IMG/VR virus record: IMGVR_UViG_3300045988_125846
Location: 32,001-96,000 of that record
Source: a virus
Direction: 5' to 3' (one strand)
Length of the DNA stretch: 64,000 nt
The translations under genes and the position numbers were made by a program. The notes under the pieces were generated by a model that saw nothing but the letters and a program-made list of their open reading frames with translations, made no database searches and was not told where the DNA came from. Each line of letters begins with the position of its first letter. The first letter of the stretch is position 1. This document shows positions 1 through 64,000 of this stretch, piece by piece.

Positions 1-145
1 ACGGCTTATGGAATCCTCTTGTAAATGTGTGAAACGCCTTTCCGTCAATTCTGATAGCAACTGGGCATCTTCTCATTAATTTTGTCTTAGGAATCTACTC
101 ATAAAATGTCTTCATCCTAACGCCTAAATCATCATGTACTGGCAT
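1..145 (-). CDS. Thg1-like protein (tRNA 3'-5' nucleotidyltransferase family), N-terminal 48 codons; gene runs off the window start; in-frame TAG at 95-97
   Basis: Own translation from ATG 143-145 (SD GAGAGG upstream): MPVHDDLGVRMKTFYE*IPKTKLMRRCPVAIRIDGKAFHTFTRGFHKP. RMKxYE followed by RIDGKAFHxFT matches the conserved Thg1/TLP N-terminus. Confidence 0.6.
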
Positions 146-178
146 ATATGTACCTCTCTTTCATTATGTTATGCTCTC

Positions 179-1072
179 TTAACCATTCTTTGAAACATCC
201 TCTAAAACAGGCTTTTCGTTGATAATCTCATGTAAGACCACAATAACAAGACCGTCATGGAATTCAACTTCATATTTGTCATAGATATTAGTATCAATAA
301 GTAAATGAACATCAATATCATTCTCAAATCCAATATCTTCAACTTTATGTTCACCTTTGATATTCAAATAAGTTTCCTTGGTTCTATTGACAAACTCTGT
401 CTCATATTTAATATTCTCCTTTGGAATACCAATCGCATTATAAATATACATCTTATCTGTTCCTACCTGTGCAACTCTAAAAGCTGCTGTGTAAATATTA
501 AACATATTTTTATTCTCCTTCTTAAATAAACCCAATTCTTTGCTGACTGTTATTGTTTTTCTTAATGCTTCGTCATATCGTCTCATTTCTAAGGAATCCA
601 TTTTGCTATGGTAATAGACAGGTGCCTTTATAAATTGAGCTAATTCTGATTCCTTAATATCTTCGCATTTAATATCTACAACAAATACTCTTTCTTCAAC
701 ATTGCCAAAATTTTCTATTCGTTTATCTTCGATATCGTATGTAATAGTTGTTAAATATGGCATAATTGAATAATTAGCAACATCTCTATCTATTTCACCA
801 TCAATTACTACACCATTAAATTTATGTCCTCGCACATAATCACTAACTTGAAGAACCGTAATACAACTTCCGTTCTCCCACCAAAATCTTGTCTCATGAC
901 TACTGACTCTGTGCTGAACTTGTACAGAAGATGACAATAAATTGGAAATACATTTCGCTGCAATCTCACGTTGAATTTGTGTTCTTACGAATACTCCACA
1001 TTTATATCTCTCATATTGTTCACAGAACCTAATCTGCTTTTCTAATGCTTGTACTAAATTCGTATATATCAA
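179..1072 (-). CDS. hypothetical protein (297 aa)
   Basis: Long ORF in the co-directional array. The track start TTG abuts SD AAGGAGG; an in-frame ATA at 1067-1069 is better spaced. No family recognised. Confidence 0.5.
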   Translation of the reverse strand: MIYTNLVQALEKQIRFCEQYERYKCGVFVRTQIQREIAAKCISNLLSSSVQVQHRVSSHETRFWWENGSCITVLQVSDYVRGHKFNGVVIDGEIDRDVANYSIMPYLTTITYDIEDKRIENFGNVEERVFVVDIKCEDIKESELAQFIKAPVYYHSKMDSLEMRRYDEALRKTITVSKELGLFKKENKNMFNIYTAAFRVAQVGTDKMYIYNAIGIPKENIKYETEFVNRTKETYLNIKGEHKVEDIGFENDIDVHLLIDTNIYDKYEVEFHDGLVIVVLHEIINEKPVLEDVSKNG

Positions 1073-1142
1073 TCCTCCTTATGTATATTCTCCAAAAGAA
1101 ATCGAAAATTACTGTGCTTTTTCACTCACAGAAAGCCTTATT

Positions 1143-1796
1143 TTATAGGTTTTTTGAAAAGTCAACATAAATGATTTCATGCTCACCTTTGATTTTTGAC
1201 TCAATTTCTTCAAATGAATATTCATATTTATTACCAACAACAATAATGTCAGCTTCAATGGTGTCTAACTCTTCATGAGCGTCTGTCTCATATACTGTTT
1301 TTGCTCGATCTGAATTAGCAATAATTCCTGCAATATAGCTCTTACCTAATCCACTATCACCTTTGAAAATCCAAACAGGTCTTTTATCCATTGCACGATT
1401 TGTTTCTGTAAATAATTCTTCCGTAATTCCAGCATCGCCATTTGGATACCAGTAGTCATCGCCATCGCCATCTACATGAAAAATATCATTCTCGGCATTA
1501 TAGATAGTATCTTCAAAGTCTCCTTCTTTTGTTCCAATTTCAAAAGATAAATCTTTGATTGGTTTATGTGTTGAGCCAATAAACGAATCTACAAGTTTGA
1601 CTTCGCAATGTCCCCATGATGCACTACACCAACCACTAGGACAATCACCGTATTCAGTCCAAAGCGATACTTCATATTTTAAATTATTCTCCGAAATACA
1701 ATTTAAGATATATTTAGAATTGTCTTCAAAATCATCATCTCTATTGTTGTATGTACGAATATGTTCTATTCTTAATGAATGTACTTTTAATTTCAT
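1143..1796 (-). CDS. hypothetical protein with C-terminal P-loop NTPase-like motif
   Basis: Track ORF 1143-1883 trimmed to ATG 1794-1796, which is preceded by AGAGAGG. Walker A-like VWIFKGDSGLGKSY, then DIIVVG. Confidence 0.5.
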   Translation of the reverse strand: MKLKVHSLRIEHIRTYNNRDDDFEDNSKYILNCISENNLKYEVSLWTEYGDCPSGWCSASWGHCEVKLVDSFIGSTHKPIKDLSFEIGTKEGDFEDTIYNAENDIFHVDGDGDDYWYPNGDAGITEELFTETNRAMDKRPVWIFKGDSGLGKSYIAGIIANSDRAKTVYETDAHEELDTIEADIIVVGNKYEYSFEEIESKIKGEHEIIYVDFSKNL

Positions 1797-1850
1797 ATCT
1801 ACCTCTCTTTCTAATCTCCAAGGAAACCGATATTTCTTGTCCTTTTTATC

Positions 1851-1893
1851 ACTATATATAGTAGTTTTAATTTGCCTAACCACTATATATAGT
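1851..1893. promoter_or_regulatory. pair of ACTATATATAGT palindromic boxes, 31 bp centre to centre
   Basis: Exact 12-bp palindrome at 1851-1862 and 1882-1893, 55-97 nt upstream of the ATG at 1796. The same paired architecture occurs at 22796-22838 and 30834-30877. Confidence 0.5.
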
Positions 1894-1937
1894 ATGTGTT
1901 TTTATGAAATATACTACCTATTGTATTATTCTCTCTT

Positions 1938-2345
1938 TTATTTCAATAAAGCAGCAATCTCATCAATTTCCAGCTCTGTTTTCTTATCATCAGAAAGCAA
2001 CTTGTCCAACTTGCTCTCCATTTTCTTCAAATCAGACTCTTCTTTCTTCAGACCAGATACCTCTAACTTACTCTTAATATCTTTAATCCATGCTGTCACA
2101 CTGTATCCTGAAATTTCAAAATCAGCCATATTAAGATCCTTGGCAGACATTAAATATGAATTCAATCTAATCAAAAGTAACAACAACGCATCATCTGAAC
2201 ACACGTTGAGATTAATTGTCATCCCATCCATATTAAGAACACAATTTGTTTCAGGAATAAATCTGATTTTCTTCTCAGAAATTGATTTCTTTTTTGTCTC
2301 AATCTGTTTCTTTAATTCTAAAATTCTGTCATCGTTTTTACTCAT
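1938..2345 (-). CDS. hypothetical protein (135 aa, Lys/Glu-rich, probably coiled coil)
   Basis: ORF in array; its start overlaps the stop of the upstream gene (ATGA). No family recognised. Confidence 0.5.
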   Translation of the reverse strand: MSKNDDRILELKKQIETKKKSISEKKIRFIPETNCVLNMDGMTINLNVCSDDALLLLLIRLNSYLMSAKDLNMADFEISGYSVTAWIKDIKSKLEVSGLKKEESDLKKMESKLDKLLSDDKKTELEIDEIAALLK

Positions 2346-3535
2346 TTAATTTCATACTCCTTTTTATATTCTCTACCATTTGCTAAATATTTTTGAATAT
2401 ACATCGGCTTCATCACTTCAAAAATCTTTTCTAACGTAACTGGAATCATATGTTTTTCTTCTATGTCTTTATATGGATAACGGTTTGATTTAACCATTTT
2501 AGATGTAGTCGGAAAAATATCGGTTACTTCAACATATTCTGTATAAGAACCCCAATAAGTATTATTTGATATGTTCTCCTTTTGACGAACAATAAATAGA
2601 TCTTTACCTTTTTCTATTGGCTGAACATCAAACTCATATTTACAACCATTGTAATATTCGCTTATAAAATTCCCTCTTCTCCAATAGTCTGTGTTTGGCG
2701 TTTTCTTAAATTCATCAAAGGTGAAATATTTATATTCATTTTTTGAACTGTCGTATGGAGAATACTCACAGTTTATTTCTAAATTATTGTAGATATTTGC
2801 ATATTTTTCACTGCATTTGTTATCAATACATTTGATAAGTTTATTCTTTGGTAAAGATTTATAATGTTCAAAAATACCATTATGCCAAAACCAAAAATGT
2901 TTACCTTTATTTGTTCCCTCCCAATAGTCAAAAGCTTCAAATTTACCCATATAAATCCAGTTCTCATCATCTTTTGTAAGATATGTAGCACCGATAATTA
3001 AATCTTTTGCTTTAATGGTTTCATTGTTATGAATAATTTTATTAAACTCACTAATTTGCTTATAGTCAGGTGACTCGACTGGCATAAGAACTAAATCCTT
3101 ACCATCCCATCCATATATAAATTCTCCTTCAAGTCCCTTACCCTTGATACAATTCGCATTTTCGAGAATGTATAACAAATTTTCAATAGTAATTTCAAAT
3201 TCAAATCCTCTTGGATCATATACTCTACAATAAGCATGTCTGTGATCCCAACCTGTAGAATAATCACCTGCTTTTTTATTAAGTACAAATCCTTCAGTTG
3301 GAACATTATCATATTCATCATTTGGAATATTCTTATCTCGCCAACCATTCCACGAAGTCTCTTTTCGCAACTTACCCTTCTCATCATAGTAGATTATATA
3401 AGCAAGTTTTCCTGTGTATGTTCCTGAACGATTCTGATAACCAACATTAATCGTTTTTGGAATAAAAATACTACTGTTCAATCTATTGCTTTCTCCTTTC
3501 TTTTCGTAAACCTTATGTATATAAGCTATTAACAT
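2342..3535 (-). CDS. hypothetical protein (397 aa)
   Basis: Long ORF in array; weak SD at the annotated ATG. No family recognised. Confidence 0.5.
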   Translation of the reverse strand: MLIAYIHKVYEKKGESNRLNSSIFIPKTINVGYQNRSGTYTGKLAYIIYYDEKGKLRKETSWNGWRDKNIPNDEYDNVPTEGFVLNKKAGDYSTGWDHRHAYCRVYDPRGFEFEITIENLLYILENANCIKGKGLEGEFIYGWDGKDLVLMPVESPDYKQISEFNKIIHNNETIKAKDLIIGATYLTKDDENWIYMGKFEAFDYWEGTNKGKHFWFWHNGIFEHYKSLPKNKLIKCIDNKCSEKYANIYNNLEINCEYSPYDSSKNEYKYFTFDEFKKTPNTDYWRRGNFISEYYNGCKYEFDVQPIEKGKDLFIVRQKENISNNTYWGSYTEYVEVTDIFPTTSKMVKSNRYPYKDIEEKHMIPVTLEKIFEVMKPMYIQKYLANGREYKKEYEIK

Positions 3536-3584
3536 ATAGTAACTATCTGATTGATTACTCTTTCAGAATACTTTCTATATATTG

Positions 3585-4004
3585 TTATTCATCAGCCTTC
3601 TCATTCTCACCTTTCTGTAATAATGTAACACTAATTTTTACGATAATATCTGTTCCTGATAAATAGCATCCAGATAAATACACAATCGGCATATTGGCAT
3701 CATCATAAGATCTGTTGTATAATTCTTCTTTTATAATATTCTCCATAAAATCATACACTATTTTATATGTACAGTTATTTGTTGGAAGAGTATATCTTTT
3801 TCTATTTTTCCATAAATCTATTCTCTCTTTTGTATACGGATTGTATGCTTCATCAGAATCGCCTAACCACGCATATCTACATTCCAAGTGTGCAATTAAA
3901 TTCTTATCAATTTCTTCCAAGGCATTTTGAATTGCTTCCTGTACAACATATTCAATCAAATTGGCTCTTGAACCTTTATCGAAAATTATATTCCTGCTAT
4001 CCAT
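3585..4004 (-). CDS. hypothetical protein (139 aa)
   Basis: ORF with SD AAAGGAG and the recurrent upstream element at 4024-4049. Confidence 0.5.
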   Translation of the reverse strand: MDSRNIIFDKGSRANLIEYVVQEAIQNALEEIDKNLIAHLECRYAWLGDSDEAYNPYTKERIDLWKNRKRYTLPTNNCTYKIVYDFMENIIKEELYNRSYDDANMPIVYLSGCYLSGTDIIVKISVTLLQKGENEKADE

Positions 4005-4049
4005 TTAATCTCCTTTCAAATTTCCACAAGAAACGAATCTTTCTTGTCC

Positions 4050-5141
4050 TCAGTTCACATCATTATGTGTTTCGCCATCTGAGTAATAAATGTTCCAATC
4101 CTTGAATAACTCAATCAACTTATCGTTATCCCAATCATATTCATTACAATGCGTAATGGCGATTGATTTTTTATCTCCGAAATCTTTTACATCATTAGAA
4201 CATCTACTATATAATTCTCCTAAATCCAATGTTCCATATCTCAATGTATCCTGGAATGGGTTTGGTATATTTGTTTTGTCAAACATATATTCATTGATAA
4301 ATCTCTTATTACATTCAGATGGAAATTTACCAGCACCATGTCTTGTTAAATAAGTACGAGATACATAACAAGTTTCAATATTTATCTCATCATTCCATTC
4401 AACATTTTCAATTATTCTCTTGGGATTTTTAATACCTGTATTAGACGGTGTTAAATGTGGAAAATATTCTGTGTTGTTCTGATCAAGCAATAAACCTTGT
4501 GCAGCTTCAAATACAATATTGTCAAACTGATTTAAGAAATAATTATCTGATATAGCCAATGAGTGATTATTCATAAAATCCCAATCATCTAAAAAGTGTT
4601 CAAATATACCATTATCAAAGAATATTCTTGACCATTCATCTGTTAATATGATATTCTCTCTTTCAAATTGTTCTAAGTAATATTCCCTGATATGATAATC
4701 CACATCAGTTATGCCAACTTTATATCTTTTAATCGTTTCAAAGATTCCTAAGCCACAACTACCGTGTTTATTTTTTCCACGATTTTCTTCAATAATCTGA
4801 TTTGCCATCATATCAAAAGGTGTTGTCAGCATACAATTTTGATTGATATAAACATTCGGAATATATCCTAATTTCATCAATTCATCATATTCCTGCTTAA
4901 AAATAATTGGATTAACAATAAAATCCTCAGATAAATATGTACTTGCATGATTGAATGTTCCAGATCCAAAATGATGAAAGACATGTCTGATTCCATCAGG
5001 CGTTGTTACGGTATGTCCTCTCTGAGCACCACCATTTGAACAAACAACAATACTATTAGGTTTCTGTGAGAAATAATCTGTCATTAATCCTTTTCCACAA
5101 TCTCCAAAGTTAGCACCTATCACAATCTTAATGTCTTTCAT
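4050..5141 (-). CDS. short-form adenylosuccinate synthetase-like protein (PurA/PurZ family candidate)
   Basis: N-terminal GANFGDCGKG (compare PurA GDEGKGK P-loop), NGGAQRGHT (compare GGHNAGHT) and HGSCGLGI (compare TTGRGIG). 363 aa, like archaeal/PurZ-type enzymes rather than the ~430-aa bacterial PurA. Confidence 0.7.
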   Translation of the reverse strand: MKDIKIVIGANFGDCGKGLMTDYFSQKPNSIVVCSNGGAQRGHTVTTPDGIRHVFHHFGSGTFNHASTYLSEDFIVNPIIFKQEYDELMKLGYIPNVYINQNCMLTTPFDMMANQIIEENRGKNKHGSCGLGIFETIKRYKVGITDVDYHIREYYLEQFERENIILTDEWSRIFFDNGIFEHFLDDWDFMNNHSLAISDNYFLNQFDNIVFEAAQGLLLDQNNTEYFPHLTPSNTGIKNPKRIIENVEWNDEINIETCYVSRTYLTRHGAGKFPSECNKRFINEYMFDKTNIPNPFQDTLRYGTLDLGELYSRCSNDVKDFGDKKSIAITHCNEYDWDNDKLIELFKDWNIYYSDGETHNDVN

Positions 5142-5158
5142 CTCTTAAATCTCCTATC

Positions 5159-6037
5159 CTACCAAGTAATTCCTTCTGAGTTAGAAGGTGTAGTAACTGT
5201 ATCTGTAACATTATTCTCTGCTTCACTAACAATAATATCTACAATCTCATTTGTAATACTATCCATAGTTACTCTTCTAAAGTGTGTATCATCAAGATAC
5301 TTCTTGTAAGACTTCTCAATTTCTTCTTCATCCCATCTGTAACCATGATTTACATCTAAATGATAAATGTTAAACTTCTGAGAAGCCTCTTCGTATAAAT
5401 CCTTAGTTTCTACGTCAGACTGAAGATTATCCCCTGTAACCTCTGATAAACCATGACCTCTACCCTTAAATGGAAGATATGGATTTAACTGCTCATCACC
5501 CATCGTAATAATAATTCCTTTTCTTCCACGATTTAGACAATCAAGCTTTGTATGGCGAGAACCGAAATACCATGCTGCTGTGTAGGATTCATAGCTGTTT
5601 CCACCACCGCCAAATTCAAAATAAATCTTGTCAAGCTGTTCAGCAATACGAATATCTGACTCAAACTGTGAAGCCTGAATTGGACAGCTATCACAAGCTA
5701 AGTCACCAATACCCATGATAAGGAATTCAACATCTGTAACCTTTTCATATAACTTAGTCATAATTACATTCAACTTCTTTGCTACCTCAACAGCAGCCTG
5801 TCCCATAGAACCAGTTACATCAAGTGCAAGAATAACTGGAATTGTGTTTGGATGTTCCTCTGTATCGCAACACTCTCTAATAACATTCTTAGGATCAAGT
5901 GCAGAATCAATATTTCTTGCCTTAAACATATCCTGATTAGAATAAGAACCTCTAATCATACCATCCGTTGAAACACTCATACCCTTTGTTGTTGAATAAC
6001 TTACATAACTATCTCTTGTCCATGAACCGCATCCCAT
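5159..6037 (-). CDS. von Willebrand factor A (vWA) domain protein, TerY-like
   Basis: MIDAS-like VILALDVTGSMG, then later IIITMGDEQ. Ends in TAG, followed by the SD of the next gene. Confidence 0.65.
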   Translation of the reverse strand: MGCGSWTRDSYVSYSTTKGMSVSTDGMIRGSYSNQDMFKARNIDSALDPKNVIRECCDTEEHPNTIPVILALDVTGSMGQAAVEVAKKLNVIMTKLYEKVTDVEFLIMGIGDLACDSCPIQASQFESDIRIAEQLDKIYFEFGGGGNSYESYTAAWYFGSRHTKLDCLNRGRKGIIITMGDEQLNPYLPFKGRGHGLSEVTGDNLQSDVETKDLYEEASQKFNIYHLDVNHGYRWDEEEIEKSYKKYLDDTHFRRVTMDSITNEIVDIIVSEAENNVTDTVTTPSNSEGITW

Positions 6038-6038
6038 A

Positions 6039-6656
6039 TTATGCTTCCTCCTCTTCGTCTACTTCTGTATCATCGTCATCATTACCACTCATATCAAAGT
6101 CGAACATTCCGTCAAACATGTCCCCCATATTTCCACCCATCATCATAAATGGTAACATAGAACTCATTCCACCATTTCCATTCATCATGCCAGTAGAGCC
6201 ATTGTCACCTTTCATCATCTGAGAAAGCATCATATACTTTAAGATATTGTTTGTGCCTTTCTTACCATTGATAATGTCACTACCAAACATTGAAACAATC
6301 TTGCCATAAAAATATGTATTGCCCATAAATACATGTCTTTCAGGAAGTACGGTTTCGATTGTTGAGTCCTCATAATTAATGACCGTAATCTTTGTCTTAT
6401 CAGCTTCAATAACACATCTAGGCTTGCCATTTACAAGAATAATGTCACCCTTCTCTACCTTATTAGTTGGAATAATAAAGAAGAATTCCTCTCCAATATC
6501 AAATACAAAATTACTACAGTTTGTGAGCTTGCCAGTCTTGATGTTATATGTCTTGTAACCACCATTTGTCTTAACTGCAATACCACCATTCATAGAAAGT
6601 CTACACATTCCACTTCCTACTTTGCCAAACATACCATTTAAAAAATTGTTCATCAT
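6039..6656 (-). CDS. hypothetical protein with Met/Gly-rich segment and acidic C-terminal tail
   Basis: ORF in array, 1-nt gap to the vWA gene. C-terminus MMMGGNMGDMFDGMFDFDMSGNDDDDTEVDEEEEA. Confidence 0.5.
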   Translation of the reverse strand: MMNNFLNGMFGKVGSGMCRLSMNGGIAVKTNGGYKTYNIKTGKLTNCSNFVFDIGEEFFFIIPTNKVEKGDIILVNGKPRCVIEADKTKITVINYEDSTIETVLPERHVFMGNTYFYGKIVSMFGSDIINGKKGTNNILKYMMLSQMMKGDNGSTGMMNGNGGMSSMLPFMMMGGNMGDMFDGMFDFDMSGNDDDDTEVDEEEEA

Positions 6657-6709
6657 ATTTATTTCCTCCTATAATATAAAAATTATTGTTTACAAATATT
6701 TATTCTCTA

Positions 6710-7441
6710 TTATTCCTCTGAATATTTACTCCAATCAATCTCTACATACTGCTTATAACATGGATAATATGTAGTAGCTCCTGTCTGATCTTTACACCAG
6801 ATATCTAACAAATTTTGCAGACCACCAATATCACATTGTTCATAAGCGTCTTCATGTAACTCTTCGCAAGCATTGTCAACTACATTATCAGCATCAATAT
6901 GAATATTTTCTACACTGCATACCCATAATCTCTCAGGTTTTGTATATACTTCTTCGTCCAAATAATTCACTGCATAATCATCAAAGAAATCATCAACTGT
7001 GTCGTAATACTTGTCAAACTCTTCACAGTAAAGCATTGTGTCTACATCTTTTTCTTCAACTGGAACTGCTTTAGAAACTTTCTCATTCCACTTCTTTATT
7101 CTCTCTTCTTCGTCAGATTTCTTCTGTCCTTCGCAGTCACAATGCATATATCCTTGATTCTTATATGGTTGTCCACAATAAGGGCACAAACTTTGTACTC
7201 CATTAAAACAACTCTGGCAGAATGAAAGTGCTTGATGCTTATATGGAAAATGATATTTTCTGCCAGCTTCAGAGTTGTCACCTTCAATCCCATAAACATT
7301 ATCTGAAATTCTCATTCCAAGACCATTGCAAACAGGACAAATTCTTTCATGTTCTGTTAGATCCTTGATAAGAATTTTAGGAAAAGATTTCTGAATTGCT
7401 TCATGAAGATTTACTTCTTCTCTACGTGTTAAATTATCCAT
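6710..7441 (-). CDS. Cys-rich zinc-finger protein (DnaJ-type CxxCxGxG-like motif)
   Basis: Track ORF trimmed to ATG 7439-7441, which follows SD GTGGAG. Motifs CPVCNGLGMR, CQSCFNG and CPYCGQ. Confidence 0.5.
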   Translation of the reverse strand: MDNLTRREEVNLHEAIQKSFPKILIKDLTEHERICPVCNGLGMRISDNVYGIEGDNSEAGRKYHFPYKHQALSFCQSCFNGVQSLCPYCGQPYKNQGYMHCDCEGQKKSDEEERIKKWNEKVSKAVPVEEKDVDTMLYCEEFDKYYDTVDDFFDDYAVNYLDEEVYTKPERLWVCSVENIHIDADNVVDNACEELHEDAYEQCDIGGLQNLLDIWCKDQTGATTYYPCYKQYVEIDWSKYSEE

Positions 7442-7445
7442 AATG

Positions 7446-7634
7446 TTATTCTCCACTATTCCTGTTCAATCTATCAATTTTATCTTTTTCGCTATCAGCT
7501 CTATTGAATGGAATAACTCTTCCGTCCTCAATGCAAGTAATCATTACGACATTTGCTTTATTGTCTATTGCGTCAAATTGTTCTTTGTGAACTCTAACTG
7601 TTCTTATTGAACTAAAATCTACTGTAAAAGACAT
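7446..7634 (-). CDS. small conserved hypothetical protein, paralog A (62 aa)
   Basis: About 85 percent amino-acid identity to the ORF at 18149-18334 (MSFxVDFSSIRTVRVHKxQFDxIDNKANVVM). Confidence 0.6.
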   Translation of the reverse strand: MSFTVDFSSIRTVRVHKEQFDAIDNKANVVMITCIEDGRVIPFNRADSEKDKIDRLNRNSGE

Positions 7635-7773
7635 ATAATACCTCCAATCTGTCCAAATGAAAGAAAAATTTCTTCCTATCTACTTATACATCTCATAAGT
7701 TTGTCATAATGCATGTCAATACAATCTTTAAATTCTTTTGTACACATACCATCTCTATAATTCAGTTCATTAT

Positions 7774-8103
7774 CTATAACAATATCAGAACCATAATATC
7801 CATTAGCTTACCCTTATGGATATAAATTTCATCCTTGTTGCTATCGAGGCAATAACAGATATATGGATCATATTTATATGTAGGTTCTATACCAAATAAA
7901 ATCCTAAATCCATCTTTTCGTAAACTCATGCTAAAATCAAAGCCACCAATTTCCTCAAAATCTTTTACTGATTTTAATATATCGTCAAAGAATGCTTTTA
8001 CAGCATTATTAAACTTATCATTATCTGTCCATTCATTGTTAAATATTTCAGGTGATGAATTTCCTAGTCCTGTGTGTACATTACCATTTAATCTTCGTCT
8101 CAA
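7774..8103 (-). CDS. hypothetical protein
   Basis: Track ORF 7774-8151. The probable start is TTG at 8101-8103, 8 nt after AAAGGAG. The start is uncertain. Confidence 0.4.
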   Translation of the reverse strand: MRRRLNGNVHTGLGNSSPEIFNNEWTDNDKFNNAVKAFFDDILKSVKDFEEIGGFDFSMSLRKDGFRILFGIEPTYKYDPYICYCLDSNKDEIYIHKGKLMDIMVLILL

Positions 8104-8175
8104 TATATTCTCTCCTTTCAAAATCAAAATCCACCTTGAAGACCACTCCAATCAGTGTTACATCTGTTAAATTCT

Positions 8176-8511
8176 TCATGCTCTACCTTCGTAATAACCT
8201 CGTTCACGAAGTTCTTTTTCAAAATATTCTACAAATGCCCAATTACAATCTATGCCATCTCCATCCGTAGAGCATTTATTTCCACATTCTTCACAAATGT
8301 TACAATCATATCCATAAGGATAATTTTTATTAACTATTGGAGATGTTCTGATAATATCTGCAATTTGCCACAAAATATCATGATGCCACGGAGTTGTATC
8401 AAGAATAAAATATTTTGGATTTTCTATATTATCTTGCTTCAATACCTTATTTATAACTGATAGTTTATACTCTAAATTTTCTTTTTCTTTTAATAATTGT
8501 TTCCTTGTCAT
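8176..8511 (-). CDS. hypothetical protein (111 aa, Cys-rich centre)
   Basis: ORF with SD GAGGAGA. No family recognised. Confidence 0.5.
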   Translation of the reverse strand: MTRKQLLKEKENLEYKLSVINKVLKQDNIENPKYFILDTTPWHHDILWQIADIIRTSPIVNKNYPYGYDCNICEECGNKCSTDGDGIDCNWAFVEYFEKELRERGYYEGRA

Positions 8512-8534
8512 TGTCTCCTCTAATTATTTATTCT

Positions 8535-9545
8535 CTACTTTTTATTCATTTTCTTTACAAATTCACGATACTTCCTTGTATATTCGTAAGAATCTCCGAA
8601 AATATTATTAACAGCCTTATAAAGTTTTGGTTCATATTTTTGAATTACTTCTAATTCGTATTCAAAATCTCTACCAAATGGACAGCCTGCACAACCAGTT
8701 CTTTTCAGTCCGTATTCTGTATAACACTTGCTGTGTTCAATATCATAAGCATTTTCATAGTCTATTTTGTCTGAGTCTTTATACCAAAATAAAGGTCTAT
8801 AATTATCACAACCAGAATCATTTTCATCAAAACAACTTTTATATGCAGTTGCTCTTGCTCCACCTTCGGCTTTTCTTACACCTACAATATTTAGGTCAAA
8901 TGGTATTTTACCATCGCCATATACACCTTCTCTTAAAATCTTATGTGAGACATCTTTCTTCGCATATTGACAGCATTTGTTAGAAATTTTAAATGTTGGT
9001 GGGTTTTCAATCATAAATTCTTTTAGCCATTTATTATGAGTAATATTAAATTGACTACCATTACCTTTTATTTCACACCACCATTCCAATGCAGATTTGC
9101 ACTTAGGATATTTCTTATATAGCGTATCAAAATCCTCGTCTTCCCATTGGAAGTTATGTTTTTGTAATCTTTGGATAAATTCACTGACTTGCTTAGATAG
9201 AAATGGTTGTCCATATCGTTTACACGATAGTGAGATTGGCTTAATTGCTTTATATGAATTAATTGTTATATCATATTTATTTTCTAAATATTCGAGATGT
9301 TCTTTTGTTGCAGAATATTCTAATCCAGTATCAAACCAGACATACTTCACTTTATTACTTTTATCGCATCTATAAACAATATCCAACATATCATCACTAT
9401 CTGATCCGCCTGAAATAGAACATAGTATATATAAATATTTGTGGCTGTTAATTTTTGACCACGCTCTTATTAAATTGTCTCCTATTATTGAGTTTACAGG
9501 ACAATCCTGTAATAATTCTTCAATTGTATTAGCTTTCTGTACCAA
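8535..9545 (-). CDS. PAPS reductase/PP-loop ATP pyrophosphatase family protein (IbrA/DndC-like phage type)
   Basis: PP-loop SISGGSDSDD near the N-terminus and a C-terminal Cys cluster CYTEYGLKRTGCAGCPFG. TTG start after GAGGAAAG. Confidence 0.65.
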   Translation of the reverse strand: MVQKANTIEELLQDCPVNSIIGDNLIRAWSKINSHKYLYILCSISGGSDSDDMLDIVYRCDKSNKVKYVWFDTGLEYSATKEHLEYLENKYDITINSYKAIKPISLSCKRYGQPFLSKQVSEFIQRLQKHNFQWEDEDFDTLYKKYPKCKSALEWWCEIKGNGSQFNITHNKWLKEFMIENPPTFKISNKCCQYAKKDVSHKILREGVYGDGKIPFDLNIVGVRKAEGGARATAYKSCFDENDSGCDNYRPLFWYKDSDKIDYENAYDIEHSKCYTEYGLKRTGCAGCPFGRDFEYELEVIQKYEPKLYKAVNNIFGDSYEYTRKYREFVKKMNKK

Positions 9546-9555
9546 TATGTACTTT

Positions 9556-9586
9556 CCTCACTGAAATTTATTTCATTTCAATGAGG
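9556..9586 (-). promoter_or_regulatory. 12-bp-stem hairpin whose 3' arm contains the SD of the PAPS-reductase-like gene
   Basis: Arms 9556-9567 and 9575-9586 are complementary at 11 of 12 positions. The SD GAGGA lies at 9555-9559, inside the arm. Confidence 0.4.
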
Positions 9587-9722
9587 TAAAGCCATACTTA
9601 GTGAGTGCCTTTTTACGTCACTATCACATTACTTTTTCGATTCATATAAACCAATGATCCGTTTTATGAATCATTGTGACAACCTTTGCTAATCAAAGGC
9701 ATTAAATACATATGGTGAAAAG

Positions 9723-10079
9723 CTAACCAAGTGGTAGCACAGCCTCGCAGATTCGTTCAATACTGTTGACTTCACATTTTGTCATTTTATGATTTGGATT
9801 ATCTTTGTTATAATCCTGAATAAACATATCTATCCAAAAATCTACATACTCATCATCTGACTCCGAATCCATTACAGTATATCTATCAACTGTCTTGTAA
9901 TTTCCTTTTCCTGTCACATAGGATAGATTTATCTTATAAACAGGTAATGTGATTTTTGTTTTTAAGAAATTTTTAGGATGAATATTTTTTAATTTTTGCT
10001 TCAAATCTTCATCAAAAATTTCAAATGTATCAATTCCAGTCCTCAATGAGCAATTTTCAAAAAAATCACTTGGATGCAC
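9723..10079 (-). CDS. hypothetical protein (118 aa)
   Basis: GTG start after GAAAGGTGG. No family recognised. Confidence 0.5.
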   Translation of the reverse strand: MHPSDFFENCSLRTGIDTFEIFDEDLKQKLKNIHPKNFLKTKITLPVYKINLSYVTGKGNYKTVDRYTVMDSESDDEYVDFWIDMFIQDYNKDNPNHKMTKCEVNSIERICEAVLPLG

Positions 10080-10194
10080 TACTTTTCACCACCTTTCTGA
10101 TATTTTGTTCTCTTGTTTGTTGGGATTCCAATAGCCGAATGGCTTAGATATGATTAAAAATTTCCGAATGAAAGATTGGTTTACTGCGAAACCA

Positions 10195-10506
10195 TTACTT
10201 ACTCTTCTTTACGGAAGTATTATTAACTGACTTCTGAATGTTCTTCAAAAGCTGAATATTATCGTTAATCATAAGTGCTAATGCCTGATCCTCTGTAAAA
10301 CCAACACTTACATATGCATCAAACATATTCTTCTTGATTCTCGCCTGAATTGCAGGATATTCAGTATTCTCAGAATAATCCTTTGCAATAATCATAAGTT
10401 CCTTCAGAACATCATATACAGGCTCTTTATACTTTGTAATGTATGTCTTTACTACCTCTCCTAAACTTTCTGGGTTCTCTGCTAATAATCTTAAAATTGT
10501 TTCCAT
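10195..10506 (-). CDS. hypothetical protein (103 aa)
   Basis: ATG after AAGGAG. No family recognised. Confidence 0.5.
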   Translation of the reverse strand: METILRLLAENPESLGEVVKTYITKYKEPVYDVLKELMIIAKDYSENTEYPAIQARIKKNMFDAYVSVGFTEDQALALMINDNIQLLKNIQKSVNNTSVKKSK

Positions 10507-10534
10507 GTTTAATATTCTCCTTTATAATTTTTTG

Positions 10535-10828
10535 TTATTCTCCAAACTCACAAGTATCACATGTTGAAAAGCATTTATCATGGTCTATGCAACATTGTGC
10601 TCTGTTGTCATCTTCAAATTCTTCTTTCTTAAAATTTATACAAAATGATTCACATCTACAAGTCAACATAGACGCAATAACCATTCCGTGAATGATAGCT
10701 AATTTGCACTGATTATCGTCTCTAAATACAGTAGAATCAACCATTTTATTAAATTCTGCTGAAGCAATATAATCCAATACTTTTTGCTGCAATTCTGTTG
10801 AATCAATAAACCTCTTATAATTATTCAC
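10535..10828 (-). CDS. hypothetical Cys-rich protein (97 aa)
   Basis: GTG start after AGAGG. No family recognised. Confidence 0.45.
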   Translation of the reverse strand: MNNYKRFIDSTELQQKVLDYIASAEFNKMVDSTVFRDDNQCKLAIIHGMVIASMLTCRCESFCINFKKEEFEDDNRAQCCIDHDKCFSTCDTCEFGE

Positions 10829-10886
10829 TTAATTACCTCTTTTCTAAAATCCAAAGATATGTTGCATTCTTGTGAAGTTACCACAA

Positions 10887-11507
10887 CTAATTACAATATT
10901 TTTCAATACCTTGTGTCATGATATCTCTTAATTCATCTTCTTCATATGTAGAGCCAAACTGCGACCAACTACATTCTGTATCATTGTGTACTAACGCAAG
11001 TTTAAATACACTGCCACCATAATTCTTATATGCATCTAATTTGATAGCTTTAATATGATGAATTTCTAAATACCAATTATGCTCTTTATATTCAAACTGG
11101 ATATTAGTAGCTTGACCAAAATTATAATCAATGAATTTAACGTTATTCATATACTCAATATCAAGAAGTTTTTTAATATAATCAATATACCAATCATACA
11201 TTTCCTTTTCTTTATACTTCTTTCTTTTATCAAGTTTGTTACCATCAGTATCCTGATTCTTTGATAACATATTTAACCATTCTCTACACATTTTAATTGT
11301 AGACGGCTGATCGAGTAGCATATACTGAATGTTCTCTTTATAAGTGCGAAATGCCTGTTGTTCAATAAGATCATATTCATTTTTTACATCATCCAATGCT
11401 TGTTTCTTTGCTGACAATCTTCTTTCTGCTTGTGCAAACTTATTTAATGAACCCATTTCATATTCGCCATTATAGCTATATGTATCATTTTTATATACTA
11501 AAGACAT
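10887..11507 (-). CDS. hypothetical protein (206 aa)
   Basis: ORF in array. No family recognised. Confidence 0.5.
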   Translation of the reverse strand: MSLVYKNDTYSYNGEYEMGSLNKFAQAERRLSAKKQALDDVKNEYDLIEQQAFRTYKENIQYMLLDQPSTIKMCREWLNMLSKNQDTDGNKLDKRKKYKEKEMYDWYIDYIKKLLDIEYMNNVKFIDYNFGQATNIQFEYKEHNWYLEIHHIKAIKLDAYKNYGGSVFKLALVHNDTECSWSQFGSTYEEDELRDIMTQGIEKYCN

Positions 11508-11574
11508 TAATTCACCTCTTTTATTTTTTCTAACTCCTATCCTCTCTTTGCGTCCAAAGAAAACCTGAATTTAC

Positions 11575-11781
11575 TTACCAATAGTTACTAGAATTATTAT
11601 CATTATGTTCAAAATCATCTGCTGTTTCTGAACACTCTCTTGATAATTTCATTGTATCTTCATCATTCCAACCATATTCTGAATCAAGTCTATTAAGTCC
11701 TAAATGTTTCTTAATGTCATCCTGATTGGCTAAAATCTGACTCAATGCCTGAAATAACAATCTTGTTTCTTCGTCTCTCAT
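11575..11781 (-). CDS. hypothetical protein (68 aa)
   Basis: ORF in array. Confidence 0.4.
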   Translation of the reverse strand: MRDEETRLLFQALSQILANQDDIKKHLGLNRLDSEYGWNDEDTMKLSRECSETADDFEHNDNNSSNYW

Positions 11782-11790
11782 ATATCAAAC

Positions 11791-12066
11791 CTACTTTCTG
11801 TTTACCCATTCCTTAAACTCATTAAAATCATCCTTTGTAAGCACAATATCAGAATAATAGAAATCTTTATTTCTAATAATCGCCCAAATCTTCTTCAACT
11901 TCTCAAAAAATGGTCTTTGCTGTGTATAAAAATTACTGTTTGTATATGTTAAAAAAGCATATTCGCCATCTCCACAATCATGAATCTTAAAGTGGATACC
12001 TTCATCGCAGCCACATTTGCAACTTACAATCAACTCATCATCTTTGAAATTTTTAAATACTGCCAT
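11791..12066 (-). CDS. hypothetical protein (91 aa)
   Basis: ATG after AAAGGAG. Confidence 0.5.
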   Translation of the reverse strand: MAVFKNFKDDELIVSCKCGCDEGIHFKIHDCGDGEYAFLTYTNSNFYTQQRPFFEKLKKIWAIIRNKDFYYSDIVLTKDDFNEFKEWVNRK

Positions 12067-12117
12067 CTTAATCTCCTTTACTTACAATTTCCAAGTCCAA
12101 CCTTGTAATAGTCTTTT

Positions 12118-12471
12118 TTAAATATTTCCATAACAATCTTCTCTACTTAAAATTTCCAAAATATCATCTTTCATATCAATAGTAACTTCTTTTTTAAATC
12201 TCCCTATAGTATCATATAGAGATAGATAATATTTATTTCCACGCTGCTCTAAGTCAAGATTCTCATTCTCGAATAATAATACTCGTCTCTGTTTCTGCAT
12301 TGGTTCATTCTCTACCTTCAAGTTATTTAATGCGTCTTTTGAACCTACAAAGACTGGTGATTTTAATTCTTCAAGAATACAGCTAATATCATCATCTAAA
12401 TGATTATCGTCATTCGTATGACTATCAACTGCTCTAATAACATCTTTCTCAAATAATAATCTGTTCTCCAT
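12118..12471 (-). CDS. hypothetical protein (117 aa)
   Basis: ATG after AAGGAGAATAA. Confidence 0.5.
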   Translation of the reverse strand: MENRLLFEKDVIRAVDSHTNDDNHLDDDISCILEELKSPVFVGSKDALNNLKVENEPMQKQRRVLLFENENLDLEQRGNKYYLSLYDTIGRFKKEVTIDMKDDILEILSREDCYGNI

Positions 12472-12504
12472 TTATTATTCTCCTTTCCTAAAGAAATGCT
12501 TCTT

Positions 12505-12783
12505 TCATCTTATCGCATAACAATCACTTTTATTGTCGCAGAACTCAATTACATCGATCATAGCAACATATCTATAATAAGAATTCTTACATTTAACTTT
12601 AAAATATGTATTATCTTCACCACAAACTTCTATGACTTTTCCATGCAAAATATGTGTCATTCCTTCCTGCCAAAATGCAACCCACTTACCAATCAACATT
12701 GAATAATCTTTATATACTTTGTATCCATGATGTTTTAATAAGTCTATGGCTGCATATATCTGTTGATCTTTTGTCAACCCCAT
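12505..12783 (-). CDS. hypothetical protein (92 aa)
   Basis: ATG after GGGAGAATAA. Confidence 0.5.
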   Translation of the reverse strand: MGLTKDQQIYAAIDLLKHHGYKVYKDYSMLIGKWVAFWQEGMTHILHGKVIEVCGEDNTYFKVKCKNSYYRYVAMIDVIEFCDNKSDCYAIR

Positions 12784-12787
12784 AGTT

Positions 12788-13069
12788 TTATTCTCCCATC
12801 TGATCTACAATACTCTGTAACTTGTCAACAAAGACTTGTGCTGATTCTTTACCACCATATATATGTCTAATATCTGACGGAATAATAGTAAGTTTAGCTT
12901 CTCCAAAAATCTTATTATCTTCATATACTCTCAAAAAATCACACATAGTTCCCAAGTCAACATAATCAAAATTAGGCTGAAAACAAATCACATCACCCTT
13001 CTGTGGATGCAGTTTTCTAACCTTAATAAGTGTCTGTTTAAATGATTTCTTTCTCTGTCTCTTATTCAT
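12788..13069 (-). CDS. hypothetical protein (93 aa)
   Basis: Track ORF trimmed to the ATG preceded by AGGTGAG. Confidence 0.45.
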   Translation of the reverse strand: MNKRQRKKSFKQTLIKVRKLHPQKGDVICFQPNFDYVDLGTMCDFLRVYEDNKIFGEAKLTIIPSDIRHIYGGKESAQVFVDKLQSIVDQMGE

Positions 13070-13078
13070 ATTTCTCAC

Positions 13079-13378
13079 CTACCTAAAATATTGATACATG
13101 CATTCGTTTCTATATTTTTGTATTAAACTCTGTTCGATCATCTTTTTATCAAACTCATCCAATGAATTATACATATCCATAATATGTTTGCTTGGATTAT
13201 TAAGACAGTCAGTATACTCTTTGTCGTTTTCTACTTGCAATTTTATATAATCAAATGCATCACATTGATCACCAAATCCGACATTAAGCTCATTACCATT
13301 TTCATCTTTTATAAATATTACTTCACCAGATGCATGAGTTTCTGGATTAGGACTTCTGGTTAATTTGTATCTTTTCAT
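13079..13378 (-). CDS. hypothetical protein (99 aa)
   Basis: ATG after AAGGAGAATAA. Confidence 0.5.
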   Translation of the reverse strand: MKRYKLTRSPNPETHASGEVIFIKDENGNELNVGFGDQCDAFDYIKLQVENDKEYTDCLNNPSKHIMDMYNSLDEFDKKMIEQSLIQKYRNECMYQYFR

Positions 13379-13382
13379 ACTG

Positions 13383-13634
13383 TTATTCTCCTTCGAATAT
13401 TACTCTTATTGGCTTTATAGTTTCGTCATTTGTTGGTATAAGAATCACTTTGTCAGCTCCAACCTGATCTTTAAATATTTTTGGAGCTTCAACAAATGTA
13501 ACTCTTTTTGATCTATCACTATCCAGCCACTCTTTAAACTTTTCAAGATTTTCTTTTTCAGAAATTGCAGCACATGGACTTACTTTATCTATTAACTCTA
13601 AAAATCTTTGTCTTTCATCTTGTGATAACTCCAT
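13383..13634 (-). CDS. hypothetical protein (83 aa)
   Basis: ATG after AGGAGAATAA. Confidence 0.5.
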   Translation of the reverse strand: MELSQDERQRFLELIDKVSPCAAISEKENLEKFKEWLDSDRSKRVTFVEAPKIFKDQVGADKVILIPTNDETIKPIRVIFEGE

Positions 13635-13659
13635 ACTGTTATTCTCCTATTCGCTCACT

Positions 13660-14130
13660 CTAAAACACCTTCGCATCACCAACTGCCAAATCTTTTACTT
13701 CTACAAAAGAATTAAAAAGATAATCAAATTCACCATTTTTAAATTTATTTTCTAATATTTCAGAAGTAATATCATCTAACAATCCAAAGAATTTTACAGA
13801 AGGATGAAATACTGGATATATCTTTGAGCGATATTTATTAACATCGCCTCTTAACGCATGTAATCCATGTCTTCTACGCTTATTATTATTCCAATGAATA
13901 GGATTAGCATAGAAAGCATTTTTGTTTCTTTCATACTCCTCTTTTTCTTCCTTCGCCAATCTGTCAAGTTCTTTTTCTCGTTCAGTTCTTGGATGAGGTT
14001 TCATAATTTCTTTAACATTTTCTCGAATTTTATCATTCGCTTTTGCTTTTTCTGAATCGCTCATCTTATCAAAGTTCTGAGCTACATCTGATAGTGTGTT
14101 TTTCAATTTATCACCTACTTTCACAACCAC
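13660..14130 (-). CDS. hypothetical protein (about 150 aa)
   Basis: The track start GTG lies inside the recurrent upstream element. A TTG at 14104-14106 after AGGTGA is a likelier start. Confidence 0.45.
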   Translation of the reverse strand: MVVKVGDKLKNTLSDVAQNFDKMSDSEKAKANDKIRENVKEIMKPHPRTEREKELDRLAKEEKEEYERNKNAFYANPIHWNNNKRRRHGLHALRGDVNKYRSKIYPVFHPSVKFFGLLDDITSEILENKFKNGEFDYLFNSFVEVKDLAVGDAKVF

Positions 14131-14177
14131 AAGAAACGTGGTTTTACTTGGCTTTTCAACCTCTGAAAACCTTGATT

Positions 14178-14495
14178 TTAGGACATTTCAGATTGTGTTC
14201 TAAACCGATAACAGAGATTGCTTACAAATCCTTCTATCTCGTTATGAATATTTGCTGTATCATCTTCCATATACTCAACGTACAAATAAGACAATGTATC
14301 TTCTTTATCCAGTAAGAACTCTTCAAAGTCATCTGATATAATATTCTCTGAAAAATAATTAATAATCTCTTCTTTGATACAATACTCATATGAGTATCGT
14401 TTTAATAATTTCTCGCTTGATAAGTCGGAGTTGGTGACTAAATCACCAATCCAACTATTCATCTCTTCATTTAATCTTTGCGTTAGTTTATCCAT
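14178..14495 (-). CDS. hypothetical protein (105 aa)
   Basis: ATG after GGTGAAAG. Confidence 0.5.
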   Translation of the reverse strand: MDKLTQRLNEEMNSWIGDLVTNSDLSSEKLLKRYSYEYCIKEEIINYFSENIISDDFEEFLLDKEDTLSYLYVEYMEDDTANIHNEIEGFVSNLCYRFRTQSEMS

Positions 14496-15103
14496 TTTAA
14501 TTTACTTTCACCTGTATAACCCTTTTCAAACTCGTACCATGCATAAGCGACTGCACTACCACCACCTGCTCTCATCTCATCAAAAAGAGCATTTTTTGCA
14601 CATAAAATACGACTACTTGAAACATAAACACATTTTGGTGGATACTTCTTAAATAATTCTTTACGAGCTTTTCCTTCAAGGAACTGAACTTTAAGAAACA
14701 TAAATACTCTGCAACCATTAGGAATTAATGTCATTGCATGTTCGATAAATTCTTTTGCATATTTGTATGGGGGATTTGTTAAGATATCGCCATTCCAAGG
14801 CTGATTATATGTAAGAAAATCAATTCCACCTTCGCCATAACCTCTATCAATTAGATCGGTGGAACGAACTTCATAGCCGAAGCTCTTTAATCTTTCAGAT
14901 AAATGTCCCTCGCCACAGGAACATTCCCAGATAGGTTTGTCAAATGTAACACCACCATCTTTTAATAAGACATCAATTGCAATAGGATCTGTCGCATAAT
15001 AATCCTCATTCTGTCTCTCCTTGTCAGTGTGATTACTTGCACCTAAAGTCTTAAAAATACTATTTTTATTACCTGTCCAATCTTTTTCTGTATTATTTTT
15101 CAA
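14483..15103 (-). CDS. SAM-dependent DNA N6-adenine methyltransferase (NPPY type)
   Basis: Catalytic motif DILTNPPYKYAKEF. TTG start. The leader shares a GC palindrome with the two other methyltransferase leaders. Confidence 0.65.
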   Translation of the reverse strand: MKNNTEKDWTGNKNSIFKTLGASNHTDKERQNEDYYATDPIAIDVLLKDGGVTFDKPIWECSCGEGHLSERLKSFGYEVRSTDLIDRGYGEGGIDFLTYNQPWNGDILTNPPYKYAKEFIEHAMTLIPNGCRVFMFLKVQFLEGKARKELFKKYPPKCVYVSSSRILCAKNALFDEMRAGGGSAVAYAWYEFEKGYTGESKLKWIN

Positions 15104-15254
15104 ATTTGTTCACCAATAGTAGCTGCGCAGCTTTACTCACATGTGAACGTTTTTCCTTTCCTTGTTTTGTAATTATATTGTTATATTCTCTTGTTTGTCC
15201 TGAATATTGTATAGTTTTCGTGACAAGCCAAGAAACCAAAATTTCATTATAGCT

Positions 15255-15731
15255 TTATTTTTTCAAAAACGGATTTTCCACAATATAATGGTCAATCATA
15301 CCTCTAAACGCAAATGGAGAATCTACAACTCTATCTGAATACTTAAAATGTTTCAGAAAATCCAATACATCTCGTGTGTCTTTATGCGACAATGGAATAA
15401 ATTTCACATATTCTGGATGACCTTTAATACATACAACCGCCCACGAATGCTCATTAGAAAGAAATCCTACATCTGTTCCAACATCCATCATAGAATTCAT
15501 AAGCTGATGACAATCATCAACCATCTTAAACGACCAGCTATATTCATCCTTTGCGGCATTTAGATACCCTCTTGCCCTATTATATAAGTCTTCTGCATCT
15601 TTATAATTCTGTTCTGCCGATTCAAATTTTAATAACTCTTCTGAAAATAACCACTGTCTTAATTTATCTCGTATTTTATCTTTAATTTTCACTGCCTCAT
15701 CTCCTACAACCAAAAGAAATATCGCTTTCAA
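15255..15731 (-). CDS. hypothetical protein (158 aa)
   Basis: ORF in array with a TTG start. Confidence 0.45.
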   Translation of the reverse strand: MKAIFLLVVGDEAVKIKDKIRDKLRQWLFSEELLKFESAEQNYKDAEDLYNRARGYLNAAKDEYSWSFKMVDDCHQLMNSMMDVGTDVGFLSNEHSWAVVCIKGHPEYVKFIPLSHKDTRDVLDFLKHFKYSDRVVDSPFAFRGMIDHYIVENPFLKK

Positions 15732-15849
15732 TTCTCATCTTCATCATCTGGCAATTCTCCATTTTCATCCCAATCAGGAACTACATCGTTCCAACAAATA
15801 TCATCCCAGTACATATCTGTGTTATCCATAATCGTTACCTCTCAGTTAC

Positions 15850-16356
15850 TTATTCTCCACTCAAAATCTCTTTAGGACAATAAATAATATTCTTACCAGC
15901 TTTCTGAGCTTTACGAATTGTTGACCATACACCACCTGATTTATCACCATCCCAAATTGCAAGTAAAATATCACAATGGTCAACCATATACTGATCTCTT
16001 ACATTATCACAGCCTTTATAAAATTCATCTGATAATTCAATCCATTCATCTGCTTCGTTTCTGAGCTTGCTATAATATTTATTTGATGAGTTATAATCCC
16101 TACAAGGTAAAATGCAATGCAATTTTAAATCTCTATTCTTTTCAAATTCTTCAGAAATACTCCTATAACTCTCTTTGATAACACAAGTATTTAGACCAAT
16201 TAAAATATCTGAGCCATTAGCCATTCCACAATAAACATCAGAAGCATCTAAAATCTGATTCATAATCCAATGTCCAATCTTGCTCCACTTAATATCTAAT
16301 TCATCTTCTGGCAATCCTAATCTCTGAGGTCTATGACCTGTTAATGCTATTTTCAT
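15850..16356 (-). CDS. SLOG-superfamily protein, YpsA/DUF1273-like
   Basis: MKIALTGHRPQRL N-terminus, GMANGSD, and LLAIWDGDKSGGVWSTI, matching the DUF1273 pattern. Confidence 0.6.
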   Translation of the reverse strand: MKIALTGHRPQRLGLPEDELDIKWSKIGHWIMNQILDASDVYCGMANGSDILIGLNTCVIKESYRSISEEFEKNRDLKLHCILPCRDYNSSNKYYSKLRNEADEWIELSDEFYKGCDNVRDQYMVDHCDILLAIWDGDKSGGVWSTIRKAQKAGKNIIYCPKEILSGE

Positions 16357-16624
16357 CGGTTTCTCCTTTCACTCTCTGATTCCATTTGTCGATTGCGGTA
16401 TACATACAAACAAGTTCTTCAGTAGGATCACAAGCGACACTAGGATTGTAACGAATAGACTTTGAAGTTGTCTTCATGTGCCCAGAAGTTCCACCTCTCG
16501 CATGGCAACAATTACACCTAACAGAATAAGTGATTCTTCCATTTCTTGTTTGTTTATCAATTTTTAACTTAGTAGCACCGCAAAATGGACATGGTCTTAA
16601 AATTTTATCTACCACATTTTCCAT
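16331..16624 (-). CDS. lar: Lar-family restriction alleviation protein
   Basis: RPCPFCGATKLKI ... CNCCHARG ... AIDKWNQR, typical of the Lar family. Start trimmed to the ATG after GGAGAATAA. The 3' end overlaps the SLOG gene start. Confidence 0.6.
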   Translation of the reverse strand: MENVVDKILRPCPFCGATKLKIDKQTRNGRITYSVRCNCCHARGGTSGHMKTTSKSIRYNPSVACDPTEELVCMYTAIDKWNQRVKGETDENSINRS

Positions 16625-16628
16625 ATAA

Positions 16629-16946
16629 TTATTCTCCATTATTTCGACTTGCTTTCCACAAACATGTTAAAATATTATCTCGATCCTTATTCAATGAAAA
16701 ATCTAAATCATAATCTTCAAATGTAATGGTCACTTTCTTTTTTGTAATTATCTCACCTGTAATTGTTCTTTCATGCCATACATCTATATCCAACATTGGA
16801 TGTTTTATTTTTGAAAAATCAATGTCAACATTAACGTTTTTATATTCACAAGAAGAATTTTTACATGCGACACTACCAACAGCTTCAATATGTAAACTAT
16901 TCATATTTTCAAGCACAATATCACTTAATGAAATTTCTTTATTCAT
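16629..16946 (-). CDS. hypothetical protein (105 aa)
   Basis: Start trimmed to the ATG after GAAAGGAG. Confidence 0.45.
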   Translation of the reverse strand: MNKEISLSDIVLENMNSLHIEAVGSVACKNSSCEYKNVNVDIDFSKIKHPMLDIDVWHERTITGEIITKKKVTITFEDYDLDFSLNKDRDNILTCLWKASRNNGE

Positions 16947-17277
16947 ATTTCTCCTTTCCAATGAAAGACAGGATTCTTGTCAATTTTTTATTATTCTCAT
17001 ATGCTGTCATTTCTATAAACTTATCATCCAAATCAAATACGATAGATGCTTGACAATAAGTACCACCAATAATCAATTCTTTTATATTAGGATTCCATGT
17101 TTTTTCTTCGTACTTAACATGCCATTGATCTAACCAGTTCTTCCATTGAATGTAATCAGATACACATTTTTGGTTGCAAAGAACTTGCATTACATCAGAC
17201 TTTCTTACAAAACCCATTTCAGATTGTAGCTCGGATAATTCTTTTCGTAATACTGTTTTATCAATTAACTGTCCCAT
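16939..17277 (-). CDS. hypothetical protein (112 aa)
   Basis: ATG after GGAGAATAA. Confidence 0.5.
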   Translation of the reverse strand: MGQLIDKTVLRKELSELQSEMGFVRKSDVMQVLCNQKCVSDYIQWKNWLDQWHVKYEEKTWNPNIKELIIGGTYCQASIVFDLDDKFIEMTAYENNKKLTRILSFIGKEKYE

Positions 17278-17281
17278 ATGA

Positions 17282-17644
17282 TTATTCTCCTTTTACTTTC
17301 GGATTTTTAATAACCGCAATGCTCAATTTGTCTGTATACATATTTCTACCAACTCTTGTCTCATATCCAAGTTCGTTTAATTTCTTATCAATTTCATATA
17401 ACTCATCTTCATCTGCACAATAAAGTTTGCAGCCTGCACAAATTTCTGTAACTCGAACATAATTATTATCTTTCTGAATCGGCGCAGTCATATATAGATG
17501 ATTGTCACGTAATCTATAGCATTCTTCAGCAGATACATACTGTTTTAATGCGTTTCCAATTTCAACACTATTGAGATTACATTTGTCAACTGGATCTATA
17601 ATTAAATTACATTCAGCTCTATATCCTCGTTTATAATCTGACAT
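17282..17644 (-). CDS. hypothetical protein (120 aa)
   Basis: ATG after AGGAGAATAA. Confidence 0.5.
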   Translation of the reverse strand: MSDYKRGYRAECNLIIDPVDKCNLNSVEIGNALKQYVSAEECYRLRDNHLYMTAPIQKDNNYVRVTEICAGCKLYCADEDELYEIDKKLNELGYETRVGRNMYTDKLSIAVIKNPKVKGE

Positions 17645-17656
17645 ACTGTTATTCTC

Positions 17657-17869
17657 CTAATCAATTTCTTCAAATGCAACACTATTGAATTCCACATCTG
17701 GAAACTCTTCTATATATACAATCGTGTGCCAAGAATGAACTATAATATCTTCCAATGTATATTCTTTACCAACTTCTAATAAGTGATGATTTTCACCGCC
17801 TCCACCCCATACGTCATCATCGTTTCTAACACATTTAATTTTTCTTCGTTTTGTATTATAAATATCCAT
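17657..17869 (-). CDS. hypothetical protein (70 aa)
   Basis: ATG directly after the upstream stop; SD GAGGAG. Confidence 0.45.
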   Translation of the reverse strand: MDIYNTKRRKIKCVRNDDDVWGGGGENHHLLEVGKEYTLEDIIVHSWHTIVYIEEFPDVEFNSVAFEEID

Positions 17870-18112
17870 TTAATTTCCACTCCTCTTCCAAACGCCCATA
17901 TATTCCTGTGACTCCTGTTTGAATCTTTTTAACATATCAATTAATGCATCTACTTCTGTCAAATCATCAAAAACAATCTCAACTGGATCTTTTTCTTTTA
18001 AATCCAATCTTTCTGCGTAAGGAAATGGTTTGATAAAACATTCAAATTTAATATCTCTGCCCTTATGTTTGAGTGTGATTTCATTAACATTTTCTTTGTC
18101 ACCAATCTTCAA
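17870..18112 (-). CDS. hypothetical protein (80 aa)
   Basis: TTG start after AAGGAGG. Confidence 0.45.
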   Translation of the reverse strand: MKIGDKENVNEITLKHKGRDIKFECFIKPFPYAERLDLKEKDPVEIVFDDLTEVDALIDMLKRFKQESQEYMGVWKRSGN

Positions 18113-18148
18113 TAGTTTGCCTCCTTGTGAAATGCGAGTTTCAATACT

Positions 18149-18334
18149 TCACTTTCTATTCCTCTCAAGACGCTCAATTTTATCCTTTTCACTGTCTGCT
18201 CTGTTAAATGGAATAACTCTACCATCTTCAATGCAAGTCAACATCACAACATTTGCCTTGTTGTCTATTGTATCAAATTGTTGTTTATGCACTCTTACAG
18301 TTCTAATAGAACTAAAATCTACATTAAAACTCAT
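18149..18334 (-). CDS. small conserved hypothetical protein, paralog B (61 aa)
   Basis: Paralog of 7446-7634. Confidence 0.6.
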   Translation of the reverse strand: MSFNVDFSSIRTVRVHKQQFDTIDNKANVVMLTCIEDGRVIPFNRADSEKDKIERLERNRK

Positions 18335-18337
18335 AAT

Positions 18338-18736
18338 TTACACCCACTCTTCCAACTTATATTCTTTTTCATTCAGCGACTTAATAGCGGCTTCTTTTGA
18401 AAAGAATACGGTCTTTCCAATACTGTTCTTCGTGAAAGTTCCACAATAACAATGTCTACCTCTCACAGAAAACGTATACCTTGCTCTAATCTGTTTCTTA
18501 TGTACATGACATTCTTTAATTGAATATATATCGTGGTAATCTCTGCTAATAACCCATACTGTCTGTCCAATTTCTACATCTGGAATAGTATTCTTCTTAT
18601 ACTCATCAAATACTTCTCTTAAAGACATTTCGTGTTTATTCCAAACTCCATCATCAATATCAAATCCGTTATCTGATAAAAACTGCAATAATTCGTCAAT
18701 GTCTACCAATTGCTTATTGATTAATTTATCAGCCAT
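18338..18736 (-). CDS. hypothetical protein (132 aa)
   Basis: ATG after GAGGAGG. Confidence 0.5.
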   Translation of the reverse strand: MADKLINKQLVDIDELLQFLSDNGFDIDDGVWNKHEMSLREVFDEYKKNTIPDVEIGQTVWVISRDYHDIYSIKECHVHKKQIRARYTFSVRGRHCYCGTFTKNSIGKTVFFSKEAAIKSLNEKEYKLEEWV

Positions 18737-19474
18737 TTATTCGCCTCCTCTTATCTCAAACAACTTCTCTACAGTTTTCTCACCTGTAACTCTATCTGAC
18801 TTCTGCAATACCTTTCGTTCTTTCTGCCAAATACACTTAAAATCATCAGGCATATTATATTCACTTACTAACACTATATTATTCTCTGAAAGTTTACGAA
18901 GAAAATCGTAGAATTCGTCATAGTCGATTGACTGTTTAGAATACTGTTTTGTATTACGATATGGTGGATCGAAATAAAAGAGACAATTCTTATAATCTGC
19001 AAAGTCCTTATAATCACAACATCTAAATTCAATGTCATTTAAATCAGGAATTTGTGTTCTAAAATTCTTCAATCTTTCATTGTAAATACTTCTACCGCCC
19101 TTAGAATCTCTGCCATATCCACCATCAAAATACCTACCGCCATAAGATGCACAATATCCAATAAGTGCTATATACTCTTTTGAATATTTATGTGTTCCAA
19201 GTTTTCTATCTTCTCTTACATCGGAATAATGTTCAAATGTGCATACATCTGGTGCAATAGATAAATCATTATCAGACTGAGCATATTTCAATAAAGCAAT
19301 TAGTTCTTCATTAATGTCAGCTCCTATCTTCTTATCACATTTAATCTTATCAATTAAATTCGCTCCACCCACCATAGGTTCTATGTAAGTTTTAATATTA
19401 TTGTCATCAATATACTTCTGAATAATTGGCACTAAAAATTTTGCCAATCTATTTTTACTTCCTTGATATACCAT
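18737..19474 (-). CDS. dam: Dam-family (D12 class) DNA N6-adenine methyltransferase
   Basis: N-terminal YQGSKNRL and catalytic FYFDPPYRNT. No SD near the ATG; GAAAGGAG lies about 47 nt upstream. Confidence 0.7.
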   Translation of the reverse strand: MVYQGSKNRLAKFLVPIIQKYIDDNNIKTYIEPMVGGANLIDKIKCDKKIGADINEELIALLKYAQSDNDLSIAPDVCTFEHYSDVREDRKLGTHKYSKEYIALIGYCASYGGRYFDGGYGRDSKGGRSIYNERLKNFRTQIPDLNDIEFRCCDYKDFADYKNCLFYFDPPYRNTKQYSKQSIDYDEFYDFLRKLSENNIVLVSEYNMPDDFKCIWQKERKVLQKSDRVTGEKTVEKLFEIRGGE

Positions 19475-19577
19475 TTTAATCTACTCAGAGCGAAATTTCT
19501 TTAAGGCTGCCACTCACTCCTTTCGTATTAATATTCTCTTAACTCAAATCTTTCAAAGAAAGATTTCTTTCAATGTA

Positions 19578-19775
19578 TTATTTGAACTCTATCTTGTTCC
19601 TTTTTAATACTTTAACTGCCTTATCATAATCAGTTTCAGCTACTTTGATATTTTTCATCTTAGTTGGTTTTGGCTTAATCCAATGACGGCATCCAGTAAT
19701 GTTTTCGTCATACCACATCAAACCGCTTTCACAATATTTATGCCATTGGCAGTCATTATTACCACATTTACTCAT
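19578..19775 (-). CDS. hypothetical Cys-containing protein (65 aa)
   Basis: ORF in array. Confidence 0.4.
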   Translation of the reverse strand: MSKCGNNDCQWHKYCESGLMWYDENITGCRHWIKPKPTKMKNIKVAETDYDKAVKVLKRNKIEFK

Positions 19776-20057
19776 TTATGTATTCTTCCAATCTAATGCC
19801 TGACCACATTGATCACAATATTTAATGTCGGTATCTTTATATCCATCATCACACAATAGTTCACCACAAGCAGGACAATACCATTCAAACGGAATTCTCT
19901 CTCCGCTATTTTTCACTTTCTTTGGAATTTGTTTTTCTATTGCTGATATTGCAAATCTAATTGCTTCTAAAACGTTGTAATCAGGGTATGGCTTCCATGA
20001 TTTTTTCAAATATTCAAAATGTATTAAAAGAAACTTTTTAGCTTTATATGATGTCAT
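19776..20057 (-). CDS. zinc-ribbon protein (93 aa)
   Basis: CPACGELLC ... CDQCGQ. Confidence 0.45.
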   Translation of the reverse strand: MTSYKAKKFLLIHFEYLKKSWKPYPDYNVLEAIRFAISAIEKQIPKKVKNSGERIPFEWYCPACGELLCDDGYKDTDIKYCDQCGQALDWKNT

Positions 20058-20914
20058 CCTATTTCTCCTTTATATTCAGCTACTCTCTTACTTCCAACCT
20101 CAAAAATATTCTTATCTTTCTCAAAACATATGTAATTTCTACCTGTATTCAAAGCTGCGGCTGCCGTTGTACAACTTCCTGCACATGAATCAAGAACTAA
20201 ATCTCCTGGGTTGGTGTAGGTCTTAATGAAATACTCACACGCTTCAACAGGCTTTTGACATTGATGTAAGCTACTTTTCTGAGTATCCCACTTAAATTGC
20301 AAAACATCTCTTGGGTATCTTTGTGTGCTACCACCACCTGAAATACCAGTTTTTGTAGCACCATAACAATTACCATCTGTTGTATGTTTCGTATAAGAAT
20401 GTACAGGTGTATGCCCTTCTGTCATTTGGGGATTGTAAGTAGGGAGTTTCTTATAGAAAATCAAGACATTTTCGTGTGCCTTCATCGGCATTTTCTTTGC
20501 GTTTAGATGACCCGTTGCTTTGGTCTTTTCGATAATCCATTCATAGCGATATAGTTTTTCATTACTACAAGCGAGTCTCTTATCAAATGGTGATTGCGCC
20601 CATAATGCTATACAACCATTATCTTTGATAATTCGATTGTAATGAGTCCATAAACCATCTTTTTTGTTCTCATAAAACCAATCTCTTGTATATTCAAGAC
20701 TACTATTTGTTACTTGAGCTAACTTAAATAAATCTGTTTCATAAAAATATTGACCTGATAACTCCACATAATCATTTAACGGCATTTCACATTCCCAAGA
20801 ATTATTAGTCGTATTATAAGGTGGATCTGTGAAGATGAAATCAATTGACTTATCATCAATCTTTTTCATACCTTCAAGGCAATCTTCATTGTATATTTTG
20901 TTAATCTCTAACAT
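20054..20914 (-). CDS. DNA methyltransferase, N4-cytosine/N6-adenine (DPPY) family
   Basis: IDFIFTDPPYN near the N-terminus and a C-terminal SAM-binding DSCAGSCTTAAAA. This motif order is typical of the N6_N4_Mtase family. Confidence 0.7.
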   Translation of the reverse strand: MLEINKIYNEDCLEGMKKIDDKSIDFIFTDPPYNTTNNSWECEMPLNDYVELSGQYFYETDLFKLAQVTNSSLEYTRDWFYENKKDGLWTHYNRIIKDNGCIALWAQSPFDKRLACSNEKLYRYEWIIEKTKATGHLNAKKMPMKAHENVLIFYKKLPTYNPQMTEGHTPVHSYTKHTTDGNCYGATKTGISGGGSTQRYPRDVLQFKWDTQKSSLHQCQKPVEACEYFIKTYTNPGDLVLDSCAGSCTTAAAALNTGRNYICFEKDKNIFEVGSKRVAEYKGEIG

Positions 20915-20983
20915 TTCTTACTCAGAGCAAATCCAGATTTAATGCTGCAGCAAATCTCATGCTCCTTTCAATGTATTATTCTC

Positions 20984-21184
20984 TTATTTGTGATAGATTA
21001 CATCAATATGTTCCATGCACCATTTCCAACATGGAATTACTTTAATACCACCAGCTTCATTCCAATCTTTCTTTAACTGCATTTGTGTATCTTTATCTAA
21101 ACAAGAAACTAAATACAAAGAACACTCCATTGGTGCTGTTTTTCTGTATTCTTCACTAAAATCTTCTAAATTTAAATTCGCCAT
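20984..21184 (-). CDS. hypothetical protein (66 aa)
   Basis: ATG after AGGAGG. Confidence 0.45.
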   Translation of the reverse strand: MANLNLEDFSEEYRKTAPMECSLYLVSCLDKDTQMQLKKDWNEAGGIKVIPCWKWCMEHIDVIYHK

Positions 21185-21246
21185 TTTTACCTCCTAACTC
21201 CAAAGAAACTTCGGTTTACTGCGTTTTTTGTAATATCATTTATTTA

Positions 21247-21606
21247 CTATGGTAAGTCAACAATATTGTATCTAACAGTACCATCGTCATATTTCTTGGT
21301 TTCTAATATTCCATCAGCATATTCTCCAATTTTGTCTGAATATTTGTTATATGTATTACTACCAGAAATATTATATTCTACACCGTTATATTCAACAGTA
21401 ATTCTATAAACTGCTGGATGCGATTGTGGTAACATCGTTTTAGTCGCAGGACTATAATACATTGTTGTATAAGCAGCCATGTGATATTCATCTATTATTT
21501 TTACTTGAACTGTAGATGTTTCGGTACTAATGCATTTTGCACAGCCAGTTAATATAAATATAAATGCTAATAGTAAAGCCAAACTATATAAAATTTTCTT
21601 CTTCAT
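21247..21606 (-). CDS. putative lipoprotein (119 aa)
   Basis: Signal peptide with lipobox: MKKKILYSLALLLAFIFILTGC. Confidence 0.6.
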   Translation of the reverse strand: MKKKILYSLALLLAFIFILTGCAKCISTETSTVQVKIIDEYHMAAYTTMYYSPATKTMLPQSHPAVYRITVEYNGVEYNISGSNTYNKYSDKIGEYADGILETKKYDDGTVRYNIVDLP

Positions 21607-21611
21607 ATGAT

Positions 21612-21761
21612 TTACTCATCCTCCTTCAACACAAGAATTGCTTTATAATATTTACTATTGCATGAACTGGATTCTACTTTGTATCCATCATCCAAATAAT
21701 CATTCATAGCATTCTCAAAATCATTGCTATTTTCCATTTCTAAAATTACACATTTCTTCAT
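21612..21761 (-). CDS. hypothetical small protein (49 aa)
   Basis: Own translation MKKCVILEMENSNDFENAMNDYLDDGYKVESSSCNSKYYKAILVLKEDE; SD GGAGAATAA. Below the track length cutoff. Confidence 0.4.
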   Translation of the reverse strand: MKKCVILEMENSNDFENAMNDYLDDGYKVESSSCNSKYYKAILVLKEDE

Positions 21762-21766
21762 ATGAT

Positions 21767-22027
21767 TTATTCTCCTTTGCTATATCCAGTCTCTTTAAGG
21801 AACTTATTAAATTCCTCTTTTGTCATATTGTTTGGATAATACATATCCATCACCATATCAAACGGCTTTAAATAATTATCTAACACATCTTCGGCATCTT
21901 CCCTTGCTTCTTGCATTTTCATATTGATATAATCTTCTCGTGTCATATTCCATGCAGTAGGACAATCCGTGACAGAAGAAAATCTACAATATAATCCATT
22001 TGGTTGCTTTGATACAAATCCTGCTAT
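21767..22027 (-). CDS. hypothetical protein (86 codons), probably initiated at ATA
   Basis: Open frame from ATA 22025-22027, placed 6 nt after GGAG. The first ATG is 27 codons in and has no SD. Confidence 0.35.
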   Translation of the reverse strand: MAGFVSKQPNGLYCRFSSVTDCPTAWNMTREDYINMKMQEAREDAEDVLDNYLKPFDMVMDMYYPNNMTKEEFNKFLKETGYSKGE

Positions 22028-22028
22028 A

Positions 22029-22565
22029 TTATTCTCCTAACTGTTCTAAGAACTCATTGCCACAATCACAAAATTCTCTAATCATAGACTTCATTAATCC
22101 CCATGACATACCAGAATGTCCCTGATTTTTCATAATTTCAATTCCATCTTGGATAGATTTTTCTTTAACAGTTTTGATAATATCTAAGCACTGACCAAGT
22201 TCCATTCCTCTGTATAGATCATTAAGTCGAATAGGAACACATTTATCCCACATATTCCATTTCTCTTTAGATAAAACCTTATGACCTTCTTCTATCCAAT
22301 ATTTTGATAATTCAGGAATTTTTCTTTTATGTTCTTCCTCTTCACGAATTAATCTTTGACGACTTTCTTCTTGCTCTTTATTAAATTCGTCAAAAGTTTT
22401 ACCTATACAAAGCATATAAGCATCATCTAAAGACATATCAGATGTTAGTTTATTCCCATTGAATTCACCACAATATTTATTGCCATCCTGTGCTCTTTCG
22501 TGCAATTCCTTTACAGCTCGTTCAATAGTCCAACCGCAAAGAAAATCAATCTTTCTGTATTCCAT
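22029..22565 (-). CDS. hypothetical protein (178 aa)
   Basis: ATG after AGGAGG. Confidence 0.5.
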   Translation of the reverse strand: MEYRKIDFLCGWTIERAVKELHERAQDGNKYCGEFNGNKLTSDMSLDDAYMLCIGKTFDEFNKEQEESRQRLIREEEEHKRKIPELSKYWIEEGHKVLSKEKWNMWDKCVPIRLNDLYRGMELGQCLDIIKTVKEKSIQDGIEIMKNQGHSGMSWGLMKSMIREFCDCGNEFLEQLGE

Positions 22566-22592
22566 ATTATTTACCTCCTGCTATATTATTCT

Positions 22593-22745
22593 CTATTGTT
22601 TCTGCCACCAATGTTTCTTTTTATTTTCTTTATAAACATTACAAACATTTGGATAATTACAACTTTTGGTTTCTTCATTGTAATATTCGCAAAAATATCC
22701 ATCTTCACAACCAATATCGCATTCCATTTCAGTATATATTCTCAT
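22593..22745 (-). CDS. hypothetical Cys-rich small protein (50 aa)
   Basis: Own translation MRIYTEMECDIGCEDGYFCEYYNEETKSCNYPNVCNVYKENKKKHWWQKQ; SD AGGAGGG. Confidence 0.4.
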   Translation of the reverse strand: MRIYTEMECDIGCEDGYFCEYYNEETKSCNYPNVCNVYKENKKKHWWQKQ

Positions 22746-22795
22746 AAAACCCTCCTAAATTCCTCAAGAAATCTATGTTTCTTGGTAAAAATATT

Positions 22796-22838
22796 ACTAT
22801 ATATAGTGTCTATATTTTCTATAAACACTATATATAGT
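22796..22838. promoter_or_regulatory. pair of ACTATATATAGT palindromic boxes, 31 bp centre to centre
   Basis: Exact boxes at 22796-22807 and 22827-22838. With flanks they form a perfect 15-bp inverted repeat, TACTATATATAGTGT / ACACTATATATAGTA. Confidence 0.5.
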
Positions 22839-22845
22839 ATTTCAT

Positions 22846-23586
22846 TTACGCCTGATACATAAAACTTGGCATTGGCTGTAATTTAAACAGATTTTTCTCA
22901 TGCATTGAATCAATCTTAGCTTTTACTTCCTCACTTGGCTCAATTCCATCTCTGATGTATGCATCTAATTCAGCATAAGTAAATCCAAGGTTATCTTCAT
23001 CTGTCTTTCCACAAAGACCGTCAGTAGGTGTCTTATCAACTAATTCTGATGGAAGTCCTAACTCACGACCAATAGCCTTAACCTCTGTTACTGTAAGCTG
23101 AGATAACGGTGCAAACGAACCAAATCCGTCACCTCCGAAGGTCGCATAACCAACCCAATCCTCGGAAAGATTACAATTACAACTTGGTATACCGTTATTA
23201 CACTGAGCATAGAAATACAATTCTGTCATTCTAACTCTTGCAGGAACATTTACTTTAGCCTGTTCTGTAACAACTACTCCATTTGATTCCATTTCAGAAA
23301 TAATAGAATCAACGGTTGAACCGATATTAATAATTTTGTATTCAATCCCAAGATGATTTGCACATAAAATACTACAGTCAATATCTGACTGTTCATACTG
23401 TGGTAGCATAATACCTTTCACTCTATCAGCTCCTAGAGCAGAGACACATAAGGCTGCGACAACAGACGAGTCTTTACCGCCAGATAAAGCAACACAACAG
23501 TTCTTATCTGGGAATTTTTCTTCAAACAAATTTTTAATCCATTCGATACAATCATTTGTTACTTTCTTAACATCAAAATTATACAT
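22846..23586 (-). CDS. nadE: NH3-dependent NAD+ synthetase
   Basis: PP-loop CVALSGGKDSSVVAAL and C-terminal TDEDNLGFTYAELDAYI; about 246 aa. Confidence 0.8.
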   Translation of the reverse strand: MYNFDVKKVTNDCIEWIKNLFEEKFPDKNCCVALSGGKDSSVVAALCVSALGADRVKGIMLPQYEQSDIDCSILCANHLGIEYKIINIGSTVDSIISEMESNGVVVTEQAKVNVPARVRMTELYFYAQCNNGIPSCNCNLSEDWVGYATFGGDGFGSFAPLSQLTVTEVKAIGRELGLPSELVDKTPTDGLCGKTDEDNLGFTYAELDAYIRDGIEPSEEVKAKIDSMHEKNLFKLQPMPSFMYQA

Positions 23587-23608
23587 AGGTTCTCCTTCAT
23601 TTATAGGT

Positions 23609-24412
23609 TTAATCAGTTATTTCCACTTTATAGTTATACAATGCCCTATATACAACTATAGGAAAATTATCATATTTGTTTTTATAATAGTCTGCAATTT
23701 CTTTTATATAGTTTTCTTTCTCTTTTTTATATGCACAAAATGCTTCTTCTGGTGTGTTAAATACACCGATATGTACTTGTTGTTTTGTATTTTTCGTATT
23801 ATTATTTAATTTTGAAACTTGTGCAATAAATTTTCCAAGTCTTTTATTAAAAGATACTCCTATTGGGTATTCCCCTCTTTTTGCGTCAGTTTTCGTGAAA
23901 AGAATATTAATACGTTCAGGAACGAAGATACATGTATCTTTTGAATATACTGTATTATTTTTATATAATATGTCTTTATCCAAACACATTTTCTCTTCTC
24001 CACATTCGTAAAAATTATCATTAAACCACTTTGAAAAGTTCGACAAATAAAACCACTCATCATCTACTTCGCATTTTTTGTAAGTCGGATATCGTGATAA
24101 ATCTATTTTATTATAACAACGCTTTAACATACCAACCCAGTATAAATATTCTTTTGTAAATGAATCATCTTGTTTTATTATTTCATTTCCTACTATACCG
24201 TGATTAAATACAGTAGGTAAAAATGTATCAAATGTAGTACCTTTAATAAAATTGCTATATGCCTGATGATATACAATGTTGTTCGTATCTAAGAATTGAA
24301 TATCAATATCTGTAGCATTTTTATATTTAATTATTTTCATTCTTTCGCCCTGTTTATTAACTACTATTTCCCAAAGTCTTTCCTTTGCTTGTGATTCAGA
24401 TATTTTAAACAT
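23609..24412 (-). CDS. AP2-domain protein, homing-endonuclease-like
   Basis: GVSFNKRLGKFIAQV ... HIGVFNTPEEAFCAYKK (AP2/ERF-like DNA-binding domain) and LDKD...YSKDTCIFVPERIN (degenerate HNH-like). No SD at the ATG. In-frame ATA codons at 24443-24448 sit 5-8 nt after GGAG. Confidence 0.55.
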   Translation of the reverse strand: MFKISESQAKERLWEIVVNKQGERMKIIKYKNATDIDIQFLDTNNIVYHQAYSNFIKGTTFDTFLPTVFNHGIVGNEIIKQDDSFTKEYLYWVGMLKRCYNKIDLSRYPTYKKCEVDDEWFYLSNFSKWFNDNFYECGEEKMCLDKDILYKNNTVYSKDTCIFVPERINILFTKTDAKRGEYPIGVSFNKRLGKFIAQVSKLNNNTKNTKQQVHIGVFNTPEEAFCAYKKEKENYIKEIADYYKNKYDNFPIVVYRALYNYKVEITD

Positions 24413-24460
24413 AGGGTTATCTGTTTTTAAATGTGTTTCTTTTATTATATATTCTCCTTC

Positions 24461-25087
24461 CTACATTCGATTCATCACATCATAAAACCGAATTAAATAC
24501 TCATATACATTTCTAGGAACTAACTCTTTTACTTTTTCAAATTCACCTTTCTCACATAAATCTCTAACCAAACTTGAAGAAGTATGATTTTCTGGTATCT
24601 GAATTTCTGTGAAATGTTCTTTGTATTCCATAAGATTTGCTTCTCTCAAAGCATTCTCAAGGTTCTGACCTTCTCTCACACATGCTACAAAATTATATTC
24701 CTCAACAAACGGTTTCCAATTATACCAAGTTGTAAGTGTTTCAATATTATCCATTCCTAAACAAATATAGTATTCGTTGAAGATATAATCTTTTTCATTC
24801 ATATCTCTTATCTGAGTAATAGTATTGTATGTCCTCTGTGGAAAGAAGCTGGTTGTTTCAACTTCGGATGCCCACATATTATTTTCATCACAATTTGGCA
24901 TTGAATTAATCAGCGATACTCGACAATATCCAGGTATTAAAGTCTTTTTCTTCGCAACATATGTATCATGTGCAGGAATAAACAATATAGCATCGGCATT
25001 AACCGCTTTTTTAGCAGTCAATGCCATATCAACATGAGCGTTTGTAATCGGATTAAAACTTCCTGGTATAAGTAAAATTTTATTCAT
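24461..25087 (-). CDS. nadD: nicotinate/nicotinamide mononucleotide adenylyltransferase
   Basis: IPGSFNPITNAH (GxFxPxHxGH-type motif) and C-terminal TSSSLVRD (ISSTxIR-type). Overlaps the pncB stop by 8 nt. Confidence 0.7.
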   Translation of the reverse strand: MNKILLIPGSFNPITNAHVDMALTAKKAVNADAILFIPAHDTYVAKKKTLIPGYCRVSLINSMPNCDENNMWASEVETTSFFPQRTYNTITQIRDMNEKDYIFNEYYICLGMDNIETLTTWYNWKPFVEEYNFVACVREGQNLENALREANLMEYKEHFTEIQIPENHTSSSLVRDLCEKGEFEKVKELVPRNVYEYLIRFYDVMNRM

Positions 25088-26288
25088 GATCCATTCTCCA
25101 ATTAATACATCTCTTTAGATAATCAACATAATCAGGGTTTTTACACATGCCTTTTCCTTCTACGTCAGAAACTTTTGCAACATCCATACCGTTACATTTA
25201 GTAGTTTTCATTACAATATTTAAAGCAGGAACATCTGTATCATTACTCAAATAAGTACCAATTCCAAATGCAACATTTACTCTATCATGGAAGTGTCTGA
25301 ATAACTTATCAGCTCTTTCAAAATCAAGACTGTCACTAAACAGAAGTGTCTTTGTCTTAGGATTTATACCAAGTGACTCATAATGATTAATCATCTTTTC
25401 ACCCCATTCAATCGGATCGCCACTATCATGTCTTACACCACTGAATAATGTTGCATATGTCAACTGAAAATCTTTCAAGAAACAATCAGTTGTAATTGTA
25501 TCTGTGAGCGCAATACCATTTAACACACCATACTCTCTAACCCATGCGTCTAGGGCATACCAGTTTGAATATGCTGGATTGTGCTTGTGATTGCCCTGAC
25601 CAGAACACATAATCCATTCATGAGCCATAGTTCCAACAGGCGTGAGATTATATTTCTTTGCGAGATATACATTAGATGTACCAACAAATTTAGATGGACT
25701 GTGTAATGTATCATTCAAATGTGAAAACTTCTTAACAGCTAACTCCTGTGCTTCAGCAGAAAGTCTTCTTCTAAGACCAAATTCAGAAAATGTACCAGCA
25801 TACCAATGACCGCTTCTGAGATTTTCATACTTTTCATCTAATCTCTTTTTGAAACTATTAAGCAATTCTTCATAGTTATATGCCATTCTGAAATATACTT
25901 CGTTTACAATCGCAAGTGTAGGAATCTCATACATAGATGTATTAAGCCATGTACCAAATGTTTCGATAGAAAGACCGCAATCTGAATCTGTTGTAATCTC
26001 AAAATCCTCATATCTTGGCTGCCACAATCTCAGAAAATCAACATACGAACCCTTCATCCATTTGATATTATCAATATAAGTAAGTTCATCTTCTGTGAAT
26101 CTCAAACCACAATATAATTTAATCTGTCTGCGAATCTCTTCTACCATTTCTGGTGTAAAATGAACATCCTTATTACGACACTTAAAACTCCAAGTGGTTT
26201 TATAATCACTAAACTGATGATAAATAGCCTGTCCCATTGACAATTTGTAGGCATCTGTCTCAAATAAACTTGTAATAATCTGCTCCAT
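25080..26288 (-). CDS. pncB: nicotinate phosphoribosyltransferase
   Basis: Collinear with E. coli PncB: TDAYKLSMGQA, GTSNVYLAKKYNLTPVGTMAHEW, GIALTDTITTD, GVRHDSGDPIEWGEK, FGIGT and LNIVMKTTKCNG. Start trimmed to Met32 of the track ORF. Confidence 0.85.
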   Translation of the reverse strand: MEQIITSLFETDAYKLSMGQAIYHQFSDYKTTWSFKCRNKDVHFTPEMVEEIRRQIKLYCGLRFTEDELTYIDNIKWMKGSYVDFLRLWQPRYEDFEITTDSDCGLSIETFGTWLNTSMYEIPTLAIVNEVYFRMAYNYEELLNSFKKRLDEKYENLRSGHWYAGTFSEFGLRRRLSAEAQELAVKKFSHLNDTLHSPSKFVGTSNVYLAKKYNLTPVGTMAHEWIMCSGQGNHKHNPAYSNWYALDAWVREYGVLNGIALTDTITTDCFLKDFQLTYATLFSGVRHDSGDPIEWGEKMINHYESLGINPKTKTLLFSDSLDFERADKLFRHFHDRVNVAFGIGTYLSNDTDVPALNIVMKTTKCNGMDVAKVSDVEGKGMCKNPDYVDYLKRCINWRMDHE

Positions 26289-26289
26289 A

Positions 26290-26844
26290 TTATTTACCTT
26301 CTTTCTTGATTTGATTAAATATTGTTCTAATATCATATTCTCTGTTTTCGTACTCATAAAACAGATTAATATACTTATCAATAAAAGCTATATCATTTGG
26401 ATGCATTGCAATTGGTTTACTTTTCTTAGATTTCCACCATTTTAATTCCTTCTCAAAATTAAATGATTTACCATGATATGCTCTACCTGCTCCAAGATAA
26501 TCACAAAGCATTTCTTTTTTATACTTCATTGGCATTTCAATAGGATTTCCACCATTATCAAAATTGTCTTCCCAATACTCGTAGTGGTGCTTGTTTCTTC
26601 CTTTATGGTGCATCCAAGCAGCCGACCAACCATTCTCTTTCTTACAAGCGTCTATTGGACTTGAAGTACCTTGATAATACTTAACACTCTCCCAAAATTC
26701 CGTTGGAGAAAATTTAGATAAATCATGTACTAACCCTTGAAATGGAATTCCCACTTTACAGCAATAGTAGAACACCCAACGTTTATGAGTACAGACTTTC
26801 TTAAAATGTCTAAAAGTATTAATGATATAATTCTTATACTTCAT
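26290..26844 (-). CDS. hypothetical His-rich protein embedded in the NAD operon (possible HD-type phosphohydrolase, DUF5662-like)
   Basis: LVHDLSKF and WMHHKGRNKHHYEYW. Overlaps the pncA 3' end by 11 nt and ends 1 nt before the pncB start. The family call is tentative. Confidence 0.35.
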   Translation of the reverse strand: MKYKNYIINTFRHFKKVCTHKRWVFYYCCKVGIPFQGLVHDLSKFSPTEFWESVKYYQGTSSPIDACKKENGWSAAWMHHKGRNKHHYEYWEDNFDNGGNPIEMPMKYKKEMLCDYLGAGRAYHGKSFNFEKELKWWKSKKSKPIAMHPNDIAFIDKYINLFYEYENREYDIRTIFNQIKKEGK

Positions 26845-27358
26845 TATTTTCTCCAATCACTTCAATCTGACAACTTTTCATAACTTCCATAGCAGCTTTA
26901 TGTTTATCAGGTGTGACACCTGCACAGCAACTAGCATCTACTGTAATATCAATCTCAGGATAATTTGCTCTAATAATAAGTGCATTTGAAATTACGCAGA
27001 TACTTGTGCATAATCCGCAGATTTCAACACTTTTAAATTTAAAATCATCCCAATGTGCCCATCCAAAAGTAATTTTGTCAATCAGAATGTCATTATCAAT
27101 ATCAAGATCTAACTTATCTGAAATCTGCCAACCAACAGTATTCTTTACACAGTGAGTAACAGGAAGATGTACACCTTCATATGTCTCTAAATAATTCTCA
27201 GAGTGTGTGTCTCTTGTAAAGATTACCTGTTTACCAGCATCCTTGTACTCCTTAATTTTCTTTGCTACATTTGATACAATCGCCTGTGCTTCCTTTGTAC
27301 CAAGCGTTCCATCAATAAAATCATTCTGCATATCTACAACAATTAATGTTTCTCTCAT
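26834..27358 (-). CDS. pncA: nicotinamidase (isochorismatase family)
   Basis: LIVVDMQNDFIDG, FTRDTH, and the catalytic Cys context ICGLCTSICV. Confidence 0.75.
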   Translation of the reverse strand: MRETLIVVDMQNDFIDGTLGTKEAQAIVSNVAKKIKEYKDAGKQVIFTRDTHSENYLETYEGVHLPVTHCVKNTVGWQISDKLDLDIDNDILIDKITFGWAHWDDFKFKSVEICGLCTSICVISNALIIRANYPEIDITVDASCCAGVTPDKHKAAMEVMKSCQIEVIGENNEV

Positions 27359-27450
27359 TTTGTTACCTCTTTTCTTTGTTCTTATATGTATTTATTCTCT
27401 GAAAACTCAGAAGAAAAAAAAATATTTCTTGTTACTTTTATTTGGAAAAT

Positions 27451-27466
27451 TTGGCTGAATCGCCAA
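27451..27466 (-). promoter_or_regulatory. GATTCA-loop hairpin (TTGGC/GCCAA stem) upstream of the NAD operon
   Basis: Seen in sequence. Related copies at 27808-27819 and 36437-36452 share the flanking AATTTGG. Confidence 0.4.
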
Positions 27467-27487
27467 GATAGAAATTTCTATATATGA

Positions 27488-27787
27488 TTATTCTTCGTCT
27501 TGAAATGATTTAATTCGATTTTCTAAATAATCAATCTCATCATTCCAATGATCTATTAGCATATCTTCGATCTGATGCTTTGCATCTTCTATACTGTCTG
27601 CAAACAATGTTTCATATTCAACATTTAGTTCTTTTGATACATATATAAATACGTTTTCGTCTACCTCATCTTGTACAAAACCAGCTATTACATTTTCATC
27701 ATCTTCTTCATAAAATTGACTAAAATGTAATTTATAACATTCCTTACCAAATTCATTCTTTTCACCTGTTTCCCAATATTTCTTCAC
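27488..27787 (-). CDS. hypothetical acidic protein (99 aa)
   Basis: GTG start after GCGAGG. Confidence 0.45.
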   Translation of the reverse strand: MKKYWETGEKNEFGKECYKLHFSQFYEEDDENVIAGFVQDEVDENVFIYVSKELNVEYETLFADSIEDAKHQIEDMLIDHWNDEIDYLENRIKSFQDEE

Positions 27788-27807
27788 TTTATTACCTCGC
27801 TTAATTT

Positions 27808-27819
27808 GGCTGATCAGCC
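27808..27819 (-). promoter_or_regulatory. GGCTGATCAGCC palindrome, a variant of the GATTCA-loop hairpin
   Basis: Seen in sequence; preceded by TAATTTGG as in the other copies. Confidence 0.35.
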
Positions 27820-27856
27820 GTGAATAGAATTGTTTCTATATTAGATTATTCTCTAC

Positions 27857-28093
27857 TTATTTGATTTCAGAACAAAGTCCTATAATGTCTTCTTGGCTTA
27901 TATATCCTATACAACCTGTGCTACCTAATTTTTTATCAAACTTATCTGATTCAAACCAAATTTTATATCTAATTCCGTCTGTTTCATCTACGAGTTCTAT
28001 ACCACGAATGAAAGCATCTACTTCTTTTCTATTATCATTTTCATAATGAATTTTTGTCCTTACTTTATCGCATAAATTATATTTATTTACCAT
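27857..28093 (-). CDS. hypothetical protein (78 aa)
   Basis: ATG after GTGAGG. Confidence 0.45.
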   Translation of the reverse strand: MVNKYNLCDKVRTKIHYENDNRKEVDAFIRGIELVDETDGIRYKIWFESDKFDKKLGSTGCIGYISQEDIIGLCSEIK

Positions 28094-28103
28094 TCATCTT
28101 ACC

Positions 28104-28355
28104 TCACTCTATAATTTCAACTTTAATTCTAAATTTTGTTGTTTCTGTATGTTCATTTTCTTGATAAGGACGATTATAATCAAAATGCTGATGACGGACA
28201 GTTGCAATCAAATGAGTGTCATTACCAGAAATAAATTCCGTATCTGTCTCATAAGTATCTTCTGAACCATCACCAAGTTTAGAATCTGCACAATATATCT
28301 GATTTGCGTCTAATGCATCTTGAATAATTCTGTAAATGTCTCCTGTATTATACAT
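28104..28355 (-). CDS. hypothetical protein (83 aa)
   Basis: Start trimmed to the ATG after AAAGGAG. Confidence 0.45.
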   Translation of the reverse strand: MYNTGDIYRIIQDALDANQIYCADSKLGDGSEDTYETDTEFISGNDTHLIATVRHQHFDYNRPYQENEHTETTKFRIKVEIIE

Positions 28356-28365
28356 AGTCACTCCT

Positions 28366-29757
28366 TTAATATTTAATCCAACCATCTGTAATACCAGTCA
28401 TCCAATAAATAAGATCTTCTCTATCATTTTTTAATCTTCCATCTATTACACGAGTTAAGATTTCATTGAGCCAGTAGCCAACTTCTTTTCCACTTTTAAT
28501 GAGCATTGTATCCATTACATCCTTACCATTAACTGCTAAATCCTTTAGAGAAAAACATTCATCATCCTGTAAGACTTCTTCTAAAATATATCCAATGTTA
28601 TCAATCTTCTGTAATCTTGTTTCCTGATTAATGTCTGCTTGTGCTTTAATATCAGCTCTACGAACATTTAATAACCTTCTGAACTGTTCTTCTCCAATTT
28701 TATTAAGCCATCTCTTGACATATTTCTTTCCAACCTCAAAAGTAGCATCATGATAATAAACAAGCTGTACAACCTTTTCTCTTGTATCATTATCAAAACG
28801 AAGTCTTTTCATAATTGTATCAGTCATATCAGCACTGACTTTTCCATGTCCTTTGAAATGTCTGATACCATCTTCTCCATCCTGATAACAATGTGGTTTT
28901 CCTATGTCATGAAAGAATACCGCTAATGATGTAATTAAATCTATTGGATTTAAGTCTTCTTCACAATCACAAGAATATGCTTCTACAGCATGAATTGTAT
29001 GTTCCCATACATCATAGATGTGATATGGATTATTCTGTGGAAAATCAAACATATCTTTTATTTCAGGAATAAACAATGATAATACATCGCTATATAAAAC
29101 CATCTGTACACAGAAATCACTTGATGCAGCGATTTTACAGAACTCACTATTTATCCTTTCAACTGATATATTCTTCAAATTCTGATACACCTTATGTAAA
29201 ACATAATCTGTATTTGGTTCAAGAACAAAATCCAACTGAGAAGCAAATCTGATAGCTCGTAAAATTCTCAAAGCATCTTCATCGAATCTATCTTCTGGTT
29301 TACCAACACACTGAATTTTGTGATACTTTATATCTTCCATGCCATTAAACGGATCTACAAGACCAACTTCATCATTGTATGCCATCGCATTGATTGTAAA
29401 ATCTCTACGCTTTAAATCTTCTTCAAGACTTTTTGTAAAAGTTACTTTATCTGGTCTACGGCTATCAGAATAATTACCATCAATTCTGTATGTTGTTACT
29501 TCATATGGTTCTCCATCAATGACAATCGTTATTGTTCCATGCTGTAAGCCAGTTTCAATAATTCTTTTATCCTTGAATACTTCCATCATCTCATCAGGTG
29601 TAGCAGATGTTGTAATGTCATAATCGTGAATTGGTCTTTCCAGAATGCTATCACGAACACAGCCACCAACTAAATATGCTTCGTATCCTTTATCTTGGAG
29701 TATATGAATAATCTCATTTGCACCAGATGGGATTTTAATTTTTAATTTAGATTTCAC
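28366..29757 (-). CDS. cca: CCA-adding enzyme (tRNA nucleotidyltransferase) with HD domain
   Basis: GGCVRDSILERPIHDYDITT, RRDFTINAMA, and HD motif FFHDIGKP. Confidence 0.8.
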   Translation of the reverse strand: MKSKLKIKIPSGANEIIHILQDKGYEAYLVGGCVRDSILERPIHDYDITTSATPDEMMEVFKDKRIIETGLQHGTITIVIDGEPYEVTTYRIDGNYSDSRRPDKVTFTKSLEEDLKRRDFTINAMAYNDEVGLVDPFNGMEDIKYHKIQCVGKPEDRFDEDALRILRAIRFASQLDFVLEPNTDYVLHKVYQNLKNISVERINSEFCKIAASSDFCVQMVLYSDVLSLFIPEIKDMFDFPQNNPYHIYDVWEHTIHAVEAYSCDCEEDLNPIDLITSLAVFFHDIGKPHCYQDGEDGIRHFKGHGKVSADMTDTIMKRLRFDNDTREKVVQLVYYHDATFEVGKKYVKRWLNKIGEEQFRRLLNVRRADIKAQADINQETRLQKIDNIGYILEEVLQDDECFSLKDLAVNGKDVMDTMLIKSGKEVGYWLNEILTRVIDGRLKNDREDLIYWMTGITDGWIKY

Positions 29758-30775
29758 CCTTAACCACCCTTTCGTTTACACTTGCAACAAACTCATTGAT
29801 TTTCTTGTAGTCTGGATTTTCAGGAAGATTAGTATTTTTCTTTGCATAATCCAATCTCTTCTCATAGTCATTTACCATTTCAAAGAACTCAGGAATTGGC
29901 TGATCGTTGCTGTCGAGATATTTACCATTACGAATATCCATAAGCAAATCATGTTCATCTTCTCTATATGTGATTATTCTCTCTTTCTCAAGAATATCTA
30001 AACACATCATATAAAGTCGAATAAGATGCATTGAATGTTTTGCAATTTTACCATGCTCAATAGCTTTCTCATTTCTTTTACCAATCTTTCCATACTGACG
30101 AACTGTGTTCTGAAGTTCATTCCACATAGAGCAATAATCTCTTAATGGATAATGAGTAAGGTTTACATCCATAAAAATCTCTGTGTCATATCCTTCCTGC
30201 ACAGCCTTATCAATATATAACTTCATTGAATCATCTGAATATGGTGTGTATTTCTTTGTAAAATCTGTCTGCATAAATTCAAGCGTCTTTAAAATGTGTT
30301 TCTCCAATTCTGACTGAGACATCTGATGTGCTGCTTTCTGGTTCAATCTATAGAGCTGCTGATTCGCATATCCTCCAAACGAATGACAAGCTCTCTTTGA
30401 TAAAAATAAATGTGCATTATCAATTAGTTCCTGACCAATAGATGATACATAAAAGTAATGTTCAGGTTTATTTCCAAGCATTTCTATTGTATTAGGATTC
30501 GTATTACTTAACAATGCTACTAACTTATTAAAGGCATAAATAGTTGTGTCTGTCTCATTGTTTACAAACTGCTCAAAATTCTCATTTGTGAGGATCTGCA
30601 TCTTGCTATTCAAAGCACAACCACGAATATCTAAATCACTGCCTTCATTGTTTGTTCCATATGCATGACTTCCACCAAGAGTTAAGATAATGATATTGTT
30701 ACCTAAATTCTTATCTGTTCTCAGGAAGTCATACTCTTTTGATTTTAATTTGTCCTTAATCTGTTCAATTGTCAT
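29747..30775 (-). CDS. Pol-beta-fold nucleotidyltransferase, RlaP-like (RNA-repair-associated)
   Basis: LGGSHAYGTNNEGSDLDIRG nucleotidyltransferase motif; about 340 aa. The 3' end overlaps the cca start by 11 nt. Start trimmed to the ATG after TTGGAGG. Confidence 0.55.
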   Translation of the reverse strand: MTIEQIKDKLKSKEYDFLRTDKNLGNNIIILTLGGSHAYGTNNEGSDLDIRGCALNSKMQILTNENFEQFVNNETDTTIYAFNKLVALLSNTNPNTIEMLGNKPEHYFYVSSIGQELIDNAHLFLSKRACHSFGGYANQQLYRLNQKAAHQMSQSELEKHILKTLEFMQTDFTKKYTPYSDDSMKLYIDKAVQEGYDTEIFMDVNLTHYPLRDYCSMWNELQNTVRQYGKIGKRNEKAIEHGKIAKHSMHLIRLYMMCLDILEKERIITYREDEHDLLMDIRNGKYLDSNDQPIPEFFEMVNDYEKRLDYAKKNTNLPENPDYKKINEFVASVNERVVKGEI

Positions 30776-30833
30776 TGTCTTAACCTCCAAAATTTCGCAA
30801 GAAATGTGCGTTTCTTTCTAATGTAAAATATAT

Positions 30834-30877
30834 ACCATATATAGTATATATTGTTTATTTTTAATACTATATACGGT
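30834..30877. promoter_or_regulatory. pair of degenerate ACTATATATAGT-type boxes forming an 18-bp inverted repeat
   Basis: ACCATATATAGT at 30834-30845 and ACTATATACGGT at 30866-30877. The arms ATATACCATATATAGTAT and ATACTATATACGGTATAT match at 17 of 18 positions. Confidence 0.45.
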
Positions 30878-30921
30878 ATATTGATAGAGTCAGTAGGCTA
30901 TGACACCTACTAACTCTTGAA

Positions 30922-31014
30922 TTATTTATTCTTCTTACGTTTTCCTACAATAAAACCTGCTCCAAAGCATACACCGAGACAGATTACGAAAACTCCAATG
31001 TTTAATACAATCAT
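30922..31014 (-). CDS. small hydrophobic peptide (30 aa)
   Basis: Own translation MIVLNIGVFVICLGVCFGAGFIVGKRKKNK. The ATG shares one nucleotide with the upstream stop (TAATG). Confidence 0.35.
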   Translation of the reverse strand: MIVLNIGVFVICLGVCFGAGFIVGKRKKNK

Positions 31015-31763
31015 TACTTATTACCTCTCTGTCTCTTCATATCATCAAGGATCTGGCGAGCATTGCGCTCTCTTTCAGAATTAGCAAGTCTTCTCTCATT
31101 AGCCTGTGCGCTAGAATCATATGCAATTCTACTTCCTTCTGCACGTTCTCTTGTCTTTCTTGCTCCTTCACGAACTCTTTCAAGCATTCTATCACTCTCA
31201 TTATTTGTATTAAGATTATCCATACTCTGATGAAGTTCGATAATCTGACTATCGGCTTCCATCTGAAAAAGAACCTGTTCCTTTTCCTCTTTAAGTTTCT
31301 GCAATTCTTCGGCTGCCTGATCACGAATGTCTTTTTGGTGAGCCTGTGCTTCTCTCATCTCTTCAATTGTATCTTTTAGTACATTAATCTTATTCTCCAA
31401 AGTAGACTTCTTCATTGCATACTGCATTGCTTCATTTTCTTTGTTTTCATCAAGACAAGCGTTAATCTGCTGTGTAACACGCATAATATCTTTATTTGCC
31501 TGATATAAGTCTTTTTCTGCTGTATCACGCTTTCCTGAAATTTCAGCATATGTAGCAGATGCCTTGTTATAAAAATCTTCCTTTTCTCTAATGGCTGCGT
31601 TATAATAATCTCTAGCACCTTCTGGTGTCTGTGCATCCTGACGCATTACTTCATCTGTTCTTCCTTTAAACTTTACTCGAAGCTGTTTACCAAAAGGAGT
31701 AAAGAAAAGAATCAGTGCAATTAATACAATCGCCACAATTATAATAAACATAAAATTTGTCAT
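31014..31763 (-). CDS. membrane-anchored coiled-coil protein, PspA/IM30- or TelA-like
   Basis: N-terminal TM helix FMFIIIVAIVLIALILFF, then about 220 aa of heptad-like Glu/Lys/Arg/Gln-rich sequence. The family call is tentative. Confidence 0.4.
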   Translation of the reverse strand: MTNFMFIIIVAIVLIALILFFTPFGKQLRVKFKGRTDEVMRQDAQTPEGARDYYNAAIREKEDFYNKASATYAEISGKRDTAEKDLYQANKDIMRVTQQINACLDENKENEAMQYAMKKSTLENKINVLKDTIEEMREAQAHQKDIRDQAAEELQKLKEEKEQVLFQMEADSQIIELHQSMDNLNTNNESDRMLERVREGARKTRERAEGSRIAYDSSAQANERRLANSERERNARQILDDMKRQRGNK

Positions 31764-31772
31764 ACAATCCTC

Positions 31773-32354
31773 CTACTCTGCATCAATTCCATACTGATTA
31801 CATAATGCCTTTAATCCACCATTATAGCCACTTCCTACAGCCTTAAACTTCCATTCGCCATTATGTTTATATATTTCAGATACGACTAACGCAGTCTCGG
31901 TAGAGAAGTCTTCACTTAAATCAAAACGAATAAGCTCCTCGCCTGTCTCTTCGTCTACTACACGCACATATGCATTTCCAACCATACCGAAGTTCTGAAG
32001 TCTACTCTCAGCATCATAAATTGTGACCGTCACAGCAAGAGTCTCATAGTCTGATGGGATTTTATCAAGTTTAATCTTAATAACCTCATCATCTCCATCT
32101 CCCTCACCTGTACGGTTATCTCCCATATGCTTTACACTTTTTGAACTATGTTCAAGATTACCATAGAAAATAAAATCCTCATCCTTGCCAACCTTGCCAT
32201 TCTCTTTTGTCATAAACACAGAGGCATCGAGATCAAAATCTGCTTCTCCGTCATAATGATTAATATCCCATCCAAGTCCAACAAGAATGTTTTTTAATGA
32301 CGGTCTACCCTTTGTTAAATCTACTCTCTGTCCTTTACTTAACGAAACTGACAT
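31773..32354 (-). CDS. terD: TerD-domain protein
   Basis: LSKGQRVDL, GLGWD, DFDLDASVF, GDNRTGEGDGDDE, FGMVGNAYVRV and GEWKFKAVGSGY. Confidence 0.85.
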   Translation of the reverse strand: MSVSLSKGQRVDLTKGRPSLKNILVGLGWDINHYDGEADFDLDASVFMTKENGKVGKDEDFIFYGNLEHSSKSVKHMGDNRTGEGDGDDEVIKIKLDKIPSDYETLAVTVTIYDAESRLQNFGMVGNAYVRVVDEETGEELIRFDLSEDFSTETALVVSEIYKHNGEWKFKAVGSGYNGGLKALCNQYGIDAE

Positions 32355-32366
32355 AATTAAATCCTC

Positions 32367-32942
32367 CTACTTGTATCTTCTTGTTAATTCGCTAACACTT
32401 GAATCATTTGTTCCCTGACCGATAGCGTTAAATTTCCACTCTCCGTCTTTCTTATAAACTTCTGCAAATACCATTGCTGTCTTGCCAGCATAATCATCTG
32501 AAAGATTGTATTTACAAATTTCCTTACCAGTTGACTCATCAACAAGTCTAATGTACGCATTCTTGATAAGTCCAAAATCCTGCTTTCTTGAAATACAATC
32601 ATAGATATTTACTACAAATACAATCTTCTCAACCTTATTTGTAATATTCGCAAGATCAACGGTAATCTGCTCATCATCACCGTCTCCATCTCCTGTGAGG
32701 TTGTCACCATGATGATACACACATCTGTCTTCCGCTGATCTGTCACCATAATAAACACATGTACGATACTTATCATCTTTTCCTAAAATAATTGCTGAAG
32801 CATCGCAATCAATGTTTGGCTTAGAACCAAATAATCCTTTCTTAGCAGCATCCCATCCAAGTCCTACCATAATCTTTGTAAGACCACCTGCTACTTCCTT
32901 AGATAAATTAATTTTCTGTCCTTTTACTAAATTTACTGACAT
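32367..32942 (-). CDS. terD: TerD-domain protein
   Basis: LVKGQKINL, GLGWD, DCDASA, GDNLTGDGDGDDE and GEWKFNAIGQG. Confidence 0.85.
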   Translation of the reverse strand: MSVNLVKGQKINLSKEVAGGLTKIMVGLGWDAAKKGLFGSKPNIDCDASAIILGKDDKYRTCVYYGDRSAEDRCVYHHGDNLTGDGDGDDEQITVDLANITNKVEKIVFVVNIYDCISRKQDFGLIKNAYIRLVDESTGKEICKYNLSDDYAGKTAMVFAEVYKKDGEWKFNAIGQGTNDSSVSELTRRYK

Positions 32943-32960
32943 ATATATTCTCCTTCCATT

Positions 32961-33539
32961 TTATAAATCAAGACCAAAATTTCTACCAATAGCAGCTAAA
33001 CCACCATTGTAACCTGAACCAACTGCATTAAACTTCCATTCACCGTTCTTACGATACAACTCACCTGCAATAACACCTGTCTCTAATGAGAAATCCTCAT
33101 TAAGTTCATATTTGAAAAGTTCCTCATTTGTATCAGCGTTGTATGCTCTAATGTACGAATTATCAACCATTCCGAAATTCTGTAAACGATTTTCTGCATC
33201 ATAAATTGTCGCTGAGAAGCTAATCTTTGTAATATTAGATGGAATCTTATTTAACTCAACAATCATTGTCTCGTCATCGCCATCACCTACACCTGTTCTA
33301 TTATCACCAGAATAAATCAATGCTCCGCTTGGATGCTGTGGCTGACCATAAAATACAAAATCCTGTTCGCCTGTTACCTTTCCTGAATCATCAGTAAAAA
33401 ATGCTGATACATCCAAATCGAAATCTGCATTACCATCGTATCTATTTGTATCCCATCCAAGACCAAATACGACTTTGTTTAAACCTGCATTGCCTTTTGT
33501 AAGGTCAATCTTCTGACCTTTAACTAAACTAATTGACAT
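32961..33539 (-). CDS. terD: TerD-domain protein
   Basis: Start trimmed to MSISLVKGQKIDL (SD AAGGAGG). GLGWD, DFDLDVSAF, GDNRTGVGDGDDE and GEWKFNAVGSGY. Confidence 0.85.
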   Translation of the reverse strand: MSISLVKGQKIDLTKGNAGLNKVVFGLGWDTNRYDGNADFDLDVSAFFTDDSGKVTGEQDFVFYGQPQHPSGALIYSGDNRTGVGDGDDETMIVELNKIPSNITKISFSATIYDAENRLQNFGMVDNSYIRAYNADTNEELFKYELNEDFSLETGVIAGELYRKNGEWKFNAVGSGYNGGLAAIGRNFGLDL

Positions 33540-33732
33540 ATTGTTTGTCCTCCTTATTCTTGGGAAGGCTGTCAACCTTCCCTTTTAATAATTTAAAAGA
33601 AATTGGGAATGTGAGTAACGTCAGAAAAATAAATGGAATAAAGCGTGTAATACATGCTACAACAACACTAATTGAAAAACATATAAGAGTAATAATCTCT
33701 ACTTTTTTATAACTTTTATCTCTCCTTATCAT
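33529..33732 (-). CDS. small membrane protein (67 aa, two predicted TM helices)
   Basis: Hydrophobic stretches IITLICFSISVVVACI and IPFIFLTLLTF. Lies between the ATPase and the terD genes. Confidence 0.45.
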   Translation of the reverse strand: MIRRDKSYKKVEIITLICFSISVVVACITRFIPFIFLTLLTFPISFKLLKGKVDSLPKNKEDKQYVN

Positions 33733-33748
33733 GTTCTCATCTCCTCAA

Positions 33749-36349
33749 TTACTTATTCTCTCTTTTCTTCTCAATAATCTTTCTAATAAGATCAATTGGA
33801 ATAACCATAAAGGCTAAAATTACAACTACTACCCAATGTTTGAAATCTAAAGCTGTGACCTTAATAAGATTTTCTGCAAAGTTGCAAAGAGCAAATGTCA
33901 TTGCAAAAATTCCGATTGCAATGGCTGAAAATAACTTATTCTTTCCAATGCCATTGAATAAATTAATATGCTCTGTACGAATATTAAATCCATTAAATAC
34001 TGCCATAAAGCATAACAATGCGAATCTCGCTGTCATAGCTTCTGTTTCAGATGCAAACATATTTGCAATTGGGCTAAATGTAATAATTCCATAGAGTACA
34101 ATAAATGCTACTGTACTAATCGCAATACGTTTCTTTGCTCCTCTAATGAATAAGCCAGAACCTTTCTTAATAGGTTTCTCTGTCATATACTCATCTTTTG
34201 GTGGTTCACCACCGAATGATAGTGAATTAAGGGAATCCATAATGATATTTACAATCAGAATCTGAACTGAAGCGAGTAATGCACCTGTTGCAATCATTGG
34301 ATAGATAACACTGAGAATCAGAAGTGAAATATTAATAGGTAACTGGAATTCAAGGAACATCATAATATTGTGCATAAATGTTCTTCCAAGTTCTACTGCC
34401 TTTACTACGCTTGCAAAATTATCATCTGTCAATACAATGTCTGAAGCTTCTTTTGCAACATCTGATCCACCTTGCATACCAAAACCAACATCAGCTCTCT
34501 TTAAAGCAGGACTATCATTTACTCCATCACCTGTCATTGCAACTGATTTTCCAATCTCTTGTGCTAATGTGACAAGTCTGAGTTTTGTGTTTGGTGAGCA
34601 TCTTGAAATAACTCTCAATCGAGGAATTATACTCTTTACTTCATCATCTGACATCGCTTCAAATTCATCATTTGTAAGTGCTAAATCTCCATCTTTGTAA
34701 ATTCCACACTCTGTAGCAACTGCAACTGCTGTCTCAATACAATCGCCTGTAATTTCAATAACTTGGATACCAGCCTTATGTGCTATTTTTACTGCACTCG
34801 GTACTTCATCTCTTACAGGATCTACAACACCGATAATTCCAAGGAATGTCATGTCATTTGGTATTTCATTCTCTACTAAATCACCATCTGCCATTGTAAC
34901 TGCAATACATCTCATCGCATTACTTGTCATCGCTGTAATTGCATTACTTAATGTATCATTGTCGTTATTCTCTACAATTTCACCACTTGAGTCCATTACT
35001 TTTGTACAATGCTCAATCAATTTCTCAGGTGCGCCCTTATAGTATGTAACTCCATCCTTTGTCGTAAAAGCTGAATACTTATTACTACTATTAAATACCT
35101 GCTTTAACTTAACTGGATATTTTTTCTGAATGTCAGCATGTGTTTCAGGATTTACAAGGCTAAGAACTGCTCTATCAATTGAATTACCACCTGTAATATT
35201 GTTTTCTGAATCAAATGTTGCACTATTATTTAAAGAAATGTTTGCCTCGATATTATTCCAAAGAACCGAATCCTTATTTACATCATTACCAAAGCCATCA
35301 ATAATCTTCTTTGGAGTCATAATACCTGTCGTAAGAGTACCTGTCTTATCAGTACAGATAATATCAACATATGCTAACTCTGGAATTTTACCAGGATTCT
35401 TAGCAAGAATATTGAATTTCTCCATTGTCTTTACATTCTGTTTTGTTACAAGTTTTACAATAAGAGGCAATCCTTCGGGAACAGCAGCTACAATAATTGT
35501 TAATGCTACTGAGAAGTTCTGTGCGATTTTCTGAATAATATTCAGAACGCCACCGCTAAAATATTCTCCAAATCCAACCTGTACAATTCCTGAAATTGTA
35601 AGCACCGCAAATGTAATAACGGCTGCGATTGTTCCCCACTTAGAAATGAAGTCGCTCAGATTATCAAGTGCAATATCAAGTGCTGTCTTTGGTGCTTCAA
35701 GTGTTTGCATTTTAACAAGCGTATCGCCATTTACTGTATTCACACCTACATCAGTAACAATCATTTTTCCTTCGCCTGACATTACTGTTGTGCCAGCAAA
35801 TAAGCAATTCTGATTCGTATAAGCATCTGTTGAAGTAGTTTTCTTATGAACGTATCCTTCAATTGGTGTTTTCTTACACTCTTTTGTTTCTCCATTAATA
35901 GCTGCATTGTTTACAGAAATCTTACCTTCAATGAGATATCCATCTGCAAAAATCTCTTGTCCCATTCCTACACAAACAAGATCACCAACTACCAATTCAT
36001 CCTTATTAATTGTTTGAACTTTGCCATCACGAATTACGTCACAATACCTGACTGATGTTTTGGCTCTCAACTCTGCTGCTGATTTTTGAACACCAAGTCC
36101 AGTCTTAACAGCAATACATGTTACAATTGCTAATACAACAAGAATCATAATTGGATCTGATAAATCCATTACTCCCATGACTCCAAGGAATAACTGCAAT
36201 ACTGCAATTGCAATAAGAATCATTGTGATTTTCTCACTTAATGCCTCCTTTGCGAAGTCATACCACTTGTCCAACTTTGGTTCAGGAAGCTTATTACTTC
36301 CATGAAGCTCTCTACTTTTGAGAACTTCTTTACTACTCAATCCATTCAT
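33749..36349 (-). CDS. P-type (P2, Ca2+-transporting type) cation ATPase
   Basis: Cation_ATPase_N-like LSSKEVLKSRELHGSNKL, phosphorylation site ICTDKTGTLT, and hinge MTGDGVNDSPALKRADVGFGM. 866 aa with multiple TM segments. Confidence 0.85.
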   Translation of the reverse strand: MNGLSSKEVLKSRELHGSNKLPEPKLDKWYDFAKEALSEKITMILIAIAVLQLFLGVMGVMDLSDPIMILVVLAIVTCIAVKTGLGVQKSAAELRAKTSVRYCDVIRDGKVQTINKDELVVGDLVCVGMGQEIFADGYLIEGKISVNNAAINGETKECKKTPIEGYVHKKTTSTDAYTNQNCLFAGTTVMSGEGKMIVTDVGVNTVNGDTLVKMQTLEAPKTALDIALDNLSDFISKWGTIAAVITFAVLTISGIVQVGFGEYFSGGVLNIIQKIAQNFSVALTIIVAAVPEGLPLIVKLVTKQNVKTMEKFNILAKNPGKIPELAYVDIICTDKTGTLTTGIMTPKKIIDGFGNDVNKDSVLWNNIEANISLNNSATFDSENNITGGNSIDRAVLSLVNPETHADIQKKYPVKLKQVFNSSNKYSAFTTKDGVTYYKGAPEKLIEHCTKVMDSSGEIVENNDNDTLSNAITAMTSNAMRCIAVTMADGDLVENEIPNDMTFLGIIGVVDPVRDEVPSAVKIAHKAGIQVIEITGDCIETAVAVATECGIYKDGDLALTNDEFEAMSDDEVKSIIPRLRVISRCSPNTKLRLVTLAQEIGKSVAMTGDGVNDSPALKRADVGFGMQGGSDVAKEASDIVLTDDNFASVVKAVELGRTFMHNIMMFLEFQLPINISLLILSVIYPMIATGALLASVQILIVNIIMDSLNSLSFGGEPPKDEYMTEKPIKKGSGLFIRGAKKRIAISTVAFIVLYGIITFSPIANMFASETEAMTARFALLCFMAVFNGFNIRTEHINLFNGIGKNKLFSAIAIGIFAMTFALCNFAENLIKVTALDFKHWVVVVILAFMVIPIDLIRKIIEKKRENK

Positions 36350-36436
36350 CTGTTTTACTCTCCTTTTCTATAATTTTTATATATGAATGTTAATTAGTTA
36401 CATATCTATATTCTCTTTTTAATTTGGGAATTTTAT

Positions 36437-36452
36437 TGAGCTGAATCGCTCA
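36437..36452 (-). promoter_or_regulatory. GATTCA-loop hairpin (TGAGC/GCTCA stem) upstream of the ATPase-TerD operon
   Basis: Seen in sequence; same loop and flanks as 27451-27466. Confidence 0.4.
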
Positions 36453-36478
36453 GAAATTTTTTACAATGAAACGAAGTT

Positions 36479-36979
36479 TTACTTTGATTTTTTATTTAAA
36501 ATTTTTATAGCTAACTCTTTTAATTCTTCTGTCAACCCATGCTTATATGTTGTTTTAATAAAGTGGTCAGTATTTAAAAACTCACACATATCTGAATCAT
36601 CATCTAATATAATAAAATTATCAACTGGATTCTTTGACAACCATTCTCTAATTTCATCCCCACGTTGAGTATCGCCACTCAAAGATGGAGTAATATCATA
36701 CACCTCTATATCATAATCAGATAATCTACTAATTAGTTTTGTGTACAATTTATTTCCAAAAATACTTTCTTTACCACTTCTATCACAACCAATTCGCCAA
36801 GAGGATGACACAACAATTTTTGCGTTTGTTTTGTCAATTATTTCTTTTAATAATTTTAGAGGTCTATCCTCCACTTCCGCATATAATATACATCCCGTAA
36901 TATTATTCTTTGCTCTATAAATCAGCAAGTCATCCTCAGAATTGAGTACACCATCTACATCTAAAAATATAACCTTCAT
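36479..36979 (-). CDS. HAD-superfamily phosphatase (the type found in RNA-repair 'Swiss army knife' proteins)
   Basis: VIFLDVDGVLN (DxDG motif I), VVSSSWR, and IILDDDSD. Confidence 0.55.
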   Translation of the reverse strand: MKVIFLDVDGVLNSEDDLLIYRAKNNITGCILYAEVEDRPLKLLKEIIDKTNAKIVVSSSWRIGCDRSGKESIFGNKLYTKLISRLSDYDIEVYDITPSLSGDTQRGDEIREWLSKNPVDNFIILDDDSDMCEFLNTDHFIKTTYKHGLTEELKELAIKILNKKSK

Positions 36980-37016
36980 TCTTTCACCTCTCTTCCCAAG
37001 AAATCGAACTTTACTG

Positions 37017-37331
37017 TTATTTATCTACAACAACTATCTCTTTGCCACAATAAGGACAATATTTTAAATTTGCCATATTTTCAGGTATCCTCCAATATGG
37101 ATCATCAGCATCGTCATGTTCTTTCGGGCAAATCGTTCTATAATCGTATTTTATCCATTTACAAGTTTGTATTTCCTCGTATCTTCGGAGTACAACATTT
37201 CCTCCGTCAATAAATATTTCCATTGGCTCACCAATTGCGTCTGCTTTTCCAAACACCAGTCTTCTAATTTCCTTTGGAATTACTATTCTACCTAAGTCGT
37301 CAAATCTACGAATTGTTCCCATAATTTTCAT
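37017..37331 (-). CDS. AbrB/MazE/SpoVT-fold DNA-binding protein with C-terminal zinc ribbon
   Basis: IRRFDDLGRIVIPKEIRR at the N-terminus; CPKEHDD...CPYCGKE at the C-terminus. Confidence 0.6.
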   Translation of the reverse strand: MKIMGTIRRFDDLGRIVIPKEIRRLVFGKADAIGEPMEIFIDGGNVVLRRYEEIQTCKWIKYDYRTICPKEHDDADDPYWRIPENMANLKYCPYCGKEIVVVDK

Positions 37332-37597
37332 CTTTCACCTCTCTTCTAAAGAAACGAACTTTATTTTGATATTTCTATTTTAATTTCTGTTCATTTACCA
37401 TTTTTAATAATGGAATAATCCAACTCAGAACGAGAAGAATGTCATTTGGATATTGATTCAGCCATAGAAATGAGATACTATATATGTATATCGACTTCTG
37501 GATTATTCCTAGTTGATATGCGAGATGGGCAACAGCAACTTCACGACATATCGTTGCCCATCTTTTATGTAAAAGCTATTGCTTATTACCAAATTGA

Positions 37598-39805
37598 TTA
37601 CGCATTTGCTATAAAATTATCAAAGCTGCGTTTCATATATGTATAATTAACTTTCTGTGATGAACTAAAATCAGATTTATTTCTGTAATTCTCAATCCAT
37701 TTTTCAAAATCCTGATCCTTATCATTTTGACAAGCATATGCCATGAGTGCTACTAATGCCATTCCACACTCTTTATAAACTGGATCGTCAATCTTAACAC
37801 AATCTTCTACCATGTCTGTGTAAAGGTTTATATCTTCGTCTGTCACATTTGGATTTGCATTTTCTTGAACAAAGGAAAGAACACTTTCTTCCGTATTTTC
37901 TTCAGCACTTTCTTTCGTATTGTTATTCTCCAATTCTGTGTTATTTACTTCTCTTGTACCAATATGTAAAAATTCATTCATCAGTTTTATAAGTAAATCA
38001 ATTTTACCTGTAATAGTTGCCTTTTTCTTTGTCTGTTGGTCTTTAAAATCTGCCATAGATACACCATCAACTTCTTTATCTTTAAGTTCTGTATTATATG
38101 CTCTTAAGAAATCAATGAATCTTGAATCTTCAATATTATATGTAGTAAATTTATCAAATACTGCAATCCACATTGGCATTGTAGTTGGAGTAAGTAATGA
38201 CTTCAAGTCTTTATTGTCATCGCCTAATGCTAATTCCAATCTATTAAAATGTGAATTAAGTTTTAAGAACTGCTGTTCTGTTGCATTTTCATCAACATAT
38301 TTGTAAATTGTATCAAGTTTTGCTTTCCATGAATCACGGAAGAACATTAACATTATTGATTCTGCAACAACACGTTCCAACTTTCCCTTAATAACATTAT
38401 TATCTGTAAACTTCCCACAATTTTTAAAGAATGTGTTTTTCTGTGAAATATTTTTAATATATCCCGCTGTCTGTGCAGATACATTAAGAAAACCACCCTG
38501 TTCCTTATTCATACTCGCATGATTGTTATAATCACGAATATGATCTGCAATCTGCTCATCTGTACAATCAAAGAATTTTGTTACGTTTATATTGAAATTA
38601 TTGAATCGTTTCTTTAACTCATCAGGAAGATCTTTATAATATTTCCCTATAACATCAAATATTTTCATCTCATATTCTGGTAAGCCATCTTCATCAAGTA
38701 CACGATTTCCATTATCATCTAAGACATAATCTCTATACTGAATTAAATGTCTCTCTGCTCCTGCTGAACCAATCTTAATACGATTTTCCTTGAATGCCTC
38801 AGCATATGAAAGTCTCTGCAATCCGTCAATTAAATGAGAGATTGTCAATCCCTTTTTCTTCTGTTCACAAAGAATAATTTCTGGAATAGGAAGATTACTA
38901 AGAATACGACAAAAATATCTATTCGCTTCTTCTGTAGTCCACTGAAAAGGTTCACGTTGCAAGATGTAGTTGCAGTTCACGTCTCCATTTTTCTTATCCT
39001 GTAACAACGAATACATGCTATACTTGTCCGTCCTGTAATTTTCAGATTCGCTAATTTCAATAATTCTGTCTTCCATATTATTTACCTCCACATCATAATT
39101 CCCATCATTTTTATTCTTTGAAAATACTGAAAGTCCTTTATTTATCTTAATTGACTTCATAGCACTACTATATTCTCTGTCTGATATATTCAATTTTTGT
39201 TTTATATTATCAGCAGGAACATTCTCCATCCGCATCAGCAAAATATTTTTTTGTATCCTCGGCAAAGAATCAATAAAATTATCAACTTTTTCATCGGCAC
39301 TAAAATCGAACTCACTCTTGTCTTCTACGTTAAAGTCAGATGCAATTTTTTCTACTAAATCATTATCTTCTTCAGTAGGTGCATCAAATGAAGTATCTGG
39401 AATAATAACTGGTTTTCCTTTATCGTCATCTGTTACATTTCCATTTTTATCAACCTTTACTATCTTTCCATTTTTATCAGTTAATAGATTTTTTCTTTTA
39501 CATCTCTGATAGTTGTCTCTATACCAGTCAATAACAGATTTTTTAATATTATTAATAAGGTAAGTTTTAAAACTCGCACCTTGAGATGAATCAAAGTTGA
39601 TAACACTTTCCATCAGAACATTCATTGCATCATCGTACAATTCGTCATGTTCATGTGCTGGAATCCCATACCTGAAAAATGCATTGTAACTAATTTTCTT
39701 CAATTTTGACATATCATTTACACAGTATTCAGTAATCCATTCCAACTGTTGTGATGAAAGATTATTTAATTTTTCACGCAATATTTCGTCTTTCACTTCA
39801 TGCAC
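37598..39805 (-). CDS. fusion protein: sigma-70-family (regions 2 and 4) N-terminus plus a DUF262 (ParB/Srx-fold) domain
   Basis: Region-2-like YDDAMNVLMESVINFDSSQGASFKTYLINNIKKSVIDWYRD. Region-4-like LPRIQKNILLMRMENVPADNIKQKLNISDREY. DUF262-like QREPFQW ... LIDGLQRLSY. GTG start. Confidence 0.6.
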   Translation of the reverse strand: MHEVKDEILREKLNNLSSQQLEWITEYCVNDMSKLKKISYNAFFRYGIPAHEHDELYDDAMNVLMESVINFDSSQGASFKTYLINNIKKSVIDWYRDNYQRCKRKNLLTDKNGKIVKVDKNGNVTDDDKGKPVIIPDTSFDAPTEEDNDLVEKIASDFNVEDKSEFDFSADEKVDNFIDSLPRIQKNILLMRMENVPADNIKQKLNISDREYSSAMKSIKINKGLSVFSKNKNDGNYDVEVNNMEDRIIEISESENYRTDKYSMYSLLQDKKNGDVNCNYILQREPFQWTTEEANRYFCRILSNLPIPEIILCEQKKKGLTISHLIDGLQRLSYAEAFKENRIKIGSAGAERHLIQYRDYVLDDNGNRVLDEDGLPEYEMKIFDVIGKYYKDLPDELKKRFNNFNINVTKFFDCTDEQIADHIRDYNNHASMNKEQGGFLNVSAQTAGYIKNISQKNTFFKNCGKFTDNNVIKGKLERVVAESIMLMFFRDSWKAKLDTIYKYVDENATEQQFLKLNSHFNRLELALGDDNKDLKSLLTPTTMPMWIAVFDKFTTYNIEDSRFIDFLRAYNTELKDKEVDGVSMADFKDQQTKKKATITGKIDLLIKLMNEFLHIGTREVNNTELENNNTKESAEENTEESVLSFVQENANPNVTDEDINLYTDMVEDCVKIDDPVYKECGMALVALMAYACQNDKDQDFEKWIENYRNKSDFSSSQKVNYTYMKRSFDNFIANA

Positions 39806-39815
39806 CTGCCTTACT

Positions 39816-39998
39816 TCATTTCCTTTTTCTGTCTAACTCTCTATACAAATATTCTCCAAAACTCAACTCATTATCATTGATTTTTATATGTCGTGTCTCT
39901 GAACAACATTTCGGACAACGACAGAATTTCTCATGCTTGTCCTTTGAGAACGACATAACTCCAATCATCGGAATATAACAATTTTTACAAATCACCAT
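39816..39998 (-). CDS. zinc-ribbon protein (60 aa)
   Basis: Start trimmed to the ATG after AAGGAAGG. CKNC ... CRCPKCC. Confidence 0.45.
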   Translation of the reverse strand: MVICKNCYIPMIGVMSFSKDKHEKFCRCPKCCSETRHIKINDNELSFGEYLYRELDRKRK

Positions 39999-40011
39999 AT
40001 ATATCCTTCCT

Positions 40012-40629
40012 TTACAAATCAAACAGCTCGTTCATTACTCGTGGTTCATATGTACGCTTATCCATTTTCGACATGGATTCCAAAATCTCATTTGTAACTG
40101 TGTCAGAAATCTTTTTATCAAGAATAATGTTAAGAATTTGTATCTCATTTTTAATACTTCTTCTTTTTATTCTCCGTTCCTTTATCATCTTATATGCTTT
40201 CCATCCTTGTGCTGCATTAAGATTGCAAAATTCTATATAATGATTGATATCGGATAATTCCCTATCTACAAAGCTAAGTTCTTCACACAACTCTTCTTTT
40301 CTATGTAATGCATCTGTTGCTAATCCGTTAAGATCAGTTATTTTGTCAATCCATTTCTGGATATTTTCAGCAACCATAACTTTTTCAGTATTATTTTCCA
40401 CTTCTGATTGTGTAATCTGTTTTACATTATCGGGTGGGGTATCAATTTTCTGGATATGAAATACTGATTTCAAGGCTTTGGGTAGCGAGTTATTATATAG
40501 ATTATTGGCTGCTTTATTTGAAAATGTATCAGCCAATGCCTCGCAAGATGTTGGAACATATTTACCATTACGATTTCTCATAATCCAACGAGAACCGTCT
40601 GTAATTACATATTGTGCCAACGTAATCAT
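40012..40629 (-). CDS. hypothetical protein (about 205 aa)
   Basis: The ATG abuts the SD; a TTG 9 nt downstream of GGAG is an alternative start. Confidence 0.5.
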   Translation of the reverse strand: MITLAQYVITDGSRWIMRNRNGKYVPTSCEALADTFSNKAANNLYNNSLPKALKSVFHIQKIDTPPDNVKQITQSEVENNTEKVMVAENIQKWIDKITDLNGLATDALHRKEELCEELSFVDRELSDINHYIEFCNLNAAQGWKAYKMIKERRIKRRSIKNEIQILNIILDKKISDTVTNEILESMSKMDKRTYEPRVMNELFDL

Positions 40630-40654
40630 CTCCTCTCTTTGTTTGATTTAGCAA

Positions 40655-40728
40655 TGGATCATCAGAGACTTGAACTCTGAGCCTTTCGGTTATGAGCCGA
40701 ATGCACTAACCAATTGTGCTAATGATCC
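40655..40728 (-). tRNA. tRNA-Met: tRNA-Met (anticodon CAT; elongator type, or Ile2 if lysidinylated), no encoded CCA
   Basis: Hand-folded cloverleaf: acceptor GGATCAT/ATGATCC, D stem GCAC/GTGC, anticodon stem TTCGG/CCGAA with loop CTCATAA, T arm CAGAG-TTCAAGT-CTCTG, discriminator A. Confidence 0.85.
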
Positions 40729-40760
40729 AAGTCGCTGACACTATCGCAAGTTTATCAGGA

Positions 40761-40813
40761 AGTTCTATAGTATCAGCTTGTAATCCGTTAGTGGATCAGG
40801 CTATGGTAGAACT
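40761..40813 (-). other. 53-nt structured spacer between the two tRNAs (7-bp terminal stem, 6-bp inner stem with loop ACTAAC)
   Basis: AGTTCTA...TAGAACT terminal pairing. The inner stem TGATCC/GGATTA contains a G-U pair only in the minus-strand sense. There are no D or T arms, so this is not a canonical tRNA. Confidence 0.3.
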
Positions 40814-40892
40814 ATAGCAACTACACATTTTGCTCTTACAATGATTAATTCTTGCGTTCTGCGATAGAACCCGGTCTGGAAGTATCGCATAG

Positions 40893-40964
40893 CAGGGCAT
40901 ATCAGATTCGAACTGACAAATTTCGCAGTCAAAGTGCGATGCCTTACCGCTTGGCGAATGCCCT
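40893..40964 (-). tRNA. tRNA-Gln: tRNA-Gln (anticodon TTG), no encoded CCA
   Basis: Hand-folded: acceptor AGGGCAT/ATGCCCT, anticodon stem TCGCA/TGCGA with loop CTTTGAC, T arm GTCAG-TTCGAAT-CTGAT, discriminator G. Confidence 0.8.
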
Positions 40965-41194
40965 ATAATATTATTTCCATATTTAATTGTGTAACTTAGG
41001 AATTTTAATTGCAGAAAACGCTTGAAGCTTGACTTTCTTTCGAAATATATGTAAAATAAATTCAAGCGATATTTCGCTTCTGCAATGGCTTAATGCTGTT
41101 GTATGTATTTGGTTTGATAGAGTCAAGTAGAAAGCTGTTGGCGCAGCGTTTGAATCGCTTGGCTCTATCTTTTTTTTTATTATTTACGAAAATT

Positions 41195-41223
41195 ATAATA
41201 CTCCAAACATTTGTTCTTGTCAA
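41195..41223 (-). promoter_or_regulatory. sigma-A-type promoter (TTGACA-17-TATTAT) reading toward the tRNA genes
   Basis: -35 at 41218-41223 and -10 at 41195-41200, on the minus strand. Confidence 0.55.
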
Positions 41224-41295
41224 CGCATTTCCAGAACATTCGTTCGAGATTTGTTCGTTTAATATTTTTATTATATAATACTTCAAGTCCTATAA

Positions 41296-41547
41296 TCAGG
41301 ACACTATTTGGGGAAACTTAATATTATGCACAATAAATTCCTGCACTCCATCCAGCGAAAGCAACCCAAAAAAGTCATTATCTTGATAATTAATTGTGTT
41401 TGCCCTATTTATTATTCGCTTTCCTTCATCAACAGTTATCTGTCTTGGTCTTGTATGGATAAAAGTCATACCGTTGAAGGAATCAACCCATATTTTGCCA
41501 GGTGTTTCATCAATCATTTTTTTTGCTATTTCTTTATCTACATACAT
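41296..41547 (-). CDS. hypothetical protein (83 aa), translationally coupled to the MazF-like gene
   Basis: The ATG shares one nucleotide with the mazF-like stop (TAATG). No family recognised. Confidence 0.5.
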   Translation of the reverse strand: MYVDKEIAKKMIDETPGKIWVDSFNGMTFIHTRPRQITVDEGKRIINRANTINYQDNDFFGLLSLDGVQEFIVHNIKFPQIVS

Positions 41548-41927
41548 TATGCCATTACCTCCTCAAGCTTGTAGTCTGTTCCAAAAAATAAAGAATTAAA
41601 GCATACTTTATCTACCATTCTTTTATTTTTATCATCAGTAATAGTTCCAATTTTTGAGATCACTTCATCTTTTGAGATTGTTGTGATCTGCTCACCTAAC
41701 GCCATAGAATATAATGTTAATCCATTATTTTCATTTGCTTGAATACATCCATGACAAGGCATGTTTGTCTTTTTAATCTTACTTGTCAAAGGCATCACTG
41801 TTATAATCGGAGCATATTTCGTACCCAATGGATTACTTACTATTACATAAGGTCTTTCATTCGCTTGTACCGAATTTCCTTCATAATTGATTTTTGCCTT
41901 TATTATGTCGTATCTCTGTAAATCCAT
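41547..41927 (-). CDS. mazF: MazF/PemK/EndoA-family endoribonuclease toxin
   Basis: Aligns by eye with B. subtilis EndoA: RYDIIKAKI...ERPYVIVSN...IITVMPLTSKI...LGEQITTISKDEVISKIGTI. Confidence 0.75.
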   Translation of the reverse strand: MDLQRYDIIKAKINYEGNSVQANERPYVIVSNPLGTKYAPIITVMPLTSKIKKTNMPCHGCIQANENNGLTLYSMALGEQITTISKDEVISKIGTITDDKNKRMVDKVCFNSLFFGTDYKLEEVMA

Positions 41928-41984
41928 ATGTACTCCTCCTCTCTTTTGTGTTTATGTACTTGTGGATTACCTTTGATACTTCGC

Positions 41985-42013
41985 ATTATAGCAAGTTGTC
42001 ATCAACTTGTCAA
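41985..42013 (-). promoter_or_regulatory. consensus sigma-A promoter (TTGACA-17-TATAAT) for the mazF-like operon
   Basis: -35 at 42008-42013 and -10 at 41985-41990. The spacer contains the palindrome CAAGTTGtcatCAACTTG (41992-42009). Confidence 0.65.
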
Positions 42014-42040
42014 TGGGTTTATGTCAGTTTTTTAAAATAA

Positions 42041-42069
42041 TTGACATATAGTTTGCAACAACTTATAAT
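42041..42069 (+). promoter_or_regulatory. consensus sigma-A promoter (TTGACA-17-TATAAT) for the RHH gene
   Basis: -35 at 42041-42046 and -10 at 42064-42069. The spacer contains AGTTtgcaacAACTT, related to the palindrome in the divergent promoter. Confidence 0.65.
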
Positions 42070-42099
42070 CAACTTATATTAATAAAGGAGATATTTACT

Positions 42100-42270
42100 A
42101 TGCCACAAGGAAAAATCAAAGATGAAAACACAAGGGTTATGGTGCTTCTTTCTAAAGATATAAAAGAAAAGGCAGCCAGAATTGCAACAGCAGATGGACG
42201 CTCGTTATCTGGTTGGATTCGTAACCTCGTAACAAATGAAGTTAATAAGTTTGACGACACTAAGAAATAG
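42100..42270 (+). CDS. ribbon-helix-helix (CopG/Arc/Mnt-like) DNA-binding protein (56 aa)
   Basis: Own translation MPQGKIKDENTRVMVLLSKDIKEKAARIATADGRSLSGWIRNLVTNEVNKFDDTKK; SD AAAGGAG 9 nt upstream. Below the track length cutoff. Confidence 0.7.
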   Translation: MPQGKIKDENTRVMVLLSKDIKEKAARIATADGRSLSGWIRNLVTNEVNKFDDTKK

Positions 42271-42283
42271 TGTCGTTTACATA

Positions 42284-42484
42284 TTACACAAACTTTACAA
42301 GATCAAATGGTTTAACTTCCATCACATTTGCTACAAGTTCTAATACTGCCAGATCTGGAACTGCACTTCCATTTTCCCATTTACTAATTGTACTTGGTGC
42401 AATATCAGCCATTTTCGCAAGTCCTCTTACTGTTATTCTTTTTTCGGTTCTGATTTTCTTTCCAATATATTCAACCATAATCAC
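42284..42484 (-). CDS. XRE-family helix-turn-helix regulator (66 aa)
   Basis: ITVRGLAKMADIAPSTISKWENG. The start overlaps the integrase stop (ATGA). Confidence 0.7.
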   Translation of the reverse strand: MIMVEYIGKKIRTEKRITVRGLAKMADIAPSTISKWENGSAVPDLAVLELVANVMEVKPFDLVKFV

Positions 42485-43461
42485 ATCTCCATCAATTTCT
42501 CTTTCATTCCCACTGCACCATTCGCATAGTTATTAACTGTTGTATTTACACTACTATGTCCAAGCTGTTGCTGCACGAATGCAAGATTTCCATTCTGATT
42601 CATTACACTGGCATAATAATGTCTCATCATATGTGGAGTAATACCATTTCCATAATTCTCAAATATCTGTTTGATATTTCTTTCTGTTGTACGTGTACCA
42701 TTTTTATTTACGAACACAGCTTCTTTGTCTACAATATTATTCAATGTATTTCTGTACTCTAGCCATTCTTTTATAGCTTTTAAAGCAGATCCGCTAAGAT
42801 ATACCGTTCTATTTTGCATTTCTCTGTACACACCTTTACCAAGAATAGTAATATATGGCATTTCTTCTTCTAAATGCAAATCAGATAAATCCAAGCCAGC
42901 AAGTTCAGACTCTCTTATTCCAGTCCCTCTTAAGACACGAAAAATAGCAATATTTCTATTTCTTACAGGAATATCCTTTTTCCACATTATCTTTTCTTCC
43001 ATATCATTAAGCTGTTTTTCTGTTGGAAGTTTTTTAGTTAAATTGTTTCCAGATGGAATTCCTTTATATGTTACATCTTTAAAGAATCCATCTTTAATTT
43101 CGGTTCCCTTCACTCTACTCATATAATCCCAAAAACTGCTTATAATATGTTTCCTGGTTTCCAATGTAGTTGGTGACATACCATTCTGTTCTTTAGTTTT
43201 CAAATATAATGTAATATCCTCTGCCATAATATCAGTAAAATCCGATGGCTCAATATCTGAAATATTTGTTTTATCAATAAGTTTCTCTTCAATAAACCAA
43301 TTGAGCAAATCTACAATAACTCCAAGATAATTCAATGCACCTGCTTTACTCTCTATTTTAACAGTGAAATATTTTCTCATATATATAGGAAGATTTAACT
43401 CATCTAACTTCCTATTGAGTTTTTCTGCGTTTTTATTTTGAACTTCAATTTTATAACACAT
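42481..43461 (-). CDS. int: tyrosine recombinase / phage integrase family
   Basis: LRGTGIRESELAGL, HMMRHYYAS and LGHSSVNTTVNNYA (R..HxxR..Y catalytic pattern). Start trimmed to the ATG after GGGAG. Confidence 0.8.
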   Translation of the reverse strand: MCYKIEVQNKNAEKLNRKLDELNLPIYMRKYFTVKIESKAGALNYLGVIVDLLNWFIEEKLIDKTNISDIEPSDFTDIMAEDITLYLKTKEQNGMSPTTLETRKHIISSFWDYMSRVKGTEIKDGFFKDVTYKGIPSGNNLTKKLPTEKQLNDMEEKIMWKKDIPVRNRNIAIFRVLRGTGIRESELAGLDLSDLHLEEEMPYITILGKGVYREMQNRTVYLSGSALKAIKEWLEYRNTLNNIVDKEAVFVNKNGTRTTERNIKQIFENYGNGITPHMMRHYYASVMNQNGNLAFVQQQLGHSSVNTTVNNYANGAVGMKEKLMEM

Positions 43462-43466
43462 AATTA

Positions 43467-43736
43467 TCACTCCCTTGTGTAATCTGCTATCGCTTTTGCA
43501 ATAGCTTTAGCTGCTCTTTTACTTTTTAATGATTTCTGAATCGATTCTGTATTCCAAAAGACATCACTAAACTCAGCTAACTCACCACCGCAATTCCAAT
43601 TCGGAATACTAAAGAATCCTCCATTTACATATTCTCCGAAAATCACACTATAATAATTTCCATTATACTCAACACCTATATGGTGAATATTTTCAACATA
43701 AGTATCACCATTATAACTGATTTTATAATTTTCCAT
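43467..43736 (-). CDS. hypothetical protein (89 aa)
   Basis: Start trimmed to the ATG after GGAAGGTGG. Confidence 0.45.
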   Translation of the reverse strand: MENYKISYNGDTYVENIHHIGVEYNGNYYSVIFGEYVNGGFFSIPNWNCGGELAEFSDVFWNTESIQKSLKSKRAAKAIAKAIADYTRE

Positions 43737-43752
43737 ACTATATTCCACCTTC

Positions 43753-44019
43753 CTACATATTATTCTCTACTTTATCCGTATAATAACGTGATCTAATTCG
43801 TTGAGCATAATCCAACATTTCCAGATAATCGTCACACCAACGAATTTCTACGTTTTTCGTGATTTCTCCATTACAGCCTTCATTAAAACATGTTAAGTCT
43901 TTGATATGTTTCTTTTTACGCTGATTTCCATTTCTCTGTATACCACTTCCTAACTGATTAATTTTCATACAGTGAAGACATAAAAATCTTGAAGCTCTTT
44001 TTGGATTTCCCATATTCAT
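43753..44019 (-). CDS. zinc-ribbon protein (88 aa)
   Basis: CLHC ... CFNEGC. Start trimmed to the ATG after GAGGTG. Confidence 0.45.
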   Translation of the reverse strand: MNMGNPKRASRFLCLHCMKINQLGSGIQRNGNQRKKKHIKDLTCFNEGCNGEITKNVEIRWCDDYLEMLDYAQRIRSRYYTDKVENNM

Positions 44020-44042
44020 TATTATCACCTCGTTTTCTGTAT

Positions 44043-44069
44043 TAAAAAAGAAGCAGTTTATTCTGCTTC
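44043..44069 (-). terminator. rho-independent terminator
   Basis: Perfect 7-bp stem GAAGCAG/CTGCTTC with a 6-nt loop, followed by TTTTTT on the minus strand. Confidence 0.65.
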
Positions 44070-44078
44070 TACTTTCAT

Positions 44079-44345
44079 TTATTCCAAATATTTATATTTT
44101 CCAGTTTCAACCAACTTATTTATAAGTGTTTCAAGAAAATTAACACAGGATTCATATGTATTTCCTTCGAAAATAACTTCGTTAATAGCTGTATTTTTTA
44201 CATACCATTCTATCTTATTATCGGTGGAGATGACTGCCATTATCCAATAGCTGAATTGATGTTCCTCCTCTCCGTACATTCGGATTTTATCCCAAACAAT
44301 CTCCATTGTAGATAGTTTATTTTTTAACAAGTCCAAATTTATCAT
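44079..44345 (-). CDS. hypothetical protein (88 aa)
   Basis: ATG after GAGGGG. Confidence 0.5.
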   Translation of the reverse strand: MINLDLLKNKLSTMEIVWDKIRMYGEEEHQFSYWIMAVISTDNKIEWYVKNTAINEVIFEGNTYESCVNFLETLINKLVETGKYKYLE

Positions 44346-44372
44346 AATTTTCCCCTCTAAATGTCTGTTTCA

Positions 44373-44531
44373 TCAGGTTTTCAAATCATCAAATTTATGT
44401 TTTCTAGCCACAGCTCTGCATACTTCTTTAATAACATTTCTCTGTCTTTCTGTTTCTGCTTTTTTAAGCAACTCTTGTTTTACTTCCTCAATAACAGATT
44501 TTTGCGCATTATATAAGACACGTTCATTCAT
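44373..44531 (-). CDS. hypothetical small protein (52 aa)
   Basis: Own translation MNERVLYNAQKSVIEEVKQELLKKAETERQRNVIKEVCRAVARKHKFDDLKT; SD GAGAGGTG. Confidence 0.4.
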   Translation of the reverse strand: MNERVLYNAQKSVIEEVKQELLKKAETERQRNVIKEVCRAVARKHKFDDLKT

Positions 44532-44575
44532 TATTATTCACCTCTCTTATATGAAAACAATCTTTCAACAACAAA

Positions 44576-44761
44576 TTATATATTCTGTTGAGCCATTGGA
44601 CATCCAAAACATACTGCACAACCTTTTAGATCCTGTAAATGCCGCTCATTAATCCAGTTTTTATCACTTGCTTGTTCATTGGATATACACACGCCACACT
44701 CCTGCATATTTTTAACTTCGTCTTCTGCATAAAGCTTACCAGAATACTTTCCTAGCCTCAT
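44576..44761 (-). CDS. hypothetical Cys-containing protein (61 aa)
   Basis: ATG after AAAGGAG. Confidence 0.45.
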   Translation of the reverse strand: MRLGKYSGKLYAEDEVKNMQECGVCISNEQASDKNWINERHLQDLKGCAVCFGCPMAQQNI

Positions 44762-44794
44762 ATAAATTATCTCCTTTCATATGAAAGCAATTTT

Positions 44795-45172
44795 TCATTT
44801 GATTAATGTATCTACATCAATGTCTGTTTTAAAAACAACGAATGATCCTGGTCTCATTAATTCCTCAGTTTTCTTAGCGGCTTCTCCCCAATCTAATCCT
44901 TCGTAATCTCTCTTTGGAATTTCGATAAAATCAGTTTCGTAAATTTTCTTATGAGTCTTATCTATGTCAACACATCCACTACTATTCAGTTCAGGTCTTC
45001 GTATTTTTACAACATACAGATCATATTTTGTTTCGATTATAAGTATACTTGCCATTTCACATATTCTTCTATCTGGCAACCTACTTATAAGTTTGTTTTT
45101 TATATCATCCATATCTTCTTTATAAAGATGTGATTCATAAACGCAATCTATAAAACTTCCAACTATCTTCAT
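44795..45172 (-). CDS. hypothetical protein (125 aa)
   Basis: Start trimmed to the ATG after GAAAGGAG. Confidence 0.45.
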   Translation of the reverse strand: MKIVGSFIDCVYESHLYKEDMDDIKNKLISRLPDRRICEMASILIIETKYDLYVVKIRRPELNSSGCVDIDKTHKKIYETDFIEIPKRDYEGLDWGEAAKKTEELMRPGSFVVFKTDIDVDTLIK

Positions 45173-45211
45173 ATTAGTTGTCTCCTTTCGCATGAAGGCA
45201 TTTCTTTGGAT

Positions 45212-45490
45212 TTAATACCCAAATTTTTGCATTTTTTCTATATTGAATTTCCAATAAACCATTACCGATGAACCATATTTATTTATAGCATCTTGTCTTA
45301 ATCCTTCACTTGTGAAAATTAATTCAAGCTTTTTTAAATCATTAAATAACTTCTTACTCATTATAGGATAATGACTATCAAATCCTTTACGAACATTTTG
45401 TGTAACAATTTGATAACAAGCTCCATTATCTAAAATTAAATCTTTGTGATCAAGCTCAATTATATCTCTGCCAACTTTTAATTTTACCAT
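45212..45490 (-). CDS. hypothetical protein (92 aa)
   Basis: ATG after ATGGAG. Confidence 0.45.
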   Translation of the reverse strand: MVKLKVGRDIIELDHKDLILDNGACYQIVTQNVRKGFDSHYPIMSKKLFNDLKKLELIFTSEGLRQDAINKYGSSVMVYWKFNIEKMQKFGY

Positions 45491-45536
45491 TTTATTATCA
45501 TCTCCATTCTATTTTCAAAAGAAATCGTCATTTCTT

Positions 45537-45773
45537 TTAACAATAGTTATCCATTGCTGGTATGTTTTGACTTGCAACAATATGTTCATCTTTTATTTGT
45601 GGAGCTGAATCAATAAACTCACCATTGAAATTAACTAGAGCTATTGTATCACTTTCAATACAAATAATTTGTGCTTCAGGATTATATACCTGAATTCTTT
45701 TTAGAATATATTCCATTTTATCAAAGCATTTTTGCATATCACGAATGTCTTTCTCTTTAATACCATTAGTCAT
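45537..45773 (-). CDS. hypothetical protein (78 aa)
   Basis: ATG after AGAGGTG. Confidence 0.45.
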   Translation of the reverse strand: MTNGIKEKDIRDMQKCFDKMEYILKRIQVYNPEAQIICIESDTIALVNFNGEFIDSAPQIKDEHIVASQNIPAMDNYC

Positions 45774-45774
45774 T

Positions 45775-45972
45775 TTATATCACCTCTTCCAATCTTCCAA
45801 GTAAATCATTCTTTACTTCGATTATAGCATTTAACCTGCCTTTGATCTGTAAATCATATGGACTATCAGTACTTTTTAACAAATTCTCAAGTCTGTCAAT
45901 TTCTGTATTAAGCTCATTAATATATTCTCTTATCTTTTCTCTAATATCAGGATGATTCTCATACTGATACAA
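45775..45972 (-). CDS. hypothetical protein (65 aa)
   Basis: TTG start with a weak SD. Confidence 0.35.
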   Translation of the reverse strand: MYQYENHPDIREKIREYINELNTEIDRLENLLKSTDSPYDLQIKGRLNAIIEVKNDLLGRLEEVI

Positions 45973-46081
45973 CTTTTCTAATGTTTATTGCATAGACTTA
46001 TTTGCTTCAAAATCAGCCTCACCGTACATATACATTTCTGTATTTGATCCGTCTAAATTCCATTTTACCTTCTGAACTAGC

Positions 46082-46261
46082 TTACTCATTATCATCACCA
46101 TTCTTATATGATTTCAGAATGATATTTTTATCATTATCATAGAAAATTTCCATAGGCATTCCATACACATCCCTTTTACCAAATGCTTTCTCCCTAATTT
46201 CTTTTGGAATAACAATTCTACCTAAATCGTCAAAACGTCTTACAATTCCTGTTGTTATCAC
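46082..46261 (-). CDS. AbrB/MazE/SpoVT-fold DNA-binding protein (59 aa, GTG start)
   Basis: Own codon-by-codon translation (V)ITTGIVRRFDDLGRIVIPKEIREKAFGKRDVYGMPMEIFYDNDKNIILKSYKNGDDNE. Paralogous to the N-terminus of 37017-37331. Confidence 0.55.
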   Translation of the reverse strand: MITTGIVRRFDDLGRIVIPKEIREKAFGKRDVYGMPMEIFYDNDKNIILKSYKNGDDNE

Positions 46262-46311
46262 TCATATCACTACCTTTCTTTTATTTTACATTATAATATT
46301 CTCTCTTACAA

Positions 46312-46345
46312 TAAAAAATAACTGCTAGTAGAAATACTAGCAGTT
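46312..46345 (-). terminator. rho-independent terminator
   Basis: Perfect 11-bp stem AACTGCTAGTA/TACTAGCAGTT with a 4-nt loop, followed by ATTTTTTATT on the minus strand. Confidence 0.75.
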
Positions 46346-46353
46346 AATATTCA

Positions 46354-46623
46354 TCAATGTACATTTTTGATAAATTCTTCAACAAAATCATAGTCTAACA
46401 TTTGTTCATGGTTGACTGGATTCGTTTCAACTGCACATCTGTAGTGGTGACAAAATCCTTGTGTCGCACCACAATCAGGACATTTTCCTTCATCGCCTGC
46501 ATACAAATCAAATTCTTCACCAACTCGAATTCTGTTATAAACTTTTCCTTTATACTTAAATTTTGTGCAATCGCAACCATTAGATGTTCCCATATCTTTT
46601 CCACATAATTCACAAATTACCAT
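46354..46623 (-). CDS. zinc-ribbon protein (89 aa)
   Basis: CELCGK ... CDC ... CPDCG ... CHH. ATG after AAAGGAG. Confidence 0.5.
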   Translation of the reverse strand: MVICELCGKDMGTSNGCDCTKFKYKGKVYNRIRVGEEFDLYAGDEGKCPDCGATQGFCHHYRCAVETNPVNHEQMLDYDFVEEFIKNVH

Positions 46624-47029
46624 ATCTTTTTTCTCCTTTTGAATTTTATTATTATAGATTGATTTATAATATCACCCAATTTTCCAAGAAAGTTTCTATT
46701 CTGGAGTAAGGGCAAGATAATTTATTATTATCAGTTTTAACGACTATAACATCGCCTACACACTGACTATTTATAGTGTATTGTTCCATGTTTAAAACCC
46801 ATAGAATTGTTAATTCCTATAAATTTCGCTCTGAACATATAATACCTCCTGAAATAATTCTTTCATCTCTAATGTAAGCAAACATCACTATCTTCTTTAT
46901 ATTGAGGATGGTTACGATTCATACACATCTATCCAGGGCAAGCCCATGTACAATACAAACACTCTTTACATTTCATATATTACTTCTCCTACAACATTAC
47001 CAAATGAAAGTTAAATTTACTTGGTATTT

Positions 47030-47302
47030 TTATATTATATAGCCTGTAAACCCACCGCAAGTAATATCTGTTAATTCTGGATTTATTTGTGCAAAGCTAA
47101 TATTATCATCTATGCAAATATATAAATAATTTTCATCTACTGAAATGTGTTGTACTTCATATTTTCCATAGGGAATTAACGGGAATTTAATATCGTCAAC
47201 TTTTCCATATGCTAACTGAACAATTTCGTCTTTTTCTGTTGTTCCTTGAATATAAAATCTTGTATTTCCACCTGTTATTGTTAAAATATCTTTTACCGTC
47301 AT
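47030..47302 (-). CDS. hypothetical protein (90 aa)
   Basis: ATG after AGGAGG. Confidence 0.5.
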   Translation of the reverse strand: MTVKDILTITGGNTRFYIQGTTEKDEIVQLAYGKVDDIKFPLIPYGKYEVQHISVDENYLYICIDDNISFAQINPELTDITCGGFTGYII

Positions 47303-47335
47303 AATAATACCTCCTAAAACTTAGATTTCTTAGTA

Positions 47336-47524
47336 TTAAAACTGCGACCGAATTGTTATCTTTAATACACCATCTGCAATATCCCAGCTCTTAACTGTGA
47401 AATATCCATAGGAAGAAATTGCTTCCTGTACATGATTATATCTATGTGTGCTAAAATCATAACTATCGTAAATTTTAATATGATTATCTCCATTAAAATT
47501 TTCAAGAAAATCTTTAATTTTCAT
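47336..47524 (-). CDS. hypothetical protein (62 aa)
   Basis: ATG after AAAGGAG. Confidence 0.45.
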   Translation of the reverse strand: MKIKDFLENFNGDNHIKIYDSYDFSTHRYNHVQEAISSYGYFTVKSWDIADGVLKITIRSQF

Positions 47525-47573
47525 ACACTATTATTCTCCTTTCCATTCCACAAGAAAACTTGGTTTCATTGAC

Positions 47574-47831
47574 TTATTTTATATAGATACTTGGTTCACT
47601 CTTTATTAATAAACTAACTAGATTCCCAAATTTTTCATGAGCTGCATTAAGAATAAGTTCTTCCAGATCTCTTAATTCCCAATACTGTAAATTTTCTGCT
47701 AGATGATTTAATGTACAATCTGGTTTAAGTTTCCCGGATTTATATTTCCATTCATTTATATCATTGCACAAATTTAATAAACCATTTGCATCCATATGAT
47801 CTATATAATATTTCACTTCATCTCTACTCAT
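47574..47831 (-). CDS. hypothetical protein (85 aa)
   Basis: Start trimmed to the ATG after TTGGAGG. Confidence 0.45.
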   Translation of the reverse strand: MSRDEVKYYIDHMDANGLLNLCNDINEWKYKSGKLKPDCTLNHLAENLQYWELRDLEELILNAAHEKFGNLVSLLIKSEPSIYIK

Positions 47832-47859
47832 AATCAACCTCCAATTTTCCAATTGAAAA

Positions 47860-48057
47860 CTATTTAATTCCAACTTCCTTACACAATTCTAAAAACTCAT
47901 CCTGGCTAATTTGCATTTCTGGTTTAATAGTTGTCTCATAATAATGAATTGTATCTGCCGCAAGATTATAATTCTTATCAGACTTTGCAAGATCAACCAT
48001 TGATTCCAATGTAAATTTTACGATTCCTATGTATGTCTTCTTATCTATTTTATCCAT
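47860..48057 (-). CDS. hypothetical protein (65 aa)
   Basis: Start trimmed to the ATG after TTGGAG. Confidence 0.45.
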   Translation of the reverse strand: MDKIDKKTYIGIVKFTLESMVDLAKSDKNYNLAADTIHYYETTIKPEMQISQDEFLELCKEVGIK

Positions 48058-48091
48058 ATTATTCACTCCAATCTTCCAATGAATCTATTAT

Positions 48092-48283
48092 TTAAACGCC
48101 AAATACTTTCTGATTAAATCCAAATAAATTGATCCATTTATCGTGACAAAAATTAATTGTCATCCTATACCCACATTTTGTAAAATGCCTTATAATTATA
48201 CAAAATGGTTTGTTACCAGTTGTATCACCAATCTGAATATACCAATCATGATTGCCAATATGTTTCAACTTTTTAAACTTCAT
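48092..48283 (-). CDS. hypothetical protein (63 aa)
   Basis: ATG after TTGGAGG. Confidence 0.45.
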   Translation of the reverse strand: MKFKKLKHIGNHDWYIQIGDTTGNKPFCIIIRHFTKCGYRMTINFCHDKWINLFGFNQKVFGV

Positions 48284-48307
48284 AATCTACCTCCAACATT
48301 TTCTCTT

Positions 48308-48556
48308 TCATACTATATCATTCAATAGCTCAATTACTTCATCAAGTTTGTCACTTGCTTCTTCCATACTATCAATTGCATCTTCAGAACACATTCCTCT
48401 GTAACTGCTTTGTAATCCTTCTGGCATATTATCAAATGCGTCCTGTTCTTCATTAAGTATGGAAGATAACTCACTTGATATCTGTTTTAATTCAGTTTGT
48501 GTACTCTGAATCCTTGCTTTAAGTTTACCTATTTTTTCTCTTCTTTGTTTATTCAT
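48308..48556 (-). CDS. hypothetical coiled-coil protein (82 aa)
   Basis: The ATG is coupled to the upstream stop. Confidence 0.45.
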   Translation of the reverse strand: MNKQRREKIGKLKARIQSTQTELKQISSELSSILNEEQDAFDNMPEGLQSSYRGMCSEDAIDSMEEASDKLDEVIELLNDIV

Positions 48557-49185
48557 TACCTATCACCCCATAATGCATGGACTACATCATAATCACTTGG
48601 CATACATGTACATGTCAAAGCTCCAAATTTCAACTTATTAAATTCTTCTTTTGTAATTTCAATTCCCATATCGCCATCAACAGTAGTATTGTAATCAAGC
48701 TTTCCTTGACATTCTGGACGGAAATACCATACTCTATAGAACTCTTTACCAGTCTTACTATTTTTACCGCTAAACAAACAGGTAATTGTTCTGCCTGAAC
48801 TAATTTCAGTTGTAACAGTTTTTCCGAAATATGGATTGTATTGACTATATACATTTTTCCCGTATTTTAGATTTTCCTGTTTATCATGTTCACTCATTTC
48901 GAATAACTGCTGTGTACCTCTTCCGTAAGAAGTGTCATACACTTTACTGCTATTCACACCAACTGTAGAATACAACTTAACTCCATTTCTATCAGTTGTT
49001 TCAACTTTCTTTACTCTTTCTCCGTTGATGTACTCATTGCATAATCTATCTGCATAATGCACATTTCCATTTTCATCAACTGTACGAGTAATTTTCTTCA
49101 TATCATAATTATCATAAGCTGCCTTTGCAGCACTTCCTGCATAAATTCCTAAGAATGCCAATAGTCCTCCGAACATATTCATCAA
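48556..49185 (-). CDS. hypothetical protein with N-terminal hydrophobic segment (about 209 aa)
   Basis: MFGGLLAFLGIYAGSAAKAA N-terminus. Which of the three closely spaced start codons is used is uncertain. Confidence 0.5.
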   Translation of the reverse strand: MMNMFGGLLAFLGIYAGSAAKAAYDNYDMKKITRTVDENGNVHYADRLCNEYINGERVKKVETTDRNGVKLYSTVGVNSSKVYDTSYGRGTQQLFEMSEHDKQENLKYGKNVYSQYNPYFGKTVTTEISSGRTITCLFSGKNSKTGKEFYRVWYFRPECQGKLDYNTTVDGDMGIEITKEEFNKLKFGALTCTCMPSDYDVVHALWGDR

Positions 49186-49207
49186 CCACCTTCCTTATTT
49201 TATATTA

Positions 49208-49360
49208 CTATTTTCTCCACTTTTCCATTTCATCAACCGACTTCTTGTTTAAGTTATTATACATATCTTGTCTCTTACGAGATTCTTCCTTTTTGTTCGC
49301 TCTCCATGGAAGATATATACATAAGTATCCTGCAATTAAAAATCCGATTAACTGTGACAT
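49208..49360 (-). CDS. small membrane protein (50 aa)
   Basis: Own translation MSQLIGFLIAGYLCIYLPWRANKKEESRKRQDMYNNLNKKSVDEMEKWRK; SD GGAGG. Confidence 0.4.
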   Translation of the reverse strand: MSQLIGFLIAGYLCIYLPWRANKKEESRKRQDMYNNLNKKSVDEMEKWRK

Positions 49361-49410
49361 AATAATTACCTCCGTTTTTCCAACTGTTGAATATCATTAC
49401 TATAATTTTA

Positions 49411-49635
49411 TCACATGACTTTAAATTTTGCACTATATATCCAAGTATTAAAATGATCCATATTTAGTAACTTCAATACATCCTCAAAACCTTTAATGAT
49501 ATCCGTTGCAAACAAAAATCCTTTATTGTATCCTTCGTAATTATTATTAGGAATAATTATAAGATACTTTCCATTCTTATGTACTTCATGTCCTCTTTTA
49601 GACATTTCCTTTTTAAATTCTTTGTAATCAAACAT
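49411..49635 (-). CDS. hypothetical protein (74 aa)
   Basis: Start trimmed to the ATG after GGAAAGGAATGG. Confidence 0.45.
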   Translation of the reverse strand: MFDYKEFKKEMSKRGHEVHKNGKYLIIIPNNNYEGYNKGFLFATDIIKGFEDVLKLLNMDHFNTWIYSAKFKVM

Positions 49636-49655
49636 AATTTTCACCATTCCTTTCC

Positions 49656-49689
49656 AAAAAAATAAGAGATTGAATATTCCAACCTCTTA
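49656..49689 (-). terminator. rho-independent terminator
   Basis: Long imperfect hairpin TAAGAGGTTGGAATATTCAATCTCTTA followed by TTTTTTT on the minus strand. Confidence 0.6.
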
Positions 49690-49722
49690 CATATTCTCCA
49701 AGTAAATTTCCGATTCATTGAA

Positions 49723-49983
49723 TTATTTCCCTTTGTATTTTAATGGATATTTTGATAAATCCAAATATTCTGGGCAGTAAATACATGGTACATATTCTCT
49801 AAAATCATCATAATACCATGCTTTCCACAAAGTTGTACCTTTCTTTGCTAATTCCCTTGTTGCTTCCTGAAATGAATCTGCTAAATCCATATGATACACT
49901 TCCATATTTTCTCTTGTACGTTCCAAAATCTTTTTTGGTACTCGTTTTATAAAATCATTCTCATCAAATACTGTTTGGCTCAT
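49723..49983 (-). CDS. hypothetical protein (86 aa)
   Basis: Start trimmed to the ATG after ATGGAGG. Confidence 0.45.
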   Translation of the reverse strand: MSQTVFDENDFIKRVPKKILERTRENMEVYHMDLADSFQEATRELAKKGTTLWKAWYYDDFREYVPCIYCPEYLDLSKYPLKYKGK

Positions 49984-50030
49984 AATTATTTCCTCCATTT
50001 CTAAAACAAGAAATCATCCTTTCATTCGAC

Positions 50031-50201
50031 TTAGATACTATTCCATATCCAAGTCAAACATTCTTCAAATGTACCCGTATATAAGTCTTTTGCTTCTTTT
50101 GTATCATCGCCACAATCATACACTTCATATCCGTTTAGTCCTTGTGTGATAAAATACTCATCATTAACAATCCAATTTTCCATTTCTAATACAATATTCA
50201 T
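50031..50201 (-). CDS. hypothetical small protein (56 aa)
   Basis: Own translation MNIVLEMENWIVNDEYFITQGLNGYEVYDCGDDTKEAKDLYTGTFEECLTWIWNSI; SD AAGGTGG. Confidence 0.4.
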   Translation of the reverse strand: MNIVLEMENWIVNDEYFITQGLNGYEVYDCGDDTKEAKDLYTGTFEECLTWIWNSI

Positions 50202-50241
50202 GTAGCCACCTTACTTTCCAATAAATATTTTTCTATTTATT

Positions 50242-50433
50242 TCACTCATCCAGAACACCTATCATAGATGGTATCTGACACACTTTTAGTTCGCCATCAA
50301 ATAATTCTCTATGTTCTCTTGATTCAAAATATCTTTTTGCTTTATTATAAGCATCTTTTTTTGAATCTGCTTTTACTTCAATCATTCTATCGTGGAATAT
50401 TGCTATATAATTTCCATCTTTAATTCTTACCAT
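50242..50433 (-). CDS. hypothetical protein (63 aa)
   Basis: Start trimmed to the ATG after AAAGGAG. Confidence 0.45.
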   Translation of the reverse strand: MVRIKDGNYIAIFHDRMIEVKADSKKDAYNKAKRYFESREHRELFDGELKVCQIPSMIGVLDE

Positions 50434-50480
50434 AATACATCTCTCCTTTATAACAAATCCTGAGCATTGTAAATTATCTT

Positions 50481-50711
50481 TCATTTGCTTTTATTATTTA
50501 AAGCATCTATAAGACCTTTCCCGTTCTCTATACTAGATAATTTTAATTCTACATCAGCTATCGTACTAGCAGAAACCATTTTAACAAACTCAAATGATAC
50601 TTGCCCATTATTATTCTCTGCTACTACTTCAAGTCCATGAATTAATGCTTCTAATCCAGCTTTCATACCACCTAAGAAAGCTAACTGAATATTATTATCA
50701 ATTTTTTCCAT
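50481..50711 (-). CDS. hypothetical protein (76 aa)
   Basis: Start trimmed to the ATG after ATGGAGG. Confidence 0.4.
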   Translation of the reverse strand: MEKIDNNIQLAFLGGMKAGLEALIHGLEVVAENNNGQVSFEFVKMVSASTIADVELKLSSIENGKGLIDALNNKSK

Positions 50712-50754
50712 GTCTGCCTCCATTCTTCTAAAGAAACTCTTGTTTACTTGCCTA

Positions 50755-51015
50755 TTAAATAACAAATCTAATAATTCCGTTTCCATTAGGTAAATTCATA
50801 AATTCACCTATACCACCATGATATAATTTCCGTGCTTCTGTTCTTGTATAACCACATCCATCACACCAATCTGAACAAAAATCTTCCCAACCTGAATACC
50901 ATGCACATATTTCTGCTCTGATATTGTATCTATTTGCATGGGATTCTATCTTCTGTTTGATTTTATTAGTAAGTTTTATATACTGACTTAAATATTCTTC
51001 ACTTTTCTTGTCCAT
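50755..51015 (-). CDS. hypothetical protein (86 aa)
   Basis: ATG after TTGGAG. Confidence 0.45.
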   Translation of the reverse strand: MDKKSEEYLSQYIKLTNKIKQKIESHANRYNIRAEICAWYSGWEDFCSDWCDGCGYTRTEARKLYHGGIGEFMNLPNGNGIIRFVI

Positions 51016-51178
51016 AAAATCACTCCAATCTTAAAATGAAATTGCTATTTCTTACTAACAACATTCCATATTTCCATACCAAAACCATCGCACACCATCA
51101 TAGCTTGCATATATATCATTATCTTTACTCTTAAAATATATTGGATAATCATTGTTTTTTCATTTTCATCACTCCAAT

Positions 51179-51532
51179 CTATACCAAATTCCATGTTTTA
51201 ATAGGTGTACTTACTGAAATATCAAAGTGTTCATCATTCCGTAAATCTTCAACCTCTTTTCTAAGTACAATACACTCAAATTTATTCTCTTTAATTGCCT
51301 TGCAAATCACTCTCATTGAACCTGCTTTTGATTTGTAATTTCTGTTAAAAGTAGCCATCTTATTTTTATCCGCAAAGCCAACCACCTTATAATAAATTCT
51401 GTCAGTTGCCTTCCAGAAATTTTCTGCAATCGGAATGAGAACATAATGTTCACACATCCATTTGAAATCCTTTTCCGTTTTGCTGATATAAGGATTACTA
51501 CCATCAACAAATTCTATATGCTGATATTTCAT
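51179..51532 (-). CDS. hypothetical protein (117 aa)
   Basis: Start trimmed to the ATG after AGGAGG. Confidence 0.5.
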   Translation of the reverse strand: MKYQHIEFVDGSNPYISKTEKDFKWMCEHYVLIPIAENFWKATDRIYYKVVGFADKNKMATFNRNYKSKAGSMRVICKAIKENKFECIVLRKEVEDLRNDEHFDISVSTPIKTWNLV

Positions 51533-51534
51533 AC

Positions 51535-51756
51535 TCACACCTCCTTGTAATCTTCCAATAGTTCATTTAAGTTGTCTTTTCTCCACCGATGAAGTTTTCC
51601 ATCGCCAGTGTAATTCCTAACAACTCCAACCTTACGACCCGCAACTTTCTGATCGTGCTGTATATACTGACGAACAGAATTGTGATGATGCCCGTCACTA
51701 TGTACCTCAATGTATTTCTGCTTGTTTCGTTTATTTTGATATGTTTTTACTCTCAT
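51535..51756 (-). CDS. hypothetical basic protein (73 aa)
   Basis: Start trimmed to the ATG after TTGGAGGG. Confidence 0.45.
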   Translation of the reverse strand: MRVKTYQNKRNKQKYIEVHSDGHHHNSVRQYIQHDQKVAGRKVGVVRNYTGDGKLHRWRKDNLNELLEDYKEV

Positions 51757-51757
51757 T

Positions 51758-51946
51758 TTAATATCCCTCCAATCGTTTCCACTCACCATCAATCCGTTTC
51801 CATGCAGTAGGATTTAAGCTATATAATTCTCTTTGAAATAACTCATCATATCTTTTATCCATCTGCTCTTTAGCATCGAACAGTTCCTCATGGTCTAAGT
51901 TTCCTTTATCTAAACCAGACAGTTTATATATTCGCAACTTATACAT
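51758..51946 (-). CDS. hypothetical protein (62 aa)
   Basis: Start trimmed to the ATG after AAGGAG. Confidence 0.45.
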   Translation of the reverse strand: MYKLRIYKLSGLDKGNLDHEELFDAKEQMDKRYDELFQRELYSLNPTAWKRIDGEWKRLEGY

Positions 51947-51951
51947 ATTAA

Positions 51952-52149
51952 TCACTCCTTAACTATTTTTAAATTTCCATAACATTTTCCGCACATTGAG
52001 TAATTCCTATCACACGACACACAAGAATCCCAATATCTATTATCTTTCTTGTATCCTTTTGGAAAAATAACTTCTCCTATTTCATTTAATTTTGGTATTT
52101 CTCTTTTACATTCATTCCCGTCATAATGACAAAAATAAGCTAATCTCAT
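51952..52149 (-). CDS. hypothetical Cys-rich protein (65 aa)
   Basis: Start trimmed to the ATG after AAGGAGAG. Confidence 0.45.
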   Translation of the reverse strand: MRLAYFCHYDGNECKREIPKLNEIGEVIFPKGYKKDNRYWDSCVSCDRNYSMCGKCYGNLKIVKE

Positions 52150-52150
52150 A

Positions 52151-52327
52151 CTAATCACTCTCCTTCAAATTAGGACACAAACCAAGACCACCATCAATTT
52201 CAGGTACTCTTCTGTATGCGTCTCTATGAATACAATCTGCCTTATCACATTCGCTGCAACAACATTTCTTGTATTCCTCATAACTCATTTTGTAATTTGT
52301 CTCTTTAAATCTCTCTTCTGTCATCAT
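52151..52327 (-). CDS. hypothetical Cys-rich small protein (58 aa)
   Basis: Own translation MMTEERFKETNYKMSYEEYKKCCCSECDKADCIHRDAYRRVPEIDGGLGLCPNLKESD. Confidence 0.4.
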   Translation of the reverse strand: MMTEERFKETNYKMSYEEYKKCCCSECDKADCIHRDAYRRVPEIDGGLGLCPNLKESD

Positions 52328-52329
52328 AA

Positions 52330-52653
52330 TTACTGCACCTCCAATGCTTTCTGTACTTTCTCGTTAAACTCACCATATAAAGATTTCCATTTCTCAATCA
52401 TTTCTTCTGTAGGCTCACCAATAAGATTGTATCTTTCTTGCCTATATTCTTCGGGATCTTCACAACATTCTGTTACAAACACAGCAGTTCCAAATTTATC
52501 TGCATCACATCCAAAACCACCAGTTGCAAGTACAATTTGATATTTTGCATCTCTAAATTCTGGTTTAAAAAAATCTGGTTTAATTACTACTAACTTGCCT
52601 TCAATATTGTCACTTAATGGTTTACATTCGCTTCTATCAATTATTGTTTTCAT
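52330..52653 (-). CDS. hypothetical protein (107 aa)
   Basis: ATG after AAGGAGG. Confidence 0.5.
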   Translation of the reverse strand: MKTIIDRSECKPLSDNIEGKLVVIKPDFFKPEFRDAKYQIVLATGGFGCDADKFGTAVFVTECCEDPEEYRQERYNLIGEPTEEMIEKWKSLYGEFNEKVQKALEVQ

Positions 52654-52861
52654 TATCGTTTACCTCCTTCACCCAATCTGGTTCATATCCTCTTGCTCTC
52701 CATTCTATTACAGAAACTTTGTAGCCTTCGTTTTCTGGAAATTTTTCTTTTAATAATTTGTAAACCCGTTTTGCTTCCCAATCGTATGTAAGCTCTCCTT
52801 GTTCTGTTGCGAATAAATATTTGCCATCTTTTGACACATTTATTCTTGTATAATCAACCAT
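52637..52861 (-). CDS. hypothetical protein (74 aa)
   Basis: Start trimmed to the ATG after GTGAGGCAAGTAAA. Confidence 0.4.
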   Translation of the reverse strand: MVDYTRINVSKDGKYLFATEQGELTYDWEAKRVYKLLKEKFPENEGYKVSVIEWRARGYEPDWVKEVNDNENNN

Positions 52862-52905
52862 TTTACTTGCCTCACTTTCTAAATAAACAGTTCTTTCATT
52901 TGGTT

Positions 52906-53544
52906 TTATGCTGCAAAAAATGTACCATCCTCTAAGAATTTCCATTCATTTGCTTCACATGTTTCTTCCATTATTTCATCATCCACCTCATAGAAAAATT
53001 CATAACCATATTTTTCATAATCAGCACATAATCTTTCAATAATTGCAACCACATATTTTTCAAGCTTCTGAAGCAATTCTTTACTTACATTTTTGTAATT
53101 TGCATACCATAAATCATTTTCCCATTCTTCTGCTAGATCAATTCTATCTACACAACAATAGTTATAATGATTATTCATAGGGAGTTTAATATCCATTCCA
53201 CATTCACTTGAATACCTACTGATTGTTCTTAATTCCTTTTCCGTAAAATATTCAATCAAATCATTAAATTCGTCTCCACAGAAATGACTTTTCGGAAGAT
53301 TTAAGACATTGCTTACATTTAACTCTCCATAAATATTCAATCCGTCTCCCTGACAGTAATTTAAAGAATACTGTAATTTCAGTTCGCTGTCTGGAAATAT
53401 ATTCCGTAAATCCTGCTCATAAATTTCAGTAAATTCTGATGGTCTAAAATCGTCATCTAAATACCACTGTTTTGCTTTTTCTTTTGCGTCTTCTGATAAT
53501 TCAGAAAAGTTATATACTTTGTATTCTCTTGTAACAACTTCCAT
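52906..53544 (-). CDS. hypothetical protein (212 aa)
   Basis: Start trimmed to the ATG after GTGAGG. No family confidently recognised. Confidence 0.5.
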   Translation of the reverse strand: MEVVTREYKVYNFSELSEDAKEKAKQWYLDDDFRPSEFTEIYEQDLRNIFPDSELKLQYSLNYCQGDGLNIYGELNVSNVLNLPKSHFCGDEFNDLIEYFTEKELRTISRYSSECGMDIKLPMNNHYNYCCVDRIDLAEEWENDLWYANYKNVSKELLQKLEKYVVAIIERLCADYEKYGYEFFYEVDDEIMEETCEANEWKFLEDGTFFAA

Positions 53545-53562
53545 ATCAATCAACCTCACTTT

Positions 53563-54201
53563 CTATGCTATCTGCCTTGCTATATCTTCAATGTTCCCAT
53601 TCATTACAATCACAGCATCTTTGTTATCAGGATGTTCACTCATAAAATCTCTCAATCCTTCAAACTGCTTATTATCTGCATTTTCAATCATCTGCCTTAC
53701 ATCTTTATTGTGTAGCTTAATCAGATAAACCTTTTCATAATACTGTTTGAATAACAGATTTTTCTTTTCACAATACTGCTTAATTAAATCAATCTGTCTC
53801 TGTTCCTTTTCTCTGATTGCTTCAACCTTTGCTTTCTCATTAGCTTCTGCTTGTTCTTTTCGCTTACGATTTCCAATCAGATGATTAAATAATGAGTTTG
53901 TTTCACACAGATCCCTAATAACTGCATTATCAATGTCATATGCATCAGGATTATCTTTGTCAATCCACCATAAGAAGTTATCAATTGTCCTGTTGAAATT
54001 CTCTTCAAAGATACATCTGTTACCAAGATTTCTGTTGTAGATTTCCTCTCCGTTTCGCTCAATCCGTAATGATGTATATACATTTTCATCTGGTTTATTA
54101 TTGTAGATAGTCCATTCATATCTATCCTGTCTGCCATATACGGTTAATCCGTATGCACTGTATAACTGTTTCTCTTCATTCTTTAAATATAAAAGTCCCA
54201 T
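53563..54201 (-). CDS. hypothetical protein (212 aa)
   Basis: Start trimmed to the ATG after TGGAGGCAAGTAAA. Confidence 0.5.
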   Translation of the reverse strand: MGLLYLKNEEKQLYSAYGLTVYGRQDRYEWTIYNNKPDENVYTSLRIERNGEEIYNRNLGNRCIFEENFNRTIDNFLWWIDKDNPDAYDIDNAVIRDLCETNSLFNHLIGNRKRKEQAEANEKAKVEAIREKEQRQIDLIKQYCEKKNLLFKQYYEKVYLIKLHNKDVRQMIENADNKQFEGLRDFMSEHPDNKDAVIVMNGNIEDIARQIA

Positions 54202-54202
54202 T

Positions 54203-54502
54203 TTACTTGCCTCCATAGTTCAAATCTAAATTTGTATATTTTGCCCATTTTCCTGTATAAACACCATTCATTCTTTCTTCAAAAGTTCTCTTTCTCATTC
54301 CATACATTTCTGTTGCAACTTTATACATGTCATAAACAAGATCCTTTTCCGTATCAATAATCATAAAATCTTTTGGATTTTTCACATTGTCCAATACATA
54401 CTGCATGAAATCTCTGAATGTAATTAGTCTGTTTGTTGTACACCATACAAGAATTTTGTTTTTGTCTTTGGTGTCTCTTGTTACAAATTTCATCAACTGC
54501 AT
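54203..54502 (-). CDS. hypothetical protein (99 aa)
   Basis: Start trimmed to the ATG after GAAGGAG. Confidence 0.45.
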   Translation of the reverse strand: MQLMKFVTRDTKDKNKILVWCTTNRLITFRDFMQYVLDNVKNPKDFMIIDTEKDLVYDMYKVATEMYGMRKRTFEERMNGVYTGKWAKYTNLDLNYGGK

Positions 54503-54572
54503 TTCACATTCTCCTTCATAATAAAATAAGACAGACACAATTATTTGCATCTGCCTTTATTTATTCTCTGTA

Positions 54573-55058
54573 TTAATCTACTTTCTCTTCTTTTGGTGTG
54601 ATTAAACTCATAAGATTCTCTCTAATATAACCACAGAAAGCATCAATACTTCCATTTCCAATAGTCCAACAACTATCTTCATCATAATTCCAATGGATAA
54701 TTACCTCATGCCCTGCTGTGATATTAGGTAAATCAGCATCTTCCTTTCTCGCATATGAACTATTTGAAAGAGCTTTAAGATATACATATCTTCTGATATT
54801 CTCAATATCTCTTTCTGTTTCTGCATTGAAAATCTCTACCAGATGGTCATCAGAACATTCATCATAAATATCATATTCAGAAGCTCCATTTTTCTTATTA
54901 TCAAGTCTCTTTAACTCTTTGCTGATTGCAAACAGTGCTGATTCCTCATACTTTTTACACTCTTCTTCACTTCTAAATACTGTGCCATCTTCTGCGATGT
55001 ACTCTGTTCTTACAAGTTTCTCAATTGTTTCTGTTTTTCTTACTTCGTTTACTCTCAT
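54573..55058 (-). CDS. hypothetical protein (161 aa)
   Basis: ATG after AAAGGAG. Degenerate palindrome pair at 55083-55126 upstream. Confidence 0.5.
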   Translation of the reverse strand: MRVNEVRKTETIEKLVRTEYIAEDGTVFRSEEECKKYEESALFAISKELKRLDNKKNGASEYDIYDECSDDHLVEIFNAETERDIENIRRYVYLKALSNSSYARKEDADLPNITAGHEVIIHWNYDEDSCWTIGNGSIDAFCGYIRENLMSLITPKEEKVD

Positions 55059-55162
55059 AGTTTTAATCTCCTTTTCTCTTATACTATATATCGTGGTTAC
55101 TCGTTTTATGCACCACTATATCTTGTAATTATTTTACCAAGAAATTACAATTTCCTTTGACT

Positions 55163-55396
55163 TTAGAATACAAATACTGCTGTTGTTCTTGATGTAATCG
55201 CATATAATTTTCCAGTCTTATTTCCTTTTAACAGCATTCCATTACATCCATATACACCACTTGAATATCCGACTTGTGTGTAATATCCTTCTGTTTCTTC
55301 GATCTGCCTTCTCGTATCATTATTTCCGTATGTAATATCTTCTGCAAGTCCATCTTTTACCATCTCTTTTAACTGTCTCTGTGTATACTTTGTCAT
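55163..55396 (-). CDS. hypothetical protein (77 aa)
   Basis: ATG after ACGGAGG. Confidence 0.5.
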   Translation of the reverse strand: MTKYTQRQLKEMVKDGLAEDITYGNNDTRRQIEETEGYYTQVGYSSGVYGCNGMLLKGNKTGKLYAITSRTTAVFVF

Positions 55397-55399
55397 ATC

Positions 55400-55915
55400 T
55401 TATTCCTCCGTTTCTGTTTCGTGCCACTGCAATCCTCTTGCTTTATATAATGGAATCCAATGACTTTCATAAAAATCATATCCAGCTCCATCAATTCCAA
55501 AGAAGTAACCAAACTCTTCACTTTCATAAATTCTAAATCCGCACTGTGACATCAGTTCAATTCCGTTATCTTCTTCTAACCACCAATCATCACACCTATC
55601 TCCAAAGCTCCACATTGTTCCCCACATTGGAAGATAATCATCATGATTAACTTCAAAATCGCCATTTTCACATCTGATTTCTTCTCCGTTGTCAAGTGAG
55701 ATAATGTATTCTTCCGTTTCTTCATCAAAGTCTGTGATTTCTCCATAGTCTCCATTATCAAATACATATACTCTGTCATATTTGCTTGGCTTTGTAACTT
55801 CTGTCCAATCATCGGGATGATCCTGAAATAACCGTAAAATCATTCCCTGTGGAATTGCATTCATTTCATGTACCCATGCTTCAGTTGCTTCTTTAATTGT
55901 TTTAAATCTGCTCAT
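55400..55915 (-). CDS. hypothetical acidic protein (171 aa)
   Basis: ATG after GTGAGG. Confidence 0.5.
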   Translation of the reverse strand: MSRFKTIKEATEAWVHEMNAIPQGMILRLFQDHPDDWTEVTKPSKYDRVYVFDNGDYGEITDFDEETEEYIISLDNGEEIRCENGDFEVNHDDYLPMWGTMWSFGDRCDDWWLEEDNGIELMSQCGFRIYESEEFGYFFGIDGAGYDFYESHWIPLYKARGLQWHETETEE

Positions 55916-55986
55916 AATCGTTTCCTCACTTTCTTGTAATAAAATAGGCAGCTAGTAGATTATTCTCCTAACTGCCTTTACGTTTG

Positions 55987-56202
55987 CTATAAATTAATTG
56001 CGTTTCCATCTTCATCATATTCAATTGGTGCAATGTGAACGGCATAACCGATTTCTTTTTCTTTGTCGTAAATCTCCATTGTGCCACCTGCACAAAATTC
56101 AAATGAGAACCGCTTGTCATCCGATTCAAGCAATTTAATCAAATGATCCGTGAGTTCGTTTAAGTTCCGTGCATCTTCTTTTGATTTTTCAATACTTGTC
56201 AT
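55987..56202 (-). CDS. hypothetical protein (71 aa)
   Basis: ATG after AAGGAG. Confidence 0.45.
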   Translation of the reverse strand: MTSIEKSKEDARNLNELTDHLIKLLESDDKRFSFEFCAGGTMEIYDKEKEIGYAVHIAPIEYDEDGNAINL

Positions 56203-56208
56203 TTTGCT

Positions 56209-56400
56209 TCACTCCTTTTCATAAATCTCTAACTTATGTAACAAATCAAACATTGCTACATATCTGCCCTGATTCCGTTCTTTGAGTTTATCATTGTCGT
56301 TCTGCATTGCATTATCATAATCTTTATTTACTTTTCTAAATTCCTCTGCAATAATTTCAAGAATTTCATCCTTTGTCTTGCTGCATTTATATTTTGCCAT
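56209..56400 (-). CDS. hypothetical protein (63 aa)
   Basis: ATG after AGGTGAAG. Confidence 0.45.
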   Translation of the reverse strand: MAKYKCSKTKDEILEIIAEEFRKVNKDYDNAMQNDNDKLKERNQGRYVAMFDLLHKLEIYEKE

Positions 56401-56417
56401 TTCTCTTCACCTGCTTT

Positions 56418-56636
56418 CTACATTTCATCAATAGCATTGTGCATTCGTTCTTTTGCGTCTGCTAACTGTTTATCTAAATCCTCAAAGCATTTCTGTTTTG
56501 CTTCATCAGACAATTCCATATCTTGAATCACCTGTTTATCTCTCTTAATAGAATTTAATTCATCCATTAATCTATCAAAATCATTTGCGTCTCTTTTTGC
56601 ATCGTGGCAATGCATGATTGCTCCTCTATCTGTCAT
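56418..56636 (-). CDS. hypothetical coiled-coil protein (72 aa)
   Basis: ATG after AAGGAG. Confidence 0.45.
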   Translation of the reverse strand: MTDRGAIMHCHDAKRDANDFDRLMDELNSIKRDKQVIQDMELSDEAKQKCFEDLDKQLADAKERMHNAIDEM

Positions 56637-56669
56637 TTTCGCTTCACTCCTTCCTAAGAAATCTTAGAT

Positions 56670-56840
56670 TCAGCCTAGATATATTCTAACTACGAAGTCA
56701 TTTATTTCAACTGCGTTTGGCGTTAGTTGTAAGTTGTGTTCTGTAAGTGGCAACTCTCCCCATATACCAGCTTCGTCTAATAAATGAATCTCTTTGCCTT
56801 TATTTTCTTCTATAATCTGTTTAACCGTTTTTTCTACCAT
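56670..56840 (-). CDS. hypothetical small protein (56 aa)
   Basis: Own translation MVEKTVKQIIEENKGKEIHLLDEAGIWGELPLTEHNLQLTPNAVEINDFVVRIYLG; SD AAAGGAAAA. Confidence 0.4.
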   Translation of the reverse strand: MVEKTVKQIIEENKGKEIHLLDEAGIWGELPLTEHNLQLTPNAVEINDFVVRIYLG

Positions 56841-56872
56841 ATTTTTCCTTTCTAATCTAAAGAAATGCGAAT

Positions 56873-57085
56873 TTACTCTGTTTCTACTTCATATATCTTC
56901 CAATCAATATTGTATGAATCCGTCTGAATGTTCGCATCATATTCATCAATGGACGATTCATTTCCTTCTTCTACTAAATTCTCATATCTGCCTTTCATTT
57001 CATCATAAGCTTCTATATAAGAATCATATGTATCAGGCTCATTTATACTCTGGTTCTCAACCTCTATTAAAATCCATTTACTCAT
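56873..57085 (-). CDS. hypothetical acidic protein (70 aa)
   Basis: Start trimmed to the ATG after TTGGAGG. Confidence 0.45.
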   Translation of the reverse strand: MSKWILIEVENQSINEPDTYDSYIEAYDEMKGRYENLVEEGNESSIDEYDANIQTDSYNIDWKIYEVETE

Positions 57086-57121
57086 TTCTCTTACCTCCAA
57101 TTCCAATGAAACACGCATTTA

Positions 57122-57298
57122 CTATGTTTCTTTAAACTCCTCTTTTGGATCAACAAACTCAATCTTCTGTACCCAGATTGTACACTTGTATTCCTCTTTC
57201 AGATGCTTGTACGCAAGTTTTGCACTCTCTTTATTATCTACAGTGCGAAGACGCTCTAAACTTCCATCTGTGTTATAACAACCTAATCTGTACTTCAT
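57122..57298 (-). CDS. hypothetical small protein (58 aa)
   Basis: Own translation MKYRLGCYNTDGSLERLRTVDNKESAKLAYKHLKEEYKCTIWVQKIEFVDPKEEFKET; SD AAGGAGG. Ends in TAG followed by TAA. Confidence 0.4.
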   Translation of the reverse strand: MKYRLGCYNTDGSLERLRTVDNKESAKLAYKHLKEEYKCTIWVQKIEFVDPKEEFKET

Positions 57299-57582
57299 GA
57301 TCTATCCTCCTTCTTATGAAATATCCATTTACTCCTTTATAATTTCTGTGGAAATAGAAATTCCATCAACAAGGAATCCTTCCAACATTTCCTTCGCAAA
57401 TTTCATCGCTTGCTCATCATTAGCTGCCCCCAATTTCTTTATAGAAAGCTCTAATTTTATTTTCTTTTCGTAATATAATTTGTACTTTAAAAATCATATT
57501 TATCTCCATTCTTTCTTTTGAAATATCTGTTTACTCTGCTATTACATTTATCGAGATAATAAAATCCTTATCTTCCTGCTCA

Positions 57583-57789
57583 TTATCTTTTAGAGACAAT
57601 TAAATTTCCTGTTAATGTAACTTCGATTCCGTTTTCATACTTTCTAAGACTTCCCTTTTCAACCTCAAAATCATTATATTTAAGAAAAATACTATCTCTC
57701 CCATTGTATTCAGCTACAATTTTTCCATCCAACCATACATAGACATTTTCATTTTCGCTTATATATGATAATAAATCATCTAATCGCAT
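57583..57789 (-). CDS. hypothetical protein (68 aa)
   Basis: The start overlaps the upstream gene end. Confidence 0.45.
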   Translation of the reverse strand: MRLDDLLSYISENENVYVWLDGKIVAEYNGRDSIFLKYNDFEVEKGSLRKYENGIEVTLTGNLIVSKR

Positions 57790-58187
57790 AAATTATACCC
57801 TTCGCTTTCTTCTGCCTCTTTCAAACTCTCTTCATCTACAATGCAGTAACAACCAAGTGCATCTCCAACTCTGTCATTATCAACTCCAAGCGATGTAACA
57901 ATTTCGTTGAATGTGCCTTCGCTATAATCTTCCCTGTAAATTTCAAGGTGTTTCTGACCTTTGGTTACATAGTGTTCTTCAGTTTTGCTTCTGAAACAAT
58001 CTAAAGCATTTTGCAAGCAATCGGCTTTTCTCTTTGCATTATTCCAATAAGTAAAATATGTTCCATGCGCCCACTGCTGATCTTCTGGTTGTGTTGGATC
58101 GTAACCACTAACAACCACATACTGAGTATCACTTTCGCTTTGTAGTAAGGCATAATTATCTTTCCGTAATAACTCTGTCCATTTCAT
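57780..58187 (-). CDS. hypothetical protein (135 aa)
   Basis: Start trimmed to the ATG after AGGAGG. Confidence 0.5.
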   Translation of the reverse strand: MKWTELLRKDNYALLQSESDTQYVVVSGYDPTQPEDQQWAHGTYFTYWNNAKRKADCLQNALDCFRSKTEEHYVTKGQKHLEIYREDYSEGTFNEIVTSLGVDNDRVGDALGCYCIVDEESLKEAEESEGYNLCD

Positions 58188-58200
58188 GTTCTTACACCTC

Positions 58201-58371
58201 CTATTCAATCACTTCTACTTCTTCGCTTAATCCTATGAGCATTAAATCTTTCATTGGACAATTTTTATTCAAACAATCTGCCTTAAATATGAATCCATCA
58301 TTTGATGTACAGATCCATTCTTCTTTCATGTGCTTAAATTTTGTTCCAACTTTAATATTTCTTGTCTGCAT
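58201..58371 (-). CDS. hypothetical small protein (56 aa) downstream of hicA-like gene
   Basis: Own translation MQTRNIKVGTKFKHMKEEWICTSNDGFIFKADCLNKNCPMKDLMLIGLSEEVEVIE; SD GGAGG. No HicB features. Confidence 0.4.
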   Translation of the reverse strand: MQTRNIKVGTKFKHMKEEWICTSNDGFIFKADCLNKNCPMKDLMLIGLSEEVEVIE

Positions 58372-58375
58372 AGTT

Positions 58376-58573
58376 TTATACCTCCACCAAATTGTTCTCT
58401 TTTATAAGTCTTTCACGAACCATTCTGTTTAAATCCTTATTGACTGCTATAATTTTATGAGAAGTTCGATTCATGTAAATAAAATGACTTCCCCTACACC
58501 GTGTAAATCTATAACCATTCCGTAACAGAATCGGCTCGAATTCTCTTAATTGTTTTGTCTTTCTATATGCCAT
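58376..58573 (-). CDS. hicA: HicA-family toxin-like protein (65 aa)
   Basis: LLRNGYRFTRCRGSHFIY ... IAVNKDLN fits the HicA/YcfA pattern (GSH motif). Confidence 0.6.
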   Translation of the reverse strand: MAYRKTKQLREFEPILLRNGYRFTRCRGSHFIYMNRTSHKIIAVNKDLNRMVRERLIKENNLVEV

Positions 58574-58690
58574 AATTTATCTATCCTTTCCTTATTATAA
58601 TGTGTTTGCCCGTATAGTCTGATAGCACAGCTTCATTTCACTTTTACCGATGTTTCATATTAATCACTCACTTTCTAATTGTTTATTCTC

Positions 58691-59629
58691 TTAAATTGCC
58701 TTTACCCTTGAAGATTTCTTAGTAGTCTTTGTAGTTCTCTTCTTCTCTGTAAACGGACTTTCCATTTCGTAGCGAACAATTTCGGACAGATAATCAAAAA
58801 TCTGTGCCTGTGTTTTATTCATAATATTCTCTACAAAATATTCAGTTCCCTTACAATGTTCAAGTAAAGCAGCTTCCATTTCGTCTGTTCTTCCGTCTGT
58901 GTAAGCATATAATGCTTTTAAAGCACGAATAATTTTCGCTGTATATGCTTTCCCATTATACGAATCTGCATATCCATTCCATCCGAGATTTCCAAGCAGT
59001 TTCAGCATAGAATCAAGAAGATTTACGTTTGTCTGCACAAGATGAATACCGTCTGAAATTGATGTAAGAGTTCCAACGGTATTTGTTGTATCATCATCTC
59101 CTTTTACTGCAACATTATTCTTATGACAAATTTCCTGTAATTTTACATAATCTCCCTTACCACCTGCAATAGCAGCCTTGTAAATATCCATAGGTTGCAT
59201 TTTTACTCTATCCTGTGACTGGTTAATAAACAAATCAATCGCTTCCTCAAGAGAACATTCCATAATTTCAACAACTACAGAATCCATTTTCGCTTTGAAT
59301 GCTCCATAAATTCTGTGCTGACCATCAATAACCCATAATCTTCCTTTGTAAAATAATACCTTCGGAACATCCCATTTGTACTTGTTATATGCATTACCGA
59401 TTGTGTATGCTCTTGCAAGTTTTAATCTTCTCTGCCATTCAGGAATGTGGATATACATTGGATCTACTACAAGCTGAAGCTTATCTCCAACCATACTGTT
59501 TCGTTTTGCGTCCTTAATCATCCGTGAAATATAATCCGTTTCCATTTTGCCGGTAAATCCTTCTGCGTTCCGTGCTTCCTGCATTTCCATTTCTGCTTCT
59601 TTTGCTGTTAAATAAACTCTCTTACACAT
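58691..59629 (-). CDS. ParB/Srx-fold protein with DGQHR motif (DndB/IbrB-like)
   Basis: RLWVIDGQHRIYGAFKA. ATG after AGGAGG. Confidence 0.6.
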   Translation of the reverse strand: MCKRVYLTAKEAEMEMQEARNAEGFTGKMETDYISRMIKDAKRNSMVGDKLQLVVDPMYIHIPEWQRRLKLARAYTIGNAYNKYKWDVPKVLFYKGRLWVIDGQHRIYGAFKAKMDSVVVEIMECSLEEAIDLFINQSQDRVKMQPMDIYKAAIAGGKGDYVKLQEICHKNNVAVKGDDDTTNTVGTLTSISDGIHLVQTNVNLLDSMLKLLGNLGWNGYADSYNGKAYTAKIIRALKALYAYTDGRTDEMEAALLEHCKGTEYFVENIMNKTQAQIFDYLSEIVRYEMESPFTEKKRTTKTTKKSSRVKAI

Positions 59630-59654
59630 AATTGCGTCCTCCTAGTAGTTTTTT

Positions 59655-59689
59655 GCATTAAAATAGCGACTACTTATTTCGCAGTCGCT
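59655..59689 (-). terminator. rho-independent terminator-like hairpin
   Basis: 7-bp stem AGCGACT/AGTCGCT with an 11-nt loop, followed by ATTTTAAT on the minus strand. Overlaps the end of the 45-aa ORF. Confidence 0.45.
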
Positions 59690-59811
59690 TTGATTTCTCT
59701 TGCCTTTACCATTGCATTATTCATTTCAATACAAATTCCATGACAAATTCTCCTGTCTCCACATCGCTTGCATAGTGAAACGAACAATGTTTCCTTAATT
59801 TCCTTTGCCAT
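59674..59811 (-). CDS. hypothetical small Cys-containing protein (45 aa)
   Basis: Own translation MAKEIKETLFVSLCKRCGDRRICHGICIEMNNAMVKAREIKATAK. Coupled to the upstream stop (TAAATG). Confidence 0.35.
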   Translation of the reverse strand: MAKEIKETLFVSLCKRCGDRRICHGICIEMNNAMVKAREIKATAK

Positions 59812-59925
59812 TTAGACCTCTTCTCTCTCTAAAAGTGTTTCGTAATATTGGCTTTCGCTTTCAAAAAGCTGGTATTTTCCATTGATCCAACCCATATAAC
59901 CATCCGGTACTTCATATCCTTTCAT
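59812..59925 (-). CDS. hypothetical small protein (37 aa)
   Basis: Own translation MKGYEVPDGYMGWINGKYQLFESESQYYETLLEREEV. Confidence 0.3.
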   Translation of the reverse strand: MKGYEVPDGYMGWINGKYQLFESESQYYETLLEREEV

Positions 59926-60084
59926 TTATTTTTTCGCCTCTCTTTCTGTTCTCCTTGCTAAATTATTTTCGCTATCTGGGCAAATTCCCATAGCTAATAA
60001 TGCGTCTTTCGCTGTGCATCCTGTAATAATCGCATAGAATAATGCGTCCCATGGTGCTTGATTATCCCGTAATGTTCTTGCCAT
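59926..60084 (-). CDS. hypothetical protein (52 aa)
   Basis: Track ORF trimmed to the ATG after AGGGAGAG. Confidence 0.4.
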   Translation of the reverse strand: MARTLRDNQAPWDALFYAIITGCTAKDALLAMGICPDSENNLARRTEREAKK

Positions 60085-60101
60085 GATTTTCACTCTCCCT
60101 T

Positions 60102-60278
60102 CTATAACAGTCCACATGCGGCTAATAATTTCTTTGCAAATGGATGCTTGTTTGCTTCCAATTTGCGTTTCAACTCTCTGTTGTAACGCTCCTCAAAATA
60201 ATCACGCTCTGATTGTGCGATTTCTGCTTCTGGACGATTATCAATAACATCATAACCATCCTTAATGATAATTATCAT
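60102..60278 (-). CDS. hypothetical small protein (58 aa)
   Basis: Own translation MIIIIKDGYDVIDNRPEAEIAQSERDYFEERYNRELKRKLEANKHPFAKKLLAACGLL; SD AAGGAGGAG. Confidence 0.4.
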   Translation of the reverse strand: MIIIIKDGYDVIDNRPEAEIAQSERDYFEERYNRELKRKLEANKHPFAKKLLAACGLL

Positions 60279-60303
60279 TTGACTTTTCTCCTCCTTTTGT
60301 GCA

Positions 60304-60477
60304 TTAAAAAAGCGATGCTAACGTCTGCGCTAACATCGCTTTACTCATGTTGTTGGTTTTGATACCATGGTTTCGTTTTACTTCTGCCCGGACTGAATAG
60401 ATCCGTGGTGGTCTGCTTGCTTTTGCAATTTCATAATCACAATAAGCATTGTGAATTTGTTTTGCTTTCTCTGACAT
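60304..60477 (-). CDS. hypothetical small protein (57 aa)
   Basis: Own translation MSEKAKQIHNAYCDYEIAKASRPPRIYSVRAEVKRNHGIKTNNMSKAMLAQTLASLF; SD AGGAGGAATC. Confidence 0.4.
   Translation of the reverse strand: MSEKAKQIHNAYCDYEIAKASRPPRIYSVRAEVKRNHGIKTNNMSKAMLAQTLASLF
60305..60343 (-). terminator. rho-independent terminator overlapping the 3' end of the preceding small ORF
   Basis: AAAGCGATG...CATCGCTTT stem followed by TTTTTTAATG on the minus strand. Confidence 0.5.
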
Positions 60478-60496
60478 GGTGATTCCTCCTTATTAT

Positions 60497-60994
60497 TTAC
60501 CACTCTGCACCGCTATATCTGACCTGTAAGATAATATCATCGGTTATCTTTTCTGTTCCGTTACTATCCATGAGCATAGATACTACATCTTCATCTTCAT
60601 AGTCTTCACAGCCACGAAATTTCCATTTGTTTCCGCTATAATCCTGTACAGTGACAACGTTTTGCTTTTTGTTTGCCCTTATTACTTTCGCTGTCAAAGG
60701 ATATGTTTTGTTTTCATCTAAATCTTTAAGATGCGGAAGTTTCTCACAGATTTTTGAATACGAATATCCATCTGCCTTATTGAACTGCTTTGTTGTATCG
60801 CCAAGCTCAAAGCAGAGATATCCATATTTGTCATAGAAATAACCAGCAATGTCACAGATTGGGATTGCATTTGTTACACTGATCTGCTTTGGAGTTGAGG
60901 CATTGACTGTTTGCGTTTGTTGCATTGTGCCTACTGTGTAGGATGTAAGGATTGTTGCTGTTGTAAGAATGAGTGATAATAATTTCTTTTTCAT
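60497..60994 (-). CDS. secreted protein with signal peptide (165 aa)
   Basis: Start trimmed to MKKKLLSLILTTATILTSYTVG (SD GGAG). No family recognised. Confidence 0.55.
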   Translation of the reverse strand: MKKKLLSLILTTATILTSYTVGTMQQTQTVNASTPKQISVTNAIPICDIAGYFYDKYGYLCFELGDTTKQFNKADGYSYSKICEKLPHLKDLDENKTYPLTAKVIRANKKQNVVTVQDYSGNKWKFRGCEDYEDEDVVSMLMDSNGTEKITDDIILQVRYSGAEW

Positions 60995-61084
60995 ATTTGT
61001 TCTCCTTTTCTGATTGTTTTTGGGTATAAAAAATAGCACCCGGAAATTGGGTGCTTGATTGGTGCTGTGGTTATATTTGACGCA

Positions 61085-61375
61085 TTATTTGCCTTGTAAT
61101 TGCTTTTTCTTTGCCTCAAGTTCTGCTATTTGTTGCTCTATTGAGGCAATTGCTTCGTTTGCCTTGTTATATTTTTCATCTGGTATCCATTCCATAATTT
61201 CCCCTGGTTGGACTTGGAGATATTCGCAGATACGATTTAATGTATCTGTTTTAAATACTTCATTTTTACTTATTTTAGACACAACATTAGTGCTAATTCC
61301 TGTATCTTTACATAGTTGTGTTTTTGTTATTTTGCGTTCGCTTAAAAGTGTATCAAGTTTATAATATACTATCAT
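61085..61375 (-). CDS. XRE-family helix-turn-helix regulator (96 aa) with coiled-coil tail
   Basis: ITKTQLCKDTGISTNVVSKISKNE. ATG after AAAGGAGG. Confidence 0.7.
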   Translation of the reverse strand: MIVYYKLDTLLSERKITKTQLCKDTGISTNVVSKISKNEVFKTDTLNRICEYLQVQPGEIMEWIPDEKYNKANEAIASIEQQIAELEAKKKQLQGK

Positions 61376-61444
61376 ATAATTTTCGCCTCCTTTTATATAT
61401 TCAAAGATAGCATATTATTTGACTTTTTTCAAGTGCTATCATTT

Positions 61445-61612
61445 TTATTTACCATATGTCAATGCATATGGTTTTGCCTTGAACCATTTACGTATATTGT
61501 CAGTAAGTCCCCATGAAGTTTGTGCAAAGTCGTTTTGATCGTTTAGCACTTCTTTCATTGCTTCTTTTTTCGCTTTTGCATGTTTAATTGCCATGCTTCT
61601 ATCTTTTCCCAT
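61445..61612 (-). CDS. hypothetical basic protein (55 aa)
   Basis: Start trimmed to the ATG after AAGGAGG. Confidence 0.4.
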   Translation of the reverse strand: MGKDRSMAIKHAKAKKEAMKEVLNDQNDFAQTSWGLTDNIRKWFKAKPYALTYGK

Positions 61613-61629
61613 GATTTTATCCTCCTTTT

Positions 61630-61857
61630 TTAGAATCTCCAATGATGCTTGAATTTATCAGGTATAGCAGTTGCAGTTACAGTTCTACCCCAGCAGTCGG
61701 AAATTTTCCCTTCCATTAGACAACCAAACTCATTTGCAGAGTTTGACAGTGTTACTAGCTGAGAAGTAACGGAGCAAATTTCATCTCCGAAAAGCTCAGA
61801 GTTGGCTGTGAGCTGATTTGCAAGTGCATGGATTTCATTTTTTCTGAATTTCAACAT
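61630..61857 (-). CDS. hypothetical protein (75 aa)
   Basis: Start trimmed to the ATG after AAGGAGGG. Confidence 0.45.
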   Translation of the reverse strand: MLKFRKNEIHALANQLTANSELFGDEICSVTSQLVTLSNSANEFGCLMEGKISDCWGRTVTATAIPDKFKHHWRF

Positions 61858-61949
61858 GTCAATTCCCTCCTTAATTTTAAAAATGCACACTATAAAAAGG
61901 GCAAAGTATTTGCCTTGCCCTCTCTAACTATGCATTTTATGGTTGCATA

Positions 61950-62618
61950 CTATTTGTTGTTTTTCTTAGATTTTTTTGTGTACTTGTCAGTTAATACGCT
62001 AGGAATATCGGCAGGTTTAATAGTTCCTGCTTCTACCATCCACTCAAAGCCTACACCGTAAAGGTTTTTAAGCGCATTTGTTACGTCATACTTGAGAGCC
62101 TTTGTACCGTTAGACTTTACAACGGTTTTCGTGTCAATCTTCTTACCGATTGATTCCAGAACGGCAGTTTCAAATGTTGTACCTGCTACATCAAGTTTGT
62201 AAACTTTGTAGAAGTTCTCTACTGCTGTCTTGACATCTTCTAAGCACTTAGCATCTTTCATAGCTTTGCGGAATTTTTTGTCGTGTTCGTTGTATTCAAA
62301 AGAAGCTTGTTCTTTGAGCAACTTATCCCACTCAACCTTTAAGCCTTCATTGATAGTTACATAATTAGTACGCATCCGGTTCAGATCCTCAACTGTAATG
62401 TCAAGATTTCCCGAACCTTTTTCGAGCATGTCGTCAATGGCTGCAATACTGTTATTATTAGCATCAATTTTTGAGCCATAGATTGTATTCAGTTCGGCTT
62501 TTTTGATGATGCAACGGAAAAATTCAGAAGTCCGTGTTGATAATGTGCGTGCTGACTGGAAAAAGTCAACTTTAGTGTTGTTTGTTGCTACTGTTGTGTT
62601 AGTTGTTGTTTTACTCAT
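61950..62618 (-). CDS. hypothetical protein (222 aa), first gene downstream of the triple promoter
   Basis: ATG after CGGAGAAAGAG. No family recognised. Confidence 0.55.
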   Translation of the reverse strand: MSKTTTNTTVATNNTKVDFFQSARTLSTRTSEFFRCIIKKAELNTIYGSKIDANNNSIAAIDDMLEKGSGNLDITVEDLNRMRTNYVTINEGLKVEWDKLLKEQASFEYNEHDKKFRKAMKDAKCLEDVKTAVENFYKVYKLDVAGTTFETAVLESIGKKIDTKTVVKSNGTKALKYDVTNALKNLYGVGFEWMVEAGTIKPADIPSVLTDKYTKKSKKNNK

Positions 62619-63199
62619 AATGTTCTCTTTCTCCGACTTGACGCAATCGGTGCTATGTATTTTTATTGTGTACGTTGTTATCCTCAGCTTTTAACAGACT
62701 TGGAACTGTCAATCTTTGCAGACTGGTAGCTTTATAACGTCCTCCTCACCTTACCTAGTGCACCTCACACCGTTGTACTTTCGTACGCCCCTAAAGAGTA
62801 TTCATGCTTAGTCTTGAGCATTCATGACCTCTAACCCCTTTAGGATATAGATACAGACCTCAATATTCAATTCCTACGAGTTGGGGAACGTAGGCACTCT
62901 ATTTTCACCCCGAATTGCAATGCAAATAGTTAGAATACAAGCCGTAACTTATTTTCGTAGTGTGGTTTGTGCCGTAACACTTGCCACCTATCCGCAAAGG
63001 CATTTTTAAAGATATGCAAACTTTTTGTGGAATTTTTGCATGAAATATGCTAAGATATGTAATGCTATGGTGTAGCGTTTCATGCGTTCCACTATGTAAG
63101 GGTGTAAGGTGTGATAGACTTTGCACCCTATTTATAGGTTGCTACCCTATATATAAGCTATAAGTTTGAACATTTAAGTCAATCGCTTGACTTGTTTAA

Positions 63200-63228
63200 A
63201 GTATATCATGTTACTTGTCTGTTGTCAA
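63200..63228 (-). promoter_or_regulatory. sigma-A-type promoter P1 (TTGACA-17-TATACT)
   Basis: -35 at 63223-63228 and -10 at 63200-63205, on the minus strand. AAGTCAAG lies just downstream of the -10. Confidence 0.6.
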
Positions 63229-63301
63229 GTATTATTTTAGGATTGCTTGCAAAGAAGTTTAAAGTCTTGTTACTTCCTAATTATTCACTTGACTTAATAC
63301 A

Positions 63302-63330
63302 AGTATATCAGATATTCTTTTGCTTGTCAA
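63302..63330 (-). promoter_or_regulatory. sigma-A-type promoter P2 (TTGACA-17-TATACT)
   Basis: -35 at 63325-63330 and -10 at 63302-63307. Same cassette as P1. Confidence 0.6.
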
Positions 63331-63380
63331 GAGTCAATCTCTAATTTCTTAAAAATTGTTTGTTCTCTTGACTTGATTAT

Positions 63381-63409
63381 ATACTATCACATGAATTGTC
63401 TAAAGTCAA
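63381..63409 (-). promoter_or_regulatory. sigma-A-type promoter P3 (TTGACT-17-TAGTAT)
   Basis: -35 at 63404-63409 and -10 at 63381-63386. Same cassette as P1 and P2. Confidence 0.5.
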
Positions 63410-64000
63410 GTATTATTTTTCAAAAAATACGATAAATTATAATACAAACATATGTTCTACTTGGATAATCCAGATCTGATTTTATAGAACGTTTGTTCTA
63501 TCCAAAAACAATGTATAATATATATCTATTATCCACTGTTTTTGCCTAACCCGGGGTAGTTAAAACTAATTAGATGGGCTGGAAATGTAGTAAACCTTAT
63601 AGCTGATTCATCCACACACCAACTCAAAAATCTAACCCTTCCCAATATTCAAAATCCCAACAAAATCAAGCAAAATCCAAAATTTCACCCTTCAAACCAC
63701 TTATCGTACCCCATATCGTCAAATTCCACTAAAATCAAGCATTTCAGCCACTTCAACCCCAAAAAATTAAATTCCTATCTCACCAAAAATTCACCCATAA
63801 TTTCAAAATTATCCTTATTTATAAGCACTTTTGCCGATAACGATTTTTCCATCAAAAGTCACACTCAAGAATCTCAACATATGGGGGTATTAAAACCTTC
63901 GCACAAATCACCTTTTAAATAGAGATATCCATATATAAAACAGCAATAAAAAGGACTATAGCCAAAGCCATAGTCCAATAAACAAATATTCAACAATATA

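Follow-up and report, generated by a model that had tools for sequence, protein, structure and literature searches.

Background

NADase-type bacterial defences (SIR2, TIR, DSR and similar) cleave NAD+ into nicotinamide and ADP-ribose. Phage operons that rebuild NAD+ from these products include NARP1 (Adps and Namat), which re-joins ADP-ribose to nicotinamide, and NARP1-AP, which additionally carries the Macro-domain phosphatase Adpp and shows that accessory hydrolases can join such operons (10.64898/2026.01.28.702374). NARP2 (Nampt and Nmnat) starts from nicotinamide and PRPP, is independent of ADP-ribose, proceeds in two amidated steps via NMN, makes NAD+ whether this is depleted or not, and has been proven experimentally (Osterman et al. 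2024, 10.1101/2024.02.11.579819). NARP3 combines a PnuC-like transporter with a NadR-like enzyme, imports nicotinamide riboside, uses amidated intermediates, and restored the NAD+ depleted by Sir2-HerA (Sci Adv 2026, PMC13464706). According to published reports, NAD+-depleting defences are overcome or restricted by phage-encoded NARP2 and NARP3 (10.64898/2026.01.28.702374; PMC13464706). An earlier note on the DNA analyzed here gave NARP1 and NARP2 as the published countermeasures; the list now also includes NARP3 (PMC13464706) and NARP1-AP (10.64898/2026.01.28.702374).

Genes for the deamidating (Preiss-Handler) route are also known from phages. In jumbo phages such as Kuafu_71, Li et al. (Microbiome 2024, PMC11662467) found pncB-nadD-nadE clusters that are predicted to make NAD+ and, in the authors' proposal, act against NAD+ depletion; they also mentioned phage pncA. 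Given that work and the annotated cultured jumbo phages, the suggestion that this route had gone unrecognized in phages was overstated: the cluster type and its possible role against NAD+ depletion were already described from sequence data. Our literature search returned no experiment linking the deamidating route to defence evasion. Among cultured phages, Sinorhizobium phage Phosso has a stretch of ~6 kb that holds nadE, pncB and genes for an NMN adenylyltransferase and a PncA-like hydrolase, and Agrobacterium phage Atu_ph07 combines pncB with a PncA-like gene and a gene for an ADP-ribose pyrophosphatase. In bacteria, salvage operons of the pyridine nucleotide cycle, such as pncA-pncB1-nadE of P. 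aeruginosa (PMC7318152), contain these enzymes in a similar gene order.

Here we describe a pncA-DUF5662-pncB-nadD-nadE cluster in a 64,000-nucleotide stretch of viral DNA, referred to as the window. As for the NAD-jumbo phages, the counter-defence idea comes from bioinformatics only; the present cluster differs in having an extra pncA, so that it would start from nicotinamide, and an extra conserved gene, DUF5662. Its lineage lies mostly on contigs below 200 kb, not strictly "jumbo", and gives weak hints of a Bacillota host, whereas the predicted hosts of the Kuafu clade are Bacteroidota. Like NARP2 it would use nicotinamide and PRPP without ADP-ribose and form NAD+ in depleted and undepleted cells, but in four predicted steps via nicotinate, NaMN and NaAD, with an equivalog-level PncB in place of Nampt. 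With NARP3 it shares the character of a phage-borne canonical bacterial salvage module, although its route is deamidating; neither the cluster nor the scanned ORFs of the window include a transporter, NadR or PnuC gene. In contrast to NARP1 it makes no use of ADP-ribose, and DUF5662 is not a relative of Adpp, the Macro-domain phosphatase of NARP1-AP. Unlike the bacterial pncA-pncB-nadE operons, its genes are phage-borne, include nadD and DUF5662, and are split by a homing-endonuclease-like insertion; its PncB is 40% identical to the proteobacterial-type PncB. The genes of Phosso and Atu_ph07 are interspersed with others, whereas here they form a tight operon; the PncB proteins of those phages are only 30-32% identical to the present one, and the stretches examined in them showed no DUF5662.

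Gene arrangement and boundaries of the cluster

The cluster comprises six ORFs on the minus strand between 22846 and 27358, with coordinates matching those of the earlier note (Table 1). The co-directional arrangement with overlapping or 1-nt junctions was seen again when all three junctions were re-read from the sequence: the pncA stop (26834) and the DUF5662 ATG (26844) overlap by 11 nt, 1 nt lies between the DUF5662 stop (26290) and the pncB ATG (26288), and 8 nt are shared by the end of pncB (stop 25080) and the start of nadD (ATG 25087). The ATG starts adopted for DUF5662 and pncB are those where the family matches begin, the mechanical ORFs being longer. The genes are presumably co-transcribed, in a unit that is probably bounded by the leader on its 5' side and ends at the inverted repeat on its 3' side. 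The leader hairpin failed the terminator scan, and within the leader no promoter exceeded the shuffled background and an Rfam search detected no riboswitch.

Table 1. Features of the NAD+ salvage cluster (window coordinates)
Feature	Coordinates	Strand	Description
pncA	26834..27358	-	nicotinamidase-like isochorismatase-family hydrolase, 174 aa; predicted step 1
DUF5662 protein	26290..26844	-	184 aa from ATG; ORF reaches TTG at 26856; HD-like motif; putative accessory
pncB	25080..26288	-	nicotinate phosphoribosyltransferase, 402 aa from ATG; ORF reaches TTG at 26381; predicted step 2
nadD-like	24461..25087	-	nicotinate(/nicotinamide) mononucleotide adenylyltransferase, 208 aa; predicted step 3
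mobile insertion in nadD/nadE gap	23578..24444	-	carries AP2-domain, homing-endonuclease-like CDS 23609-24412, 267 aa
nadE	22846..23586	-	NH3-dependent NAD+ synthetase, 246 aa, without glutaminase domain; predicted step 4
terminator-like 20-bp perfect inverted repeat with T-rich tail	22795..22839	-	from terminator scan; directly 3' of nadE
129-nt intergenic leader 5' of pncA	27359..27487	-	short hairpin 27451-27466 and AGAGG ribosome-binding site

Family and motif evidence for the four enzymes

The strong motif support previously claimed for the four enzymes was borne out by HMM searches, in which all four expected Pfam families were matched, and by intact catalytic motifs. PncB (NAPRTase, 3.6e-67) scores well above the cut-offs of NCBIfam PRK05321 (480.8 bits, cut-off 379) and TIGR01514 (400.8 bits, cut-off 269.55), aligns end to end with the P. 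aeruginosa NAPRTase 1YIR (E 1.7e-95), and keeps GTMAH223EW, presumably the motif with the autophosphorylated histidine. NadE (NAD_synthase, 8.4e-44; TIGR00552, 145.4 bits, cut-off 63.65) matches the P. horikoshii NH3-dependent NAD synthetase 2E18 (6.9e-34) and has the S35-GGKDS P-loop. NadD (CTP_transf_like, 3.8e-15) has as its closest solved relatives the S. aureus and B. anthracis NadD (5e-10), and carries GSFNPITNAH, a T-x-x-H variant of HxGH, and SSSLVR; its TIGR00482 score (102.7 bits) is slightly under the cut-off of 112.45. PncA (Isochorismatase, 6.5e-28) aligns over its full length with the Pyrococcus horikoshii nicotinamidase 1ILW (E 1.5e-16), and its motifs VVD9, RD50-T-H52, T-H69-CV, D-K95 and IC121V all match that protein; we take them to be the catalytic D/K/C triad and the Zn ligands (1ILW D10/D52/H54/H71/K94/C133). 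An identical PncA sequence is labelled "nicotinamidase-related amidase" in a public source. Since the score of PncA against the NCBIfam nicotinamidase equivalog (31.8 bits) is far under the 174-bit cut-off, we infer its substrate from motifs and context. The sub-threshold equivalog scores of PncA and NadD are a point against the reading that we favour below.

Viral location and conservation among relatives

A PncB search of IMG/VR viral contigs yielded 164 relatives, mostly on contigs of 90-215 kb, of which 80 loci were kept for a survey of gene order. The order pncA-DUF5662-pncB-nadD-nadE is held in ~65 of the 80, so the pncA-pncB-nadD-nadE synteny sought among phages is indeed widespread in related viral contigs, and it recurs in the diverged lineage L083-L086, far beyond what chance would give. 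Preiss-Handler-type sets occur in independent phage lineages (L083, MT835470, LR756501, Phosso and Atu_ph07), and L083 has a NadR and PnuC pair ~4 kb upstream of its cluster. The sister clade L075-L081 retains only pncB and nadE; the full four-gene set is thus not essential. Although nadE and pncA have been swapped among many alleles (16 and 12 classes, respectively), all five genes retain their catalytic motifs in nearly all copies, which points to selection for function.

The concern that the cluster might be flanking host DNA is answered by its place deep in the interior of 90-215 kb contigs, dozens of them in IMG/VR, and by its phage-type flanks. These extend 22 kb and 36 kb, are co-directional with the cluster and of the same composition, and contain genes with matches in PHROGs and in large Bacillus and Clostridioides phages. 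GC content is uniform across the window (0.30-0.36), GC skew is negative throughout, and nearly all ORFs of at least 120 aa lie on one strand. The window holds phage-typical genes, along with two tRNAs and homing-endonuclease insertions of the sort usual in large virulent phages; next to the cluster are orphan DNA methyltransferases, a CCA-adding enzyme, RlaP and HAD_SAK_2, which are genes of anti-defence or repair type. That host or other non-phage mobile DNA (a prophage flank, plasmid or ICE) was mis-binned as viral is very improbable, even though the 64-kb window contains no structural phage gene, integrase-like and ParB-like genes are present, and metagenomic contigs of 240-551 kb encode an identical PncA as well; no plasmid match was found for the window. 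A further point for mis-binning is a GenBank "phage" pncB, that of Mcat17, which lies outside the annotated attR, probably in flanking host DNA. We assign the present cluster to an uncultured gut phage with a large genome of about 130-200 kb.

The DUF5662 protein

The gene described in the earlier note as a His-rich unknown can now be given a family, Pfam DUF5662 (1.5e-32). Across 32 homologs the residues H13, H20, H40-D41, H79-H80, H86-H87, E89, D93 and D115 are invariant. The AlphaFold2 model is all-helical (pLDDT 93.8), and its top structural matches are HD-GYP domains, at a non-significant E of 0.29. The gene is found at 66 of the 80 related loci in only three allele classes, and what is new here, as far as these comparisons indicate, is a near-invariant DUF5662-pncB-nadD core around which pncA and nadE are exchanged. 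We regard DUF5662 as a conserved fifth gene of the cluster with a putative accessory role.

This uncharacterized, His/Asp-rich protein, locked in a core with pncB and nadD, leaves some room for a different chemistry, in which PncA would act on another amide and the NadD-like enzyme on NMN or another nucleotide, and the cluster, together with an HD-like DUF5662, would make or destroy an NAD-related nucleotide (a signal or an NAD analogue) and not bulk NAD+. The low equivalog scores of PncA and NadD fit such a chemistry, as does another phage-like contig, where genes for a 2-hydroxyacid dehydrogenase and a cytidylyltransferase-like protein are close to DUF5662 and the 12.5-kb stretch examined yielded no pncB. 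We consider it improbable, given that the equivalog-level matches of PncB and NadE are unambiguous, that PncA has the full nicotinamidase motif set, and that pncA and nadE alongside pncB are the signature of the deamidating route. Moreover, one clade (L061, L064-L066 and L073) can dispense with DUF5662, and in bacteria it was linked to NAD genes at only 1 of 80 loci.

Predicted pathway and its possible role

The route from nicotinamide through nicotinate, NaMN and NaAD to NAD+, as proposed in the earlier note, is the coherent reading of a complete predicted enzyme set with intact catalytic residues. PncA would convert nicotinamide to nicotinate and NH3; PncB would use nicotinate and PRPP (plus ATP) to form NaMN; the NadD-like enzyme would convert NaMN and ATP to NaAD; and the ammonia-dependent NadE would produce NAD+ from NaAD, ATP and NH3. 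As a single tightly coupled unit, the operon would give the infected cell a high salvage capacity free of host regulation. On balance, the operon probably encodes this full deamidating route, and its most likely benefit would be that the replicating phage does not run short of NAD+, including, as the most conjectural part, in cells with NADase-type defences, because the nicotinamide released there is the exact entry substrate. The analogy with NARP2 and NARP3, canonical salvage routes reported to act against NAD+-depleting defences, is consistent with a counter-defence role. The four-step route is costly in ATP and PRPP, a point against that role. NadD and NadE are already generally present in bacteria, so the benefit may be one of general flux and not of counter-defence.

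A plain metabolic supply, in which NAD+ would serve the phage's own NAD+-using enzymes (NAD-dependent DNA ligase, Tpt1/KptA-family RNA 2'-phosphotransferase, dehydrogenases) and the replication of a large genome, with recycling of nicotinamide, is a serious though less probable alternative, and it fits the gene neighbourhoods of some relatives. The Tpt1/KptA family consumes NAD+ and liberates nicotinamide, and a gene of this type (PF01885) lies 4-9 kb upstream of pncB at 10 of 91 loci; the NAD-dependent DNA ligase LigA (phrog_3869, 3.9e-173) is encoded 2-4 kb downstream of nadE in L061, L064, L065 and L066. However, neither gene is within the 64-kb window, nor within 10 kb in most relatives, and by our reasoning their NAD+ use is probably small relative to the cell pool. 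A passage in Li et al. also speaks for metabolic supply, as does the upregulation of the host pncA-pncB1-nadE operon by jumbo phage PA5oct in ordinary infection (PMC7318152). Supply and counter-defence are compatible and not mutually exclusive.

The AP2-type insertion

The AP2-type gene noticed earlier between nadD and nadE proved to lie in an 867-bp insertion that is absent from L013 and L060. Alignment with these two loci showed that the inserted segment takes the place of the nadE ATG and brings a new ribosome-binding site and start codon, so that nadE begins MYNFDV and not MFDV. The gene matches Pfam AP2 weakly (1.8e-6, under the Pfam cut-off) and PHROG 953, "HNH endonuclease", strongly (5.4e-64); the HNH domain itself was not detected in its product. 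The insertion is present at only ~13 of the 80 loci, and the AP2 gene is a selfish mobile insertion outside the NAD+ pathway.

Organization of the NAD+ cluster

The six genes that the earlier note had placed co-directionally between positions 22846 and 27358 were all found on the minus strand with those coordinates, in the order pncA, DUF5662 gene, pncB, nadD, AP2 gene and nadE (see the table). The junctions that it quoted were also read in the sequence, provided that ATG starts are used: the overlap is 11 nt between pncA and the DUF5662 gene and 8 nt between pncB and nadD, and a gap of 1 nt separates the DUF5662 gene from pncB. These junctions suggest that the cluster is a single, translationally coupled transcription unit. 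Ahead of pncA lies a 129-nt leader, which contains an AGAGG ribosome-binding site. Around the cluster, the promoter scan gave nothing better than the shuffled background, and no NAD+ riboswitch or other RNA element was found.

Features of the NAD+ cluster and of its neighbourhood in the window
Feature	Position	Strand	Evidence or remark
Adenylosuccinate-synthetase-family protein, short, 363 aa	4050-5141		PHROG 1211 (PurZ-type, linked to 2-aminoadenine genomes)
Protein	2342-3535		45-49% identity with proteins from Bacillus and Clostridioides phages of 130-165 kb
PAPS-reductase-domain protein, 336 aa	8535-9545		in phages, this kind is often tied to the modification of DNA or nucleotides
Orphan DNA methyltransferases, three separate	14483-15103, 18737-19474, 20054-20914		downstream of the NAD+ genes, within 7 kb
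Inverted repeat	22795-22839		perfect, 20 bp, T-rich tail; directly after nadE (terminator scan)
nadE	22846-23586	-	NAD_synthase 8.4e-44; TIGR00552 145.4 bits, above cut-off (63.65)
AP2 gene	23609-24412	-	AP2 1.8e-6 (below cut-off); PHROG 953 'HNH endonuclease' 5.4e-64
nadD	24461-25087	-	CTP_transf_like 3.8e-15; TIGR00482 102.7 bits (cut-off 112.45)
pncB	25080-26288	-	NAPRTase 3.6e-67 and N-terminal domain 9.7e-26; TIGR01514 400.8 bits (cut-off 269.55) and PRK05321 480.8 bits (cut-off 379), both above cut-off
DUF5662 gene	26290-26844	-	Pfam DUF5662 1.5e-32
pncA	26834-27358	-	Pfam Isochorismatase 6.5e-28
CCA-adding enzyme with HD domain	28366-29757		RNA-repair type; just upstream of cluster
RlaP nucleotidyltransferase	29747-30790		RNA-repair type; upstream of cluster
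PspA/IM30-like gene	31014-31763		stress-response-like module
TerD paralogs, three in tandem	31773-33575		E 4e-83 to 6e-68
P-type cation-transporting ATPase, 866 aa	33749-36349
HAD_SAK_2 'Swiss Army Knife' RNA-repair phosphatase domain	36479-36979		upstream of cluster
735-aa protein	37598-39805		sigma-70 region 2 match; weak match to GmrSD restriction endonuclease N-terminal domain
tRNA-Met and tRNA-Gln (two tRNAs in the window)	40654-40964
MazF-like toxin gene	41547-41927
Tyrosine-integrase-like gene	42481-43470
ParB-like gene	58691-59629		weak match

The four enzymes and the predicted pathway

The reading of the cluster as a four-step pathway is sound: the four families match, and the catalytic motifs, whose loss would have refuted the idea, are present in PncA, PncB, NadD and NadE. 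PncA aligns over its whole length with the Pyrococcus horikoshii nicotinamidase 1ILW (E 1.5e-16), and two sets of residues sit in motifs matched to it, D9, K95 and C121, which we take from that structure to be the Asp-Lys-Cys triad, and D50, H52 and H69, presumably the zinc ligands. Against the NCBIfam nicotinamidase equivalog PncA reaches 31.8 bits, far below the 174-bit cut-off, therefore nicotinamide is its putative substrate. PncB aligns end to end with the NAPRTase of P. aeruginosa, 1YIR (E 1.7e-95), and retains H223 within GTMAHEW, a motif of the GTxAHE type with its conserved histidine. NadD carries the motifs GSFNPITNAH and SSSLVR, of the (H/T)xxH and ISSTxxR types, and its closest solved structures are NadD enzymes of Gram-positive bacteria; it scores under the TIGR00482 cut-off, and its preferred substrate may be NaMN or NMN. 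In NadE, residues 35-40 form the SGGKDS loop (SGGxDS ATP-pyrophosphatase type); the protein has 246 aa and no glutaminase domain, and is therefore of the NH3-dependent type.

Nicotinamide is the product of the NADase defence effectors. The predicted PncA would convert it to nicotinate with release of NH3, the predicted PncB would use PRPP and ATP to turn nicotinate into NaMN, the NadD-like enzyme would produce NaAD from NaMN, and the predicted NadE would convert NaAD to NAD+ at the expense of NH3 and ATP. The NH3 released in the first step would balance that consumed in the last one.

The cluster is carried by phage DNA

The proposal that the cluster is phage-borne and not a host flank was sustained by the distribution of its relatives. 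A search of IMG/VR viral contigs gave 164 relatives of PncB, and the 80 loci that were kept come mostly from contigs of 90-215 kb, in whose interior the cluster lies. No structural phage gene was found in the 64-kb window, therefore the term phage rests on the classification of the collection and on gene content. This absence could also be accounted for if the cluster were flanking DNA of the host; nonetheless, the interior positions, the phage-typical flanks, the many window ORFs that match PHROG families and the lack of a match to plasmids make this very improbable. The GC content of the window is uniform (0.30-0.36), the GC skew is negative throughout, and nearly all ORFs of at least 120 aa lie on the minus strand.

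The window corresponds to no known plasmid or cultured phage: the cluster had no megablast match to GenBank phages, its flanks had none to plasmids, and for other segments of the window the matches to phage records were all short. Of the 80 contigs, which may be incomplete genomes, a single one exceeds 200 kb, the criterion for NAD-jumbo phages (L066, 215,886 bp), and most measure 90-196 kb. The exact cluster proteins are also present in NCBI, JGI, ENA and Logan assemblies, and at 90% identity the PncB cluster has 1,658 members. The exact PncA, together with the rest of the cluster, recurs on two ENA metagenomic contigs of 551 kb (L169) and 240 kb (L170), and one of 749 kb is indexed; L169 and L170 may be integrated copies, larger genomes or assembly artefacts.

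Two other records were considered and set aside. The 176-kb gut phage record MT835469 was uninformative as a full-genome relative in which to look for structural genes, given that it shares 9 of 134 ORFs with the window. The pncB of Moraxella phage Mcat17 (L178, KR093641.1 57499-58701) was rejected as a phage-borne copy; it lies beyond the annotated attR and is probably bacterial flanking DNA.

Conservation, allele replacement and homing insertions

When the synteny of the pathway genes was surveyed, the order pncA-DUF5662-pncB-nadD-nadE was held in about 65 of the 80 viral loci. It also holds in the diverged lineage L083-L086, whose PncB is 76% identical. There, on the 225-kb contig L083, a pair of NadR-like and PnuC-like genes (77-1898), the combination published as NARP3, lies about 4 kb upstream of the cluster (5424-9049), and two NAD+ routes appear to be placed side by side. 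Reduced versions were also found: of the cluster, a sister clade (L075-L081) keeps pncB and nadE alone, nadD is missing in L070 and L072, and the DUF5662 gene in L061, L064-L066 and L073.

Among the homologs from L002 to L081, 3-4 allele classes were distinguished for the DUF5662 gene, pncB and nadD, at a median pairwise identity of 96-98%; for pncA there are 12 classes (median identity 77%) and for nadE 16 (66%). From this pattern, the end genes pncA and nadE seem to be replaced like cassettes around a fixed DUF5662-pncB-nadD core. The catalytic motifs are kept in nearly all copies across the allele classes, which suggests selection for function in every part of the cluster.

The AP2 endonuclease-like gene, described before as inserted ahead of nadE, is present in only about 13 of the 80 loci. 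Alignment with L013, a locus with the same nadE allele and no AP2 gene, delimited an insertion of 867 bp (23578-24444). It directly follows the stop codon of nadD and the GAAGGAGAATATATAA sequence that both loci share, and it provides nadE with a new start codon and carries a ribosome-binding site of its own. A different, HNH-type endonuclease is fused in frame to nadE at the same junction in another locus (L064:12000-13577); homing genes have therefore entered the nadD|nadE junction repeatedly, and the AP2 gene is to be seen as a selfish passenger. Other relatives carry different inserts, between pncA and the DUF5662 gene or ahead of nadE.

The DUF5662 protein

The DUF5662 family is very large, with more than 8,000 homologs scored and at least 7,996 proteins at E <= 0.001, and well conserved; its invariant residues are H13, H20, H40-D41, H79-H80, H86-H87, E89, D93 and D115. 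The predicted structure is all-helical and confident (pLDDT 93.8). Together with the residue pattern H...HD...H...H...D, this model resembles the HD superfamily of metal-dependent phosphohydrolases, every statistical test of the likeness being non-significant. Foldseek gave nothing significant against PDB and BFVD (best match HD-GYP, E 0.29), sequence and profile searches of the PDB returned chance matches only, and a lenient Pfam scan gave DUF5662 alone, with no Pfam HD match; hhalign with the HD domain of the CCA-adding enzyme of the window aligned the HDxxK motif at a probability of 0.2%. An assignment as HD phosphohydrolase was consequently rejected. No paper naming DUF5662 was found in the literature, and public sources give no informative name.

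In 80 bacterial DUF5662 loci, mostly from MAGs of gut Clostridia, nadE was found within 5 kb only once, and in three isolate or MAG genomes the neighbours of the gene were heterogeneous. A general role of DUF5662 in NAD pathways was therefore rejected, and its link to the NAD cluster is specific to these phages. DUF5662 was likewise rejected as a counterpart of the Macro-domain phosphatase of NARP1-AP, to which it is unrelated.

Counter-defence and NAD+ supply

NAD+ depletion is among the commonest ways by which bacteria abort phage infection. By analogy with NARP2 (Nampt and Nmnat) and NARP3 (PnuC and NadR), a phage-encoded salvage route of this kind should buffer the depletion, and a counter-defence role of the cluster is plausible. 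The phage routes proven by experiment are those two, NARP1 (Adps and Namat) and NARP1-AP, which adds the phosphatase; none of them is deamidating (PMC13464706; 10.64898/2026.01.28.702374). Three NAD+-rebuilding phage routes have been demonstrated so far, all using amidated chemistry. As had been proposed, the route differs from NARP1 and NARP2: the phosphoribosyltransferase is PncB at equivalog level, its PHROG match to Nampt is weak (7.4e-19), and the cluster includes no gene for Adps. Genes for PnuC or NadR are also absent from it, so its gene content matches none of NARP1, 2 and 3; the cluster would work like a NARP without belonging to any of these three.

In gut jumbo phages, 174 of 668 genomes are reported to encode complete NAD+ synthesis through salvage or Preiss-Handler pathways; the pncB-nadD-nadE cluster of Kuafu_71 has been described, phage pncA mentioned, and counter-defence against NAD+ depletion explicitly suggested, with experiments pending (Li et al. 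2024, PMC11662467). As in that NAD-jumbo cluster, pncB, nadD and nadE are clustered here on a phage genome. The earlier statement that the deamidating route is uncharacterised as a phage countermeasure holds for experiments, as our literature search found none, nor a 'NARP4' of this kind; it does not hold for the hypothesis, which Li et al. 2024 (PMC11662467) already put forward. As clusters of this type have been published too, the advance is incremental. Similar gene sets are found in cultured jumbo phages: in Phosso, a stretch of 6 kb encodes NadE, PncB, a Nudix protein, an NMN adenylyltransferase and a PncA-like hydrolase, and in Atu_ph07 pncB is accompanied by genes for a PncA-like protein and an ADP-ribose pyrophosphatase. 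Of two uncultured lineages, MT835470 has a contiguous pncA-pncB-nadE and LR756501 has pncB and nadE. The cluster studied here is a well-conserved, abundant and apparently sub-jumbo example of the phage Preiss-Handler cluster. What appears new is the inclusion of pncA, which gives a tight five-gene operon, DUF5662 as a member of the conserved core, and the swapping of end-gene cassettes together with the homing hotspot at nadD|nadE.

A more ambitious reading takes the five genes as a fourth, mechanistically distinct NARP ('NARP4') that defeats NADase abortive infection in gut bacteria through deamidation, with DUF5662 as a genuine fifth component; as a whole we regard it as unlikely. Under it, DUF5662 would be an HD-like metallo-hydrolase recruited by the phage, which might make usable a product of the NADases or a nucleotide derived from NAD (ADP-ribose, ADPR-1''-phosphate, cyclic ADPR signals, NADP or NaADP), or alternatively might pull the PPi-releasing steps forward, and the rapid swapping of pncA and nadE alleles around the invariant core would reflect an arms race or modular optimisation.

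The operon could instead, or in addition, provide NAD+ for the phage's own NAD+-using enzymes. In four loci (L061, L064-L066) a NAD-dependent DNA ligase is encoded 2-4 kb downstream of nadE, and in ten (L170:5925-6467, L013, L017, L018, L022, L027, L030, L039, L044 and L045) a gene for a Tpt1/KptA-like RNA 2'-phosphotransferase lies upstream; neither gene is present in the 64-kb window. Phage PA5oct, moreover, is reported to upregulate the pncA-pncB1-nadE operon of its host in normal infection (PMC7318152).

If the deamidating route does work as a countermeasure, phages would have recruited every NAD+ salvage route, and nicotinamide, the universal NADase product, would be recyclable in hosts without Nampt. 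For experiments on a fourth reconstitution route the cluster is a good candidate; its lineage is abundant in human-gut metagenomes (the 1,658-member PncB cluster), which makes it a convenient and well-sampled test case, and through the conserved DUF5662 gene a very large protein family that is still uncharacterised becomes concretely approachable.

Genomic neighbourhood

The genes for RNA repair, stress response and DNA methylation that surround the cluster (see the table) look like a stress, repair and anti-defence region, which fits counter-defence and NAD+ supply alike. The block from the PspA-like gene to the ATPase (31014-36349) is swapped for other genes in some relatives, and further, different methyltransferases are found in relatives. 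An RNA ligase (phrog_968) lies near the cluster in 10 loci, and none was found in the 64-kb window. The tRNA, MazF-like, integrase-like and ParB-like genes may be signs of dimer resolution, or of a lifestyle that is temperate or resembles that of a plasmid. For the adenylosuccinate-synthetase-family protein, which is 83% identical to a gene product of MT835469, solved structures point to PurA only and PHROG 1211 is PurZ-type; it may be either a PurZ or a PurA. The 735-aa protein combines its sigma-70 region 2 match with the weak GmrSD match, an unusual pairing.

Follow-up and report, generated by a model that had tools for sequence, protein, structure and literature searches.

Transfer RNA is a major battleground between bacteria and phages. 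Phage T4 responds to tRNA cutting by PrrC with Pnkp and Rnl1, which heal and seal the anticodon loop through the action of a kinase and a ligase. Nucleotidyltransferases of the RlaP family are found in Pseudomonas RtcB-RlaP-RtcA operons (Burroughs & Aravind 2016; Carruthers, Fatma & Huang 2025 preprint), where the partner of RlaP is a ligase and RlaP itself is predicted to replace nucleotides that damaged tRNA has lost, ahead of the last repair step. The one biochemical study found that two Pseudomonas RlaPs added 1–2 NMP to RNA 3′-OH ends, did not use 3′-phosphate ends, showed little nucleotide specificity and, in vitro, labelled many different E. coli RNAs, among them some of rRNA size. An anticodon-loop nick was preferred over the 3′ end of an acceptor half, the substrates did not include truncated acceptor ends, and the 3′-OH product does not fit RtcB, the ligase often encoded alongside. 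In the crystal structure of PfRlaP, an N-terminal NTase domain and a helical C-terminal domain form a cleft. In jumbo phages, RlaP, a CCA-adding enzyme and Thg1 have been described as restoring missing bases at RNA ends against host attacks on tRNA, and the distribution of RlaP as mirroring that of RNA ligases (Iyer et al. 2021, PMC7824862). Components, toolkit idea and counter-defence idea have thus all been published before. Work from 2026 added immune effectors whose target is the universal CCA tail or the acceptor stem of tRNA, and points out that phages would need a still unknown means of resistance. Cas12a3 shortens tRNAs by 2–4 nt at the 3′ end, as far as the discriminator; how viruses counter it is unknown according to its authors. 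HEPN-MNT likewise clips tRNA tails.

The locus described here lies in a window of 64 kb (the whole stretch of DNA that was analysed) from an SPbeta-like temperate phage or prophage, roughly 150 kb in size, of gut Lachnospiraceae/Clostridia. Its RlaP belongs to the same Pfam family as the Pseudomonas proteins, has the same GS/DxD/D residues and may have the same predicted role, but is a long phage form (~340 aa) and has, in place of a ligase, an HD-containing CCA-adding enzyme as its constant, overlapping partner. The three families of the jumbo-phage set also occur together here, although with RlaP probably coupled to CCA in translation, in a temperate Clostridia phage and with no ligase seen in the window or its ~10 kb flanks. 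Like T4, this phage is proposed to heal and restore tRNA cut by host defence; however, the window has neither kinase nor ligase, the repair would act on the 3′ tail instead of the anticodon loop, and terminal nucleotide addition would take the place of sealing. In relatives of this phage, a kinase-phosphatase-ligase that follows the T4 logic is found next to the RlaP-CCA pair.

The rlaP and cca genes

The rlaP gene (30775–29747, minus strand) begins with an ATG preceded by GGAGG and encodes a 342-aa Pol-beta nucleotidyltransferase. An earlier note, made from the letters of the window, had proposed the RlaP type, quoting the motif GGSHAYGTNNEGSDLDIRG; the motif is present in the translation, and the assignment is borne out by matches to Pfam PF10127 (E 5.5e-15; 56.2 bits against a cut-off of 23; model positions 11–247 of 249) and, over the full length, to phrog_388, the long phage form (E 1.8e-51). 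Identity to other phage RlaPs is ~27–34%. In an alignment of RlaPs down to 27% identity, the Pol-beta signature (G35 S36, D47 D49, D76) is invariant, and the C-terminal part contains the conserved basic residues K246, R253, R271 and R282. The same note had named an antibiotic or kanamycin nucleotidyltransferase clade as what would speak against RNA repair. NCBIfam models gave no match and the sole PADLOC match was a marginal one to PglZ (E 5e-4), so that an antibiotic-resistance or defence-type enzyme was rejected. A PDB sequence search returned no matches, and an AlphaFold model built from a shallow alignment (20 sequences, 78–97% identity) had a pLDDT of 40. By analogy with the Pseudomonas enzymes, RlaP of this phage is predicted to add 1–2 nt to RNA 3′-OH ends.

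The downstream gene, cca (29757–28366, minus strand), encodes a class II CCA-adding enzyme of 463 aa, as the earlier note had also read it; the protein comprises head, neck, HD domain and tail. The protein matches Pfam PolyA_pol (E 4.4e-39), HD and tRNA_NucTran2_2, and passes the NCBIfam equivalog model for CCA tRNA nucleotidyltransferase, NF009814 (330.9 bits, cut-off 290). It fails the pcnB model (168 against the 306 needed), and poly(A) polymerase was rejected as its identity. Its best solved relatives are the CCA-adding enzymes of Planococcus and Geobacillus (E 1e-66 to 1e-62). A search for the class II head-domain motifs GGxVRD, DxD, RRD and EDxxR found GGCVRD, DYD, RRDFTINA and EDALRILRAIRF, which align to the Planococcus enzyme, and addition of the full CCA is the predicted specificity.

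As in the E. coli type of Cca, a class II head is combined with an HD domain that has all metal-binding residues, and the match to the E. coli-type model NF008137 extends across the HD region (E 3.8e-38). Unlike that type, the protein is phage-borne, domain-mosaic and probably co-translated with RlaP, and for its head and neck the nearest relatives are Firmicutes enzymes. The HD phosphohydrolase region (residues 246–369; 29022–28651, minus strand; Pfam HD 28.5 bits against 22) keeps the set H246, H253, H283-D284, H304, H336 and D369 intact, in the pattern H...HD...H...H...D. These residues do not vary among RlaP-linked CCA enzymes from three sampled lineages, nor in the 'headless' partner described below.

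Because the rlaP stop codon TAA occupies 29749–29747 and the cca start codon GTG 29757–29755, the two genes overlap by 11 nt (29747–29757), exactly as first noted. The GTG is a credible start, since no in-frame ATG precedes the GGCVRD motif. The overlap probably reflects translational coupling of the two genes. No canonical slippery site that could produce an RlaP-Cca fusion by frameshifting was seen before the rlaP stop, and a promoter and terminator scan gave results at chance level that were uninformative.

Conservation of the pair

A full CCA gene directly follows rlaP in 73 of 118 related loci; the 11-nt overlap is identical in 63 of these 73 pairs, 64 of which have a GTG start. Among the relatives, the sequences flanking the two genes are of 29 kinds upstream and 22 kinds downstream. 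The RlaP-CCA pair is a conserved module and, because the same 11-nt overlap recurs in 63 loci across many contexts, the pairing is far beyond chance. In near-identical phages RlaP is 96–99% identical and the Cca domains 64–100%, at locus L079 RlaP is 66% and Cca 94% identical, and the genes stay paired even where Cca identity is only 35–50%. Judged from these comparisons, the pairing survives recombination and cca is a domain mosaic. Three bacterial loci have RlaP followed by a 'headless' Cca consisting of the HD domain and tail only, which points to the HD/tRNA-binding part as the partner of RlaP. A CCA gene is missing beside RlaP in 11 of 80 close viral relatives. The pair is abundant in gut phages, with one protein cluster alone counting over 1000 sequences. 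A megablast search with the region among GenBank phages returned nothing, the relatives being uncultivated.

In all, RlaP-CCA linkage was found in at least four unrelated phage groups. In Vequintavirinae-type phages (n = 4, one as match coordinates only) CCA lies ~2.2 kb upstream of RlaP on the same strand; Vibrio phage 496E54-1 has the order CCA, one ORF, RlaP; and in Pseudaeromonas phage KLEP7 Pth2 comes before a CCA gene that overlaps RlaP, with a metallophosphoesterase further on. These three (Vequintavirinae, Vibrio and Pseudaeromonas) are cultivable phages with linked genes. RlaP is present in 276 phage records and CCA in 531, with a union of 615, so that ~190 records hold both against ~3 expected by chance, counted on raw records with relatedness among the phages left in. 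About 30% of the RlaP-bearing records lack CCA. Among them, Bacillus and Mycobacterium phages have RlaP among ribonucleotide-reductase or glutaredoxin genes, so that RlaP also has CCA-independent roles.

A possible route of tRNA 3′-end repair

On the basis of the family assignments, the intact catalytic residues and the conserved linkage, we propose that rlaP and cca are one co-transcribed, translationally coupled module that keeps tRNA 3′ ends functional during infection, a reading to which we give a probability of about 0.55. CCA-adding enzymes repair the CCA ends of tRNA, and the HD domain of E. coli Cca has phosphoesterase activity. For the present pair we infer tRNA tails as the substrate, a counter-defence purpose and an order of three steps. 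The HD domain of Cca would strip the 2′,3′-cyclic or 3′-phosphate left by a nuclease, possibly helped by a separate HAD_SAK_2 phosphatase; RlaP would then put 1–2 untemplated nucleotides on the 3′-OH, replacing what was lost beyond CCA, for example the discriminator base; and Cca would rebuild CCA. Such end repair would need no ligase, since it is the terminus of the molecule that is damaged. Points against the proposal are the anticodon-loop preference of Pseudomonas RlaP and the phage records and close relatives in which RlaP lacks a CCA companion. In addition, given the little nucleotide specificity of RlaP, only some of the repaired tRNAs would regain the right discriminator.

The pair is a candidate counter to immunity that cleaves tRNA tails, such as that by Cas12a3 or HEPN-MNT. 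A more specific version is tentative and, in our estimate, doubtful: RlaP and the HD-type Cca may be a self-contained, ligase-independent rebuilder of the N-CCA tail, in which healing would fall to the HD domain, the discriminator to RlaP and the CCA to Cca, possibly within a physical complex formed through the HD/tail part of Cca. This may be the missing phage counter to tail-clipping immunity (Cas12a3, HEPN-MNT-type toxins), widespread in unrelated phages of Clostridia, enterobacteria, Vibrio and Pseudaeromonas. If this ligase-independent reading is true, the main natural role of phage RlaP would be redefined. The conserved pair offers a concrete pathway, testable in vitro, that fits two puzzles at once, namely the role of RlaP and resistance to tail cleavage.

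We consider it rather unlikely that the locus serves a classical break repair, in which RlaP and a ligase, encoded outside the window or by the host, restore nucleotides lost at RloC-type anticodon-loop breaks and Cca is adjacent through the clustering of RNA-repair genes only. The name RlaP stems from ligase linkage, the Pseudomonas enzyme prefers the anticodon-loop nick, and RlaP overlaps or adjoins a kinase-phosphatase-ligase in relatives L111, L064/L092 and L155: at L064/L092 RlaP, CCA and kinase/phosphatase/ligase are contiguous, and at L111 the ligase overlaps RlaP, with a Thg1-like gene after it. A further phage (L213), 98.5% identical to the window over 3.5 kb next to the Thg1-like gene, has an Rnl-type ligase and a kinase. 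Against break repair, no RNA ligase was recognised in the window by Pfam and PHROG scans of most ORFs of at least 200 aa and several shorter ones, in agreement with the earlier note. As tblastn of the window with the relatives' kinase-phosphatase-ligase was also negative, a hidden ligase within the window was rejected. The earlier note had suggested looking for ligases outside it, and none was found in ~10 kb past either end in matching contigs; one may be encoded elsewhere in the genome, beyond these flanks. Nor does the window hold a polynucleotide kinase, whereas kinase and ligase are both present in related phages. Moreover, only 3 of 80 RlaP contigs are among the 39 contigs with a Pnkp-type ligase, and the constant overlapping partner of RlaP is CCA, not a ligase.

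Other repair enzymes adjoin the module as well. KptA lies directly upstream of RlaP in one relative (L026), a Thg1-like gene 1 kb upstream in another (L006), and kinase-HD genes directly next to the pair in others. Related phages carry different combinations out of a mosaic pool of RNA-repair genes to which the module belongs, the pool comprising kinase-phosphatase-ligase, Rnl-type ligase with kinase, KptA, Thg1-like, kinase-HD and HAD genes. The idea of a dispersed toolkit, put forward on the window itself, gains support from these relatives (L064/L092, L111, L026, L006 and those with HAD_SAK genes), in which the same genes are found together.

Other repair genes and tRNAs of the window

The gene at 36979–36479 (minus strand), thought from the start to be a HAD phosphatase of the RNA-repair type, is a stand-alone 'Swiss Army Knife' HAD phosphatase that matches PF18143 HAD_SAK_2 (E 2.5e-27; 96.4 bits, cut-off 27.5) with the motifs FLDVDGVLN, SSS and DDD intact. 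Its relatives sit beside kinase-HD, ligase or RlaP genes.

Two tRNA genes, both on the minus strand, were identified with ARAGORN and Rfam: tRNA-Met (CAT) at 40654–40729 (71.8 bits) and tRNA-Gln (TTG) at 40892–40964 (62.2 bits). The discriminators are followed by TTG and CTA, respectively, so that neither gene encodes CCA, as had been noticed before. These genes bear on an explanation by housekeeping, in which Cca serves to mature the CCA-less tRNAs of the phage and to keep tRNA ends in repair while translational load is high, and RlaP is unrelated and belongs to nucleotide or RNA metabolism. Cca would then have substrates in both phage tRNAs, CCA genes are common in tRNA-bearing phages (the 531 records above), and the RlaPs of Bacillus and Mycobacterium phages lie amid nucleotide-metabolism genes without CCA. 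Nevertheless, we regard this explanation as unlikely. It does not account for the conserved start/stop overlap, for a pair that outlasts recombination and so many changes of context, for the 'headless' HD and tail partner, or for the recurrent adjacency to KptA, Thg1-like, kinase-phosphatase-ligase and Pth2 genes, and the hosts of this phage presumably have a CCA enzyme of their own. Should ordinary tRNA maintenance be the function after all, a gene pair abundant in gut phages would still have gained a well-supported annotation.

It is very improbable that RlaP and/or Cca instead act offensively or as decoys, tailing host or defence RNAs (toxin-antitoxin, retron or guide RNAs) for inactivation or as a decay mark: RlaP labels many RNAs in vitro, CCA enzymes can tag unstable tRNAs with CCACCA, and conflict genes lie nearby, but nothing supports this specifically, and the conserved neighbours are all repair-type enzymes rather than nucleases.

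The region surrounding the pair is rich in conflict genes, among them NAD salvage, TerD/PspA and a MazF-like toxin. At the edge of the window, the stretch at 1–145 (minus strand) was first read as a Thg1-like gene, and it proved to be the start of one. The 38-aa fragment inside the window scores 29.0 against a cut-off of 29.2; in contigs that match the window at 99.9% identity, gene calling starts the same gene at the ATG at 76 and yields a product of 262 aa with a Thg1 match, and a full-length relative matches PF04446 with E 4.4e-31. The gene shares the Thg1 domain with Thg1-like proteins of tRNA 5′-end repair, as do its relatives, but, unlike typical members, it is truncated at the window edge and has, as codon 17 of its ancestral frame (97–95), a TAG that the earlier note missed and that is CAG in relatives. 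The codon recurs in three samples, ruling out a sequencing error. Recoding of TAG to Gln was rejected as well: of 91 long ORFs, 18 terminate in TAG, and the standard code gives a normal coding density. Translation probably starts at Met24 (ATG 76–74). The Thg1-like gene lies ~28 kb from the RlaP-CCA pair here, as against 1–2 kb in some relatives.

The RlaP-CCA pair and its phage

On the minus strand of the window, rlaP (30775-29747) encodes a 342-aa protein, starting at an ATG with GGAGG in front, that belongs to the RlaP nucleotidyltransferases (PF10127, E 5.5e-15, 56.2 bits; cut-off 23) and aligns along its whole length to phage family phrog_388, 'nucleotidyltransferase'. The following gene, cca (29757-28366, minus strand), starts at GTG and encodes a 463-aa class II CCA-adding enzyme with PolyA_pol, HD and tRNA_NucTran2_2 domains. 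This protein, Cca, exceeds the NCBIfam CCA equivalog cut-off (330.9 versus 290), and its nearest solved structures are the Planococcus and Geobacillus CCA-adding enzymes; identity as a poly(A) polymerase was rejected, the NCBIfam models for that enzyme not being passed. The end of rlaP with its stop codon and the start of cca share 11 nt on the minus strand, as the earlier note had claimed. In an alignment reaching down to 27% identity, G35, S36, D47, D49 and D76 of RlaP were invariant, as were several basic residues in its C-terminal half. The Cca HD residues H246, H253, H283, D284, H304, H336 and D369 were invariant among RlaP-linked CCA enzymes of the Clostridia, Vequintavirinae and Vibrio phage groups.

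The window has a G+C content of about 32%, with nearly all genes on the minus strand, and is part of a large temperate phage of gut Clostridia. This assignment follows from 240-kb and 551-kb assemblies containing contigs 99.9% identical to the window, SPbeta-type genes (YorF, YorH) on contigs matching either window end, an integrase gene in the window, bacterial-genome relatives in Lachnospiraceae and other Clostridia, and many related IMG/VR contigs of roughly 90-170 kb. A YonO-like polymerase on the end-matching contigs was a faint precomputed hit only. Its accessory region is a pronounced mosaic: even the best relative can be aligned across just 13 of 21 kb.

Conservation and linkage of the pair

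The window was compared with 117 related loci, drawn from collections of viruses and of bacteria, in which RlaP is 53-99% identical. A full-length CCA gene lies directly 3' of RlaP in 73 of the 118 loci, window included; 63 of these 73 pairs have the identical 11-nt overlap and 64 the GTG start. The flanks (600 nt on each side) fell into 29 unrelated clusters upstream and 22 downstream, which argues that the pair moves as a unit. By identity comparison among the related loci, the histories of its two members are discordant. Where RlaP is 96-99% identical to that of the window, each of the four Cca segments varies on its own (head 87-95%, neck 70-97%, HD 77-96%, tail 64-98%), and the tail, the tRNA-binding part, is the most variable. 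Loci with RlaP only 66% identical carry a Cca 93-94% identical to that of the window. The adjacency outlasts exchange of either partner, and pairing was still seen at 35-50% Cca identity, for example in [Clostridium] asparagiforme, Enterocloster and Anaerophilus. Across the window and related loci L003-L082, cca is a domain mosaic, several alleles of each of the four segments being combined differently; recombination or an arms race could underlie this.

Variants of the arrangement were also found. In three bacterial loci (L148, 11019-11813; L146; L153), RlaP is followed by a "headless" Cca of 222-264 aa, consisting of the HD domain and tRNA_NucTran2_2 tail with the nucleotidyltransferase head absent; the 11-nt overlap is present in two of the three, and the same HD residues are kept. 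RlaP may supply transferase activity to a tRNA-binding HD partner. Eight viral loci carry a 320-aa ORF between RlaP and CCA that overlaps both (e.g., L074, 11029-11991) and matches neither Pfam nor PHROG families; another phage (L103, 1414-2343) has a 62%-identical copy immediately before the kinase-phosphatase-ligase, and this ORF is a candidate RNA-repair component. The closest GenBank relative of RlaP (64% identity), on a human faecal contig with an integrase (L002, MT836204.1, 8161-10138), is followed by an AAA ATPase in place of CCA, a different partner within the same RlaP clade.

Linkage extends to other phages. Three annotated Vequintavirinae phages, which infect Escherichia, Acinetobacter and Erwinia, carry CCA on the same strand as RlaP and about 2.2 kb upstream of it, and match coordinates indicate the same spacing in Enterobacter phage EC152. 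Vibrio phage 496E54-1 has the order CCA, one 164-aa ORF, RlaP; in Pseudaeromonas phage KLEP7, Pth2 and then two ORFs precede CCA, which overlaps RlaP by 20 nt, and RlaP is followed by one ORF and a metallophosphoesterase. The order in these Vequintavirinae, Vibrio and Pseudaeromonas phages is the reverse of that in the window, which favours independent assembly. Among 50,697 GenBank phage records, RlaP relatives occurred in 276 and CCA relatives in 531, and a concatenated query of the two hit 615; about 190 thus held both, against about 3 expected by chance, a count uncorrected for relatedness among phages. By genus, CCA was present in essentially all RlaP-bearing Escherichia, Klebsiella, Salmonella and Cronobacter phages, and most RlaP-bearing Bacillus phages were without it. 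In Bacillus and Mycobacterium phages, RlaP lies among ribonucleotide-reductase or glutaredoxin genes; T4 NrdC.11 is a member of the family.

Proposed repair at tRNA 3' ends and the ligase question

CCA-adding enzymes replace missing CCA nucleotides but take the discriminator as their starting point, and in E. coli Cca the HD domain acts both as a 2',3'-cyclic phosphodiesterase and as a phosphatase. Two Pseudomonas RlaPs have been shown to extend an RNA 3'-OH by one or two NMPs with low base specificity; they do not act on 3'-phosphate ends, and a tRNA short of one nucleotide can regain part of its aminoacylation through them (Carruthers, Fatma and Huang, bioRxiv 10.64898/2025.12.29.696909). 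Given this biochemistry and the genomic evidence, the most economical model would have three steps: an HD or HAD phosphoesterase would heal the end, RlaP would put back the nucleotide or nucleotides lost beyond CCA, and Cca would complete the tail. The order of steps, the substrate and a counter-defence purpose are all inferred. Damage of just the kind that this model addresses is on record. HEPN-MNT toxins clip the tails of tRNAs, and retron Eco2 introduces nicks into acceptor stems (PMC12916289).

Alternatively, RlaP may work with a ligase encoded elsewhere to repair anticodon loops, CCA being adjacent only through clustering of repair genes. The relatives do hold such genes. A 732-aa protein combining kinase, metallophosphatase and T4-Rnl1-type ligase lies 7.5 kb upstream of the pair in one related locus (L085); this fusion directly follows CCA in L064 and L092, precedes the pair in L072 and L093, lies directly 3' of RlaP in L155, and overlaps RlaP by 11 nt in L111, with a Thg1-like gene 1 kb beyond. 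KptA/Tpt1 (PF01885, E 1.5e-46) is directly upstream of RlaP in L026, a Thg1-like gene is 1 kb upstream in L006, and a kinase-HD protein is upstream in L052. The HAD_SAK protein has relatives next to kinase-HD, ligase, RlaP-CCA or a distant RlaP. The "dispersed toolkit" of the earlier note is therefore one draw from a shared, shuffled pool of RNA-repair genes that stand side by side in relatives.

The window itself agrees with the earlier note's finding of no RNA ligase: Pfam or PHROG scans of most ORFs of at least 200 aa and several shorter ones found none, a tblastn search with the relatives' ligase was negative, and ligase families were absent from the precomputed annotation of matching contigs for about 10 kb past either window end. 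In a phage (L213, logan:SRR14099325) that is 98.5% identical to the window across 3.5 kb adjoining the Thg1-like gene, genes for an Rnl-type RNA ligase (PF09414) and an AAA_33/KTI12-type kinase overlap each other (1-1550) about 9 kb upstream of that stretch; other genes take their place in the window. The 3'-OH product of RlaP is, according to the authors of the Pseudomonas study, incompatible with RtcB (bioRxiv 10.64898/2025.12.29.696909).

Cca may also just mature the phage's own tRNAs, RlaP having a different task; CCA is indeed encoded in neither of the two window tRNA genes. Finally, the two enzymes may tail host or defence RNAs. A joint function of RlaP and Cca at tRNA 3' ends is favoured, though not decisively, by the conserved overlap, by its persistence through recombination and change of context, by the headless partner and by linkage in the reverse order in unrelated phages. 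All four families of the toolkit are already known, and Iyer et al. 2021 (PMC7824862) describe RlaP, CCA-adding enzyme and Thg1 as enzymes with which phages replace bases lost from RNA ends. The constant coupling of RlaP to CCA instead of to a ligase, and its fit to tail-clipping immunity (defences that cut tRNA 3' ends), may be new; a literature search that did not extend to Burroughs & Aravind 2016 found no publication stating either.

Other genes of the window

The remaining repair genes proposed earlier were recovered. The HAD_SAK_2 phosphatase (36979-36479) has intact DxD, S and DD motifs, and the first codons of the Thg1-like gene lie at 145-1 (minus strand). Codon 17 of the latter is an in-frame TAG (95-97), CAG or GAG in relatives, and recurs in three independent samples. 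Recoding was rejected because the window uses stop codons normally; gene calling places the start at the ATG at 76, which gives a 262-aa protein with the Thg1 domain retained.

Immediately downstream, cca is followed by a complete Preiss-Handler NAD pathway (22846-27358, minus strand): PncA nicotinamidase (26834-27358), PncB/NAPRTase (25080-26381), a NadD-like adenylyltransferase (24461-25087) and NadE NAD synthase (22846-23586), with DUF5662 (26290-26856) and an AP2-domain ORF (23609-24412) among them, all on the minus strand. These genes resemble the NAD salvage that Iyer et al. 2021 (PMC7824862) include in their list of phage responses to NAD+ restriction by the host. NAD+ is also used by KptA, encoded in relatives.

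Between RlaP and the HAD phosphatase, a PspA/IM30-like gene, three TerD genes and a P-type cation ATPase (31014-36349, minus strand) occur in some relatives only, suggesting a mobile stress or ion-homeostasis module. A 735-aa protein (37598-39805, minus strand) joins sigma-70 region 2 to a GmrSD_N/NsnA-like (DUF262-type) domain, and its relatives range from 27% to 100% identity among otherwise similar phages. A PemK/MazF-like endoribonuclease toxin gene (41547-41927, minus strand, E 1.1e-16) adjoins the tRNA genes and integrase, so that an RNase toxin carried by the phage neighbours RNA-repair genes; on the opposite strand, a small ORF (42100-42270, plus) has, by eye, a ribbon-helix-helix appearance. 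Lastly, a 363-aa adenylosuccinate-synthetase-like protein (4050-5141, minus strand), which scores far under curated cut-offs (PurA 97 versus 402, PurZ 41 versus 300) and is flanked by the conserved phage proteins of unknown function phrog_2475 and phrog_2971, may have a role in nucleotide modification.

Follow-up and report, generated by a model that had tools for sequence, protein, structure and literature searches.

The question raised by positions 30922-36349 of the window, a stretch of 64,000 nucleotides from IMG/VR record IMGVR_UViG_3300045988_125846 (positions 32,001 to 96,000), is why a phage should carry an operon joining a Ca2+-type pump to Ter-like and membrane-stress proteins. Seven minus-strand ORFs are present, with inter-gene spacing of +18 to -11 nt (Table 1), and the co-directional, tightly packed arrangement reported in a preliminary description was borne out, each ORF lying at the coordinates given there. 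A GGAG-type ribosome-binding site precedes six of the seven starts; the exception is pep30, the start codon of which overlaps the stop of the PspA-like gene and which has a weaker GAGAGG. All of the genes other than TM67 are under purifying selection (dN/dS 0.01-0.25 across the six). The phage-borne nature of the region was also confirmed. Besides PolIII alpha, the SPbeta markers YorF and YorH are found on contigs that extend the window. The window encodes an integrase and tRNAs, and the element, a large gut prophage, belongs with the SPbeta-like temperate phages and has its host in the Lachnospiraceae, probably Coprococcus eutactus.

Table 1. Features of the operon and its flanks, listed 5' to 3' on the minus strand; spacing is to the following gene.
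Feature	Coordinates	Strand	Spacing (nt)	Detail
5' intergenic region	36350..36478	-		weak hairpin 36437-36452; motif GAGAATATAGATATGTAAC at 36397-36415
PMCA-type Ca2+-translocating P-type ATPase, 866 aa	33749..36349	-	+16	Pfam and TIGR01517
TM67, 67-aa hydrophobic ORF	33529..33732	-	-11 with ATG at 33539 as start of TerD 1; -47 with the listed TTG at 33575	GAGGAG ribosome-binding site
TerD paralog 1, 192 aa	32961..33539	-	+18	ATG at 33539; mechanical ORF reaches TTG at 33575
TerD paralog 2 (divergent), 191 aa	32367..32942	-	+12	PF02342 E 6e-68
TerD paralog 3, 193 aa	31773..32354	-	+9	PF02342 E 4e-83
Membrane-anchored PspA/IM30 (ESCRT-III superfamily)-like protein, 249 aa	31014..31763	-	-1 (TAATG)	PF04012, fold
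pep30, single-pass membrane micropeptide (MIVLNIGVF...GKRKKNK)	30922..31014	-		
Two adjacent strong stem-loops at the operon 3' end	30830..30917	-		inverted repeats I2, I10

Profile searches confirmed the proposed cation ATPase domains and the three TerD domains (PF02342). The ATPase, product of the first gene, contains the Pfam domains E1-E2_ATPase, Cation_ATPase_N, Cation_ATPase_C and Hydrolase and scores 512 bits against TIGR01517, the model for PMCA-type Ca2+-ATPases, for which the cutoff is 507; the scores of its relatives fall just under that cutoff. Its nearest solved structures are ACA8 (8qmp), SPCA1 and LMCA1 (6zhf), and the alignment shows DKTGT, PEGLP, GDGVND and the N..D pair of M6 (VNIIMDSLN). 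By homology the pump would be specific for Ca2+. Transport of Mn2+ is also possible for PMCA/PMR1-like pumps. The dN/dS of the gene is 0.04-0.14.

TerD binds Ca2+, as is known from the structure of the Klebsiella protein, and the Ca2+-binding motifs are intact in all three phage paralogs. Paralog 1 (PF02342 E 5e-75; dN/dS 0.01-0.06) has the motifs GDNRTGVGDGDDE and DFDLD, the divergent paralog 2 has GDNLTGDGDGDDE, and paralog 3, which matches Klebsiella TerD (2kxt) with an E-value of 7e-74, carries an identical GDNRTGEGDGDDE motif. The B. subtilis yceCDEFGH operon is under envelope-stress sigma factors. The Ter-like nature of the locus is further upheld by sister versions with a genuine vWA-TerF-like gene inside the operon.

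The 249-aa protein had been described as PspA/TelA-like, and of this the PspA/ESCRT-III-like part stands. It consists of an N-terminal transmembrane helix (residues 4-22, Kyte-Doolittle hydropathy 3.3) followed by a long helical hairpin. The match to PspA_IM30 (PF04012) has an E-value of 2.5e-6 at 27.7 bits, under the gathering score of 33.9, while that to phrog_33389 has an E-value of 5e-31, and most homologues have a precomputed PF04012 match or the name 'phage shock protein A'. The best PDB folds for the AlphaFold model (pLDDT 82) are Vipp1 (6zvr) and PspA (4whe) with probability 1.0 and E-values of 0.01-0.05, which are weak, as expected with coiled coils. TelA was ruled out, there being no match to it and a PspA/Vipp1 fold instead. 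That a membrane-stress protein and a Ca2+-type pump share the operon is borne out. PspA and Vipp1 are membrane stabilisers of the ESCRT-III type (PMC8281802). The predicted phage protein shares the helical-hairpin fold of PspA, Vipp1 (IM30) and LiaH with a weak PF04012 match, but a hydrophobic transmembrane helix stands where their amphipathic helix alpha0 would be, and in place of PspBC or LiaI its partners are TerD, the Ca2+ pump and the 30-aa peptide. A stand-alone homologue, gp247, is found in Bacillus phage G.

The two small ORFs differ in standing. The ORF reported as a small TM protein, TM67, exists, but it is restricted to one lineage and of doubtful standing as a gene: it has no family match in profile searches, is confined to the closest clade and missing from other type A loci (defined below), and is cut short in L026 and L061, with a dN/dS of approximately 0.85 (223 pairs). 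The 30-aa hydrophobic peptide, pep30, is by contrast a real and conserved gene (dN/dS 0.09-0.25). It is the last gene of the operon, gene calling gives it as a gene of 30 aa in L111-L113, and most loci of the two architectures have a corresponding ORF that adjoins or overlaps the stop codon of the PspA-like gene. It may be analogous to what we take to be its closest parallels, the micropeptides that regulate P-type ATPases (sarcolipin and phospholamban for SERCA, MgtR and MgtS for MgtA, and KdpF). Like the passenger of a pump operon that it is, pep30 stays with the pump through the cassette swap described below; it is about 30 aa long, crosses the membrane once and ends in a basic tail. There is, however, no sequence relationship, and pep30 is coupled translationally to the PspA-like gene rather than to the pump.

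At the 3' end, strong hairpins are present as had been claimed, although the 'palindrome pair' placed at 30834-30877 is one 18-nt inverted repeat (30830-30847 / 30864-30881, 94% complementary) and the second hairpin (30886-30917) is separate. Folded as RNA the two reach -44.1 kcal/mol (z = -8.75), AUAUUUUACAUU lies after the second stem, and the stem-loops are a probable terminator. The GATTCA-loop hairpin thought to head the operon also exists, but its stem of 5-6 bp, without a U-tract on the operon strand, is at chance level (three terminator-like sites observed in the region against 2.3 expected) and is no meaningful feature. The motif GAGAATATAGATATGTAAC occurs once in the window. It is common to diverged relatives, recurring ahead of the ATPase gene of L028, L087 and L047, and may be a promoter. 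No riboswitch or other Rfam family was found in the 5' intergenic region. A distant gene at 5159-6037, previously assigned to the Ter network as a vWA gene, has a MIDAS-like DVTGSMG motif, but Pfam and PDB searches gave no support for a vWA domain and the gene always adjoins a PurZ-like gene, never this operon.

The operon occurs in more than 80 IMG/VR contigs. Among the 83 phage-context loci with enough sequence, the order ATPase, TerD, PspA-like gene is kept in 82, over a range of 69-99% ATPase identity. Two architectures were found: type A, with three TerD and PspA (57 loci), and type B, with a vWA-TerF-like protein, one TerD and PspA (25 loci), in which TerD is without the GDGDD portion of the Ca2+ motif. 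The two cassettes are swapped as a unit between the ATPase, the constant 5' frame, and pep30, the constant 3' frame. This is seen in L032 and L044, which share 96.5% identity as far as the ATPase stop and 97% from the pep30 start onwards, nucleotide identity restarting exactly at the start codon, yet carry the unrelated type A and type B inserts. The identity of the flanks and the unrelatedness of the inserts indicate that the cassettes act as exchangeable alleles with a single function.

The host family has a comparable chromosomal cluster, which in Blautia wexlerae and Roseburia runs MarR-PRTase_2/TRSP-StiP/PELOTA-C-C lyase-YceG-TelA-TerDx2-3-P-type ATPase-HAD-AIM24-TerD. Both loci place a TerD trio, two canonical and one divergent, beside a PMCA-like ATPase of about 870 aa, and phage paralog 2 is the counterpart (53% identity) of the third TerD (202 aa) of the Blautia cluster. 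The phage operon differs in having no TelA, YceG, StiP, PRTase or lyase, in the addition of the transmembrane-anchored PspA-like protein and pep30, and in having the pump first rather than last. The pumps are also of different lineages: that of the Blautia/Roseburia cluster is 34% identical to the phage pump, whereas a stand-alone chromosomal ATPase of Ruminococcus is 70% identical. These identities suggest that the linkage of TerD to a Ca2+ pump was probably formed at least twice, that in the bacterial Ter clusters being probably independent.

Related gene combinations have been described in phages. The Jug (jumbo gut) phages encode a Ca2+-translocating P-type ATPase and, elsewhere, have one terD gene beside a pspA-like gene (Sci Adv 2026, PMC12880540); transcription is reported to run in separate operons for the pump, for the terD genes and for the terD-pspA pair, and remodelling of Ca2+ homeostasis was proposed. 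These too are gut phages with a host-derived pump, several TerD and a small uncharacterised protein gene co-transcribed with the pump, but they have genomes of 360-402 kb and Bacteroides hosts, in contrast to the SPbeta-like temperate phage of Lachnospiraceae, and their small gene is upstream of the pump, whereas here pump, TerDx3 (or vWA and TerD), PspA-like gene and pep30 form a single operon. The same paper, which contains neither cassette swapping nor a tie to chromosomal Ter clusters, also reports four smaller phages of 159-197 kb with Bacillota-like pumps, and these may include the present clade. Ter systems of phages have been known since 2021 (Iyer et al., PMC7824862). Those of Acinetobacter phage ME3, the Caulobacter jumbo phages and the Herelleviridae YungSlug and LysYB1 likewise combine TerD with a cation transporter in the membrane and, as scaffold, a vWA-TerF-like protein or TelA, but the membrane part is TerC/DUF475, ME3 has in addition PRTase and HAD biosynthetic enzymes, and no P-type ATPase or PspA-like gene lies beside TerD in the stretches examined. 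The pairing of TerD with the TerC cation exporter in these modules (Herelleviridae, ME3) fits a template of TerD, cation exporter and sub-membrane scaffold.

The best explanation, which we hold with moderate confidence, is that the operon is a self-contained module answering membrane injury and Ca2+ influx. Where the membrane is breached, Ca2+ would leak in and be exported by the P-type pump, while the three soluble TerD proteins would bind it as buffers or sensors. The PspA/ESCRT-III-like protein, anchored by its own transmembrane helix, would form polymers that stabilise the injured membrane or seal it, and the 30-aa peptide may act within the bilayer alongside either the pump or the PspA-like protein. 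The module could be a pared-down phage form of the Ter cluster of the host family, in which the usual TerC transporter would have given way, or been reduced, to a Ca2+-ATPase and a PspA-like scaffold would have taken the place of TelA/YceG. For the phage, the gain would be a cell, infected or lysogenised, that stays energised and intact in the face of candidate threats such as lesions inflicted by phage, pore-forming bacteriocins, bile or peptides, and superinfection by other phages. We infer the coupling among the proteins, whether physical or functional, as well as the timing of expression and the benefit. Operon membership by itself says nothing on selective benefit.

Plasmid ter operons have historical phage-inhibition and colicin-resistance phenotypes, and a Ter-type 'phage inhibition', expressed by the prophage, that blocks DNA entry or aborts infection by rival phages and also confers resistance to pore-forming bacteriocins is an unlikely alternative. 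The phage is temperate, with an integrase and with the element integrated within contigs of 0.5-1 Mb, the operon is moron-like with its own probable terminator and possibly its own promoter, and superinfection exclusion is exactly the role that Iyer et al. (2021; PMC7824862) proposed for the Ter operons of jumbo phages. The benefit here would be to the lysogen and not to the lytic cycle. However, PADLOC defence models match none of the operon proteins, and the operon has neither the TerY-P-type kinase and phosphatase nor TerB, TerC or the nucleoside-biosynthesis module; moreover this purpose agrees with the membrane-injury mechanism rather than opposing it. Counter-defence is improbable. In this reading the module would, in the lytic phase, move Ca2+ out and patch the bilayer, and so offset host abortive-infection effectors with a depolarising or perforating action on the membrane and let the phage finish its cycle. 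The arm of the genome that holds the operon is rich in likely counter-defence functions, namely RNA repair (HAD_SAK_2, RlaP, a CCA-adding enzyme and tRNAs, with Thg1 and an RNA ligase in relatives), NAD+ salvage (NAPRTase and NAD synthetase) and a PurZ-like enzyme, but this is guilt by association, no known anti-defence protein has such a composition and Ca2+ has no established part in bacterial abortive-infection signalling. Both purposes are compatible with the genome context. That the Ca2+-ATPase alone remodels host Ca2+ for replication as an auxiliary metabolic gene, with the TerD and PspA-like genes as independent stress genes that are mere neighbours, would agree with the separate operons of the Jug phages but is quite improbable given genes 9-18 nt apart or overlapping, the linkage maintained in almost every locus, the exchange of the ATPase-to-pep30 cassette as one block and the linkage of an unrelated ATPase lineage with TerD arrays in bacterial chromosomes. 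Misassembly of bacterial chromosome onto phage sequence can be dismissed: two GenBank 'Bacteriophage sp.' records with three TerD and an ATPase are Blautia wexlerae chromosome and the operon genes clearly derive from the host family, but phage genes of the same base composition and strand bias flank the operon for tens of kb on either side in the window, and it is effectively refuted by the same phage/operon junctions, which recur across integrated prophages as well as more than 80 viral contigs 90-250 kb long.

The view that no phage system of this composition had been described therefore fails for the parts, the Ter systems (PMC7824862) and the Ca2+ pump with a terD-pspA pair (PMC12880540) being known from phages, and stands for the fused operon. 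The fused pump/TerD/PspA operon with cassette swapping is not described, and this arrangement suggests how Ter stress systems work.

The operon comprises seven minus-strand ORFs between 36349 and 30922, within a window of 32% G+C in which nearly all genes lie on the minus strand and the GC skew is strongly negative along the full length. In order these ORFs encode a P-type ATPase (the pump), a 67-aa product, three TerD proteins (TerD1-TerD3), a 249-aa PspA-like protein and a 30-aa peptide (pep30). Successive spacings are +16, -11, +18, +12, +9 and -1 nt if TerD1 is taken to start at ATG 33539, in line with the MS(V/I)SL beginning of TerD2 and TerD3. A GGAG-type Shine-Dalgarno sequence precedes six of the seven starts, with only a weaker GAGAGG before pep30, the start codon of which overlaps the stop codon of the PspA-like gene. 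In six of the seven genes dN/dS lies at 0.01-0.25. The tight seven-gene operon of the preliminary description is borne out by these data, its weak elements being the 67-aa ORF, a hairpin placed at the 5' end and a distant 'vWA' gene. The 67-aa ORF is found only in the closest clade, with truncation in two loci and near-neutral evolution (dN/dS ~0.85), and on such sequence evidence its status as a gene is doubtful.

All of the Pfam domains expected of a P-type ATPase (E1-E2_ATPase, Hydrolase, Cation_ATPase_N and Cation_ATPase_C) are present in the pump. Against TIGR01517, the curated NCBIfam equivalog for PMCA-type Ca2+-translocating ATPases, it scores 512.0 bits, a marginal pass at a cutoff of 507.05, and its relatives score 487-516 bits. 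The best relatives of solved structure are plant ACA8, human SPCA1 and Listeria LMCA1. Alignment to ACA8 identified the phosphorylation motif CTDKTGTLT, the hinge motif TGDGVNDSPAL, NGET as the A-domain (T/N)GE(S/T) motif, and the ligands of Ca2+ site II, namely the M4 Glu in AVPEGLPL and the M6 Asn/Asp in VNIIMDSLN. At the M5 position of site I, which we take to be that given by SERCA numbering, no acidic residue was seen in the sequence. These features point to a type IIB (PMCA-like) Ca2+ pump, with transport and ion specificity predicted. All three TerD proteins match PF02342 over their full length (E 6e-68 to 4e-83; 228-278 bits, gathering score 25.3) and TerD3 matches the Ca2+-binding Klebsiella TerD structure 2kxt from end to end (E 7e-74). 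The Ca2+ motifs GDN(R/L)TG(x)GDGDDE and DxDxS, reportedly defined in the work on the Klebsiella structure, are kept in each of the three. The profile searches (PF02342; Pfam and TIGR01517) uphold both the three TerD domains and the Ca2+-type P-type ATPase proposed from the sequence.

The 249-aa protein had been described as PspA- or TelA-like, and only the first of these identities holds. TelA (PF05816) gave no match in any operon protein at E 0.01, while the same method detects it in a Blautia cluster at E 1.6e-101. The 249-aa protein aligns with positions 26-219 of the 220 in the PspA_IM30 profile (PF04012) at E 2.5e-6 and 27.7 bits, the gathering score being 33.9; most of its homologues carry a precomputed PF04012 match, it falls in PHROG 33389, and public sources name its homologues 'phage shock protein A'. 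An AlphaFold model (pLDDT 82 overall, 95-97 across residues 60-160) has a hydrophobic helix at the N-terminus and, after it, a long helical hairpin (alpha1-alpha2/3). Vipp1 (6zvr) and PspA (4whe; rmsd 2.3 A over 115 columns) rank first among the PDB fold matches, at a probability of 1.0 though with E values of only 0.01-0.05, and weak fold-search E values are usual for coiled coils. The lack of a TelA match together with the profile and fold matches therefore makes this gene PspA-like. The N-terminal amphipathic helix alpha0 of PspA is absent; residues 2-21 form a fully hydrophobic helix (Kyte-Doolittle hydropathy 3.3) and, judging from the model, the N-terminus looks like a transmembrane anchor in its place.

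Downstream of the last gene are two adjacent strong stem-loops which fold at -44 kcal/mol (z = -8.75 against shuffles). These correspond to the palindrome pair described previously, and a role as terminator is plausible. The hairpin said to head the operon is present, but with a stem of 5-6 bp and no U-tract on the operon strand it is at chance level, and its sequence has no second copy within the window. A search of the region against Rfam, metal riboswitches included, matched no family, and a sigma-70 promoter scan returned fewer sites than in shuffles and none within the 5' intergenic region. About 50 nt 5' of the pump start codon lies the motif GAGAATATAGATATGTAAC, which has no clear repeat elsewhere in the window and is shared with three comparison loci (L028, L087 and L047) whose flanks are otherwise unrelated. 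A second group of loci (L033, L045, L059, L085 and L086) has TTGTTATAGAT(A/G)TTATAAAACA after a hairpin. Both motifs are candidate phage promoters.

Positions in the window of the operon elements and of the genes discussed around them
Feature	Position	Remarks
PurZ-like adenylosuccinate synthetase homologue	4050-5141	phrog_1211
292-aa 'vWA' protein	5159-6037	phrog_2971; DVTGSMG MIDAS-like motif
NAD synthetase and NAPRTase	22846-23586 and 25080-26381	relatives: NAMPT + PRTase
RlaP + CCA-adding tRNA nucleotidyltransferase	28366-30790	just downstream of operon
3' stem-loops	30830-30881 and 30886-30917	
pep30	30922-31014	30-aa peptide
PspA-like gene	31014-31763	249 aa
67-aa ORF	33529-33732	
Pump	33749-36349	866 aa
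GAGAATATAGATATGTAAC	36397-36415	
5' hairpin	36437-36452	
HAD_SAK_2	36479-36979	just upstream of operon
104-aa protein	37017-37331	N-terminal AbrB/MazE-like domain (PHROG 'antitoxin'), Cys-rich C-terminal half
735-aa protein	37598-39805	Sigma70_r2 region + GmrSD_N (DUF262) domain
tRNA-Met and tRNA-Gln	40654-40964	two tRNA genes
Tyrosine integrase	42481-43470	
ParB-like protein	58691-59629	

The RNA-repair and tRNA genes around the operon look like a counter-measure to anticodon nucleases, and relatives add a T4-type RNA ligase, a KTI12/AAA_33 kinase and Thg1 to the set. NAD synthetase and NAPRTase form a phage NAD+ salvage pair that is possibly directed against NAD-depleting defences. The 'vWA' gene had been proposed as a Ter partner, and this link is not supported: the 292-aa product has a MIDAS-like motif but is without a match in Pfam and PDB searches, and its gene is always adjoined by the PurZ-like gene. 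Instead of Ter, the two may have to do with base modification. The AbrB/MazE-like protein, which only a few relatives have, is encoded two genes upstream of the operon. The 735-aa protein is hypervariable, with 29-58% identity among otherwise near-identical relatives and 100% only in locus L014.

The region could have been bacterial chromosome captured by misassembly. This was looked at and rejected, as the same phage context recurs in at least 80 IMG/VR contigs and in integrated prophages, and the phage origin stands. Many PHROG families fall within the window, and phage-family matches among the neighbours include the CCA-adding enzyme, RlaP, HAD_SAK_2, NAPRTase, NAD synthetase, the PurZ-like enzyme, methyltransferases, the integrase and the ParB-like protein. 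The IMG/VR contigs, many of 160-250 kb, carry the pump at 71-99% identity. Contigs with a protein identical to one of the window run past its left end and encode Thg1, YorF/SSB, Phage_SPbeta_YorH, RecJ and PolIII alpha; one of these is 551 kb long, so that the phage is there integrated as a prophage. Relatives are integrated in contigs of 0.5-1 Mb, which shows the phage to be temperate. From the YorF/YorH-type markers and the integrase it is a large temperate SPbeta-like tailed phage, its structural genes lying outside the stretches examined. Exact sequences of the operon proteins occur in Coprococcus eutactus, 'uncultured Eubacterium' and third-party 'Caudoviricetes sp.' records, and contigs of Enterocloster bolteae and Faecalicatena hold relatives of ~80% identity with the phage context unchanged. 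The clade is very common in human-gut metagenomes, and a TerD sequence from these relatives was found in ~4,000 data blocks.

Among the 83 phage-context loci with enough sequence downstream to be judged, 82 have TerD and a PspA-like gene after the pump. Two architectures were seen: pump-TerDx3-PspA-like-pep30 (type A; 57 loci including the window) and pump-vWA-TerD-PspA-like-pep30 (type B; 25 loci). The type B vWA protein carries the 'vWA found in TerF C terminus' domain (PF10138, E 2e-59), the Ca2+ motif of type B TerD is degenerate, and type B TerD and PspA-like proteins are only 33-40% identical to their type A counterparts. In both architectures pep30 (MIVLNIGVF...GKRKKNK) abuts or overlaps the PspA-like stop codon in most loci, and its dN/dS of 0.09-0.25 indicates purifying selection. 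Loci L032 and L044 share 96.5% nucleotide identity over 10.5 kb ending at the pump stop codon, their TerD/PspA parts are unrelated, and 97% identity resumes exactly at the pep30 start codon. The central part of the operon thus acts like an exchangeable cassette, framed by a constant pump and a constant micropeptide. A near-identical relative (L006, from 10775) has retained pump, 67-aa ORF and TerD1; TerD2, TerD3, the PspA-like gene and pep30 are absent within 7 kb, and the locus appears to be a natural deletion variant.

Two GenBank records from human faecal virome labelled 'UNVERIFIED: Bacteriophage sp.' (L001, MT840059.1, and L002, MT836648.1) contain TerDx3 and a P-type ATPase and were first taken as viral relatives. 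They were rejected as phage, being Blautia wexlerae chromosomal Ter-cluster DNA with TelA 99% identical. In Blautia and Roseburia this cluster has the order MarR-PRTase_2/TRSP-StiP/PELOTA-C-C lyase-YceG-TelA-TerDx2-3-P-type ATPase-HAD-AIM24-TerD, and in chromosomes of Blautia wexlerae and Roseburia sp. BX1005 (L116-L118) a PMCA-like P-type ATPase lies right after the TerD array, followed by HAD, AIM24 and a further long TerD. The Ter cluster of the Lachnospiraceae themselves thus already has a PMCA-like pump after its TerD array, a neighbourhood which is not known to have been noted in the Ter literature. Phage, Ter-cluster and stand-alone pumps all best match the same PMCA-type model. Identity to the phage pump is only 34% for the chromosomal Ter-cluster pump, but 70% for a stand-alone Ruminococcus chromosomal pump beside ilvA and leuA. 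Because the pumps are of different lineages, the TerD/Ca-pump linkage was probably assembled at least twice, and this is in our view the strongest argument that it is functional.

Of the canonical Ter system (terZABCDEF / yceCDEFGH) the operon has only TerD; TerC, TelA/TerB, PRTase, HAD, StiP and the lyase are absent, and HAD_SAK_2 and NAPRTase, though close by, are members of RNA-repair and NAD families and not of the Ter biosynthetic ones. It resembles that system in its several TerD paralogues and, in the sister architecture, in the vWA-TerF-like PF10138. PADLOC defence models, TerY-P included, gave no meaningful match, only coiled-coil noise to PbeC and JetC. Ter operons of jumbo phages contain TerD, TerC, TerF and TelA with or without PRTase and HAD (Iyer et al., 2021; PMC7824862). 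The first phage Ca2+-translocating P-type ATPases were reported in 2026 from Jug phages, 81 other huge phages and four phages of 159-197 kb (PMC12880540). In Jug phages a small gene upstream of the pump is co-transcribed with it and one of three terD genes adjoins a pspA-like gene, but the pump and terD regions each form an operon of their own, in contrast to the single fused operon seen here. The Herelleviridae YungSlug and LysYB1, and phage ME3, pair TerD with the cation exporter TerC, together with vWA-TerF or TelA. In Herelleviridae an 856-aa 'ATPase domain protein' is encoded beside TerD, but it proved not to be a P-type ATPase, and the adjacent membrane protein of 245 aa was identified as TerC instead of PspA. 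A PspA-like homologue is also present in Bacillus phage G (gp247) and in MT835556, in neither case with TerD alongside, and ME3 encodes a PspA/IM30 protein, yet none in the 24 kb around its Ter genes. There (L119, 200424-225014) the order is vWA-TerF-like, DUF475/TerC, small ORF, TerD, PRTase, HAD, PRTase, and a few kb away are NAD synthetase and a macro-domain (Appr-1-p processing) gene, an arrangement reminiscent of the NAD-salvage setting in the window. The operon gave no match to GenBank phages by megablast, and the pump was found in no cultured phage, tblastn matches in the phage collection being unannotated or contaminated records and bacterial contigs. A full-text literature search returned no paper uniting pump, TerD and PspA in one unit. 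All components were already known from phages, and the earlier interpretation holds in part. What appears to be new is the fused operon, the two swappable cassettes between pump and conserved micropeptide, the substitution of PspA for TelA and the parallel linkage in host chromosomes.

By analogy between these systems, phage Ter operons can be seen to follow a general template of Ca2+-binding TerD, cation exporter and sub-membrane scaffold, in which the exporter of this clade is the Ca2+-ATPase and the scaffold a membrane-anchored ESCRT-III-type protein. On this template the operon is read as a module responding to membrane injury and Ca2+ influx. The pump would clear Ca2+ entering via lesions, TerD would buffer or sense it, the PspA-like protein would stabilise the bilayer and pep30 would act in the membrane with one of these partners. 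Beyond the identities, motifs, operon structure, selection, linkage and cassette exchange observed, such a reading involves an ion specificity, a coupling of the proteins, a timing of expression and a benefit that we infer. As to purpose, superinfection exclusion, proposed for phage Ter operons by Iyer et al. (2021), is plausible here, since the phage is temperate and in view of the phenotypes classically tied to Ter. The flanking RNA-repair and NAD-salvage genes make plausible, too, a counter-defence aimed at abortive-infection effectors that form pores, and the module could serve to make the envelope of the lysogen or infected cell more robust in general. A more specific and, in our estimation, improbable proposal is that the operon provides, in minimal bacterial form, a counterpart to the Ca2+-triggered membrane repair by ESCRT-III of eukaryotes. 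TerD, or the copine-like vWA-TerF of the alternative cassette, would sense Ca2+ let in by a lesion, sensing would drive membrane-anchored PspA/ESCRT-III-like assembly at the wound, and the P-type pump, tuned by the micropeptide, would then reset cytosolic Ca2+. If true, this would supply the long-missing mechanism of Ter, with resistance to phage, pore-forming colicins and tellurite as consequences of Ca2+-signalled damage repair, and phages would be seen to mobilise it.

Ter genes occur widely in pathogens, plasmids and phages, and how they work has, to our knowledge, been unclear for decades. In this clade TerD, a Ca2+ pump and an ESCRT-III-like protein make up a compact natural 'minimal set', with two cassettes that can replace each other. 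Alongside the parallel TerD/Ca-pump linkage in Lachnospiraceae chromosomes, which is probably independent, this set makes the hypothesis that Ter systems handle Ca2+ influx and membrane injury directly testable. The recent report of phage Ca2+-ATPases is extended to temperate phages of Bacillota, and the pump gains a functional context. As prophages of abundant commensals (Coprococcus, Enterocloster) carry the operon, the fitness of lysogens in the gut may be affected.
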